DNA of 64,000 nt from Selaginella moellendorffii (lineage: Eukaryota; Plantae; Lycopodiophyta): the NCBI RefSeq assembly GCF_000143415.4, contig NW_003314341.1, positions 770,394-834,393 on the forward strand, read 5' to 3'. The position numbers and the translations under genes are program-made. Below, one piece after another: positions 1 through 64,000 of this stretch; position 1 is the first letter of the stretch; every line of letters starts with the position of its first letter. A model generated the notes under the pieces. That model was not told where the DNA came from. It saw only the letters and a list, made by a program, of their open reading frames with translations, and searched no databases.

Positions 1-2238
1 GATTTACATTAACAATGTTTCACATGTGCAATTTGCAGGCATTAAAGATTGATTTTCGTTCGGAAGTTTCTCAAATTCAACAAGTTCTTGAAGACCACAG
101 GTATATCTCGCTGATTGTAATTTGTGAAGCTCACGGAAACTTAACTGTTGTTTATCAGAGCCTGGCAGTCGGAAGTTCAAAAGGTATTTAATGGAACTTC
201 CACTCTTTCCTTGCCAGAGCTGCTTTCCCTCCAGGTAAAAGAAATTAAGGAAACATTTTTTCTAGTTATTTACCTGGTTCCCTTCTACTCACTTCGGTTC
301 TTGATTATTTCAGGAAGCAGGGGAAGCGAGTATAATTCAAAGTATGGAGGTAGACTTGTTAGATACGGAAATAGTAGGAGTTGGAGCGTGGTTAGTACGG
401 TGCGAGGAAGTTGTAGGCACGGCACATAATAACCTTAGGGACGGTCTTCTTCAGGTGAAGTTCTGCATATAGGCGTTTGGATGTACTAATGCAATGTCTG
501 TGTTGACAGCTTAAAAGGTCGGCAGATCACGCTCTTCGGATTGTTGGCCTGTCCAACAAAGAGATCAAAGGGTCCTGCGTATGCCAGGAAGCTGCAGATG
601 AATCTGATAACACTTCTTTAAGCTGTGACAAATGTAGGGATAGGTAAGTTTTCACTGCTTCAAGAGTTTAGAATTCTAATCATACTGGTTGAGCAGGTTT
701 CACGCGCGTTGCGTCGGCGTTACACAGTTTCAAACAATAACACAAAATCAAAGGCAATACGTGTGTCCGTTTTGTACAGCTATATCGTCTGGGGCAGTAT
801 TTTCAAAGGATGACGTGACCAGTAAGGTAGTGTATATCTGCCGATTGGATCTGGCCAAATCTTATTCTCAACTTTCAGATGTGTGCAACACAAAAGGCTA
901 CACTGTCTTCGCTAGTTGAGCTTGCAAATGCAGCTAAAGCACTACATTGCAGGTATAGTTTTTATCTTCTAGAAAGTAACCACAACCCGGTTTTTGCACG
1001 TAACAGGGTGGAAGAGGAGGATTTGGTTGAAAGTATCTTGGAATCTGTCTTTACGTGGCAGGAATGGGTACATAAAACTGTGACACCTATGCTAGCCAAT
1101 GACAGACGAGAGGTGGATCTTCAAGTCCTTCGGTCCGCCTTAAAGGTAAGCCTGACTCGTCGACTTTTTCAAGATCTGATGGAAGTGTGTCGCAGGCAGC
1201 ATGCATGATGCAAGTGTACGATGACGCAAGTGCCGAAGTGAAGCGTGCGGTTGCTGTGCGTGCTTGGCGCATACGCACCAAAAAGTTGCTGGACAGCGTT
1301 GAAAAGCCTTGTTTTCGTTCCATTTGCCGGGCTTTAGAAGAAGTAAGTCACTGGTTCTTAATTAGATTGTAACCCGCAGCCTGTGCAGGCAGTAGCCATG
1401 AGCGTCCCAACGGAAGACGGGTTGCTGCTCGACGTAAGAAGCCGAGAAGCAGAGGCGTCTGCCTGGGCCAATCGCGTTAAACAGGTAAGCTGTGGAAGCA
1501 TCCACTGAATTTCAAGTATTAAGTTGCTATACAGGTGGTGGAAGACGGTGGAGTTACACCCCTGGAGGATGTGATGAGGCTCATCTCGAAAGCTGACGGG
1601 CTGCGTGTGACTGTGACGAAGGAGCTAACGGTATGAAGAATGGAATTTCTTTCGTTCTCTAAGCGGGATGAATGAATGCTTTTCAGGCATTGCGAGCAAG
1701 GAGCGTGCTGTATTGCATCTGCCGAAGGCCTTACGACGAGGCTCGAGCTATGATCGGGTGCGATCGCTGCGGCGAGTGGTACCACTTCAGCTGCATCAAC
1801 CTCCCAGAGCCGGAGAGCAACGACGGCGACTGTGATGCTTGCCTGCGTGACGAGCTCGGGCCGAGCGGCGAGTTCTTCTGCCCGGCGTGCAAGAAAGTCG
1901 GCAAGACCAAAGAGCACATCCGCCTGCTCGATGGTGGCCGGGTGGTGGCAACGAGCACGAAACGCTGTAGCAGCAACGGTGGCAGCAGTGGTCGACGGCA
2001 GCGGCAGCGTCTTCGCCAGGATCACGAAGACGACATGGATTACAGGGAGGAGGAGGAAGAAGAGGAGGAGGAGGAGGAGGAAGAGGAGGAAGAGATCATC
2101 TTGGAGGAAGAAGAGTATGACGAGGGAGGGGGCGATGGAGGAGGGGGAGTTTTGGATAGCTCCTCCAAAGTAAGGCCATGTCGAAGGACCGCCGGCCAAC
2201 ACAGAGGCTTTGACAGTTTTGTGATGCTCACCAGATAG
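1..2238 (+). CDS. 3' part of a KDM5/JMJ17-like PHD-finger histone demethylase (multi-exon, 5' end outside window)
   Basis: The last exon encodes a PHD finger (YCICRRPYD..MIGCDRCGEWYHFSCI..FFCPAC), a poly-Glu tract and a basic C-terminus, with TAG at 2236-2238. Upstream exons carry Cys-rich and helical segments typical of the KDM5 C-terminal half. No JmjC domain is visible in the window. Confidence 0.65.
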
Positions 2239-2371
2239 CCAGCCAGCTCCTCTAGCTAATAGGCTATTGTCATTCATTCTTTTGTATATTATATTAGCTC
2301 TAATTGGAAATAAGTCTAAACGTTATTTAGTCTATAACCCTTGCCTCATTTAGGGTTTTTGGGCTCGGGCG

Positions 2372-3533
2372 ATGGCGAGCCTGTTCAAGGTAAGGCGCTT
2401 GGATGGATGGAAATGCTGCTGATGATTGCCCGAGCTGCGCAGAAGAAGGAAATATCGGCGTACAAGGATCGGCGATTCGCAGGCACGCAGGTGGAGTATG
2501 AGGAGGCATTGCAGACCTCGGTCACGGTCTATGTGGGAAATCTCTCCTTCTACACCACCGAGGAGCAGCTGTACGAGCTCTTCTCGCGCTGCGGCGAGAT
2601 CAAGCGGATCGTCATGGGCCTGGACAAGAACAACAAGACGCCGTGTGGTTTTTGCTTCATCATGTCCGTCTTGCTGCTTCTTTCTTCTTGGATGGACTGA
2701 CGAATCTTCTTCTTGTTCTTGTTCTTGGCAGATTTTACACTCGAGACGATGCCCAGGACTCTGTCAAGTACATAAGCGGCACCATTCTCGACGACAGGCC
2801 GATTCGTGTGGATTTCGACTGGGGTTTTGAGGATGGGCGACAGTGGGGAAGGGGAAGGAGTGGCGGCCAGGTAAAAGAGATTGATGCTATCTTCTCTAAG
2901 TGGCTTCCACATTTTCTTCCTTGCAGGTCCGGGATGAGTACCGCACAGACTATGATCCAGATATCCATTTCTTTCTTTTCCATTGCTCGTTTATTTTTTC
3001 TCATACATTCGCGGACCTTAACTAGCGAGCTCACGCAGAGGAGGATATGGAAAGCTGGTACAAAAGGAGCTGGAGAGTCGTAGATCTTTGGTCGACTATT
3101 CAGCGGGTGGCCTTGCAACGACGTCGTCAACGATTGTGAAGAATCCTTGTGAGTGTTTTCGTGCTTTTCAAGTGAAGCTCTACTGGGTGCTAATGATGAT
3201 GGTGATTCCATTGCCTGTGCTCGCTTAGATGGTGGTGGTGTCAGGAACAGGGGTAAGCTCCCCATTTTGCAAACATTCCCATCGGTGCACTAAGTTTCTC
3301 TGTCATGCCCAGATCGCAAGCGGAGGAGGGACGACGAGCGAATGCCGGCGGATGGCGTCAAGAGCTACAGTCACAGGGACAATCGGGTAGAAAAAAAAAA
3401 AAACTCTTTGGTTTTTCCGCGCCAGCCGGTTTGCGTTATATACTAACACGAGGTCCATGCACAGGAAAAGAATCCGCGTTTCCGGGACAAGGGAGACTCG
3501 GACGACGAGGAGACCCGAGGGGGAGGCGTGTAA
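2372..3533 (+). CDS. CBP20: Nuclear cap-binding protein subunit 2 (CBP20), multi-exon
   Basis: Spliced reading MASLFK|[103 protein letters not shown], matching the known CBP20 RRM. A telo-box (TAGGGTTT) lies at 2351. Confidence 0.95.
2961..3034 (+). other. U12-type (minor spliceosome) AT-AC intron in CBP20
   Basis: 5' end ATATCCATTT, branch point CCTTAAC at 3016-3022, 3' end CAC. Removing it restores the conserved peptide DYDPG/RGGYGK. Confidence 0.9.
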
Positions 3534-3938
3534 TAAGAAACTCAGGTTCATTCATGTGGATCTATCACCTAAACCTTTTAAAAGCTCTCTTTTAGCAACC
3601 AAATTAGCGTCTCTCGGAGCTACCTAAGGAGGAGGGAGGAGGAGGGACTATAGTTTAGGCTATAAAGGCAGGCAGGATAAACAGGGATATGGCTAGCGGC
3701 GCGCCGTAGCGAGCACGGTGGACAGGGAAAAGCAATGGCGGTTGCTTTGGAAGTTAGCACAGGGGGGTCGGCGATCGATGGTGAAAGAATTGGGAGGATT
3801 TGCGAGGAGGAGGAGGAGGAGGAGGCGGATCCATGGCAGCCAAGTTGTTGACCCAAGATCGCGACTTTTGTGACCGGAGGTTGGGAGTGGACTTGGGATC
3901 ATCGCGGGAGGAGATCGGGGAGGGAGGAGGATCCGAGG

Positions 3939-6324
3939 ATGCAAAGCAGTGTCGTGAGAATTGCGGGAGCAATCCGAGGGATCTCGATAGCAGCCGTTGT
4001 GAGCTTCGTGAGTGGAGCTCTGCTGCTCCGGCTGCTCATGGTGGAAGGCCCGGCGCTGCGATCCCTGCAACTGACTTGGGCAGCGCCAGTTCTCCGCGCG
4101 GCGATGGCGCCCACCTCCGCCTCCTCCGCCGCCTCCGCCTCGGCGCTCGAGCAGCTCATCCCAGCGCCGGCTCCCGCCCCTCTTCCCGATCCCGCTGACA
4201 CCGCCGCCGCCACCACCGACGTGGACACCACGGAACTCCTGGTGGCTATGGTGTCGTCGATCCCGCCATCCAGCATGCAGCCGCTGGCGCTGTGGGAGCT
4301 CTTCAAGCCCGTGATGGCTCGCCGGGATCTCTTCGCGGAGGCGAGGACCAAGATGACGGACGCGTGGAATGCCTGGCAGCAGCTGCTCGAGTTTTTGAGG
4401 GACACCGCCGCCTCCGCCGCCACCAGGAAGGCGAGCAGCGAGGAGCGCCACTGCCCCTACTCGGTCAGCTGGCTCAACGCCACGGACTTGAGCAAGGGGG
4501 GCCGCGTTGTGGCGGACATACCGTGCGGCCTGGTGCTGGACTCGTCCATCACGCTGGTCGGAGCGCCCGCCGGCGTCATGGGCGACTTCCGGATTGATCT
4601 TGTCGGGCAGAGCTTCCCGGGTGAGAGGGCCGAGGCGCCAATTATCCTCCATCACAACATCCGGTTGGGCGGAGATCAGCTCTCTCCCCGAGCTGTGATC
4701 GTACAAAACACTTGGACTGCGGCCACGGACTGGGCGGACGAGGAACGATGCCCGCCTCCTCCGGCATCGCAGCAAGATCTCCGGACAGGTACTTAAAACT
4801 CTCGGTTGACCACCACCACCACCACCACCTCGATCGTGCAAAGTGTTTATGTCTTCTCCCTCTCTCTAACGTTTGCCTCCTCTTTTTTCGTGGCAGTGGA
4901 TGGTCTCGCGATGTGTGCCCCGCAAGTGGGCATTCGAGACTCGCCTGCAAACGCAAACGCTTCGTCGTCGCCTCCCTCGAAGTGGCCTGGTGCGATAACG
5001 CAGCAGCACGGCAAGAAACCATGGTTTCCTTATGCCGACGGCCATCCTTTTGCTGCGACGGTGTGGGCTGGATGGGATGGATTTCACGTAACTGTGGACG
5101 GGAAGCACGTAACGTCGTTCGAGTATAGGCAGGCAGGTGCTCTTTCATCTCGCTTTGATGCTCAAGCTCAAGTTTTTTCTCCTGTGCTTCTTCAGAACTT
5201 GGAGCCGTGGATGGTGAGCAGTGTCCGGCTGGAGGGGAGTTTGTTTCTCACCTCGCTCATTGCGAATGGACTGCCCACCTCCGAGGATCAAAACACGCTC
5301 CGAGACTTGGACCGCCTGAAAGCGCCGCCTTTGCCCCCCAAAGGCAAGGCCTTGGATATGTTCATTGGTGTGTTTTCCACGGGGAACAACTTTGAGAGAA
5401 GGATGGCGGTGAGGAGATCCTGGATGCAGTACGAGCTTGTGAGGTCTGGTAAGATTGCGGTGCGCTTCTTTGTGGGACTGGTATGGTGTTTGTGCTTTTC
5501 ATTTCCTTCGATTCGACCTGATAAAGCTTGTGGCATTGTAGGACCAAAACCAACAGGTGAATGTGGAGCTGTGGAAGGAGGCCGTGGCTTATGGCGACAT
5601 TCAGCTGTTACCATTTATCGATTACTACAACCTCATCACGCTGAAAACGCTAGCCATTTGCATCTATGCAGTAAGCAGTGTCTTTTCTTTCCTTGCTTAC
5701 CGTTTGTTCTCAATTTCTCCTGTGGTTGCAGACGAAGATTGTCAAGTCGCGGTACGTGATGAAGACTGACGATGACACGTTCGTGAGGGTGGACGAAGTG
5801 TACGCTTCCGTTAGGCGGACCAACCGAAGCGAGGCTCTTTTGTATGGACTGATCGAAGGGGACTCGAAACCCAACCGTGACTACCGCAGCAAGTGGTATA
5901 TCACAGAAGAGGTGGGTTCATTCCCTAGTTTTCTTGCAAGAGGCTCACTCGCTTTGTCAGGAGTGGCCTCTTCCTCGGTATCCTCCTTGGGCTCACGGTC
6001 CAGGCTACATTTTTTCCCGTGATATCGCCCGGTTTGTGGTGAAGAGGAACGAGGAGATGCGCCTCAAGGTAGCCGAGACTTAATTCTTCCAGTGGCTAAC
6101 GTGTTTGGCTGCAGCTGTTTAAGCTGGAGGACGTTGCAATGGGTGCGTGGATTGAAGAGTATGGTCGGGTACGCAAGAAGAACGTAAGCTACGCCAGCGA
6201 CGCCAATTTTCTCAGCGAGAACTGCAAGGATGGGTATAAGATTGCGCACTATCAAAACCCCCGGCAAATGATTTGTTTGTGGCAACACTTGGAGCAAGGC
6301 TCCGGGCCTTTGTGTTGCAACTGA
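3939..6324 (+). CDS. Galectin-domain GT31 beta-1,3-galactosyltransferase (GALT1/GALT3-like)
   Basis: N-terminal TM anchor, galectin domain ([47 protein letters not shown]) and GT31 domain ([43 protein letters not shown]). Ends at CCN*. Confidence 0.9.
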
Positions 6325-6554
6325 GAGAGCTCGTTTTGAGCCGCGTTTGTGTACATAAAAGCTGGAGTAGTCGTGATCAATTCGGAAAACTTTTGGAGGT
6401 GTAATTTACCTCTCACACGATCAAATATTCCCGAAGAAAAGAAAGATAAGAAACGGAGAGAGAGAGGGAGTGTGTGCAATTTTTGGACTTAACAAGTGCC
6501 GTTGGATAAGAATATACTCAATTGTTTTGAAACTCTGCGATCGTCTTCCCAGGT

Positions 6555-8150
6555 ATGGAAGGCGCAGAATCTCCATTTGCGAGGAGATCCTCTGGCGGCG
6601 GCGTGGAAGACAATGCAGCTGTGATCCGCATTGTACAAGTTCCTCTACGATCGCCTCCGGATGGCTTTCCTCAAGCACAACGACAAGCACATCCCGGTGG
6701 ATGTCAGGTGTCTCAGCAGCCTCGAGAGGCAGCGCATCCTCGACGCGCCTTTCACTAGCACCGATCAGGATAATCTTCGCTTGCTCGAGCGAACGCATTG
6801 ACAGGTCGAGTTCCCCTCTTTTTTCTTGCTTTGTTCTTCCTACTTAAAACAGACTGAAAACGGGGTAGCTGGCATGACAGAGTTGGGATTGAGCTTCCCA
6901 AGGTGGAAGTGCGTTTCGAGCATCTGTGCGTCAGTGTACGCGGGCTCCAGAGCCCGAGTCTTGTCAACTTTGTTAGAAACTTTGCAGAGGTGGGCGAAGT
7001 TCTCTAGTATCGTCTTTTACAGAAGCGGCTTTCTCCCACAGGGATATTTTGGTTGCTTGCAAAGTGTTGTCAAGCAAGAAAAAAAATTTCACAATTGTCA
7101 AGGACGTCACAGGAGTGATCAGACCTGGGAGGTGACATGATTTAAGGAGACTAAAGAAACTGGAAACTGACAGAGTGTTTCCAGTGCGGGATGACTCTAT
7201 TGTTAGGACGTCCTGGGGCTACAAAGCTGGTTTGATTTCTCTGGACTGTTTATGAAACATAACCTTTTAAAATTCCAGAGATGCTGAGCGAGTTGTCACG
7301 CAAAGAAAAGGAGCTCGACATCCACCCGGACCCTGAGATCGATGCATTTATGAAGGTATTTATTCTTCTTTCTCTTGCCGAGTTTTCAAGGCATTATAGC
7401 TAGCTTCCAGGCCATTGGAGTCTGTCAACAGGTTACATAATGAAAGTTCGTGGGCTGAAAGTTTGTGCAGACACGTTGGGATGGTTCGTGAGGTCTCAGG
7501 GGGTCAAAGAAATCGCGTCACTACAGGTAGACTACAGTCACAAGATAAGCTTACCGCTAACACAATTTTCTTTAACAGGTGAAATGGTTAAGAAGACACT
7601 CTTTATGGACGAGATATCAATAGCTCTACCATTGTCAACTTCGTCCGAAACTTTGTGCATTTTCTCGACGGCACAGTTCTCATGTCACTTGTTCACCCTT
7701 CGCCAGAAACGTATGACCTCTTTGACGAAATATTGCTTTATGATCTCTTTGACAACGGATTATTGTTTATCTCGGGCCGAGGGAAAAGATATTGAACTTT
7801 TTCGAAGCGTGCTTCAAATTGCCAAGAGTTGCCGATTTTTTTCAAGACGTAGACTTGAATTTTTCTCATTTGTTTTATTATTTGTGAAAAAAAAAATCTC
7901 CTGTCGGATCTGATATTTTTTCTTTCTGGACTTTTTCTTTACAGGTGACTTCCAAGAAGGATCAAAGGCAATATTGGCCGATAAGTCGAGACCATATCAG
8001 TACATTTCTGTTCCAGAATTCAAAAGCCTTCCGATAATATCAAGTTGGTAAAGATTTGACGACGCATCTCTCCATTCCTTACAAAGGTCATCCTTCCGCG
8101 TTTTCTAGAAAGTGTCGAACTCGGAATTATTTGCGGCATGTTTCGACCCT
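6555..8150 (+). pseudogene. PDR/full-size ABCG transporter pseudogene, N-terminal half
   Basis: Motifs in shifting frames: [83 protein letters not shown]. Many frameshifts and small deletions. Confidence 0.85.
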
Positions 8151-9539
8151 CGCCATCGCTTTCTGTACATTTTTCGCACTTGCCAGGTTTTGTTCTTTTG
8201 ATTGTAATTTAACCTGTAGCTGCGCTGTCCATAATTACAGGCACGTTATTCCTGCGAACCCGCTGCGAGGCAGGCGCTGAGAGATGGCAAGTCCATGGTT
8301 TTGATGGTGGCGGCTACTGCATTCGCGAGATCAGTGGGCGAAGCCGCAGCGCTTGGATCGAACTGGACGCCGACACAAACCAGGTATCCAGACTCGTAAC
8401 AGACAATGTCATCACTTTCTGAATGCAGTGCACTTGGTTGCTAGATCGACAGTGACATTTCTCAGTACGTGGGGATCTGCGCTCCTGTTGGGATGAACTT
8501 TCGTGAAGGACTTCTTTGTGATTTCTCTGATACGATTTTGCAACTCTCGGGTTTTTTACATGCGGGGCGGCATGTGCTCCCACGACTGGTGAGCTGACTT
8601 TTAGACGTTTACTTTTGCTCTAGCTTCACGCTGCCCCGCGAGTCCAGGGCTGTATTGCTGCTTCCATGGAGGAGGACCTGTAATTCTGTCAAGCAGGTAA
8701 TTGGCACCATTCAGATGCATCTAGGAATAAGGATTTATACAAGGCTGTGTTGTCGGGGAGAGGAGCTTCTGGTGATGGCATTGCATCTGATGCTGCCCAC
8801 ATTGACATTCTCAATGTCACCACAGATCGACATCAGATTCGTCAACTTGGTCGCTTGTAAGTTAGGCATTTCCCAGCCGTCGGATGCAAAGGGTGGCAGA
8901 GGGCATTCATCAGGGACAAGAAACTCACGAGATTGAGGCGGAGAGGTTTGAAAAGCTACTGATGATGCAGGGAGAGGATTGCAAAATCTTGAAAGGGCTA
9001 CGTTTACTGGGAAGGCTACAACATTCTCGCACCACCTCATGAGCTTGAGTTGGCTTTTGCTGAACTTCACTCTGAGCGTTGGGAAGCAAAGACAGACCCT
9101 GCTTACTCAACTCCTTAAACATCTTAACCTTTGGAGATGAATCATGATAAGAGAAAAGGAACCAAAAGTGCAGCAACGACCATATCTCTTGCAAGCGATT
9201 CAATCAGCCGAAACATCCCCAATCCCATATCTGTAACAACAGCATGAACCGGAAAAACCTGCGAAAAATGAGAAACAAAAACTTTAGCTCGTGACGCAAA
9301 TGTGCCACACCTTCCACTCTGGTGTGAGACCGACGGTGTAGTAAAGAATACACGACCAAATAACCGCTTCCAGTACCGAGTAGGGAATTCTTAAAATCAA
9401 ACTCGGGATAGAAGCGATTATCTGTTTGCTTGTAGAAGATCGTAACCTGTGATGGCCATCTCGCTGAAACCATTAAACATCATATGCAAAAGAGAAAAGA
9501 ACGAAGTGCTCATATACATATTGCCGTGAGCTTCATTAT

Positions 9540-9850
9540 CTGATTTGATTCGGTGGTCTTGGCATCGGGCCCCCACCTGTGTAGGATTTCCATGACCTGT
9601 TTCAAGCAGAAATCATTTATGGAAAAAGAAAAGCGAGAGATTGTTTTCTCACGTACGTGTTTGTTCATTCCCTGCATGGCGATTCCAGGGCGATGGAGAT
9701 AAAACTTTCGCATAGCTTTCCTGCAAAACAGTCGTAACGCTTTCACAAATTTTACGGAAAGAACAACCACTATTGGACGAAGAATCACGAAAGCTACACA
9801 ACACTGGTGAACTCTTACCGTTTGAAGCTCCTCAATTGTAAAGTCCACTG
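9540..9850 (-). pseudogene. Degenerate glycerophosphodiester phosphodiesterase (GDPD)-like fragment
   Basis: Peptides DFTIEELQTVRV, ESFISIALESP and DAKTTESNQ resemble plant GDPD5/6 motifs. No intact ORF. Confidence 0.45.
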
Positions 9851-9980
9851 CGCAAAGTAGAAGAAAAGATAGAGAGGACTAAATCCATTTTGTCCAATTC
9901 GTAAGTACTTCTATAACTTCCCGCAAGAATTTGATCGTTGAAGCAGAAATTTCTAGGGTTTAGGGTTCTTCCCCAAAGAA

Positions 9981-12868
9981 ATGGGGAAGAAGAAAGAGAA
10001 GAAGCCGGGAAAGGGGAAGGAGAAGACCGAGCGCAAGACGGCTAAGGCGGCAGAGAAGCGTGCTCGTCGCGACGACAAGAAGGTTCCGGATGAGGATGAC
10101 ATTGATGCGATTCTGGTAAGCAAAGGGCATTCTCGACTAGCTATTTGGTCTCAATCGTTTTCATTTTGGTTAGGCTAAAATCCAGAAGGAGGAAGCAAAG
10201 AAGAGCGAGGTTCACGTCGATGAGAATGTAGCAGCGCCTTCACCACGATCCAATTGCTCTGTGCGTAAGAGTTTGATCAAAATCTCCACCCTGGAAGCTC
10301 ACATTCTTTGAGAATTCTTTTCTTTGCGTTTCAGGTGACTGTAAACCCCGTCAAGGACACTGAGCTGATCGTGTATGGAGGTGAATTCTATAACGGTGAC
10401 AAGGTTTATGATTCTCTCTTCTCCTTTTCTTTCTGATTTGATCTTCGTGCTTGCTATGCTAGACTTACGTTTATGGCAATCTCTATCGATACAATATCGA
10501 GAAGAACGACTGGAAGCTTGTCACCAGTCCAAACAGTCCTCCCCCAAGAAGTGCTCACCAGGCGGTTGCATGGAAAAATTGGCTCTTCATTTTTGGTATG
10601 TCAGGAGAGTATGTATCTTCCACAGCTTTGCTTGACACCTGTAGTGTAGGTGGTGAATTCACGTCTCCAAATCAGGAGAGATTTCATCACTATAAGGTGG
10701 GCTTCTATCTGCTTTTTTCTTCGTTTCTCGACAAGAGATCTCTTGTAGGATTTATGGAGACTGGACCTAAACACAAATGTATGGGAGCAGCTTCAACTAA
10801 AAGGCTCCCCAGGTGCTCGTTCCGGACATAGATTGGTGAGGATTGCGCTTCTAACAGACCGTGTAATCTCTCTTTCTTGGCACAGGTTCTCTACAAACAT
10901 AAACTTATTCTATTTGGTGGATTTTATGACACGCTGCGGGAAGTAAGGTTCGTGGTTTCAGCAATGTAGATGTTTAGTTTTTAATGTTCGACACAGGTAC
11001 TTCAATGATCTTTACGTGCTGGATTTAGACGACTACAAGGTTGGTTTTCGTGACCTTCCTTCCTTCCTTTCTTTTCTAATAGCTAGATTCATTTTCTTCT
11101 GCAGTGGCAAGAGATAAAACCCAAGCTTGGAGCTGCCTGGCCTTCGGCTAGAAGTGGTTTTCAGTTTGCTGTTTATTTAGATGAGGTATTTGTCTACTAA
11201 AAAGCACATTTTTGCGTGTTATGAACATCTTTTCTTTTCCAGATTTTCTTGTACGGTGGCTATTTCAAAGAGCCTGCCCCTGACAAAGATCAATCCGACA
11301 AAGGTGTAGTGCTCGCAGATATGTGGACGTTAGATCCACGGAATTGGGAGTGGGACAAGGTTTGCTATATTTACATTCTCGTTTTGGTGGATTTTTTTAT
11401 GTTTTGCTGTGTTTTGTGAAGGTGAAAAAATCTGGTATGGCTCCTGGGCCAAGAGCAGGATTTTCTATGTGTGTCCACAAGAAACGAGCCATCTTGTTTG
11501 GTGGTGTAGTTGATACTGATGATAAAGGTTAGTATCCATGCCTTGGTTAACAGAAAAACTTATGTCTTTTGCAGGTGATTCGCTGCACAGCGTTTTTATG
11601 AATGAGATGTATGCTTTTCAGATGGACAATCGCAGATGGTTTGTCTCTCGTTTGTTGTCAAAAACTTATCTGAACACCTTCGCAGGTATCCTTTGGAGCT
11701 TCGCAAGCCAAAGAGCCTCAAGAATAAGGTACGTCAATCCGAGATTGTTTAGTCGTTAAGTATGCATCCAAAGCAGAAGAAAGTGGTCAATCCAAATGTG
11801 GAAAATCCGTCTGTAGAAGGAGAAGGCGTTGAGAGTCAAATGGAAGCTACAACCTTGGAAGACGAACCCACGACTGAGTTCCAGGTCTTGTTTGCGTTTC
11901 ATTTCCGCCACAAGTATATAACGTTGAGCGTTTGATGTGAAGGTTGTTAAGCCTTGCAGTAGAATCCATGCTGGAATGGTCGTTGGAAAGGATACTTTGT
12001 TTCTGTATGGAGGTATGAAAGAAGTTGGGGAGAAAGAAGTGACACTCGACGACCTTTTCTCGCTGGACCTGAATAAACTCGATGCGTGGAAGTGCATTAT
12101 TGAGGTCAGTACTTTCGTGATCGAGCTATATAGCAGCTTTTTACTAATGTCTCAAGCAGGAAACACAAAGTGAATGGATTGAAGTTAGTGACGAGGAAGG
12201 TGAAAGTGATGATGACAACAGTGATGCTGGATCGATTAGTAATGGAACAGACGACGAGGAGGACGATGGCGAGGTAGTAAAAGAGATATATAGCAAAACT
12301 TGTATGTTTACTCTTGTATTCCAGGATGCAGCGGAGTCATCGCAACGAGTTGAAGAGGCAGCTGCTATTCTGAGGGGCGAAGGCAAAAGACTGACACGAA
12401 AGGCACGGAAATTAAAGATCGATCAAATGCGGTCCGAGCTGGGCCTAGCTGATTCCCAACGAACACCTTTGGTGAGTGATGATAGTAGTCCATCTTCTCG
12501 TTTTGTTATTGATTTGTCTTCCAGCCTGGGGAAACGCTGAGAGATTTTTTCTCCCGGACGATCATGTATTGGCAAATGGCTGCTTACGACCACACCCAAC
12601 ACACTGGAAAGGTGATGACGCAGGTTTTTTTTTCGCTCGTTCTTCATGCTCTTTACATCTATCAGGAGCTCAGGAAGGATGGATTTGACTTGGCGGAGAC
12701 ACGCTACAGAGAACTTAAACCCGTCCTGGACGAGGTAAAGTGGTGTCTCGAGAAGAATTCTCACAACAAACATTGTTTACTTTGCAGCTCGCAAGACTTG
12801 AAGCCGACCAAAAGGCCGAAGAGGAAGAAGAGGCTACCAAACCTTCCAAGAAGCGCAGCAATAAATGA
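9981..12868 (+). CDS. KLHDC4: Kelch domain-containing protein 4 (KLHDC4-like, C-terminal DUF4110), multi-exon
   Basis: MGKKKEKKPGKGKEKTERK, PSPRSNCS, YGGEFYNG, PPPRSAHQ, GGEFTSPNQERFHHYK, PGARSGHR, GPRAGFSM, QRTPL/PGETLRDFF..YWQ..ELRKDGFDLAETRY. TGA at 12866-12868. Double telo-box at about 9954-9968. Confidence 0.92.
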
Positions 12869-13489
12869 ATAGATTACAGTTATTCTCCAAGGCCATGGTA
12901 GTGTCAACTTTCTTCGTTTTCTAATGCCATTGACACGAAACCAATCTCTATCTTTCGTCAGGTGATAGAATTTTGCCTTTGCTCCTCCGTAATCTTGGAT
13001 TCTTGGAGACTGGTTCAAGGCACGTCTGACGAGACGCTAGCTGCAGCCTCGGTTTCTGCTGGAGCAGCCTCCTCCTGGCACTGTTGTCGTAGCTGGAAGA
13101 AAGAGAAGAGTTTTACACTGGAAAGAGAAAAGAAAATGTTACCTCCAGCTGTGCGTGTAGGTGCTCACTGCCATAGCAAGCAACAGAGAAAGAAATACGG
13201 ATCAGGAAGAAGAAAGCAGCAGCAGTGTTTCAAGCACAAAATGAAGAAAACAAGAGAGAGAAGAAAAGATTGTTTTTTTTCATGTTGATGAAGACTGGAC
13301 TCTTGATTTCGAGAAAATGTGTTGTAACTTTCATTCAACAGTTTCTAGAAATTTTCTGGAAGCGTTAGCTAGTGACTATGCACACGGGGATAGTGGTTTG
13401 CCCACCGGCCAGGTGCCCCAGAGAGCCAGCCTCAGCGGGGCCAATGCACGGAGAGACCAACCACCAGGAGGCCGGTGACACTGCTGGTG

Positions 13490-13710
13490 GTGGCTAGAAC
13501 TCTTAGTCTTTGAAGCTCTTCAAATGTAAAGTCCATAAAGTCCACTATACACAAGGAAGAATGATGATGACAAAAGAATGAGAACAAAGAGGACGTTGCG
13601 CATGAATGCTCATGGGCTACACCATCAGAACCGCCCTCTGCATCTTTCCTGTGGTGTAGCTCAAACACGAAGGTCACAGATTACTCCCGAATCTTTGAGG
13701 TTGGAGTTAA
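13490..13710 (-). pseudogene. Second GDPD-like fragment
   Basis: DFTFEELQRLRV, preceded by a KDSGVICD-like segment. Paralogous to the fragment near 9850. Confidence 0.35.
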
Positions 13711-13759
13711 TATGTAAATATATATAGATTATCGCAAAAATTAGGTGACTGTCCATTTT

Positions 13760-15185
13760 CTCCTCAGCTGACTGTGTACGAACCTTTGCAGTATAAGTGA
13801 AGTGAACGCGTCAATCTAAGTTTTCAGACTGTAGAACAACACAAGAGGTGCTGTGGAACTCGTGTCCAACCCATCAATCATTTTCATGGATGAGCCAACG
13901 CCAGGATTGGATGCTCGCGCAGTCACGAGGACGGTCCGCAATATTGTTGATACTGGACGAACTGTCGTTTGCACAACAAGCATAGACATCTTCGAAGCAT
14001 TTGACGAGGTAAACTGCCTTGAACTTGACATTGGAAATTGCCTTCTCAGATTTGTTGATGAACGAGGTGCCGCATAATCTACATGGGCCGCTTGGAAAGG
14101 ACTCACAACTTCTAATTGATTTCTTTATGGTACGTGAGCCGTGATATTTTGCCTAACGTTGGCATTGTTTGTATAGGCGATCAAAGATGGCTATAACCCT
14201 GTAACATGGATGCTTGAAGTAACTAGTCCAGCCGTCTTCAAAAGGATTTTGGTGACATCTATGTTGCGTCAAATCTGCACATGTTCGGTTTTATTCGCAG
14301 GTGTATTTTGTTCACTTGCAATACTGTTTTTGACGTAGTGAAATCCAAAGGCTGATACGAGAATTGAGTGTGCCCGCATCTGGTTTACAGTTCCGATAGA
14401 GTATTCGCAAGATTCACTATAAGGACTGCATTTGGAAGCAGAACTTGACGTATTCCAAACTGCAATGCCCTTCGGTTTCCAGTTTTCTGGGGAGTAGGAA
14501 GCAAAAGGTACAATGCTTTCACAAGTTTGACACTTGGGAAACCAGCAAAATTTGTTCAGTCTAATGGGAGTTATGTATTCTTTTCCTTGGTGTCAACAAT
14601 GCATCCAGCGTTCAACCCGTTGTGGCTATCGAGCGCACTGTTTTCTATCGTGAGCGGGGAGCTGGAATTTACTCGCCTCTCCCTTATGCTCCCATTATGT
14701 TTATTCTGCTAGTTGATACGAAGGCCCCATCTTACCTATGGAGTCATCCAGATAAACTACCTAGTTATTCTTTCTTTTAATTTTCTTACTCAATCGTTAC
14801 TCTCTTGCATACATTTTCTTCATGTTCTTGACCTTCACTTACTGCATGCTCTTACTCCCACTCAACAGATACCTGTGGTGCTTTCATCTGGATTTTATTC
14901 TAGGTGGAATCTTTTCGGGATTTGTAATAGTTTCTCCAGTCCTTTTTCCTTGTACTGCATCAAATCAAATCGCTGCAACTCTCGCAGATCATGCCTTCTT
15001 GGTGGAGCTGGTACTATCGAATAAGTCCAGTTGCCTGGACCCTGAGCTCGGAGACGTGAAGCAAGTCATGACTGCTCAAGGCTATGGCTCCCTGTCGACG
15101 TTTTCCTCCGCTTCAGGCATGACTGGCTGGGCTGTGCTAACAGTCTTTGGTTTGCATTTGCTTATTTAACTTCCAGAAACGCTAA
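13760..15185 (+). pseudogene. PDR/ABCG transporter pseudogene, C-terminal half
   Basis: [23 protein letters not shown](P)[65 protein letters not shown] and the terminal NFQKR*. The IHQP motif is deleted and there are frameshifts. Confidence 0.88.
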
Positions 15186-15260
15186 GCTTGGGTATGTTAG
15201 AAGAGCCTTCTATTGATCCCAAATCTTATTTACACTTCGCATGTATAGCAAAACTGGCCG

Positions 15261-16874
15261 TCACACGGCCTGATGAAGAAGCCTACTGCTCACCCCGGCC
15301 CTGTAGAGCTGCAACGCATCCTGCACAGGATGTTCTCCATCGCCATAGCTTTCCTCCACGTCCATCACCGCGGACACCTCCAGCTCCGTGCCAGCGACGA
15401 GCATGAAGATATTCCCCCGCACCAGCCCCGCGATGATGCTGTTGGCCTCGTCCTCTTTCCCGACCCGGCTCAACACTCCCATACCTCTGTAGACGAGAAA
15501 GATCGATGGCCCGCACGGTGATGAGATCTTGGCCGTGCCACCCACCGGAACGCATATGTGGTCCACCTCAAACTCATCCGATGGTGGCGAGTAGCGTCGG
15601 GTGAAGGGGTTGACGTAGCAACCGTCTAGAATCTGTGGCGGACCCTGTACGTTACGAGAGAGATGCGTCACCAAACTGATATCTCAAACAGTAAAGAAAT
15701 AAAGGGGAGACTGTTTTACTTGCCTGATTGTAACTGAGCATGGAGCAGAGAGTTTGCGTGTCCCGAAACTTTGGCGTCAGGCCGGCCCGGACCACGTTGT
15801 CGGAGGTGGCCATGCATTCCACGCACTCGCCGTAGAGGTAAGCGTGTGGCTCGTTCGCGTCGAGGAACACGGCCTGGCCGGCCTCCAAGTTGGTGTAGTT
15901 TAGAAAGAAGGCGGACAGGACACCGACGTCGCCCGGGTACTGCTTCTCCAGGCTCACGACCAGCTCCTCTTTGGGGCTCAGCCCTCCAGCAGCCTGATTG
16001 CAAGCAAGAAACGATGAGAAACAACGACTACGAAAACGAAGAGAGCCGGAGGGACCTTGGACTTGCGCTTGAGACGGTCAATGAGGTTGGAGAGGGTGTG
16101 CGTCACAACGCTCTCGTCCAGTGTCATGAGGCACGTAAATGCTCTCCGCAACACGTCCTTGGCGCTCTGGCCGCAGCCGCTACGAATGACGCTCTCCACC
16201 ACCAGCGGTCCCAACGCGTCGCGCAGCTCGGGGACGGATTCCAGCGCCGCCTGGAGCTCCTGAAAAGCATGGCGATCGTGTGTGAGATCCATTCTCCTCC
16301 AGTTTTCTCGCGAGCTCGTTTACCTGTGAAGTCACGAATCCACACAAGGCACCGAAGCGCGTGAGAGCCAAGGCCAGCTCCGGCTTGTGGTTTGCATCCT
16401 TGTACACTTGAGGGTTCTTGCCATGCAAATACTCGGCCAGCTTCTTGTCTGGGTGCGCTTGGATGGACAGCGCCTTGGCCACCGACAACACCTGGACGAA
16501 GAAAGAGATCGAGTGAGCGAGCGAGCGAGCGAGCGAGAGACACCGACCTTGAAGAGAAAAGGCAAATCTCCATTCCAGCGCTCCAGGACGCGATCGCCCA
16601 GCGCCTCGGGGTGGCGCTGGAGCCAATCCTTGAGTAGAATTTGGCCGGCACCACCCCGGCGCAGCACCGTCGACGGCCCCGACGCGTGCGTTCCCATCCA
16701 CAGCTCCGCGTAGGGCACATCCGCGTCCACCGCGCTGCCGGTCATGAGCGCGTGAAGCCGACCCACCTCGCTCTCCTCGCCAATTCGCCCCCACTCGTAG
16801 TGCTGGACCTGGCACTGGAGCCGGATCATGCCGCCATGCGCTCCTCCACCTCCTCCGCCTTCCTCCATCGCCAT
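15261..16874 (-). CDS. PMI: Mannose-6-phosphate isomerase (type I PMI)
   Basis: [79 protein letters not shown]. Confidence 0.95.
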
Positions 16875-17254
16875 GACGCGAGAGAGAGAGAGAGATCAAA
16901 TCTAAAGGAAAAGCCTAAATTTCTTCCCCGGGTAGGGAAAAATTTAAAGGGTGGCCCTTATAAAGTGAACTTGACATAGTTTTGATTAAAATCGTTAGGC
17001 CTTTTTTAGGTGCAACGCAACCATAGCTGCAAGCCGCATTTCAACAACGACCACATGCCCAACAAACCATACGAAAACAATATATTTATCTATTCCAATC
17101 TTTTGGCCAATTGATTGCGACACAAAGGCAGTAGCAGCCCGAGTTTACATGGTCCTGATTGCTACTTACGTGGTGCCTTTCTCGGCCAGGGACAGCCCGC
17201 CCGCCACGAGCTTAGATTACCAAAAGGTGGCAAGCAAACACAGCACAGTGCTGC

Positions 17255-19535
<2,281 letters not shown>

Positions 19536-19755
19536 GTCTATCAACGAGTGATCGAATTGCTACCACAATAATCGTTGGTCCATTATATATATACGCATCG
19601 TTTCGGATGAGATCAAAATCTATTATTTTGGTTTGCTCCCCCCTTTAGCGATTTGCCTTTGAGGATGGCTGGAATCGAACGCGGAGTTGAAATTCTTACG
19701 CGCATAGGAATAGGAATCGAACCCTGGCCGACCACTCTCGCCATTCTAGGTCACA

Positions 19756-20654
19756 ATGGCGGGGAGCGAGGAAAGCAACCAGGCATCCCGCTACGTGAAG
19801 CTGGTCAAGGAGCAGGATGGACCCATGGAAGAGATCCTCGAGGGCGAGCTCAATCAGCCGGTTGTTGTCCCGCAGGTGAATTGCAGCTCCAGATCTGCTT
19901 GTCTTTCCACAGATCTCAAGTGGTTGTTCGATTTCCTTCCAGCTGCTCGTTCACCGTTGCCGCGAATGCGGCCAACCGCTACCCGAGAGCTACGAGCCGC
20001 CAGCGAACGAGCCGTGGACGACAGGGATCTGCGGCTGCGCCGACGACACAGACACTTGTAAGCCGATCCATCCCATCGGACGTCCACTCCGATTTCGATC
20101 TCAGATCAGACTTGTTGTTGAAAGCTTCGCGGCTGCAGGTTGCTTGGGCCTCTTCTGCCCGTGCGTGCTCTTCGGGCGCAACGTTGAGCGCATGAAAGAC
20201 AACGTGCCGTGGACAACGCCGTGCACTTGTCACGCCATCTTTGTCGAGGGCGGGATTGCTCTGGCGCTGGGCACGGCGGCGTTCCACGGGATCAACCCCC
20301 GGGCCGCCTTCCTCGTCGGCGAGGCTCTCCTCTTCCTCTGGTGGATGTGCGGCATCTACACGGGCCTCTTCCGCCAAGAGCTCCAGAAGAAATACCACCT
20401 CCAGGTAAATACCCCCAAGTCTTTGTTTGGAGGCTCAGGTTCTTGTCTGGGATGCGCTTGGGTTTGTGTAGGATTCACCCTGCGATCCTTGCATGGTGCA
20501 CTGCTGCATGCACTGGTGTGCTTTGTGCCAGGAGCACCGAGAAATGCACAGCCGCCTCTCGGACGATGTCGCCATGCCAATGACGCTCGTCAATCCACCG
20601 GCGCAGCAGCTCATGAACGCTTCCTCCGCCGCAGAGATCAAAGCTCAAGAGTGA
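19756..20654 (+). CDS. PLAC8 family / cell number regulator (CNR6-like)
   Basis: SRYVKL, EGELNQPVVVPQ, GLFCPCVLFGRNVE, YTGLFRQELQKKYHL, PCDPCMVHCCMHWCALCQEHREM. Confidence 0.9.
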
Positions 20655-20815
20655 GTGAGAGAGATGTTTAGGCTAGAGTTTTGAAGCCTTGAGCAACGAG
20701 CAACCAGCAGCGATTGCATTGTTAGCGTCAACTTTGTGTCACGGGCAATCTTATATGTTCAAGTCTTTCTTGTACAAGGAGGAGAAGAAAACAATCGAGA
20801 CGCAAGAAATAAATG

Positions 20816-21151
20816 TCATGCCTGTACAAAGATCGTCCTCGTCGACGTTTGCTTGGATGTTTGCTTGGAAGCTGTCGCGCTGCCGCTGAGGCTTGCGGCG
20901 CCAAATTGGCTCGCGGGCGTGGTGATCGTGATGGTGGAGAAGCGCTGCAAGCAAAGGGGGCAAAGGCACTCCCGACTGGACCATGCCCTAATGCACTGGA
21001 AGCAGAAAAAGTGGTCGCAGCAGTCGAGCTTCCCCCGCCCCGCGTCGGGCGTCTCCTCCAGGCAGATGCCGCACTCCATCTCCTCCTCCTCCTCCTCCTC
21101 GCCGCCGCTGCCGCCGCTGCCGCCGCGCTTCCTCTTGGGCTTTTTCTTCAT
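20816..21151 (-). CDS. Small C3HC4 RING-finger protein (copy 1 of a tandem triplet)
   Basis: MKKKPKRKR (NLS-like), then CGICLEE..RGKLDCCDHFFCFQCIRAWSSRECLCPLC. Intronless. Confidence 0.75.
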   Translation of the reverse strand: MKKKPKRKRGGSGGSGGEEEEEEEMECGICLEETPDAGRGKLDCCDHFFCFQCIRAWSSRECLCPLCLQRFSTITITTPASQFGAASLSGSATASKQTSKQTSTRTIFVQA

Positions 21152-21200
21152 CGCCACACAAAACACACACACAGACCTAATCATGGCGCTAGAAAAGCAG

Positions 21201-21356
21201 TGATGTAGCAGCGGAGCGTGCACAACAGAGGAGCCCGGGGCGTCGCCAATGGAGAGAGTAAGCATTTCAGCCCGGGCACCTCAGGCTGCAATCCCAATGT
21301 TGGTGGGCTTTCCATGTCCAGGAACAATGTTGTGTGTTCCCGACACCCAACCCACC
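21201..21356 (-). ncRNA. Putative two-hairpin H/ACA-like RNA, copy 1
   Basis: Hairpin 1 is GGTGGG..TGTCGGGAACA/TGTTCCTGGACA..CCCACC. Hairpin 2 is GCAGC..AGGTGCCCG/CGGGCTCCT..GCTGC, followed by T-ACA. Three copies are present. No perfect ANANNA H box. Confidence 0.45.
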
Positions 21357-21543
21357 CCGGCGCCCTACACGCCGGCCCCAACGTTGCTTTTAAAGGGGCA
21401 TCCGGCCACTCGTGGCTGGACATGTGTCAACTTTGGGGGATTGGTGGAGGACAATCTGGTTTAAGATATGGGACAAGTGCGGCCAAAAGTTCCCGCAATC
21501 TAGTAGTAGCCTAGGGTTCTTCGTGTATATGCGGTCGCCGCTA

Positions 21544-22032
21544 TCACAGGAAGGATTTTACTTGGTTCCGAGGTAATGCTGGAGTCTTGGATCGAGATCG
21601 CGGGCAGCTGCTGGATCTCAAGTGCTCCTCAAGCGCCGGAACACGGGCGCCATCCTCGTGGATTCTTCGCTTCGTGGGGGCTGGAAACGCCGGGCGACCT
21701 TCGAGCTCCTCACGGCTAGAGCCCGATGCTCGAGAGTCGGCAATGTTCTTTTCCACGGGCTTTGGCTTCACTTGAGACGGTGTGGATCAAGTGCTCTCCA
21801 AACGAATTAACTTTCGGGCTTCTCGCAAAGCCACCCATGACGCCGAGAGCGTGTTCAAGGCTATGGATGAGTCTCGGACGCCTTGCTTCTCACGGCTCAT
21901 GAGTCAAGGCTCGAGAGCGGCGGGTGGAAACGTGCGATCGCTTGTCCAAGGCAGCCAGGCGGACGAGAGATTGTCCTCGGAGCTTGCTCTGCCACTGTGG
22001 CTTGCTGTCCCCATGGCTGTGAGCCTCTTCAT
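21544..22032 (-). pseudogene. Diverged copy 2 of the RING unit (RING domain deleted)
   Basis: Shares the start context (GTGTGGCGATGAAG) and post-RING sequence with copy 1, but has no Cys/His RING motif and stops early. Confidence 0.5.
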
Positions 22033-22062
22033 CGCCACACAAAACACCCTAAAGCAGAAAGG

Positions 22063-22210
22063 AAATGTAGCAGGATGCGAAGGAGCCCGGGGCGTCGCCA
22101 ATGGAAAATAAGCATTTCAGCCGCGGGCACCTCAGCCTGCAATCTCAATCTTGGTGGGGGTTTTCTAATGTCCAAGAACAAGCGTGTGTTCCCGACATGG
22201 CGTCACCACC
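22063..22210 (-). ncRNA. Putative two-hairpin H/ACA-like RNA, copy 2
   Basis: Same stems as copy 1. The lower stem of hairpin 2 is GCAGG/CCTGC (compensatory versus GCAGC/GCTGC) and ends in T-ACA-TTT. Confidence 0.45.
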
Positions 22211-22407
22211 GCGGCACCAAAACTAAAAAGCTACAAGCGATAAATGGCTACCCCGACGCTGCTCAATTAAAACTGGGCATCCAGCCACTTGACATGTCTA
22301 ATTTAGGGGAGTGGTGGAGGTCTACTGAACAAGCGCGGGAAAGCAAAGCACCCACAAAATCCCCTACAGGTCGTAGCCTATAGGTCTCTCCCTTCTCTCT
22401 CCTATTG

Positions 22408-22790
22408 TCAAGTTCTCTCGGCGCTTGTACTGAAGGGACATTTCGCGCTGCACACTGTGGGGGACGTTGGATCCACGATCACAAGACGACCGGCACAGCG
22501 GCAAGAGAAATTCCAGTCTATGAGTCGGCTGGCCAGAGCTTTCAAGCCCAACATTGCTCGAGGCGGAGCAGTGAGTTCACAGATCATCCATGGCCACTGC
22601 AAGTATAGCAACGGAGAAGCCTTGTCCCTGCTCACCAGACGGCAAGGCTGGGGCGGTGTCCGTGCAAAGATTGTTCTTGAAGCCGTTGCGCTCCAAGATG
22701 TGACCGTGGAAAAGCAAAAGGGGCAAGGGGATTCCCATTCCCTAATGCACCGGAAGCAGTCGCTTCCTTCGCCACTCAAAACACACTCGA
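22408..22790 (-). pseudogene. Degenerate copy 3 of the RING unit
   Basis: Half-RING remnant CFRCIREWESPCPFCFSTVT..ATASRTIF, colinear with copy 1. The N-terminal half is missing. Confidence 0.55.
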
Positions 22791-22799
22791 GTAAGAAGG

Positions 22800-22951
22800 A
22801 AATGTAGCAGCATGGCATGGATAGGAGCCCGGGGCGTCGCCAATGGAAAATAAGCATTTCTGCCACGGGCACCTCAGCCTGCAATCTCACTCTTGGTGGG
22901 AGTTGGATGTCCAAGAACAAGTGTACGTTCCCAACACCGCCACACACCACC
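22800..22951 (-). ncRNA. Putative two-hairpin H/ACA-like RNA, copy 3
   Basis: Conserved core GATTGCAGGCTGAGGTGCCCG..GAAATGCTTATTTTCCATTGGCGACGCCCCGGGCTCCT..CTGCTACATTT. Confidence 0.4.
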
Positions 22952-23195
22952 GCGGCACTAAAACTAGAAACCTAGAAGTAAAAATTGCTACCCGACGCTG
23001 ATTATAAGAGGGCATCCAGCCACTGGTGGCAGGACACGTGTGCAATTTTGTGGACGAGCGAAAGAGGACAAATCTAGTCCGGTCCGTCCGAGGGACTGCC
23101 TTTGCTCCAGTGCTATAGTACTTGAGAGAAATAAGCATGTCAAGAGCTCGACAATGGCTCTTAAGGAGTGCGGCTTGGCGTTTTGGGCCGACTCC

Positions 23196-25567
23196 ATGGC
23201 CTCCCGTAATGGCGCCGGCAGATTTGTGAGAGACGAGTCCGCCGCTTTGAAGGTGCTGATTGATTGTATTTGTTTTTGTTGTCATGTGTGAAAGTTCCAT
23301 CGAATTCTGCGTATCTATATAGGAGGTTTGCAGCGAGCACGAGGACGCAAGCGAAGGGCGCGTGGTGGAATCGCTGAGCCATATTGGTGTGGAGAACAAA
23401 TGGTGCCTCTTTGTTCCCACTGGCTCGTTTCCTCCCGCTCGGGCAAAGGTAGGTTGCAGCCTTGCAGATTTTCTCAACAAGGTGTGTTTTGTGTGCACAG
23501 CATGCTGCCTTGTCCGTGGGACGTAGAATGTTCGTGCTGGGTGGCGTCTCGGCTGGCGGCATCCTCGATGATGTTCAGGTCTTGTTTAGTATCTTCTTAA
23601 GACGAGATGATCTGAATCCTAAGCTTGCACAGGTGTTTCACGCTGAGAGGGGTGTTTGGCTTCAGCTCGGCTGTGGATCTGTACCTTCACTCTACAGTCC
23701 ATCCAGATCTATACCCGTCGATGCTCGAGGGCCCCGTTGTGTTGGTCACTGCTTGGTAATGTTTCAAGTTCTAGAAGAGATTGAAAGCTGGCACTTATCA
23801 ATCAAGCTGCCAGGCGTTCTGGGAGACTAAACTTCTTGTAATTGGTGGACGGATCGAGCCGAAGTCAAAGAAACTTAGAGGTAACTTGTCCCTCAACCTT
23901 GTTCCGATTGATAACACACCTGTCCTGTTTTAGCTTTCGCTCTGGACTTGGAGTCGCAATCCTGGTCCGTACTTGCTCCCGAAGGAGAAGTTCCAGTAAC
24001 TTACTTTAAGATTTCCTTTGAAGGGCTGGGTCCAATTTACTGAAAAATATTTTTGTGTGCTCAGGTAGCACGCACGGGGCAGAGTGTAGTCCAAGTAGGC
24101 TCCTCGTTGATCATATTTGGTGGTGAGGACAGCAAGGGGCAGATGCTGAATGACTTGCATATACTAAACCTTAAGACGCTAGTCTGGCGTCCACCCAAGA
24201 CCAGGCAAGCATCGTTGATGATGAGAGAGTGCTTTCCATTCGTCTAACATAAGCGAGCATCTCGCAGTGGCTCAAAGCCTTCTCCTCGGAGAGGTCACTC
24301 TGCAGTTTGTTATAACGAACGATATATGCTAGTTTATGGAGGAAAGGCTCAGGGGAACTACTACAATGACATCTACGTTCTCGACTTGCAAAATGTGCAT
24401 TCAGTTTAGTTTACTCCAGTGCTTATGAAGATTTTGTCTTTCAGATGGAATGGAGCAAGGAGAAACCAAGAGGAACGGTGCCATCCCCTCGAGCAGGTCA
24501 TGCTGGAGTGATGGTTGGATCCAAGTGGTACATTGTTGGAGGTGAATACAAAGGAGGTGGTAAGTGTCATACTCTATACGTTTCAAATCCTTCTAAAATT
24601 CCCAAGGAATTGCCAGAGGTTTTAGAGACAATGGCATTCAACGTAGATTCCGGGAATTGGCAAACTGTGACTACTGTGCAGCCTGGTACTCCCCTTGCGA
24701 ACGACGTAGGCGCCTCACCCGGCTTTGAATATGATGCTTTAAACTTGCAATTTCGTGTGCTATGTAGGGCATTAGCCTCGTCAAGGTTCGCACCAAAGGA
24801 AAGGTCTTTTTGTTGGTGTTTGGAGGCCATGGTGCAATTCTAAGCAATCAGGTAAACGGATTGACCAAAATTCTTGTGCAAACGATAACGTCCGATTCAG
24901 ATCTTTGTCATGATGATCAGTAATAGCAGCAAAACTGTTCCTGTCGTGTCCAAGCGAGACGAGATCATCAAAGAGCTACATGACGACTTTTCCGCTTCTT
25001 CCTTGCCGTTCAGCTTTACAAGTGGCTCTTTGAATGCCAGAGGCTTGGATCAAAATCAACCACCACAGGGAGCAGACAATTCCGCTGTCGACGTAATTGA
25101 GGAGCTGGTTCGTGAATTTCCCGGTTTTGCTCCCAACCTTGTTTTTGTTGCATTACGTGCAGGAGTCCTCTGTGCCGAGTTTGTCCAGTGAAGGGGACAG
25201 TCTGTCCACGCGACCCGAGAACAAGCAGCAGCAACTCGAGCTGGCGGAGGCACTCACTCGAGCATTGACAGAGAAACAAGAGATTGAAAAGCGTTTGGAA
25301 GAAGCATTGATACTCGTAGAGGAGCTCAAATTAGAGAGGAAGGGGGCTTCTTCATTAAACGACCAGAGGAATACCATGGAAGAGGGCAGCGGCAGTAGCA
25401 AGGACAAGGACATTGATGAGGACGATTTGCAAGAACAGTTGCGAGAGTCACAACAGCAAATTGTGTTTGCAGTGAGGAAGCAAGCAGTGGCGGAGAGGAA
25501 GCTGTTGGGTGCCTTAAGAGAAAACAGAGAACTGAGAAAGAAACTGCTTCACCAGGTCCAGGTGTGA
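23196..25567 (+). CDS. Kelch-repeat plus coiled-coil protein (ACBP4/5-like kelch region; no ACB domain seen)
   Basis: HAALSVGRRMFVLGG, GPRCVGHCL, ARTGQSVVQVGSSLIIFGGED, PSPRRGHSA, PSPRAGHAGVMVGSKWYIVGG and a C-terminal coiled coil. Start codon uncertain. Confidence 0.8.
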
Positions 25568-25584
25568 AATGATGTGATAGTAGC

Positions 25585-26210
25585 ATTCCATTTATTTATT
25601 TATTTAAATTTAATATTTAAACTGAATTGATTGTTGAAAATGAAAATGAATTGATTGTTAATAGTAAACATTAAAATAATTTACAAAATACAGTAATGAT
25701 TTGTTTATTTATTTAAGGCTTTAATTAGTTAATAAAAATGTAGAAGTATTTGTAAAATTTAAAACTTAATTCAGAATGTGAACTAAAATTTTAAATTCAT
25801 AATATTAAAATAGAGAAAGTTAATAAGTAAAAATATAGTTTTATATATAAATGTAAATTCCACACTATTTTACAACTGATTGATAGTGAATAAATAGTAA
25901 TTTATCTATTTTTTATAATCTAATTAATTTACCTACAATTAATAAATTTATTATAACGTTTATTATTATGAAAAACAACAATTTAAAAGATATAAAATTA
26001 TTGTTATTATTATTACAAACTCATATCTTACATCAACTTTATATTTTAGAATTGATTTAAAGAAATCAGTTTTACTTTTGAAAGTGTGAATAAGGAAAAA
26101 ATAAACTAAAGCTAACTTGAACACAGAAATACAAGTATTTGTACCTTTATCGAAGACATAAATTAGAGAAAGGTTCTTTATTTTTATTTTTAAAAATGCT
26201 TAGTATACTC
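25585..26210. other. Extremely AT-rich intergenic island
   Basis: About 620 bp almost lacking G/C, with sharp boundaries against GC-balanced genes. Confidence 0.7.
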
Positions 26211-26232
26211 AAACCTAGGCTTCCTCTAGGTC

Positions 26233-27004
26233 ATGGAAGACGAGGTAGCCAAGAAAATCTATGGCACCAGCGTCGAGCGCTGCGAGAAGCTGGTGGCCAA
26301 CACCCTCAAGCGAAGTGAGTGAGTGGTCGTGTTTGTGGGTCTCCTCAGTTGCTGACTTGCCACAGATCCCACTGTCCATTTTCTGCGGGAGGCCCTGGAC
26401 AAGGCGGGCTGCAGCACCGGGAGCAACTTCTTCAAGGTGGAGGAATGCGAGCAAAAGGTCGCGGGCGGGTTCCAGTCCGATAAGGGTGTGGGTAGGCATC
26501 GCATCGTTGGTGACGCGGACACAAACGCGAGCGCTCCTCTCTTGTAGTGATTTGCAGCAACCGCGTCGGGTTTCAGCAGGAGGTAGACGCGATCTTGGCG
26601 CACGAACTCATCCATGCCTACGATCACTGCCGTGCCAGGAACTTGGACTGGACCAACTGCGAGCACCACGCTTGTAGCGAGGTGCGTACAACGTTTCTGT
26701 GCTGTTGCTAACTTGTGCTGGCGACCGTATATCTAGATTCGTGCTGCAAATCTTAGCGGCGACTGCCGCTTCAAACAGGAGTTCAACCGAGGAAACTTTG
26801 GGATCCAAAAGCATCAGCAGGCAAGCGTTGATTGAGAGTTGAGTTTCTCGGCTTCATGCTGCCATGCAGGTGTGCGTTAGGAGGAGGGCCAATCTGTCGG
26901 TGGCTATGAACCCACACTGCAGCAAAGCGGAGGCGGCATCAGCCGTGGATAGAGTGTGGAACACTTGTTACAGGGACACGCGACCATTCGAAAGAGCCCC
27001 GTGA
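26233..27004 (+). CDS. ATP23: Mitochondrial inner membrane protease ATP23 (peptidase M76)
   Basis: [37 protein letters not shown]|[34 protein letters not shown]. Confidence 0.93.
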
Positions 27005-27029
27005 GAAAATCCAAAACAAAGAGAGGAAT

Positions 27030-27360
27030 AACTTGAGCCACCTGAGCATCACACTGGAGCGTCTCCGACTATAGTTTTGTCAGCCACCATTGTTTCGTCC
27101 ATGGCACCAACTGGATGGCTTCCGAGACCTGTAAGTTTTTGCACCGAAACTTGGAAACAATCACCTTTTTAGTCGCTTCTGCCTCAGAGTATGGCGTCCA
27201 GTATTCCTGGATCCTGGCCACACTTGTTGCCAAGGCCTTCATGGATCTTAATCGTCTCAAGGCAACACGCTGCCTCGACCGCTGCCTCGCGAAACCTGCA
27301 TGGACAAGCTTTCATCCACGAATCGGTCTCTGCTTCATTTTCTCGCTGGAGTGGATTTAA
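27030..27360 (-). pseudogene. Partial degenerate duplicate of the CHMP7 3' region
   Basis: LRRLRSMKALA..ARIQE..SEAEATKKV..VSEAIQL is colinear with 28960-29410, with small deletions. Confidence 0.8.
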
Positions 27361-27533
27361 CGACTAGCTTCCTGCATATCTCATTAGGAATATCTTGTCC
27401 TTGCTGCTCTTTAAAACGTAGACTTGTGCAAAGCACATTGTGCGAATATACTGTACTGTGACTGGCGGGAGAATCAAGAGCGACCCTTGCGGGGAAAACC
27501 CTCGCAACATTTGTGGGTAAAACCCTTGTAGAA

Positions 27534-28469
27534 ATGGCTGGGAAGCATGATGGGGCTGGAGGCAGTGGAAAGCTTGAAGACGGCACAGGCTTGTATGAGG
27601 TATAAAATATCTATTCTTCCAGTTTTGCATTCTTCCAATCATTCCATTTTTGCTTATGGTCGCTGTAGATTCTTGGAGTCTCAAGGACAGCATTAAGTGA
27701 CGAGATACGAAAGGCTTACCTCAATCGATCACTGGAGTTGCATCCAGACAAGAATCCAGGAAATAAGGTTTCTTGTAGCAAATGATCTCTTGTTTATCTC
27801 TTTTTATTTCCCAGGATGCCATGGGAAACTTCCAAAGGCTCCATAATGCCTTCAAGATCTTGAGTGATCCCAATAAGAGGGCTATTTATGACCAAATGGG
27901 CATTGTAAGTTCTTTGTTTATTATTTCTCTTATGGTTTCTTCATCTTGCCAGGAAATGGGAGATTCTTACCCATCAGTGTATGAGCTCTCCAGAAGAAGC
28001 AATCAAGTATGAAACTACTAATAAACTCTACACTTCCTGATAAATTAATAATTTTTTTTATAATAGCGAGTGACATTGGATGATATCGAAAGTTTCCATG
28101 ACGATTATAGAGGTTCAGAGGCTGAGACGAAAGACCTCAAAGACTTGTATACAAAGCATGACGGTGATATGGACGAGTAAGCAAAGAATTTCTTACTGCA
28201 TACTCAAAATCAAAATTGTTCCATGCCAGGGTATTTGCACATCTTATGTGTTCGAAGCCGAGCGAGGACTCTGATCGTTTTATGGGAGTGATTGACGAGG
28301 CAATTTCTTCAGGTATGTAGTTTCATGCTTTATTTCAGAGTTTATTTTCTTGTTTCATTTAGGCGAGCTAATGGAGACACCTGAATATCGAATGTGGAAA
28401 CATCTCGTCTCTGAAGAAATTCCGGAAGAATGCTCATCTCAAACTTATGAAGTGGAGTCACATCTCTAG
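27534..28469 (+). CDS. DnaJ/Hsp40 protein (DNAJC9/ATJ6-like, short C-terminus)
   Basis: GLYE|[53 protein letters not shown], then [30 protein letters not shown]. Confidence 0.8.
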
Positions 28470-28544
28470 GTTTTATATTTATTTTGCGTACTCAGGTTGT
28501 GATACTTCGTTATGGTTGTGATCTTTAGCTTGCCACTGATCAAT

Positions 28545-28710
28545 AGATTCGTGACGACCAGGAAACTTTGGAGCAGCAGGGTGCTGCAAATCTTAGTGGT
28601 GACTGCAGAAGTGTGCGTTAATCTCGGTCCCACACTGCAGCAAAGCGTCGGCTGTGGATATAGAACACTTGGTTATGGGGACATGCGACCGTTCAAAAGA
28701 CAAAATCCTT
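28545..28710 (+). pseudogene. Degenerate duplicate of the ATP23 3' end
   Basis: AGATTCGTG..GGAAACTTTGG..CAGCAGG..GTGTGCGTTA..CCCACACTGCAGCAAAGCG..GTGGAT..AACACTTG..CGACCGTTC matches 26735-27010 with repeated deletions. Confidence 0.75.
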
Positions 28711-28718
28711 GTGCCACC

Positions 28719-30286
28719 TCAGGCCGATGCTACCTGCAAGTTTGAAAAGCCTTCCACCACCAAAGCAACTTCCTCATCCGGTCTAGAGATTGTCCCTGCC
28801 AGCTCTTCTTTGTGTCCTCCCGGTTCTTGGCTAACCTCCTCCTCGAGGCTGGCGATCTCTTGTAGCAGATCCTCATCTTCAACAGCGTCGATGCTCGCCG
28901 AGCCACCTGCGACACGGCACATCGGTAAAACTAGCCACCACAAACGTAAAACTACATCACCTAGAGCGTCTCCGACTAGTTTCGTCAGCACCATTGCTTC
29001 GTCCATCTCCTTGAGTTGCTCGTGCACTTCTTCCAGAGTAACGTGGTGTTCTCTCATGGCGCGGTTCCCTAGCTGGATGGCTTCCGAGACCTGAGCACAC
29101 CCTCCTGTAAGATTTTGCACCAAAAATTGGGAACAAACACCTTTTTAGTCGCTTCTGCATCAGAGATGGCGTCCAGTATCTCCTGGATCCTGGCCATGAG
29201 GTCCGCACACTTGTCCCGGCTGCTTGCCAAGACCTTCATGGATCTCAAGTGTCTCAAGGCAACACGCTTGTCTTTAGCCCCGACCGCAGCCTCGCGAAGC
29301 CTGCATAGACAAGTCACGCATGGAGATCGAGCAGCTCACGGAACTCACTGTGAAACTCGCTGGTCAAGAGCATCCAACCTCTGCTTCATCTTCTCGCTGG
29401 TCCAGTGGAGCTGCAACATGTGGTAATCCACTTGGTTCAAGGCAGACACACAAGACTGCACCAGTGATATCTTGAGCCCCTGCTTGCGCGCTCTTTAGAC
29501 GACGACAGACTTGCCCGTGTTACCTCAATCAGCTCATCCCTTTCGTCGATGCAAACGTGTCGAGCCAGCTTCTTGTCAAGCAGGTAGTGCATTGCAGCTT
29601 TGGCGTCGTCGGTGTCGCCAAACAGCCCCACAAACGACTTCATGGTCACAATGCAGTCCGATTTCCAGCTTGTGTCAGCTAGAGTTTTGCAGACGTGCGC
29701 CACCCTTTCCTGCCAAGGTGCTTGATCAGAAAGACACAAGGAGAAGTCTAGCATTACCTTGAGAAGAACGGTGACGACTAGTCTGCCACCCACGGCAGTG
29801 TCGATGGTGTCCTTGGCCGTTTGGAAACCCAGCGCCCATGCCAGAGCCCGTCCCAGGCTTGAAGTTTGCTGCTGCCGCTCCTGCTGTTCCAATGCCTGGA
29901 GTTCTCCAGACCGCAGCATTTCACGCTGTTCCATCCCAGGATATGAATCCAAAAGAGAAACAGTTTAAGAATACTGACTAGGACATCGTTCAGGCACAAG
30001 GGCAGTAGTCCACCGCGTAGAAACCATCGCAGTTGCACCTGTGCCACAGCGTGCTTTAGGCTATAGCTAGAAATGAGAATCCCATACTCACTTCCCGGCC
30101 GTCAATGACAATGAGGCCCAGGTGACGAGCCAGCTTGACGATGAGCGCTCGCCAGAAGTCGAGCCGTCCCTGCCAATCCTCGCGCTGCCCGGAGAAGGCC
30201 TTGAACAGCGCATCCACCTTGACGTCGTCCTCCGCCCAGCCGGGCACCTCGCGCTCCACCAGCGCCCTCACCTCCACCTCGCTCAT
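28719..30286 (-). CDS. CHMP7: ESCRT-III associated CHMP7 (Snf7 domain)
   Basis: W..DD..ALFKAFSGQREDWQGRLDFWRALI, WFLRGGLLPLCLNDVL, and a Snf7 part KRVALRHLR..ISDAEATKKVSEAIQLG..EDEDLLQEIASLE. Confidence 0.88.
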
Positions 30287-30340
30287 ATCATAACTTGTGC
30301 TCCTCGCTAGGGCAAAGCTCTCTCTCTCTCTCGCTCTCTC

Positions 30341-32140
30341 ATGGCTGCAGTGGTGGTCACGTTTGCGCCGTGGCGGGCGAGGAGGGTGGTGGCGCAGCCG
30401 AGGAGACACCAGTGTTGCCGAGCCCAGGAGGAGCAACAACAAGGTGGGCAAGGACAAGGCAGCGATGGAGACGAGAAGCAGCAGTCTTCTGTGAAAATGG
30501 AGGTGTCTAGCTCGGTGATGCGGATGTTCCAAGGAAGAGACGATGGGGCTGCTGGTGGCGGGCTGATTGAAGCCAACGAGCGCAAGCGGAAGAAGAAGAA
30601 CAAGGAGATGGAGCAGTCGTATGAGATGATGGGCTTTGTGAGGGAGGAGCTGTTTGGCAAGACCGATATCTACATTCCAAGGCACGACAATCTCTTCCCT
30701 CTCCTGGTAGCAACTTTCGCAACCGTGTACGCTGACGACGACGAAGACGATGGCAACGACGATCGCTTCTCAATCTCGAGCAGCAGCAGCAGCAGCAGCA
30801 GCAGCAGTGGCTTGTCACGGTTGAAGGCGGTGGTGGACAGGGACGTGGCGCGATTCAAGGCCAGATCACTGCTAGCGTCGGGTTTGTTCTGCGACTTGAA
30901 TGGGGAGCCTCTCAACAGCGTCTCTCACACCGACATGAGGTTCGAGAGGTGGTTTGTGCTGTCCATGTACGTCAAGTTCAAGCTCTGGTGGAAAGGTCCA
31001 TCCGCGGCGGCGGAGCTCGCCCTCGACTACGCCTACAGGATGTCCAACTTCATCCTGGACGCTGACGGAGAGCTCGGCCGCGTCCTGGACACTGTGTCCG
31101 CGGGCTTGCCATCGCGGCGCCTCGCAGTCCGCTATGGAAGGCTCTGCCTGCTATCCTCACCCACCAGCATCAACGCCGCCACCCTCCAGAGCCAGCTCCA
31201 GAGCGAGCTGGACAAGAGAAACCGCGGCTGGGCTGCCTTTGTCCTCAACGCTGGCGCTGCGGGTGCTGGTGGTGGCGATCAAGTCGCATGCTTGCTCACA
31301 CACTGCACGTCCCTCATCTTCCTCCACCTCCCGGAGCGCCAGGCCGCCGCGATCTCCTACTTCATGCTAGCCTGGGCCGCCGCTAGCAGTGCCAACTTGT
31401 CAATGCCGTCACCCTCGCTGTGGCAGTGCGTGCCTCCTCTCGGCCTGCTAGCCGTCGTTGCCGGCGGTACGCTGCTGCGGAGGGCCGTGGCGTCGCTCTA
31501 CGGCGTCCTGTGGGCCGTGACGCCGCTCTTCGTGCTCCCGGTTCCTCAGCTCGGTGCCATCCCAACCTTTGTCTACTATCGTGGATGCCTGCCAAACCGG
31601 CGCTGCCTCTTCGACTTGTCCGCCGCCACATCCCTGCTGCAGCTCGCTCTCTCGGCCCTGCTCGTCGCTGCGGGCGCCTCCGCTGCCATGCCCGTCGTCG
31701 AGGTCTCGTCTCGGGCCTTTGCTCACTCGGGCCTGCTCACTTGGATGCTCAAGGAGCTCTCGTCGTCGGTTTGGCCGTGGGAAGGTGACGGAGACCCCGT
31801 GGTGAGCCTGAGTCCCTTGGCGCTCGGTGGCTTGCTGGGATTCAACTTCACGCTCGTCAGCTTGCTCCCTTGTGGCGTCTCCGAGGGTGGCCGCATGCTC
31901 ACCGCGTGCCTGGGAAGGCGCGCGTTTGGCTACGTCTCCGGCTTGACATTTGTTCTGGGTAGTGTGTCGCTCCTGGCCAGCGGCAACACCTGGCTTGGCC
32001 TCTTGTGGGCTTTGTCGTGTGCCAGCATGCCCGAAGACAGCTTTCAGAGGGACGAGGTGTCTGATCCAGGCTTGGCGAGGAAAGCCATGGCACTTCTTCT
32101 CACTCTTGCTGCTCTTGCTTCGCTTGCTCCACACTGGTAG
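30341..32140 (+). CDS. EGY3-like M50-family membrane protein lacking HExxH (probably plastid-targeted), intronless
   Basis: 599-aa ORF with a transit-like N-terminus and LPNRRCLFDL, PLALGGLLG..LLPCGVSEGGR, DEVSDPG motifs, as in EGY3. Multiple TM segments. Confidence 0.75.
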   Translation: MAAVVVTFAPWRARRVVAQPRRHQCCRAQEEQQQGGQGQGSDGDEKQQSSVKMEVSSSVMRMFQGRDDGAAGGGLIEANERKRKKKNKEMEQSYEMMGFVREELFGKTDIYIPRHDNLFPLLVATFATVYADDDEDDGNDDRFSISSSSSSSSSSSGLSRLKAVVDRDVARFKARSLLASGLFCDLNGEPLNSVSHTDMRFERWFVLSMYVKFKLWWKGPSAAAELALDYAYRMSNFILDADGELGRVLDTVSAGLPSRRLAVRYGRLCLLSSPTSINAATLQSQLQSELDKRNRGWAAFVLNAGAAGAGGGDQVACLLTHCTSLIFLHLPERQAAAISYFMLAWAAASSANLSMPSPSLWQCVPPLGLLAVVAGGTLLRRAVASLYGVLWAVTPLFVLPVPQLGAIPTFVYYRGCLPNRRCLFDLSAATSLLQLALSALLVAAGASAAMPVVEVSSRAFAHSGLLTWMLKELSSSVWPWEGDGDPVVSLSPLALGGLLGFNFTLVSLLPCGVSEGGRMLTACLGRRAFGYVSGLTFVLGSVSLLASGNTWLGLLWALSCASMPEDSFQRDEVSDPGLARKAMALLLTLAALASLAPHW

Positions 32141-32244
32141 AGGGAGAGAGCAACTGGAAGACAGACTTGGTATTCATTCATATAAAAAAACGCGGACAAC
32201 AACAATCGTTCACCAGATTTTTACAAGGCCCGTAGTGAAGACTT

Positions 32245-34265
32245 TCACTCGTCCGCAGCACTGGCGGCACTCAAGTCCACACTCAAGTCCAGGACCTGCG
32301 GAATTTAGATGTGAGATGTTGGCGCCAGAATTATTACAAACCATACCTTTCCGGTTATGCGGGTGTACATGGCAAGAACATCTTGCACTGTAGTCTCAAA
32401 GTGTGTGGTTGGGTCGTAGCTCTGAAAAAAGCCAACGATGGATGATTAGCAACATCCTTTTTCTGGAGAGAAATGGAGCATCACCTTGGAAATAAAGCAG
32501 TTATCCAGTGTCCAGTCATTCACTGGTTCAAACCTGTCGTAAACGTCAATGAACATCTCATCCACAGGCCCAAGAAGACTGAGCCCTGGCTGGAGCTCCT
32601 TTTCGGGCTCTGACGTCTCCACCTCGGTCGACACGAAGGCGATAAACTTGCCCTTTGGAGCAACATTATGCGAATAAGAGCAGCAAAACACGTACCTAGC
32701 AGAAACAATCACTATATCAGGCCACAACATCGCAAAGCTACTACACACTTACATATCAGACCTACGTCCCAGTTGCTTTTGGGGAAGGATAACTTGAACT
32801 GACGAGGAATCGTTCGTGTTTGGGATTGGATGGCTCATGATGCATATGGCCCGGACAACTTTCCCGACCTTCCGAACCTGTCAAGCAAACTTTGTCAGGG
32901 AGAGTGCTGGCACAAACGAATACAAATTCCTCTCTACCTTGTTTCGTGCATAGCTAGGATCGCAGACAACTTTCTTGGTCCTGGCAGTTTCACCTTCGGA
33001 GGTGACGCCTCTAACCTTGCCTTCCTCGTCAAACTCTATCTGCAAAAACAGCACGCGCGATGTAAAAGATACGCAAACGCATGCGACGCGTACCGTGCAG
33101 TCTGGCTTCTGAAGCATGTACGTCCCGCCGTATACGGCACTCAGGCGTGCAAATGCCTGCAGCAGAGTTTACTATCCAAGGACACAGGGAGGAAAAGCCA
33201 ACCTGAGGAAGTTCTCCCAAGCCATAGAGCGGATAAATATAAGGGGAACCGCCTTGAAAGCGAGCCAGAGATTCTGCATACAACTTCGGAAGAAAGCATT
33301 AAGATGACAACCGCAGGAAGAAAAGACATAGTTTGTAGCAGTACCTTAAATCTCTTCACCGTTTCCAGAGCCGGCTCAGATAAGTATCTATCGTCCCGGT
33401 GCAATGCCAGTGAGTGGCCAATAAAATCGATGGTGTTATCGTCAAGTCCAAAGTGCCTACGAAGAATAACAGCATGGTGAATAGACGCACAAAAAAAGTA
33501 ATGAACAAGCCTACGCGAACAACTCCTTGGTCGTTACTCTACTGAGATCCATGCCGTCTTGAGTCCTTGGATCCGCTTCGTTATAGTCCTGCACATAGAT
33601 GAAAAATTTCCGCGCTCTCCTCTTTTCAAAAATGCCCATAAGCGTAGACTTGATAGCCTCTACATCGGTTGCAGGAACTTTGTAGATCTGGAAAAAAGAA
33701 AATGGCCCAAAGGTTTGAATTGAAACTCGACATTTTTGTTTTCGATTACCTTCCCTTTGGTATACACAAAGCTTCCATCTACGGCTTTGAAAGCCAAGTA
33801 CTTGGTCACATCGGTGTGAATGAGAACTCGGACGAGCTGCCCGTTAGCCATCATGAACTGCAAAAAAAAAAAGAAAGAATGCGGGGAGTGAGAGAAATCT
33901 TTAGCGAGTCAAGTGGATCCAAACCTTTGGGATCATATCAACGTTGTAGTCCCTGCTCGGACCGAGCGACGGTGGAGGCTTGTCACTGTTGCGGAATTTT
34001 TGGTAAAGCTGCAAGAGAGCACGATCAACGATCAGAGAGAGAGAGACAGACGCCCTAATGTGACGCACAGACCTGGACAAGATTGAGAGACGCCGATTCT
34101 CCCCCGTAGTAGTCGTTCCTGTCCATGTGTAGCACCTGCGAGAGAGATGTCTTCCAACTCCGATCGAGAAAAACCCACCTTGAGACGATCCACCGACAGC
34201 AGCCCGCTGAGGATGCACTCCTTGAGACCCGTCCCCAGCACAATGACGTCGTACTCCTCATCCAT
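32245..34265 (-). CDS. GDI: Rab GDP dissociation inhibitor
   Basis: [107 protein letters not shown]. Confidence 0.96.
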
Positions 34266-34384
34266 GGCGCACCAAAACACTCGCGCTAGAGGAGCCGGCC
34301 TCGCAGATCTAAGGCGCACGAAGCTCGCTGTAGGGTTTACTACTAAACGACTCAAAGCATATTCCACCGGGGCGACTGGTATCT

Positions 34385-36853
34385 TTAGGCCGCCGCCAGT
34401 ACGTAAGGCGCGTTATGCATTGGATCGAGTTCCAGAGCCGCGGATCTTGCAATGCGGGCCTCGGCCTGCTGCGCGTTTCGGTTTGCTGCGAGCAAGCAAA
34501 TCCAATCTCGAGCTTCCGGCTCAAAGGGCATGTTGGCGATGAGATCTTGGCCCTGCTCCAAGTGGCCGGCCCTGCCCAGGAGATCCACAAGACAGCCATA
34601 GTGCTGCTTGGCGGGCTTCAAGCCGTGATCCATGAGCATGGAACGGATGTACGATAGTCCGGTTGTGAACTGGCCGCCGTGGCTGCAGCCCAAGAGCATG
34701 GAGGTGAGCACGGCGTCGTCGGGTTTGAGACCCTCGAGAACCATCTCCCGAAAGAGAGCGTCTGCCTCTCTGGAGCGACCGTTGTGTGTGTAGGACGCGA
34801 GGATGGCGCTCCAGGGTGACGACCGTCGGTCCGGCATCCTATCAAACAGGGTGTGCGCGAGCTTCAAACGGGCAGCCTTGCCGAGGCCGATGGTCATGGC
34901 GTTCCACGTCATGAAGTCCCGCTCCGGCATCGCATTGAGCACGAGCATCGACTGCTCCAGCTCGCCAGTCTTTGTATGTGCAACCAGCATCGCGTTCCAC
35001 GACACAAGATTCCACTTGGGCATGGAGTGGAAGATCCCCGTGGCTTCGTCGAGATGCCCATTCTGAGCATACGTCGACAAGAAGGCAGTCCAAGTCACCA
35101 CCGTCTGGAACGGCATCGCATCAAACACGGCACTCACGCAACCAAATTGCCCCGCACGCCCGTACGCCGCCATCATCTCCACGTAGGAATCCACACTGCG
35201 ATCCGGCATCGCATCAAACACCTGCCGCGCATGCAGCAGATGCCCGTTCTGGGCAAGTACGGCGAGGATTATGTTCCACGAATTGAGGTTGTGGTGAGGC
35301 ATTCTCCGGAAAAAGCCGACGGCCTCGCTGCAGGTTCCATGCTGTGCATAGCCCGCAAGCAGTGCGTTCCACGACACAATGTCGCGCTCCTCCATGCAAT
35401 CAAACACGCGCTGTGCCTCCGGCAGGCAGCCATTACGAGCATAGGCCGAGACCAGGGCGTTGAGCGACGCAAGGCTTCGCTCGGGCATGGAGTCAAACAC
35501 GCGCCTCGCCTCGTCCAGTTGCCCGTTCTGGGCATATGCAGCGAGCATGGCATTACAGGCAACCACGTTCCGGAGAGGCATCCCATCGTACAAACACCGG
35601 GCCTCTTCGACATCCCCGTGGTCCGCGTACGCCGTCAGCATGGCCGTCCACGATACAACGTCGCGCTCAGCCATGCGCCCAAACAGCGCCCGCGCCTCGA
35701 AAATATGCCCGGTCTTGGCATATGCTGTCAGCATGACGTTCCAAGAAACGAGGCTCCTTTGCGGCATGACGCTCACGATGGCCTGCGCAGACTCCACGTC
35801 CAGAACTCCCGCGTAAGCTGACAGGAGTGAGTTCCACGACACCAGGTTCCTCTCGGGCATCAAATGAAACAGGCTGGACGCTTGATCTAAATGCCCACTT
35901 CGGGCACTTGCCGCAAGCATTGAGTTCCACGAGACAAGGTCCCTAAAGGGCATGAAGCGATCAAAAACCTCTCGGGCCCTGTCAACATGCCCGCTTCTGG
36001 CGCAGCTGAGGATTGCATTCCAGGTGACCATGTTCTTGGCGGGCATCGCAGCGAGCACCCTGTCCACTTCGTCCCAGTCGCCATGCCTCACCAGCAGCAC
36101 AAGCATTGCATTGCAAGCCACCGTGTTGTGCTCTGGCATCTCCTGGACGAAGATCGCCTTGGCGCCCTCCAGGCCCAGAGACGGGCAGCACAGCAGTGTC
36201 GTCCACGACACAATGTCGCGGGCAGGCATCCGGTTGACGAAGCTGCGGGCTTGCTCCAGATGCCTGGTATTTGCAACTGCGTACAGCATCGTGTTCCACA
36301 CAGCAAGATCATGCTCGGGCATCTTGCAGAAGACTTCCTGTGCTTGCTCGAAGCGGCCGGAGCGGGTGTAGGCGGCAAGGAGGTCTGCCCATGCAAAGAT
36401 GTCACGGTCTGGCATGGAATCAAAGACGCTCTTGGCCTTGTCAACATCCCCAAGCTTGGTATACACTGCCTGGAGTGATTTCCACGAGAAGGCATCTGGA
36501 TGTGGGATCTGAGCAAACACCCGATGCGCTTCCTCGGCACTCCCACAGCGCCCAAACATCTGGACGAGAAGGTTGCACACGTAGGAATCGGCCGAGAGCT
36601 CCGTGGTGGCTGCTGCCAGCTTGAGGAGCTCCCGCGCCTCCGGGAGGACATTGCAGGCTTGGACGAGGCGAATGCAGTCTTGCCTGGTGCTTGCCCTAAC
36701 ACACTCTCGTTTAGGGCGGCGGCAGCTGATGGGCGATGTCCTGGACGATGGATTTCTTTCTTGGATGCCGGAGTCTCCGGCTGCTGCTGATGCTGGTAAG
36801 AGGGAGTTTTGCGAGCGCTGCCTCAAGGCGGCGGTGCTGTGCGTGTGTGGCAT
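34385..36853 (-). CDS. PLS-class pentatricopeptide repeat protein with truncated E domain, intronless
   Basis: About 20 tandem short repeats of the type VSWNAML.AYA..G.L.EA..VFD.MP, then [21 protein letters not shown]. Ends at APYVLAAA* with no DYW. Start uncertain (in-frame ATGs at 36853, 36868, 36964). Confidence 0.9.
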
Positions 36854-37622
36854 GATCGGGGAGCCCATCCACAACAGGATCCGTGTCACCGTGCTCCAAA
36901 ATCCCGAGGAGAAGGAGCACCACTTGGGCTCTGTCCGGGTTGCAATGCTGGGCCTCAAGAACATTGAGGTGATCGTTGTTCCGCAGATCAACACGGGCAC
37001 TTCTTATCGGGTGCGTCCCAAGGTAGCGGGCTCCAACCGTTGCATGCGTAATGGCAGTCCCGCTGAACAGGACGAGCTTGTCGTCTGTCAGCAGCACGAC
37101 AGGACCCAACACGACTGCTGGTTCTACGGCTGTGCTACCATGGATCCATATCTCCCACGGACAGCACCCTCCTGGATCAACCTCTCGCCAAACGCAGCTC
37201 TCATCTTCCCCAGCGACAGGGCCCAGGACTTGCACGCAATGTTTCCGGGCGTTAAGTTTGGCCATCGATCGGGTGTAGATGGAGGGGAGCAAGGCAAGGA
37301 AAGTGGCGAAGCATGCCGAGCTCCCGATCAGATAATTGTCATAGATGGTACGTGGTCCAAGGCCAGGCGGCTTTACATGGAGAACCCGTGGCTGTTCCAG
37401 CTGCCGCAGTACAAGTTGCCCGCCAGTTTCAAGAGCATGTACGAGTTCGTGAGGCCCGAGCCCCGGCCTGGCTGCATGTCAACTCTCGAGGGAATCGTCT
37501 ATGCACTCAAGGTCTTTGAGCCAGAGGCAACGGCGCTGGAGTCGCTGCTAGACGTTTTTGAGGCCATGATCCAGAAGCAGCGGGAGTACATGCTAATGAA
37601 AACTCACAAACATGGGGAATAG
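36729..37622 (+). CDS. DTW-domain tRNA-uridine aminocarboxypropyltransferase (DTWD2/TapT-like)
   Basis: CERCLK...CVC zinc site, VLQNPEE, ALIFPS, IIVIDGTWSKARRLY, VRPEP..CMSTLEGI. Confidence 0.88.
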   Translation: MGDVLDDGFLSWMPESPAAADAGKREFCERCLKAAVLCVCGMIGEPIHNRIRVTVLQNPEEKEHHLGSVRVAMLGLKNIEVIVVPQINTGTSYRVRPKVAGSNRCMRNGSPAEQDELVVCQQHDRTQHDCWFYGCATMDPYLPRTAPSWINLSPNAALIFPSDRAQDLHAMFPGVKFGHRSGVDGGEQGKESGEACRAPDQIIVIDGTWSKARRLYMENPWLFQLPQYKLPASFKSMYEFVRPEPRPGCMSTLEGIVYALKVFEPEATALESLLDVFEAMIQKQREYMLMKTHKHGE

Positions 37623-37683
37623 CAAACACTCTTTGATATACAAACTCTTTACAGTGTATACACTCAATTTTGGATTTGATTGT

Positions 37684-40600
37684 TGTAGCGGCCAATAACA
37701 AGCCTGTATAACAAAGTGAGGCAGAACATGTGGAGGGATGACTTGGCAAGGGGATCTGAGGGAGGGGTTTGTTACAGAGGATCGGGCGGCGGATCAACAG
37801 AGACTTCTTGGGATGCAGCAGGGCAGTGATAAAGGAGGTGGTGGGAGCTAGGGCAAGGGGGAGGATTGGCTTGATGACGAGCAAGGGCGATCAACAGTAA
37901 GGGCTTTGACCTGGTGTGGACTCCAGTAAGCCTTGCCCGGGCTTACGCCCATTTTATGGTGGAGATGAGGGGCACCTCATCACATCTGGGCTAGGCATAC
38001 TGGAGTCTATATGAATTTTCCTTTTCAATTCCATTTCTGGCATGACTAAAATTTTGAGCATGAGGGCTTGTGCAGTAGCGTGGAGGACACGTATGGCCAA
38101 AAGGACTTTCCTGGCTAGGACAGCCAGTGTGACCAAGAGGTTTGGTCATAAGGCATGGCATCCAAAGGTTGGAGCTGCCATACATCCAGCTAGGGGCTGA
38201 GGAATGAGCTGAGCCGGGGAGGCCAGTGGTGGGGGGATCTTGGTGATCTACTCGTGGTGCTAGTGACGTGCTTGGGCCATGGCACCTTTCTCGTCTGGCA
38301 TGAACTGGAAGCATGGCATCTCCGCTGTCACGAGGACGGGCATCTGGCTATGAAGGGGACTCGGATGCTCCACTCCGCTCAGGGAAAGGGAGGATGCGTC
38401 TGACCGGCTGTTCGAGGAACCACGAGTGGAGGCGAGCACTGAGAGGCTGCTGGAGAATGCTGACGTTGCACTCTTGAAGGACCCCCAGGTCACATGGCAA
38501 TTAGCAGTAGCAGGAAATGCTACAATGAGAAAGGAGCTTTTCTGCCTAGAAGTTTCATCATTGGCTCACGTCAAGTATCCTATATACAAAATGGGAGAAG
38601 ACTTTGAGCTCTATCTGGAGATTTTCAAGTGTGCAGCACATAACAACAAAGTGGCAGGGAGAGAGATTATACATGGCTCTGGAAGGGGAAGCACAACAAT
38701 TTTTTATGGCCCATCTGAGTGGAGTTGAAGAGGAATCTTGGGAGGAGGCAATTCAACGTGGCCACTACCGCCTGCTGAACGTGCCTTCCTCACGATGAGG
38801 GATCGCAAATTCAAGAGAGGTGAGTCTGTGCAACAGTATTGGGCAGCATTGATTCGGGTAGCTAGGATGCTAAACAGTGACACAGCAACAGCTGAGGGCA
38901 TGGCAAAGCAAACGTTCTATATCAAAAATGAGGTAGGAGACCATTAAGACTACAAGGGGTAACGCGTGGAAGCGTCTCCATTTTATCGGTAGTTTAAGCG
39001 TGGTAGTTAATACACATTTGCATTGAACCGTCCTTCATCTTCACAAGCAAGACCGGAGCACCAAATGGAGACTTACTTGGCTGAATAAATCCAAAGTCAA
39101 GTAACTCCTTGACTTGTCGTTGAACTTCTTGCTCCTCTGCATAACTTAACCGAAATAGATGTCGGTAAATTGGTCGCGTCCCCGGCTCTAATGTAATCTC
39201 ATGCTCCACACCTCGTAACGGAGGCAATCCATGAGGAAGTTCAAATGGAAAAACATCAGAAAACTCATCCAGTACATCCCGTATTGCTACTTTTTCCCCA
39301 CACGTGCCTTGGTCCCCCAAGTCACAAACAAACAACAAGTAACTCGAAAGTGTTTTTCCATTATGACAAGCCTGCTTCAAAGATGTAGCAGAGAGCATAA
39401 CAACTGGTGGTTGAACGCCCTCGCCAAACCACACATCTTTAATGCCACCATACTCCAACGAAATATACTTAATACTCCACTTTATCTCTGGATCCACCTT
39501 CACCAACCATGACATCTCGAAAATGAGATCCACACGATGGATATCCGCGAGATTAAGTGTGGTTTTGCCAACCAACACTTCCAGCCCCTCGACATAAGCA
39601 TCAAAATGTTGAGTAGAGGTAGCTGCACCTTCCACTGTGTATGGAAGAACGCCGCGTGTGACCAGGCCATGCTCCACAACAAACTTTGCCAAAACAAAGT
39701 TGTCATCGCTCCCACTATCCAGTAAAATCCGCACTAGATCGCCACGGAACACACCCTCCAGCATTAAAGCTAATTCACGCGTATCCTCGAGTTCCATCTT
39801 GTTCCACACACAGTTGAGCTAACGAGCAACGATCGAAAGTCGCTTCCTCCAACCGGAATGGTTGTTCTCCTCATCCTCACGCTGCAAAGTTTGCAACTTT
39901 TTAGTATCTGACTTACCGTGAAAAGAAGATTGGCCATTCTTCTTGTCCTGTTGCTTGTTCTTCAATTGCGGACAATCAGCCTTGTAGTGTCCAAGTTCTC
40001 CGCAATGATGACAACCCTGTCTATAATTCTTCACAAAGAACTTCTGCTTCTTGGACCCCTTTGCATCCGAAGTAGTCACCACCGACTTCAACTTGTGATG
40101 CTTGTTCCCATCCTTGTGTCCACGGCGATCATCACGACAATTCTCGATAGGACTCCGGGAACACTTGTGAGACTTGTGCTTGTCATTGTCAAGTTGATGA
40201 GCTGCATCAAAGAGCTCCTCCAAACTCTTTGTAGGCTGAGAATGACGCAAGTGTTGCCGCATGCTCTCACTATGTAGGCCATCAATGAAGTAGGACTTGT
40301 TCTGATCTGGATCCTTGGTTAGAACACGACTAATCAAGCGAGTAAGCTTCTCAATATAGTCCCCAAGTGTCATTTTCCCTTGCTGGAAATGTCGAAGTCT
40401 GTACAAGCATTCTCCACATCATAATGAGGGGCAAAATGTAAACGAAAAGCAGCCTCAAACTCATCCATGGTAGACACTGGTGGTTTTTTATCTACAACAC
40501 GGGACTCCTCAAGCCAATTCCACCATTGAAGACCCGCATCACGCAAAACCATCAGAATAGCCACTAAAGCCTCTACATCCGGAGTTCCCCTAGTAGTCAA

Positions 40601-41495
40601 GAACTTCTTCACTTTGGCTAGCCAAGCGAGACACTCGTCCACACCACTATCACCGGAAAAAGTTGGAATCTTGAGTTGATCTACCAAAGAAGGCTTACTT
40701 GGAGTGCAGCCTCGAGCACCTCAACACGCCCACGCATGGTATCCATCATGCCATGCATCTCATTTTGCATCTCTTGCTGATTTTGATTAAGGGCTCGTAG
40801 CTCATAAACCACATCTTGAATGGTCCAAATCTTCGCAATTTCGTCGGCACCATCGTCGGCACCACCATCAACAATAGGATTCCAACGTTCAGCTTGGTCG
40901 GCCATTGCAACCAACTCCTCTGATACCAATGTTATGATCCGGTGCAAAAAAGACAAAGATTTAGTTGCCCTAGACTATGTTACGCCACCTCTTGAGGTTC
41001 CTCACCACCCAAAATGGGGTGGTTTAGGGTTTACCGAGCTACCTCAAAAGCTCCACTGCACCGCCACTCTTCTATGAGCCCTAGGGTAGGTTAGTCCTTT
41101 ACCCTAACATGCATTAATATACACTTGAGCCTCCCTTTGACTGATGTTGACCACGTGGTGCCATTATTTTATTTTATTTTATTAAATTTTATTTTAGGAC
41201 AGCTGTAGTGGCCGAGCCCGTATAACAAAGTGAGGAGAACACGTGGAGGGATGACTTGGCAAGGAGATCTGATGTGGCAGGGAGGGGTTTGTTATAGAGG
41301 ATCGGGCGGCGGATCAACAGAGACTTCTTGGGATCCAGCAGAGCAGCGATAAAGGAGGTGGCGGGAGCTAGGGCAAGGGGGAGGATTGGCTTGGGAATGG
41401 CGTGACGAGCAAGGGCGATCAACAGTAAGGGCTTTGACCTGGTGTGGACTCCAGTAAGCCTCACCCGGGCTTACGCCCATTTTAGAACCGCTACA
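37684..41495 (+). mobile_element. Degenerate LTR retrotransposon bounded by ~280-290 bp direct repeats (37684-37957 and 41204-41495)
   Basis: Near-identical direct repeats with outer termini TGTAGCGG...CCGCTACA. Gag-like remnants on the + strand at about 38430-38950. The TSD is imperfect (TTGT vs TCGT). Confidence 0.7.
38994..41150 (-). mobile_element. Nested truncated Ty3/gypsy element (LTR part, PBS, gag, protease, start of RT)
   Basis: PBS TGGTATCAGAG (40918-40928, minus) next to an LTR end at 40930. Gag IPTFSG..WL, zinc knuckle CHHCGELGHYKADC, protease LLDSGS, RT IQPSKSPFGAPVLLV. Frameshift, stop codon and 3' truncation. Confidence 0.9.
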
Positions 41496-41670
41496 TCGTA
41501 TCAAGAGAGAGATTTGCTACTTCTTTTAATTATTTAACCACATATTTTATAAATACTCGCAGGATGAGAAGAAAAAAAAAAAAAAACAAACTGTGCAAGC
41601 CTGCACAGGATGCGAGTGCATACACTGATTCCTGGAGAGTGGTGGTGAGTACTTGTTACACTACACCACC

Positions 41671-43647
41671 TCAAGCATCGAACGCGAAGGCAGTGGAAAG
41701 CGTAAGCAGATGATAATCCAGTGTCCGCAAGTTCACCTGGCAATCATCGATGTTGGAAGCCAACAAACAAACGGTCTGAACAAGTTACCATCACGGCAGT
41801 TCCCGAATCACAAAAGCGCGGAATCGAAATAGCTCTCACCAACTTCCCTTCAACTAAGAAGCAGTCGGCGGTAAGAAACAGGCGGTGAAGGGCTAAGCAA
41901 ATATACATACCAGTAACTAAGCGAGTCATAAAGCTCTTCTGATTTCCACAGAAGTAAACATGCGGACATGTGTCCAGAACGAACGGATCCTTATCCGTGT
42001 ATGGAAAACAGCCTGCTCGCAGCACAAAGTGAGCGACATTACTTGCGTGAAATAGCATACCCAGTGTATCAGGAGCTGAAGGCGCAATATGTCTCCAGCG
42101 CAGAGTTCTTTCCATAAGTTCGATGACATCTTTGGCTTCCGAGTACTTTTCAAGATCATCGACATTTTGTCCAGACGTGCCGAGAAACCTGCACAGAACT
42201 AGTTGATTCCTGAAACAGTAATATCAAACAGAGAATACTTACTCTATACCGTCCAGTTCAAATCGATGAGGATTTGTCGCAGATAAAAAGGTACTGTAAG
42301 CAGACGCTCCAGGAAAGAGACACTTATGCAAGGGCTGAAATAGCGTCTTAATTCTGGTGGTAATATCAGCAAGCATTTCATACCTGCTGGGGTAAAGTAA
42401 AGTTTGCAGGATCATTTGCGCCGGGCATAATATCAACTGGCATTGCTGCTGCTATCTGTTACAGGCCCAATGTAAGTAGCAAATGCGTGCGCACGGACTT
42501 ACTTGAGCTAGCACAATGTCAAGCTCCTTCACTGGTTCAGTCAACCTCGCTTGGTCCTTGGCGGAAATAGCCTGCAAATGCTAAGAGCATACAGGATGTT
42601 TTTGGAAGACAAACCTGCCCGGCGAGCAAGTTATATTGCACATCAAGAGAATTTCCCGCAACTATCAGACGAACGACCTGAGCGCTCAACATTTGCTCCT
42701 AGACAATAAAGGTCATGATATAATATTCCTGTGTCTGATTACCTGTTCATCGCCCAAATGCCCGGTAAGGTGATCAACCAAGAGCTGTATTTGCAAAGGG
42801 TTACAATGATCACTACCAATCCTCAAGCCAGAAACGAGGGCGACATACTTGTCCTCTGAGAAAAGACGGGCTCAGACGCGAAACTTCAAGTAGGGGCAGG
42901 CTGGCTTGCCTGTGATGGAAGGCAATGGTGACTGAGGTGGTAAACCGGGCTCAATTATTTGTCGTACAAAGAAGTCGCCGTCCTTTCCTCCCTGTCCCCA
43001 AGCAGCAATAACAATGCCTGCAACGACAAACGAGAGTCCTTTCGAACACTTGGTCGTACACAAGATACATACCGGTAACATAATTCGAGGGCACAATCAT
43101 GCTGCCGACGAGCTTCACGCGACCACTCGCATCTTCTAGCACCAAATAATCCTCTGAATGCATGAAACTAGAAGCTGTTGCGAGAGGTTTTGTGCGCTGC
43201 AGGAGAAAAGCAAAGTCACACAAAAACACACAGACAAGCGTAGCTACCTCTTTTGCATATTCGTCCAGAATGGATGGCTTGAGCTTCATCTGCTTGTAGA
43301 CTGTTCCAATAACAACGCAGCGCTTTCCATCTTTCAGTCCCAAGATCGGAGAAACTACAAAGCAGAAGAAAGTGATGCCGACCAGAGAAGAAAATGATTC
43401 TCTCACCTGGAACACGAGGAAGGCTGGATTGAACGATCGAGCCGAGAACTTCACGAAATTTGTGAAGCCGGCAGTAATAGAGGTGGCTGTACTGCTGGCC
43501 CTTGTACCGCTGGTCGCGGCGCTCAAAATCTTCATCCTGGACAGCTCAGTAGCTAAGAATGCCGCACCTTTTCTCGTGAACCCGATCACTCACCTTCGGA
43601 GAGTATCGCGCCTCCTTCCTCGCCAGTGGCGGGGAGTCCACCTCCAT
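41671..43647 (-). CDS. POLD2: DNA polymerase delta small subunit
   Basis: [105 protein letters not shown]. Confidence 0.95.
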
Positions 43648-43811
43648 CGCCAACAAGAACCCACCCTAAAATCAACTAGCCGTTTGAAAAACCATAGCAT
43701 TTACAGGGTAGTACGATCAAAATCATTGCTCGGTTAATTGATATTGATCGTTTGCTGCCAAGGAAATTCCTGAGAAGGTGACGGTGTCGACCTTGCTCGG
43801 ATGGCCAAATT

Positions 43812-43823
43812 TTTGGCGCCAAA
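43812..43823. promoter_or_regulatory. Palindromic double E2F site in the POLD2/ELG1 bidirectional promoter
   Basis: TTTGGCGCCAAA gives the TTTSSCGC consensus on both strands, within the 216-bp gap between the divergent ATGs. Confidence 0.7.
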
Positions 43824-43863
43824 TTTTGGAATGTGCCCTAGCTCGACGAGGAGAAAGGAAGCT

Positions 43864-46800
43864 ATGGCGGATGGCTGGAGCTCCGATGGGCACAAGCGGC
43901 GTGGGAGGGCCAAGAAGGCAAAAGCCGATCCAACGTCTCCACGTCCTGGCACCCTTGACGCGTTCCTGCGCCCTAGGGTTTCTTCAGCTCGAGTTGAAAG
44001 TGATGCAGTTGTAGCGAGCCCAGGAGTCGACAGCAATGGGGGTTCTTCACCAAATGCAAGCCAAGCGGAGGTGAAGACTCGCGATTCTCTGGAGAGCACA
44101 CAGATGGAGGATGGCGCAAAGAAGGCAACGTCTCCCCTGCGTCCTAGGGTTTCTCCAACTCAAGGTGAAAGCGATCCGAGCCCAGGAATCGAAGGTTCTT
44201 CACCGAATGCCAGCCAAGCGGAGGTGAAGATTCGCGATTCGATGGAGAGCACACAGATCGACAGCGTGGGCAATGAGAATGCAATGGAAAATGGTAGGCT
44301 GGACTGGATTATCATACCAAGTTTGTTCTACCTCAACATTTCTTGCGCTCGCAGGTTTTTATCCTCTTTGGTCCACGAGGTTGAGGAAAAGGAAGTCCAA
44401 TGTTGTCGATGCCGAGGAACCTGTCAATACCGAGGAACCTGTCGATTCTAAGGAACCAGATGAACCAATTAGTTCTCCTCCAGTGCGGGCTTCCAAAAAG
44501 CGTCACAAGAAAAAGAAGTCCCGCGCAAAAACTAGAAAGGAAGAAATTGTGGACCGGGATTCATTGTCGTGTGCTTACGATCTGCGCAAGGAAGCACGAA
44601 TGGCCACGGAGGTAAAATCACCTTTGTTGCCTCTTTGTTCTTCCAATTTACTTAAGATCTGCAGGAATTTAATCTCTTGAGCGCTGGAAAACCTCTTCAT
44701 CCGTTTTTTCAGCGCAACAAAAAACAAGAGAGAAGTGAGGACTCGCCGATAAAGCGGGGCTCATTCTGGGACCCGTGTTTGCCATTTCACGTACTTCAAG
44801 ATACCATGGTAAGAAAGAGTCTTCTGAGCTATCACTGAACCTCTTTTCATGTTGTCTTGCAGAATGTCGACGCGGACATAAACTGGAACTCTTTCCAGCG
44901 TTCTTGTTTTGTAACATCGGCATCACAGGTTACTTCGAGTGATGACCATGACCATGGTTACTTAATTTCAAAAGACCAGAAGCTTGCTCCATCGCAACGC
45001 TTCGTATCTGATGCAGCTACCCTGGATGAAAGTTTGGAGAAAGTTCATGACTTTTTAAAGGTAGTGCTTTTATCTTTTAGAGGCTTCTACTGTAACGCTT
45101 TTTTGTGTTAGGAGTCCGGTCATAAACACTTGTCAGTGGCAAGTTTGAAGGAGAAGTATGCGGCATTGTGTTTTTTATTAGTCACTTTTAACTATGACTT
45201 GCAGATATGCGTGGTATCTAGCTAGAAATACTGATGGAGTTACTACCACGGCGAACCCTTCGTGGACATGTTTGTACCAGCCGCACTCCTCTAAACAGGT
45301 GTCTAGTTCAAGTTAAAATCTTTGCGTGCCTGATGTTCCTGCTTCTTAGTTGTGTGGAAACAGGGACTCCGTGAGTTCCTTAAGCGAGTGGCTCTCCAGA
45401 TGGAAACAGAAAATATTGTCTAGAAAGCAGGCATCATTGGACAGCGATAGAGACAGCGATGGAGACTACGAGATTGAGGATGAAGATTTACGGGACGGTC
45501 TACAAAATACCGTGCTTGTGACTGGTCCTGTCGGGGTACGTTTGATGTTGTGTTTGCTGGGATTTAAGGTGAAGCATTCTTTCAGTGTGGTAAATCTGCA
45601 GCCGTCTATGCATGCGCCAGGGAGCACGGGTTTAATGTTATTGAGGTAATGTGGTATATGTGCGAACTTCCTCTTTACCCTCTTTTCTTCTTGTAGATAA
45701 ACTCTTCAGACAGTCGCGCTGGAGCAACTATCAAGAAAAGATTTGGAGAAGCAACTCAATCTGAAGCAGTGATATGGTTTTCCGATTTGTTTTTGTTTGG
45801 TCTACAGTTCTAACGTGAATTTATTATAGCTCCGATCAAGATGGAAGAAAACCGACAATTATCTTGTTTGAAGAAATTGACACGGTATTTGAGGAGGATA
45901 AGGGATTTTTGGCGGCAATTGGCCAATTAGCAAAGTCCTCGAAACGCCCCATGGTTCTTACTAGCAACAGTACGATTTCACCGATATTTCTATGTCTCTC
46001 ATATCCGCATGTTTTGCAGGGCGTCAACCACTATTGCCACGCATGAGAAAAACTGTCATTGACTTCATAAAGCCCACCATGGACGATTTGCTAGTCCACG
46101 CATGCTTGGTAAGGTAACTTTACTAAAATATTGATGTTGAATAATTTATGTGCAGGTGTGTGCTTCAAATGGTCTATTTGGAGAGCCTTGGATCATGAAA
46201 CGCATTGTAGGATCTTGTCACCAGGACTTGCGAAAGCTAATGATGCTGCTTCAGTTTTGGGGACAGGGTGCTCTACCGCCGAGCGCAGAGCTAGAAGCGG
46301 ACCAGTCCTCAAGCATGAAGCGAAACAGTCATGAAAGAAGAATATTGCTTCCACGAGCTGCTTGGTGGGAGGATTCAGACGCCGAGTACTGCTTATTGCC
46401 GGAGTTGGTTCCTCTGAGCTTCCCTTGCTCTCAGTCATACTTAGTAGCCGGGAAATTATCAGAAGCAGTTCAGAAAGCTGAAAAAATTGCCACCTTGCAT
46501 GCTGCAAAGGCAGCTGAAGAAGATGAGTCTCTACGGGCTGCTCGCAGGTCAAAAAGCTCGAAAAGGCTGGCTAAGAAAGTGGAGGCTGAATTACTTGATA
46601 CCATGGTGGTGGAAGCGGAAGGAAAACACTGTGGACCAGCTGCCATGATTAAGACTTGTGGTGCTGGGAGGCGGAAAAGACCACGAAAGACTACGAAAAG
46701 ACTGGAATGGAAGGAAGCGCGGAATAACACCGGCTTTATTAAAGATCTGGCAGAAGAAGCAGAAGGATTGATATATTGTACCACTTGTGCGACCGAAGAA

Positions 46801-47562
46801 AGCGTGACTGAAGAGTTCCCGTCGTCGTCAAACGAGCCAGTGCATCCAGTTCGAGCTCAGTGGCTAGATATGAGGAAGGGACAAAGTTCACTCTTGCGCT
46901 CCAACTCTAAATCCGTCCAGACGATGCTCAGCGTCAATGATGCCTTGGCAGCTGCTGCGGAGGCTTTTTCTTCGTGCGATATGTTGTCTCGAGTAAGTTC
47001 TGGTGCACCTTGCATAGCTTTGCTTGATTTTCTTGTTTGCTTTCTTTCAGATGGAGGAATCCCCGTGTAGTGAAATATCTCAACAGCTGACACGATGCAA
47101 CCTTTACCATCTCTTACAGGAGTGCGACGAAGCAATGCAGTTAGCTTGTCAAAGTGATGCTGCTTGTGATGGCAGGCGGTCTCTTCCTTGGCACGAGGAA
47201 AACTTCAACAAGTAAGTGCTAAGACTTAAGTTTCCTCAAGCAAATCGTGATTGTTCTCTGCAGGCTACAGACGCAAAAGTATCTCCAAGAACAGCTTTTC
47301 CTTGCAAGTCCAGAGAAGGTGAGGCATGGAATGAGTTCTGATAGCTTTGTGGACCATGTCTCATACATGGCACGCATCGTGGCTCTTGAAGAACATCAAA
47401 GAGCTGAGCTCGTCGGGCCCAGGCTTAAGAGGTACACACCTTCCATACTCTATTGGTTTTCTTAACACTTTTAGCAGATCAAGAGGCGGCTACCTATCCG
47501 ATAAGGGTGTGTCCACAGAAGGCATTCAAGCTCTTAGACAACATTTTTCTTTTAGATACTGA
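43864..47562 (+). CDS. ELG1/ATAD5-like RFC large subunit (PCNA unloader)
   Basis: W..LYQP..LCGN..LSEWLSRWK, Walker A GPVGCGKSAAVYACAREHGFNVIEINSS, ILFEEIDTVFEEDKGF..SKRPMVLTSN. Confidence 0.85.
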
Positions 47563-47774
47563 CGAAGTTGATTCCAGGGCCCTGGTTTAAGATCCTTTTT
47601 GTGTAATTTCGGATCTAAAATTAAATAATAATGTGATTATTAAAATAAGTTTATCTTGACCAAATTGTTGGCGGTCTACGTGGAAAAATGCCCCCTGACA
47701 ATCCTGCCTCTTAAAAAAAAAACATAGCCCTGCAGGCTGGGCAATCTGCGTTGACAGCCCTAAAATATAGTCAC

Positions 47775-47782
47775 ATTCCCGC
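47775..47782 (+). promoter_or_regulatory. E2F-like site upstream of MSH7
   Basis: ATTCCCGC (WTTSSCSS) about 30 bp before the ATG. Confidence 0.5.
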
Positions 47783-47808
47783 CATTTAGGCTTAGCTGGA
47801 GTTTTAGG

Positions 47809-50800
47809 ATGTCACGGCAGCGATCACTGCTCGCGTTCTATGACAAGGATACGAGCCGGAAGCAGGGGCGGCCCAGGCGGCTGGACAATCCAATCGAGCT
47901 CGGCGATTCACAGGTCAGAACGACGAATCTTTCGATTGTGGGAGGAGCTAGGGTTTCTGACGATCAATGTAGGTGGATCAGCTCATCGAAAGCATTACAC
48001 ACAAGATGAGGTTTGTTTTATCTCTGTTTTATCACCGATGCGTTGATAGTTTTTCTTTCATTCTTCACAGGAAGCCAGTGCCTACTTCCGATAAAAGATT
48101 GGAAGTTCCTTTGGTGCCCGGTACTAAGCGCGTTCGTGACGATTTCTCGAGAGAAACCTTTGATGAGAGCAAACGCAAGAAATTGCTGGAAGCTCTTGGT
48201 GACGACGAAGGCTCGAAGCAAGGTGCTTGGGCAGAAGCTCAAGCCAAGTTTGAGTGGATGCAACCATCAAACATTCGCGATGGAAATGGAAGGAATCACA
48301 GTGATCCCTTGTTCGACGTCAGGACCGTCCACATTCCAGAGAACGTGCTCAAGAAAATGTCCGCATCGCAGAGGCAGTATTGGACAACCAAATGCCACTA
48401 CATGGATATTGTTCTTTTTTTCAAAGTGGTGAGATTACCGTCGTGAGTTTCTTTTATCACCTCGTGCTAACACAAATGACTCTTTTCAGGGGAAGTTTTA
48501 CGAGCTTTATGAACTAGATGCTGAGATCGGGCACAAAGAGCTCGACTGGAAAATGACAATCAGTGGAGTTGGAAAGTGTAGACAGGTAAATGCATACTTG
48601 GTCATCGCGTTCTCAGATTTTGCGACTCGTCTTTTGACAGGTTGGAGTGCCTGAGAGTGGAATTGAAGACGCTGTTCAGAAGCTTGTGGCTCGGGGGTAA
48701 GCTACCACAAAAGTTATTGCTTAACTTTTTCGTTTACTAGCTACAAAGTCGGACGAATGGAACAAGTAGAAACTTCAGAGCAAGCCAAGGCTAAAAGAGG
48801 TCCAAATGCCGTAAGTTTTCATCAGTTTTTGGACTTCTTTTTTGACAATCTAAGCCTGTCCAGATGGTAGAGAGAAAGCTTGTTCAGGTAGTCACGCCTT
48901 CAACACTCACGGACGGGATAATGAAACCGGAAGCCATTCACTTGCTAGCAGTGAAAGAGGTACTGGTGTATTTTAAACTTCTCAGTGTGCTTGAGCGCCT
49001 ATTTGCTAACCAGGAAAACTCTGGGCCAAGCGCTGTAATTTATGGGTTTGCTTTCGCTGACGCTGCCGGTGGTCTTTGCTATGTCGGCTCATTCTGTGAT
49101 AATGATGCGTATTCTGCCTTGGATGCGCTCGTCATGCAGGTATGGTTTCATGGACTTCTATATTTTTTTTCGTTCACTCAGATGTAAACTGCAGATAGCA
49201 CCTCAAGAGGTGCTTTACGAAATAGGAGGTCTCTCGCCAAGTGCCTTAAAAGTGTTTCAACGCTATATTCGTCCTGGTCTGTAATCTAAACTATATCATG
49301 GATGATGTTAACATAATAGTGTTGTGCAGGGTCTTTACCACTGGTTCTTACACCTTTGCAACCAGGTGCTGACTTCCCTGAGCCAGCCACTGTTTTAGAG
49401 CTGATTAGCTCTCGTGGATATTTCCAAGAGTGCGTCAAGTGCTCTGGGCAACAGCCTGGCTTTCCAGGAGTTCTCGACACTGTTGATCATAAAGACGCTG
49501 CTATGACCGCATTGGGAGCTCTCGTATCTCATTTACACAGGATCAAGGTTCTTACGACTTGCACATTCCAAGAATTCACTTTTGCTTATGTTGAGCAGAT
49601 GGACGCGGAGATATATAATGGTGTTCTCTGTGCGTATGAACTATATTGGGGCTTTATGAGGCTTGACGGTCAGACAATAGCCAACTTAGAGTTGCTTGCA
49701 AACACAGCCAACGGAGGCAAGGCTGGTACGTTAGGGGTGTGAGAGGCGTGAGAAAATATTAAGCGTGATTTTGTGCAGGAAGCCTCATGGGATACCTTGA
49801 CAGCTGCGCAACTGCTTTCGCAAAACGTCTTCTTCGACGTTGGATTTGCCATCCACTTCAAGACACCAAAGCTATAAATCATCGTCTAGATTCAGTCGAG
49901 GAGCTTCTGTGCAATCCCGAATGTGCTGCTGAGTTGCGAGCATTACTCCGGAAGGTGCCAGATCTGGAGCGACTCAGTGCCCGCTTACGGGGATTTTCTG
50001 ATAGTTCTTTCGCTGAAGTGTTACTACCTCTTGCAAAACAGGCATTTCAGCGGAGGGTAAAGTTCCAAATATGTTTGTTTTCTTTTTGCTGACCCTGTTC
50101 GACTGAGCTGCAGTTGAAGACATTGTGCCTTGCTGTTTCGGGACTTCTGCGTGCTTACCAGGTCCTCGAGTGCCTTAGGCAGATGCCCGCGAAGGCACGT
50201 CTTCTACGTCGAGCTTGTAAGCTATTAAAGGTGAAGAGCAGCATCGAATGTCTGTGGAGCATGGAACCAAAGCTCGACATGGAGAAACAGTCTTTGAACA
50301 CAGACCAGGTCCTCTTTTCTCATTTAGACCCTTTCTCTCACGTCGTGTTTGGCCGCAGGACGAGGACGAGGAAACGCAAAGAAAGACTTTGAGCTGGATG
50401 ATACTCGAGTTTAACAAGCATCAGCGCCATTGGACAGCCATCGTTGATGCATTGAGCTACATCGACGTGCTAATATCTTTCGCAGCCGCTAAACGAGCAG
50501 CAGAAGGGCCGACATGCCGTCCGACGTTCGTTGCTGCTGATCAAGGCGTTGCTGTTTTGGAAATGCAAGGCCTATGGCATCCATTTGCAGCAGCAGGCAT
50601 GGGTGGGACTTTCGTGCCAAACGACATAGCACTGGGCCTTGGTAAGCCTCGAGCGATACTTCTCACAGGACCAAACATGGGCGGGAAATCTACATTGCTC
50701 AGAGCAACGTGTGTGGCTACTCTCATGGCACAAGTAAGAAGTTCCCTTACTTTTTTGCTTTATTCTTTCTTTTCTTTTTTTTCCTTTGCACAGCTTGGCT

Positions 50801-51573
50801 GCTATGTTCCAAGTGAATCGTGCACGCTATCCCTCGTCGACACCATATTCACTCGTATTGGAGCTCGTGATAGAATCATGTCTGGCGAGAGTAAGCTACA
50901 TAATACTTTCTTTTATTCAGGACCAATATGCTTATGCCAATTCTCGCCCAGGCACATTCATGGTCGAATGCGCAGAAGCTGGGTCCATCCTCTGCAATGC
51001 AACTAGCAACTCGTTGGTGGTACTGGACGAGCTTGGCCGGGGAACCTCCACTTTTGATGGTTACGCTATAGCTTATGCGGTGAGGTTGAAAGAAGTTCTC
51101 CTTCCATCTTGTCGGCTTATAAGAGCGTGTTCTTCACTTCGCGGCAGGTTTTCCGGCATCTGGTGGAAGCAGTGGGATGCAGGCTAGTGTTTGCGACGCA
51201 TTACCACCCGCTGACACAGGAATTCTCTGGGCATCCATCTGTGAGCCTCCAACACATGGCCTGCTCGTTTGACAGCAGCTCTAGCGACAGGCAACTGGCG
51301 TTCTTGTACAAGCTGAGAGCCGGTGCCAGTTCTGCAAGCTATGGTCTCCAAGTCGCTCTTCTCGCCGGGATCCCGGCCTCGGTTGTCGACGCTGCGAGGG
51401 GTGCTAGCGAGCTCATTGCTCCGCGGCTCCGAGGCTTTAGCAGCAGTGGCATGCTAAACTGCTGGCTGCGACGGGTTTGCTCCATGGCCATGGACAGTGG
51501 TTCCATTGCTGGTGCTCAAGAAGATTACAAGTCGTTGCTAGGCCTGTGGAGCGAGCTCCAAACCGCTCTGTAA
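47809..51573 (+). CDS. MSH7: DNA mismatch repair protein MSH7 (plant MSH6 paralogue)
   Basis: PIP-like [90 protein letters not shown]. Confidence 0.93.
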
Positions 51574-54423
51574 GTATGTATGCTTATCCTGGTTGTTTCC
51601 AGCTATGAGCACAAAGGCAAGATTAGAATCTCCTGACAAGATAAAGCTATGTTCCTCAAGTAGCTATGGTACGAGATACTAAGATAATGAGTACTGTGGG
51701 TGAGAAAATTGATACATTGGCTAAAAAGTGGCAGTCCTAGGACTGGGGCAGATGCCAAAATACTTCCTCAGCATCTAGTTCATAAACTCATGAACTTCCC
51801 TTGCACTGGGTCATGTGGAACTTTTAATATCTCACCACTTTGAAGAAAAGAGGCATTTGGTTATCCAAATACCGCCTCTAGAATGTGGACGGTCCTGATA
51901 TCAAAATGTTTGATGGTTGCATCCACTCAAACTTGGGTTGAGCGCACTTTTGCTTTAAGCCTTCATTCACCAAGAACTTTGGACAGGAATTTCTTTCTAT
52001 TGTTCTCATGGTTATGGTTTGGATTTTTAATTGTGCATATAATTTGAACATACATGTTTTGACGTGATTCTGTCAAAGTATAGTTATGAAACCGGAAACT
52101 CCTCAAAGTCCGAGTCACTCTTGAAGTGATTCAAAAGCATCTTCATTTGCATTTGCGTCTTAAAGCAATGCCTTGAGTGTACTGCCTTGAGTGTAGCAGC
52201 AGAAGATGCTGACCGAGGCATCTATTGCCATCGCACTGCTCACATCCTTCTCTAGGATAGAAAACATCCCCCAACCAATATGTCCGAGCTAGGGAAAATA
52301 ATTATTAAGTCTTGTCTAGAGTTGCCAAGAATAGAGGACACAAAGTTTCGATACCCCAAAGCAATAGTCATTCCCAAGCTGTTGCTCTGAAAGAGCTCTC
52401 CATGGATAACTACCTCTCCCCAAGACCAGGCATTTGTAAAACCCTGGATAAAGGAAAGCTGCAATGCCTCTATCTGCTTGCTTGAAAATACCCTCTTCAG
52501 AAACAATTCCCACAGATCCGAAACTGTGGCTTCTTGGATCCCCCAAGCTCAAACTGAATAGTAAAATCAGATGCATCAACTCTCAGCTTCCTCAGAAAGG
52601 ATTTGACCACCTCCACTCATCGAAGGCCTGCCAATGAGAGCCTCTCTCACCCTGGACATTCCTGGTGAGTTGTATCAGGTTCCTTCCAAGCTCGCCGTCC
52701 ATAAGGGCCAATGCCAGTATCTTACGGGCTGTGGATCAGCATCCTGGGAGCTAGGCCAATGCCGCCAGAAGATGTAATTAAGAGTGCTCATTTGAATTCT
52801 AGGTTTAGTAGTGGCCATAATTGGCAATGGGGCTGCTTTTTTCCCAAGCGAGAATGGCAAGAATGATTATGTGGAGTATGGAATCGCTCATGCCCAGATG
52901 CTTGCCAGGGAAATCAATCATATGGTAAGAGCTTCTTGTATTTCACTTGTTCAATCCTGTCTGGAAAATGCCAATTGTTGACAAGAATACTGTGCTGTTT
53001 CAGATGCATACCAGTGGGTGCAAATTAAATCAGTTTGTGATCTTAGCCATGGAGATTTCAGGGTAAGGAAAGCCTGCCACACTCAGGAAATCAAGAGATC
53101 AATCTTGAGCTCAAAGTATATGCCTTAGGATGTAGTGGGAGCATATCTTGAGTAGCCTTTCCTTTTTCCTTTCTGTTAGAACATTTATACTAACTCTACC
53201 CATTGTTGAAATGCTAGGGTTGGTAAAGGCTTAAAATTGTACTATTTGGTTCATTGAATGTATAAGCCTTATGCTGCAACATGATTTGCTTAAATATATT
53301 AAACTTCACAGAAAGTAAGCAAATGGCAAATTGCAATTCAAGACTTATGTAGTGCATTTGAAATTTGGAGCCAAACTCTAAGCTTGTTGCATTACAAAAG
53401 AAGGGTTTAATACACACTTAATATCCCTTATGAGCACCAACTCCCCATATTCAACTCTTGTATGCAAAACGGTGTCAAAAGAGGTTTGACATAATTTCAG
53501 CATGCCAGTGGCCTAACCCGAGAAATAGGGTATTCTACCGACTAGAGCAGCATGGAGCTTAGGCTTAGATCTAAGCCGAATGCAAAACAAGGAGTGACAC
53601 AGCCTAGTGGGAGCTAAACTAATATCTCAAGTGGTCAGCCATGTATAAGACATAAATCCCTAAGCCCTAAAGTGGAGTAGAAAGTAGTGGTCAAAGTGGA
53701 AGTCCAGGGAAGTTTTGAGCTGCTGTCTCACCAGGGCCACAAGTGAAAGCTATGGCTAGACAAAGAGGGGACCACTTAGTTAGAAATTCACTCACAAGAG
53801 TCTCTCAAACCTAACCAACAAACAAAGTAAGAGCATCGCTGCCTAGCTCTCCTGTGAAGTCAACAGAATCTCAACTCAAGAGCAAGACTTCTCTTAGTCA
53901 CCAGCCTGACTGCAAGCCCCAGCCACTAGTGCTGCAACAATGTATGCTGTAGCAGATAGAAGAAGGAATGCTGCAGTGGGATCCCTGAGCCTTTGTAGAG
54001 GCTCTACGAGATGCCACTCAGGACGAAGTGCAGCTCCACCAAGACATCCTCACTGCAGAGGTATGGCACCAAGAGACAAACCCCTTGGGGGAATCCTTGG
54101 CCCCATCTGTCGCAAATGTGACTTCGGGTATCGAAAGTTACTTATCGGCTAGTCCTTTCGGATATTCTTTTCTTACTGCCATGATAGCAGGAGGTCGGTA
54201 TTGCTGGACCCATTATTAGTTTCCCACTTGTGTTAGTTGAGAAACTGGTCAATGACCGTGTACTTAGACCAGATAAACATAAGGTAGGAACCCTATGTGT
54301 TTCTTGCTAAGCATACTCGGCTTGGTTTGAGAAACTCCTGTTATTGGCTTGCACTTGCTAGTATCAAGAACCCCTGCGATATTGAGATTGGTCCCTCAAT
54401 ATCGCTAGATGATAGCTTACCAT

Positions 54424-55936
54424 TGTGAGACACAAAATCCCTAGGCCCCCAAAGTGGAGCCAAAAGGTCGAGAGCGGGAGTGGAACTCCCAACAAAGTGC
54501 TCGAGGAACGAGCACGAGGTGAGGCTCCAAAAAGGGACCCCAAAGGGACCAACACATGACACGTGGAAGTGTTTGAGATGGGCCCAAGATGGAGTTTGAG
54601 ATGGAGTCCGAGATGGACCCGAGTTGGAGTCTGAGATGGACCCGAGTTGGAGTCCGAGGTGGAGTCCGAGATGGAGTCCGAGATGGACCCGAGATGGAGT
54701 CTGAGATGGAGTCCGAGATGGAACTGAGATGGAGTCCGAGATGGACCCGAGATGGAGTCTGAGATGGAGTCCGAGATGGAACTGAGATGGAGTCCGAGAT
54801 GGACCCGAGATGGAGTCCGAAGTCAAGACCGAGACCGGGACCGAGACAGAGACCGAGATCGGGACCGAGACCGAGACCGAGGCCGAGTCTGAGTCTGAGT
54901 CTGAGTCTGAGTCTGAGTCTGAGTCCAAGATCAAGTCTAAGAGGGTGAAAGCCCAAAGCGTTCGTCTCCCAGACCCTGGGGGGTTTGGTGAGCTCCAAAA
55001 GTATAGTAGGGGGAGGACTGTAGTGGAGCCAATTTGGCCAGGAAAGGCCAATTTGGCCCAGGAAGGCTGTACCCAGTGTTGGGTGATGAGCTGCCCACTG
55101 GGAAGTCCAAGACTAGAGTGAACATGGACCGACAAGCGGGGTAGCTTGGTGAAGTGTTCAAGAGCCGGCTCTAGTTCCCCCGAGAGATTGATTGGCCGAT
55201 GCTCCTAGTCCAAGTGTGGGTGGCACTACCTACTTGGATACCTGGCATGGCTCAACGGAACCTCGCTCTAAGCCCATGGCTAGAGCACCTAAAGGCGAAA
55301 GGTGGGGACAGTACCCATGAGGCTTGCGTAAGGCCACGGTGTTCCGAAATGTTGTCCCAAAGTCCCAAACGGTGAAAGGGAGGAGGAGCAGTCCTCTAGT
55401 GTAGTGACCAAGGATACGGTCACATGGTGAGGAAGTCCCAAAGGATAGTGGGACTTAGAGGTCAGGCCTGCGGGCCTTGATTTAGTGGCAGTGTTGGCGA
55501 ACACGACCATGGACAAAAAGGGACTTGGTGGAGACTGGAAAAGAGTTGTCGGGGAAGGCTATTCCCCATGTCTGCGGGCATCTTAAGGATGCTAAGGGGT
55601 AGATCTGGGATGATTTCTCATGAACGGATGGCCCAGTCTTTGAGAGATGGGACTAGGATGCAGGTGGCATTAGACCACCGGTGTGACCAGGGTGAATGGG
55701 CATGGCCTTAGCATAACGGGCCGATATGTCGGTGGTACCTTGGGGTGTCGGTCATGGGATCGGACACGTAGAGCACTTGGACCAAGTGCAAAGGTTGAGT
55801 GGCATGGATGCTATTCTCGGGGCTAGCAAGCCCCAAATCCTGAATGGGACTTATGGAGGTTGTGAGTGAGACTCCTCCTAGTGGTTGGAGGTGTGGTTAA
55901 GTGACTAAAGTAGAATAGAAAATTTAGTAGCTTACA
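54424..55936 (+). mobile_element. Solo-like long LTR (about 1.5 kb), inverted relative to the neighbouring element
   Basis: TGTGAGACAC...GCTTACA is the reverse complement of 56954-58768. The flanks (ACCAT / GGCGA) are not a TSD. Confidence 0.85.
54585..54930 (+). repeat. Tandem GAGATG/GAGTCC/GAGACC/GAGTCT array inside the LTR
   Basis: Directly visible 6-, 11- and 12-mer tandem units. Confidence 0.9.
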
Positions 55937-57979
55937 GGCGATGAGATTTCTGTCTTTTTGCGCCGGATCATAACATTAGGCCACTAGTATGCCGAAATAG
56001 CGCCAAACTCTATTTGGATCCATTTTGCGTACTGGTCCTGGCATTAGGATGCTAGTTGCTCTAGGACTATTCTAAGTTGCTCCAAGCTCCTATCCTTTTG
56101 CTCCTTGGGCTGTATGCTCGGGAGTTCATTGTGATACATATATCATATCCATGTGATAATGAGCAATATGTTTATGAAGTTGCTTGGTTAAATGATGATC
56201 AATGCCAAAATGGTTGATAGTGAAGCTAGTCTACTTGCATAAAGTGGCATTGACTAAATTCTCTATAGTGGTCTATTATGCTAAGTTTAAGTTGGTTCTT
56301 TGTTCCTTGGGGGTTTGCCCATTAAGGTGTTAGAAAGGGTTATAGCATTCACTTGCTATGGCTTGTTGGTTTATCCGTTAATACTTGGAGTAGATTGTTG
56401 GATGGAGAAAATGTGTAATTAAGGCATTGATATCACTAGCACTTGTGTTAGTGAAAGCGACATTGTTATTTCAAGTGATGAGGAATTTCCTTAAACCTTG
56501 ATTTTTAATGCCATTTTTCTTGTCAGTGTTTTGGCTTCACATTAGATTTTGAAGGTGATTGAAGAAAAGTGTTAGTGCAATGTGGATATCCAAAGATATG
56601 TTCTTCATGATCAAGCCTTAAATGTTCACTTTACACTTTGCGGATGTCAATGTTGGATGTTGGAAGTATGGGCAAAGATGTTCGATGCTTTAGCATATTG
56701 TTGGGTCATGAGAATTGGTGTTGAAGTGAACCTATGTGAAGTGTAAATAGGAGAAACTTGGTTAAGTCTTGAAAGTTTGTATTCCTAGACTGAGAGTCAT
56801 TCTTTTTTTAGGATGGAAACTTTTTCACAAATTTTCTTCGACTTTTCCAATGGTTGATCTGTTGATCACTTTACCCGAAAAGCATTATGTTTTTGCAAGG
56901 AAGTACAAACTAGTGAAGGGGTTGGAGTTGGCTTCGGTTAGTTTAGACCTTAGTGTAAGTGACTAAATTTTCTATTCTACTTTAGTCACTTAACCACACC
57001 TCTGACCACTTAGAGGAGTTTCACTCACAACCTCCATAAGTTCTATTTTGGACTTAGGGATTTGCTAGCCCCTAAAAATGGCATCCATGCCACTCAACCA
57101 TTGCACTTGATCCAAGTGCTCCACATGTCCGATCCCAGGACCGACACCCCAAGGTACCACCGACATATCAGCCCGTTATGCTAAGGCCATACCCATTCAC
57201 CTTGGTCACATCGGTGGTCTGACACCACCTACATTACAGTCCTGTCTTTCAAAGACTGGGTCATCTGTCCATGAGTGATCATCCCAGATCCACTCCTTAG
57301 CATCCTTAGGATGCCCGTAGACATGGGGAATAGCCTTCCCCAATACCCCTTTTCCAATCCCCACATGGTCCCTTTCTGTCCATGGCCATATTCACCAACA
57401 CTGCCACTAGATCCAGGCCCACAGGCTCGACCACTAAGTCCTAGGGTCCTCTGGGACTTCCTCACCACTTGACTGTATCCTTAATCACTACACCTGAGGA
57501 CTACTCCTCTTCCTTTCCACAGTCTGGGCCTTTGGGACAACATTTCAGAACACTGTGGCCCTACACGGGCCTCATGGGTACTCTCCCTGCCTTCCACCTT
57601 TGGGTGCTCTAGACATAGGCTTAGAGCGAGGTTCCGTTGAGCCACACCAGGTATCCAAGTAGGTAGTGCCACCCACACTTGGATTGGGAGAATCAGCCAG
57701 TCGATCTCCCAGGGGAACTAGAGCTGGCTCTTGAACACTTCACCAAGCTACCCCGCTTGTCGGTTTGTGTTCACTCTAGTTTTGGACTTCCCAGTGGACA
57801 GCTCATCACCCAACACTAGGTATAGCCTTTCTGGGCCAAACTGGCCTTTCCTGGCAAAACTGGCCTTTCCTGGCCAAACTGGCTCCATTGCAGTCCTCCT
57901 CCTTACTATACTTTTGGAGCTCACCAAAAACCCCAGGGTCTGGGAGATGAACGCTTTGGGCTTTCACCCTCTCAAACTT

Positions 57980-58532
57980 GAACTCGGACTCGGACTCGGA
58001 TTTGGACTCGGACTCAGACTCGGACTTGGGCTTGGGCTCGGACTCGGACTCGGGCTTGGGCTCGGTCTCGGCCTCGGCCTTGGTCTCAGTCTCAGTCTCA
58101 GTCTTGGTCTCGGTCTTGGTCTCGGTCTTGGTCTCGGTCTTGGTCTCGGTCTCGGTCCCAATCTCGGTCCCAGTCTCGACTTCGGACTCCATCTCGGGTC
58201 CATCTCGGACTCCATCTTGGACTCCATCTCGGGTCCATCTCAGACTCATCTCGGACTCCATCTCGGACTCCATCTCAAGTCCATCTCAGACTCCATCTCA
58301 GACTCCATCTCAGGTCCATCTCAGGTCCATCTCGGGTCCATCTCGAACTCCATCTTGGACTCCATCTCGGACTCCAACTCGGGTACGTTTCAGACTCAAC
58401 CTCAGGTCCATCTTGGGTCCATCTCAGACTCAATCTTGGGTCCATCTTGGGTCCATCTCAGGTCCATCTCGGACTCCACCTCATATTCCATCTCGAACTC
58501 CATCTCGGACTCCACCTCGGACTCCATCTCAG
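57980..58532 (-). repeat. Expanded hexamer array inside the LTR
   Basis: CTCGGA/CTCGGT/CTTGGT/CTCCAT tandem units, longer than in the 54.4-kb copy. Confidence 0.9.
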
Positions 58533-59773
58533 ACCCTTCCACGTGTCATGTTTTGGTCCTCTTGTGTCCCCTTTTCTAGAGACTCACTCATGGCTTGCTT
58601 TGTGCTTGTTCCTCGAGCACTTCATTGGGAGTTCCACTCCCACTCTTGACGTTTTCAAGTCGGAGCTTTTAGTCCAAATGTGTTACACTCGTTTGGCTTT
58701 CACTTTGGCCACTACCACGTGGCACCCTTCCGGCTCCACTTTGGGGCCTAGGGATTTTGTGTCTCACAACTCCACCACCCATAGACAAAGTTCGATGCCC
58801 TCATCGAACGGTAAACCCTTTTATAAAGTAACACCCGCATGTATTATTGTTTCCATCCTTGGTACCCGGCCAATATTTGTCTATGGTTTGACACCGAAGG
58901 CTCACCATGCCTTGTCCATCCTCTAAGGAGCATAGTCTCTCTAATATAGAGACTCATTCGGCCACCTAGGGCGATTTGCTCCCTTTTATTGGTTCAGTTC
59001 TCGCTAAACCAGTTAGAGACACCTTCTCTAACTCAATTCCACTACTCATTCGCGAGTAGTATTAGATTCCATCAACATAACTTTTGCACTTTGGAACTTT
59101 TAATTTTGACTTCTCAGAGTCAATTTCCTAGGTGTCTCCGACACCTTACGTTGCACATGGTGCAACTGCACTTCCCCATCCTAGGAAGTTCTTTACTTGA
59201 GGGCACCATCATCCTCTCTTCGATATCATGCCACTTTTGGCACTAAGTTCCAATTATCTTAATTTGTGCTAGGGTTTCCCCCGACCTTATTATTTGGCTA
59301 CCTTACCGCTCCCTCCCTTGGAGCTTCCACTTTTGCCAAATCGGAGCAGTTGAGAATCCATCCTTAGGGAAACATTGCTTTTCTCACAATCCGTTTGCAC
59401 CCAACACATTAGCATTCTCGGCTTAACTTTGCCATTTGGATTCTTTCCCATGATTCCCATGGCTCTTTTTTTAGCCACTATTCCTTTGCTCCTATCCTTG
59501 GTTGTTACACCTAACAACATAGGATCGCTACCTCCATTCTTGAGGTATCCTTTTGGTTCCATAGTGAAGGCTTTTGCTTTGCCAAGTGCAAAGGGTGTTC
59601 ACCCGTAGTATGTCTCTTTAGCATTTTCTATTGTGGGCTTTATCCACAGCCCAATATTGTGACCCTCCCACAGGTCTTTTATAGAAACTACTTTCTTTGG
59701 ACTCACTATGCCATCGCATTGACACAACTCATTCCCCTTAGGTGTCCTTCCCACTTGGTCACCTTGACTAAGG

Positions 59774-60366
59774 TGTAAGCAACCAAAGGGAACGACTTGA
59801 GAGACGATCCATGGGGTTCAAATATAGAGGGAAAGGGCCTATGAACAAGAGTGCACTTTCTTTTCCAATCGGTTAAGGGTCTTGGGACATTTGGGGTTAA
59901 ACGTCCTTGGGTTTGAATAGTACTGAGCTGGGTGACCTCCCGGGAAGTCCAAACTCAGGAGCTTACATTTGGTATCACAGAGGTCTTGGGTCCGACTCTA
60001 TTGGTTGGCTAGGGGAATCACACCATATGTTGATTGACATCTGGCTGGTCCAGTTTGCTCCCACTGGGCTCGACCCGAGGGGTAGGGTGTCAAGAGAGCG
60101 GGGCTCTCGGGAGAGCTACGGCTCTCAACTTCTGTTCACGAGGGCGTGAACTTGTAGGGAAGCATGGTGGATTGTAAGCAACCAAAGGGAACGATTTGAG
60201 AGACGATCCATGGGGTTCAAATATAGAGGGAAAGGGCCCATGAACAAGAGTGCACCCCCTTTTCCAATCGGTTAAGGGTCTTAGGATATTTGGGGTTAAG
60301 CGTCCTTGGGTTTGAATAGTACTGGGCTGGGTGACCTCCCGGGAAGTCCAAACTCAGGAGCTTACA
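59774..60366 (+). mobile_element. Cassandra-type TRIM retrotransposon with a 5S rRNA segment in both LTRs
   Basis: 194-bp LTRs (59774-59967 and 60173-60366) with TGTAAGC...GCTTACA ends, 5-bp TSD TAAGG, PBS TGGTATCA at 59970 and a 205-bp non-coding interior. 5S-like segments lie at 59896-59950 and 60295-60349. Confidence 0.93.
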
Positions 60367-61356
60367 TAAGGCACACTATTATCAATAGTTCAAATCAACG
60401 CTTTGAAGCAGGAACCTTATTCCTTAACCTCATAAGGACCTTGTCCTTGTTTTAGCCATAAGATCACTTAGTGATCTCACCGTAGCACCTTAACAAAGTT
60501 GCCAAGAGGTACTTCTAGACCTTCAAGTTGTTGACCATAACCTCGGGGGCATCCCCCACACTTGGCAGTGCACCCAAGCCAGCCCTTATGGCCAAGGGTC
60601 CATAGCAACTGAGATTAGGTGTCCCCATCTCACTTACCATGTCCTTGGTGCCACTTGCACCAAAGCGTTCAAGTTAGATATGCCGAGCTTTTGCACTAAG
60701 CAATCTAACTGTGCATCACGACTCCGAGGCATCCCTCGCTTGGCAGTGTGCCCAAACCAGTCTCCTCACTGAGAGTCCATGACCACCGAAAAATGAGTAT
60801 CCTCATATTCCAAACCACCACCACGCCCTAGTGATTTGGGACTCAAACCCAAGCACTAGAGGGTCGGGACTCGAACCCAACCTCCATATATGCATCTACA
60901 GATGGCATCACACTGACGTGACTCCCCACGCCGGTGCACCAATATATACTTAAAGCGCTCTATAGATCACAGCTTAAGAACCTAGTTCCTCTGTACTACC
61001 AAGTCCTCTCACTTGACATATCTGTGATCATGCATGGACTCCTCCATGCTCGGCTGCCTGGGCCACCCCTTTGAAGTTGGCTCCTTCAACTAGGGTATTC
61101 GTTCCCCCCGACTTGCCAATCTCACTTAGCAAGTCATTCGGCCACCGTAACATGGTTCATGCATAAGCGTAAAAATCCTTAACCATCAACTTTTGTTTAA
61201 ACCCCTCTCTTTGAACACTCGGGAACTACTTCCCTAACCTTGATAGCCTCGCCTCATGGCCAACTTCAAGACCACGCTTCTGCTGCGCCACTCTGATTTC
61301 ACGCGCTCTAGAAACCATTTACACTTGGCTTTTCTAGGTACTTATCTACTTTGAAT

Positions 61357-61422
61357 TGTCTTTCGGAACCTTTGGGAATTGTCTTTGGGAACCTTTGGTA
61401 ATTGTCTTTGGGAACCTTTGGG
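61357..61422 (+). repeat. 23-bp tandem repeat, 3 copies
   Basis: TGTCTTTGGGAACCTTTGG(G/T)AAT repeated. Confidence 0.8.
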
Positions 61423-64000
61423 AGCTTGCTAAGGCTTCTCCTTTGCAAGCTCTCTACTCACCATATGGTCTAACATGGATAATTCCACATTTTAGACTTT
61501 TCATGGCATCGCGGTTGCTAATAGCAACATCCTTGAGCACCCTCTTGATTCTCCACTCCCAACTTGCATAACCACCGTTGGTTATGCCCTTCGATTTCTA
61601 TGGTTCAATTCCATCCCCATATTAATTGCCTTTTGGCCTCATATGTTTCCTTTGGTTATTCTTCTCAAAACTAGGAGGATAGCTTTGCACCTTCTACCAT
61701 GCCTTAGCAAGTATTCATAGGGATGAACCTACCTAATAGCTTAAGGAGTGGTTCCTCAATCTAAGTATGCTCACCTTATAATCCCACACACCGGGATTAA
61801 CGTTACTACTTATGGGCCTCTATATGCCCATCACTAGCCTTGGCATCCCATTTTTGGCTTTGTCCAAATCAGGTAGACGGATTTTTCCCGTCTCCAGAAC
61901 CTTGGACATTTGGATATCACCTCCTATCCATCATTCGTTAGGGACTTAGTCCCTTGGGCCTTATTTAATGCCCTCGCAACACTAAACACCACTTCCTGGT
62001 TGGTTGTCAAGTCCTACAACTCTTTGCTAGTGCTTCCACACCTCCATCATTATTTGGGTCACCACACTCTAACCGCATGCCTTCTAGCTTAGGCTATGCC
62101 ATTCCCATTTCCATTGGGATTCCTTTGGAAAGGGTTCTTATAAACCCGCTAACTTGACCTCAAGGCAGTATGCCTTGGCACATTTGGTGTTTCCACACTA
62201 TCAGCTCCACGAGCCTACCTCTATGACACTTTTTACTTGTGTCTAGGTCTTTGCCAAAGACCAATACAGTTGTTTCTTATGCCAACTATCAGTTAGCACT
62301 ACACCATAATGTTCACACACAACTTTATGCTGAAGTTGCTTTCTTTTGGGGAACACCTTTCCCATGACTTTAACATAGCATATTCTACCTTCGATGAGAT
62401 ACTCTCTATTCTCTTACTTGGATCCTATGATCTTCCCCATCCTTCGTGAGGCACAACACACCTCAGTCCAAATGCTTCTATCAATCCTTTAAGACCATTC
62501 CTTGACTCCACTTAAGTCATTCAGCGTTTTGGACTTTTCCTAATCCCCTGACCTATAAGGTCTTACTTTTGATGTGCCAACTCATTGGAATACAACTTCT
62601 TGTATTCATGTCCTACTCACCAGGATCACGATTATAAGTGTTATTCCAACACTTGACTATTTTTCGATAATTGTGGGCTACCTTCGCCCTTTAGGACTAT
62701 CCGTCCATATGATAGGAATATTGATTTATCCTCTAAGCACACCCCCAACTCCTGGGGTTGTTCCAACATTTATTCAAGGTAGCCCAGCTACCATTCCAAG
62801 GACTTATGTCCTCATCCACATTTGACCTCCCATGGTCATTAATTCTGGTCTCAAATTCATGAGCACCAGCCTCAACTTCATGAGAATAATTTTGTGACTC
62901 CTTTATCATTTTGGAGTCTCTATCTTCCTCGTGATCCCAACTATAGTTCTTTACCACAACTACATTAGCCAGTTTGCTGAGTCAAACGCTCATCTAGATC
63001 ACATCCTCAACTCAATGAGGAAAACCTTGCACTGTTCCCAAGATCCCAAAGTCATTCCATTATTGACCCTTTTCTATTCACCACCTCGTCTATAAGTTCA
63101 CACATGAACTGTAATGGAGAGCCATGTCTTCCCGACCTGCTACTCCTCAAGGATAGGCCCACTCCTCAGACCTTCCGATGCCAACATCAATGGTGATAAA
63201 CTTGAGTACCAATAAAAGTCAGACTAAGGAACAGCTCCGATACCAAGTTGTAAGCGACTAAATTTTCCATTCTACTTTAGTCACTTAACCATGGCTCCGA
63301 CCACTTGGAGGAGTCTCACTCACAATCTCCGTAAGTCCTATTCTAGACTTAGGGACTTGTTAGCCCCAAGATTGGCATCCATGCCACTCAATCATTGCAC
63401 TTTGTCCAAGTGCTCCACATGTCCGATCCCAGGACTGACACCCCAAGGTACCACTGACATATCAGCCCGTTACACTAAGGCCATGCCCATTCACCTTGGT
63501 CACATCGGTGGTCTGACACCACCTACATTACAGTCCCTTCTCTCAAAGACTGGGTCATCTGTCCATAAGTGATCATCTTAGATCCACTCCTTAGCATCCT
63601 TAGGATGCCCATAGACATGGGGAATAGCCTTCCCCAATATCCCTTTTCCGGTCCCCACCAAGTCCCTTTCTGCCCATGGCCATGTTCGCCAACACTGCCA
63701 CTGGATCCAGGCCCACTGGCTCGACCACTAAGTCCTACGGTCCTCTGGGACTTCCTCACCACCCGACTGTATCCTTGGTCACTACACCAAAGGACTACTC
63801 CTCTTCCTTTTCATAGTCTCGGCCTTTGGGACAATATTTCGGAACACCGTGGCCCTACGCGGGTCTCATGGGTACTCTCCCTGCCTTCCGCCTTTGGGTG
63901 CTCTAACATGGGCTTAGAGCGAGGTTCTGTTGAGCCACACCAGGTATCCAAGTAGGTAGTGCCACCCACACTTGGACTGGGAGCACCGGCCAGTCGATCT

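Follow-up and report, generated by a model that had tools for sequence, protein, structure and literature searches.

The window analysed here, a 64,000-nt stretch of the Selaginella moellendorffii genome (RefSeq contig NW_003314341.1, positions 770,394 to 834,393), contains a PLAC8 gene and a Kelch-repeat gene separated by a gap of 2.4 kb, in which an array of three units of ~680–880 bp is found. Each unit carries a copy of a non-coding element, and the three minus-strand copies proposed earlier at 21201–21356, 22063–22210 and 22800–22951 (copies 1, 2 and 3, respectively) were confirmed by checking the sequence. A fourth copy was not detected in the 64-kb window using nhmmer profiles or 25-mer, 15-mer and 18-mer scans with mismatches. 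The size originally given to the element, ~150 nt, proved too short, as the real repeat covers ~210–290 bp, beginning ~60 nt before the TATA tract and ending at the start codon. The order of the blocks is the same in each repeat – an invariant 15-mer, a TATA-like box, hairpin 1, a conserved core, the 9-mer CTGCTACAT and a start-codon block (Table 1). The 15-mer, AGTGGCYGGATGCCC, precedes each TATA-like tract and gave 3 matches in the window against 0.25 expected, and the A/T-rich, TATA-like tracts that had been reported upstream of the copies were recovered in all three cases. Within the core, a 25-mer starting with TCCATTGGCGAC and ending with GGGCTCCT is identical in the three copies and absent elsewhere in the 64 kb (0 expected).

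Table 1. Coordinates of the features of the three repeat copies and their associated coding sequences in the 64-kb window.
Feature	Position	Strand	Basis or remark
Copy 1 upstream box AGTGGCCGGATGCCC	21396-21410	-	15-mer scan; directly 5′ of TATA-like tract 21388-21394
Copy 1 hairpin 1	21302-21356	-	Fold, column shuffle; outer stem GGUGG/CCACC, inner stem 11-12 bp
Copy 1 conserved core	21229-21296	-	End of hinge plus hairpin 2 (5′ half, apical loop, 3′ upper stem)
Copy 1 invariant 25-mer	21229-21253	-	Within the core
Copy 1 invariant 9-mer CTGCTACAT	21203-21211	-	3′ strand of hairpin-2 lower stem plus ACA (21204-21206)
Copy 1 start-codon block GTGTTTTGTGTGGCGATG	21149-21166	-	ATG 21149-21151
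Copy 1 ORF, 111 aa	20816-21151	-	Pfam zf-RING_2, zf-C3HC4; basic/acidic N-terminus and intact C3HC4 RING
Copy 2 upstream box	22275-22289	-	Followed by TATA-like tract 22265-22272
Copy 2 hairpin 1	22153-22210	-	Fold
Copy 2 conserved core	22081-22147	-	Alignment, 25-mer
Copy 2 CTGCTACAT	22065-22073	-	ACA 22066-22068
Copy 2 start-codon block	22030-22047	-	ORF behind it of 42 codons, no RING
Copy 3 upstream box	23010-23024	-	Followed by TATA-like tract 23001-23007
Copy 3 hairpin 1	22895-22951	-	Fold
Copy 3 conserved core	22823-22889	-	Alignment, 25-mer
Copy 3 CTGCTACAT	22802-22810	-	ACA 22803-22805
Copy 3 start-codon block	22767-22784	-	ATG lost (AAG)
Copy 3 remnant, C-terminal half of RING	22712-22759	-	BLASTP E 3e-5; internal deletions

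The state of the coding sequence differs between the units, copy 1 having an intact RING ORF, copy 3 one that is half deleted and copy 2 none. The copy 1 ORF shared 53% identity with residues 69–139 of a 765-aa RING+PHD protein (P0004) and, judged by this similarity, is the RING-only N-terminal part of the plant RING+PHD family. A representative protein search returned relatives from a large RING(+PHD) family, none with >62% identity, a word search gave one relative, and the ORF itself was absent from the protein collection searched; the queries corresponded to 20816–21148, i.e. without the initiator codon that completes the true ORF. The remnant in copy 3 showed 74% over 57 nt to positions 20949–21005 of copy 1 and has no Pfam domain left. 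The original prediction placed each copy of the element in front of a RING ORF or its remnant, which holds for copies 1 and 3 and fails for copy 2, where the downstream sequence has no detectable relation to that downstream of either other copy. A 22-nt stretch including the start-codon block is 100% identical between copies 1 and 2 (21145–21166 and 22026–22047, respectively), so that the conserved unit reaches the start of the ORF; the homology of these two copies also extends into the upstream region, and a weak similarity links the 3′ ends of units 2 and 3. The upstream region, the leader and the start-codon block are common to all three units, ORF homology is confined to copies 1 and 3, and the element makes up the 5′ part of a unit that was triplicated in tandem. 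The array resembles tandem gene duplicates with decayed pseudogenes in its three head-to-tail units sharing promoter, leader, ORF remnants and 3′ ends, and in having one copy intact and two degraded. Unlike such arrays, it has decayed very unevenly, with the ~68-nt core, the 9-mer and the 18-mer spared and the intervening sequence scrambled.

Counted at ungapped columns, the core (67–68 nt) showed 92–97% identity between copies compared with 71–78% in the aligned flanks (Fisher p ~2e-4 for each copy pair), in agreement with the earlier claim that it is better conserved than its surroundings. For copy 1, the corresponding values against the other copies were 92–94% in the core and 71–73% in the flanks. 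Substitution in the core was ~4–7 times slower than in the flanks on every branch, a slowdown suggestive of continuing selection on the leader, or on a DNA site within it, in the two copies without a RING. The core and the flanks gave the same ordering, with copies 2 and 3 grouped and copy 1 outside, and the excess conservation was seen in 3/3 pairs; uniform constraint therefore fits better than a single conversion event, and repeated gene conversion restricted to the core may also have caused its likeness. A peptide-coding role for the core was rejected since 1-nt and 2-nt indels (net +1) shift the frame of its conserved ATG, and the peptides read from this upstream ATG differ between copies. 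Exact matches to the core were found neither in metagenomes (two patterns) nor in prokaryote or viral contigs, collections without plant genomes in which such a result carries little weight. That the constraint on the core does not depend on the RING ORF was a valid point of the original prediction, copies 2 and 3 having kept it.

Two hairpins separated by a 12-nt hinge and followed by ACA, the layout proposed initially, were predicted for all three copies in both the consensus fold and the single folds. The consensus-structure energy gave a z of −5.0 for the minus strand and −3.1 for the plus strand. Consensus energy divided by mean single-sequence energy, the structure conservation index, was 0.84 versus 0.59 in shuffles; the single-sequence fold z was modest in copies 2 and 3 (−1.3). 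Hairpin 1 alone reached a column-shuffle z of −6.3 on the minus strand versus −2.2 on the plus strand, and the one-sided changes in its stem all retain pairing through G-U (4/4). Variable positions lie in unpaired columns. This strand-specific conservation of hairpin 1 makes a minus-strand RNA structure plausible in the folding models. Hairpin 2 gave a z of −2.7 on both strands, and in the absence of a strand bias its conservation could lie at the DNA level, for example in CCAAT-type or GC-rich palindromes. The covariation claimed for its lower stem was seen between copies 1 and 2 (GCAGC/GCTGC versus GCAGG/CCTGC) and breaks down in copy 3, where GCAGG/GCTGC places G opposite G. Over the structure as a whole, covariation was not significant, being reached by 99/500 shuffles in a set of three paralogues that has no statistical power.

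These results bear on an explanation at the DNA level, in which the core would bring together transcription-factor sites for the RING units or for the neighbouring Kelch/PLAC8 genes, or be a gene-conversion island, with the hairpins as by-products of palindromes. Besides the equal scores of hairpin 2 on the two strands, it would account for the invariant part of this hairpin including the long apical loop (23–25 nt, containing CCAUUGGCGAC), which is inexplicable by pairing, and for the spacer between the core and CTGCTACAT, whose length varies among copies in a way typical of spaced DNA motifs. A CTACATY motif read from the alignment fits the Inr-like consensus YYANWYY in 3/3 copies, and the array sits immediately 5′ of the Kelch-repeat gene, both of which are in line with a DNA function. 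Such a function does not predict the strong strand bias of hairpin 1 or the G-U compatibility of all its stem changes, and a slowdown about equal in the three pairs is unlike one conversion event. We regard the DNA-level explanation as unlikely. Candidate sites under it are a CCAAT-type palindrome, CCATTGG, contained in the copy 1 core together with the conserved upstream ATG, as well as the GC-rich palindromes and the Inr-like CTACAT.

The original prediction assigned the element to an H/ACA-like RNA family, which it resembles in a length of ~150 nt, a predicted hairpin-hinge-hairpin fold and an ACA 1 nt past the closing stem of hairpin 2 in 3/3 copies. A mature H/ACA RNA ends exactly 3 nt past its ACA, and its guide strands are complementary to rRNA or snRNA on the two sides of a uridine. 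The hinge of these RNAs carries the H box, ANANNA, and the uridine targeted for pseudouridylation is located 14–16 nt from the H or ACA box (PMC9241379). In a regular-expression scan, ANANNA was found in the hinge of 0/3 copies, as already conceded when the hinge was described as lacking a perfect H box, and nowhere at all in copy 3. In the pocket of hairpin 2, the 5′ strand is always 3 nt (CUG) and the 3′ strand measures 16, 6 and 11 nt in copies 1–3, giving distances from the end of the upper stem to the ACA of 22, 12 and 17 nt, respectively, instead of the 14–16 nt expected. The internal-loop strands do differ between copies, as had been observed, with the would-be 3′ guide strand being only 0–35% identical and the least conserved part of the element, against an invariant apical loop and upper stem; paralogous guide RNAs show the reverse pattern. 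In further contrast to H/ACA RNAs, the conserved blocks run 45–70 nt beyond the ACA, up to the start codon. Comparison with Rfam, suggested at the outset as a check, retrieved no H/ACA family: Rfam 15 gave no match on the whole 64 kb at the gathering score, and three chance-level matches, none of them H/ACA, on 20900–23300 at E up to 10; the window contains neither rRNA nor snRNA of this organism. As the element fails the family-defining features examined (H box, pocket geometry, variation pattern, extent and Rfam), identity as an H/ACA snoRNA or scaRNA was rejected, which strikes off a false H/ACA snoRNA candidate. Known snoRNA, snRNA, SRP, U3, ribozyme (including hammerhead/retrozyme) and riboswitch families were likewise discarded, with no meaningful Rfam match at the thresholds used.

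A broader possibility is that each copy is a gene in its own right, TATA-driven and encoding a structured RNA of ~150–220 nt, belonging to an undescribed class or being a very atypical H/ACA-like RNA, with the RING ORFs as bystanders. A core constraint unrelated to the state of the ORF would then be expected, and the TATA-like box present in each copy, the conserved two-hairpin layout with its stronger signal on the minus strand and the invariant CUGCUACAU closing hairpin 2 all agree with it. The arguments to the contrary are the absent H box, a pocket geometry that is wrong and not conserved, putative guide strands that form the most variable part, the lack of an Rfam match even at E up to 10, conservation extending to the start codon, and a distance from the TATA-like box to hairpin 1 that differs by ~25 nt between copy 1 and copies 2/3. 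Plant snRNA promoters carry an upstream sequence element (USE), RTCCCACATCG, whose distance from the TATA box is ~35–40 or 25 bp. When as many as 2 mismatches were tolerated, the sole USE match near the copies was that of copy 1, ~80 nt upstream of its TATA tract, with none for copies 2 and 3, and window-wide the number of USE-like matches equalled chance; an snRNA-type promoter was ruled out as no USE is conserved. Genes transcribed by polymerase III have a T-run at the end of the RNA and none inside it, and the TTTT within the hairpin-2 apical loop of copies 2 and 3 argues against this type of gene. Telomerase RNA was also rejected, there being no conserved template-like permutation of CCCTAAA (by eye) and no USE. 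Taken together, we consider independent RNA genes quite unlikely. It is equally doubtful, to a considerable degree, that the copies are undescribed Pol II genes for a structured RNA (~150–220 nt, two hairpins, 23–25-nt loop) in which the RNA, and not the RING ORF, has been kept by selection since an old triplication, or that the dead copies serve as regulatory decoy or leader RNAs. Were the RNA independent, it would represent a lineage-specific structured RNA family without an Rfam relative.

On the minus strand the core ends in CCA, followed by T and then TGGCGACGCCCC, which resembles the end of an LTR next to a tRNA primer-binding site, where a terminal CA is followed a few nucleotides on by a TGG-initiated stretch matching the complement of a tRNA 3′ end. 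No tRNA was detected by a scan of the 64-kb window. The repeat could accordingly be seen as the TATA-to-end part of an LTR with primer-binding site and leader that captured a RING gene fragment, a derivation we consider very improbable. The stretches between the copies are mutually non-homologous, except for the RING remnant, unlike the internal regions of one family, and the homologous internal regions and target-site duplications of an LTR retrotransposon are absent, with no clear TG...CA ends found either. Taken as complementary to the 3′ end of a tRNA, the stretch has G in place of the invariant C61 (as reasoned from the sequence), and a gypsy-like LTR element in the window has unrelated LTRs, the weak nhmmer matches within it being in gag and at chance level. 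An LTR retrotransposon would also have many dispersed copies; none beyond the three was found in the 64-kb window. What speaks for an LTR origin is the CA/1-nt spacer/TGG layout inside the 100%-conserved 25-mer, the succession of TATA, structured R/U5-like hairpins, leader and ORF, and a purine-rich tract upstream of copy 2; a captured U3-R-U5/primer-binding-site leader would likewise combine TATA, structured RNA, a CA/TGG junction, a leader and an ORF from a host-gene fragment.

Our preferred reading, held tentatively at a probability of roughly 0.45, is that the element may combine the Pol II promoter of a small RING gene unit with its structured 5′ leader. A structured 5′ leader had been the other option raised in the original prediction and is partly borne out, fitting the anatomy of the unit and the significant structure conservation, stronger on the minus strand. 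Several points count against it. A dead ORF should free the leader from constraint, yet copies 2 and 3 retain the core, and a leader of ~200–250 nt with a folding energy of −48 to −65 kcal/mol and several upstream AUGs would allow only poor translation of the RING ORF. The missing strand bias of hairpin 2, the modest single-sequence z of copies 2 and 3, the powerless covariation test and possible repeated gene conversion in the core also weigh on it. The element shares with structured eukaryotic 5′ UTR cis-elements, such as cap-proximal hairpins and upstream AUGs gating scanning, its place between a TATA-type promoter and a start codon, its stable hairpins, a conserved upstream AUG and conservation at the nucleotide rather than the peptide level. 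It departs from known 5′ UTR cis-elements in being conserved even where the ORF is lost, and neither a known motif nor a binding factor was assigned to it. On the leader reading, the array would be ordinary for tandem genes except in one respect, the resistance to decay of a short structured stretch in copies without coding function. This stretch would then be a compact candidate for cis-regulation at the RNA or DNA level in a lycophyte, a group in which, to our knowledge, few such elements have been described.

Under the promoter-and-leader reading, a small gene unit would have been duplicated in tandem twice, the element comprising its promoter-proximal part and transcribed 5′ leader. RNA polymerase II would start ~30 nt downstream of the TATA-like box, with the minus strand transcribed, and the transcript would run through hairpin 1, the 12-nt hinge, hairpin 2, the CTGCTACAT block and the conserved start-codon block into the ORF, a truncated RING-only piece of the RING+PHD family of which copy 1 has the sole intact version. 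A cis-acting role would fall to both stable hairpins, together with the conserved upstream AUG that lies in the hairpin-2 loop; they could set limits on, or gate, scanning and translation or the stability of the RNA. Alternatively, the cis role could consist in the binding of a factor through the invariant CCAUUGGCGAC-containing apical loop.

The three minus-strand copies of the original prediction were confirmed, and a blastn comparison of the region with the window showed the repeat to be longer than the ~150 nt first proposed, matching at 81% over 265 nt between copies 2 and 3, 85% over 121 nt between copies 1 and 2 and 72% over 235 nt between copies 1 and 3. No fourth copy was found within the 64-kb window. 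On the minus strand, in 5′–3′ order, the repeat comprises a 15-mer, AGTGGCYGGATGCCC, invariant in all copies; a TATA-like A/T-rich tract whose sequence is not the same across copies; a 30–55-nt spacer that in copy 1 lacks ~21 nt; hairpins 1 and 2 with a 12-nt hinge between them; a 9-mer, CTGCTACAT, again invariant in all copies; 20–45 nt of variable sequence; and an 18-nt block ending in the start codon, around which copies 1 and 2 are identical across a wider 22-nt stretch. The window DNA is eukaryotic and intron-containing, with gene content of land-plant type that also includes a MutS domain V exon, a phosphomannose isomerase and an FGGY kinase. The array occupies a ~2.4-kb gap between a PLAC8-family gene and a Kelch-repeat gene, with all repeat features on the strand opposite to both. 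Copy 3 adjoins the apparent 5′ end of the Kelch-repeat gene, and the two may have a short bidirectional promoter region in common.

Features of the window and their positions (nt)
Feature	Position	Strand	Remarks
PLAC8-family gene	20144-20671	plus	ORF
Copy 1 ORF	20816-21151	minus	111 aa, intact, complete C3HC4 RING
Copy 1 extended ORF	20816-21265	minus	149 aa, from loop ATG at 21263-21265
Copy 1 second in-frame ATG	21184	minus	
Copy 1	21201-21356	minus	
Copy 2	22063-22210	minus	
Copy 3	22800-22951	minus	
Copy 3/Kelch-repeat gene junction	23001-23300		candidate first exon ~23170-23270 (plus)
Kelch-repeat gene	24445-24843	plus	Pfam match; candidate earlier exons from ~23170
Hydrophobic ORF	30341-32140	plus	599 aa, intronless, ATG start
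PPR/DTW-domain gene pair	34385-37622		head to head
PPR protein	34385-37000	minus	871 aa, intronless
DTW-domain ORF	36603-37622	plus	
LTR retrotransposon	37759-41484		~3.7 kb
Its LTRs	37759-37956, 41279-41484		~200 bp, 96-98% identical
Its internal ORF	38994-39809	minus	gag/protease-like look
Duplicated segment	44041-44261		68 nt twice, 91% identical, 153 bp apart
Low-complexity tandem repeats	54300-58650	both	ORF readings (DS)n, (LG)n, (SV)n

The array is best explained, with a probability of about 0.45, as the TATA-type polymerase II promoter and structured 5′ leader of a RING gene that is truncated and was triplicated; such a promoter would drive each unit and the structured leader would precede the truncated RING ORF. 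A structured 5′ leader had been the alternative reading in the original prediction and is favoured here with the promoter added. Relatives of the copy 1 ORF are plant-type proteins of 650–930 aa in which a PHD finger comes after an N-terminal RING (for example, 53% identity to residues 69–139 of P0004, a 765-aa RING+PHD protein), which identifies the ORF, on sequence grounds, as an N-terminal, RING-only fragment of this family; the ORF itself had no entry in the protein collection searched. In copy 3 neither the start codon nor the first half of the RING survives; the second half is retained (BLASTP E 3e-5) as a remnant with no Pfam domain, and downstream of copy 2 no similarity to the ORF regions of copies 1 or 3 was detectable. 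The alignment of copies 1 and 2 reaches further upstream and the 3′ ends of units 2 and 3 align weakly; together with the ORF remnant, these similarities indicate that whole units of ~680–880 bp were duplicated in tandem, with deletions afterwards. The conserved ATG in the hairpin-2 apical loop of copy 1 shares the reading frame of the RING ORF, with no stop codon between them, and its equivalent in copy 2 starts an ORF of 28 codons that ends in a TGA overlapping the main ATG.

Conservation along the repeat is uneven. A 67–68-nt core, which runs from the final 7 nt of the hinge through the 5′ half and apical loop of hairpin 2 to its 3′ upper stem, contains a 25-mer that is the same in all three copies. 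Core identity in ungapped columns was 94% (copies 1 and 2), 92% (1 and 3) and 97% (2 and 3), against 73%, 71% and 78%, respectively, in the remaining aligned repeat (Fisher p ~2e-4 for each pair). Peptide-level conservation was ruled out, the conserved ATG lying in three different frames through 1-nt and 2-nt indels. Between the core and the 9-mer the sequence is scrambled (0–35% identity, lengths of 6–16 nt). Core and flanks have the same ordering, (copy 2, copy 3), copy 1, and the core slowdown is alike on all pairs, a pattern more in keeping with constraint than with a single gene-conversion event, if weakly, because each pair differs at only 2–5 core positions; an island that is regulatory at the DNA level only, or is maintained by conversion, appears somewhat unlikely. 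A promoter captured from an LTR/primer-binding site would account for a CCA-T-TGG junction within the 25-mer; the downstream regions of the copies are unrelated, however, and tRNA rules do not back the junction, and this origin is improbable. The core, 9-mer and start-codon block remain conserved even where a copy has lost the RING, which is the main fact left without an explanation.

As regards the structured leader, the same two hairpins as originally proposed were predicted for all three copies, with single-sequence fold z-scores of −3.0, −1.3 and −1.3. The consensus energy of the alignment was well under that of column-shuffled controls (minus-strand z −5.0, plus-strand z −3.1), with a structure conservation index of 0.84 versus 0.59 in the shuffles. 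Hairpin 1 alone was strongly strand-specific (z −6.3 versus −2.2), with variation and indels in its loops and internal loops and stems that are invariant or carry single, G-U-compatible substitutions (4/4), so that its prediction as a minus-strand RNA is reasonably supported. Hairpin 2 alone had no strand bias (z −2.7 on each strand) and may be either an RNA structure or a DNA palindrome; the single compensatory pair first noted in its lower stem does not extend to copy 3, which is mismatched, and formal covariation was not significant among the three sequences (99/500 shuffles). H/ACA RNAs are defined by two hairpins, an ANANNA hinge box, an ACA lying 3 nt before the 3′ end and a target uridine 14–16 nt from the box (PMC9241379). 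The predicted folds have the hairpin-hinge-hairpin layout, but the hinge lacks an H box in 3/3 copies and the upper-stem end lies 22, 12 and 17 nt from the ACA in copies 1–3, the hairpin-2 internal loop having a 5′ strand of 3 nt and 3′ strands of 16, 6 and 11 nt. Within the element, conservation is lowest in the putative guide strands and complete in the apical loop, further conserved blocks lie beyond the ACA, and the Rfam search suggested in the original prediction gave no meaningful match. The element is therefore not filed as an H/ACA RNA; an independent structured RNA of a class not known is unlikely. An snRNA-type promoter was likewise unsupported, with no upstream sequence element (USE) conserved among the copies and TTTT inside hairpin 2 of copies 2 and 3.

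Elsewhere in the window, the LTRs of the retrotransposon showed no relation to the triplicate repeat, and neither its internal ORF nor the 599-aa ORF, which has a long hydrophobic C-terminal half, matched a Pfam family at E 0.001. The PPR and DTW-domain genes have tiny or nil intergenic space, overlapping by ~400 nt as mechanical ORFs. The low-complexity tract consists of long runs of short tandem repeats, and the window has a strongly negative GC skew (−0.19 to −0.28) past 58 kb.
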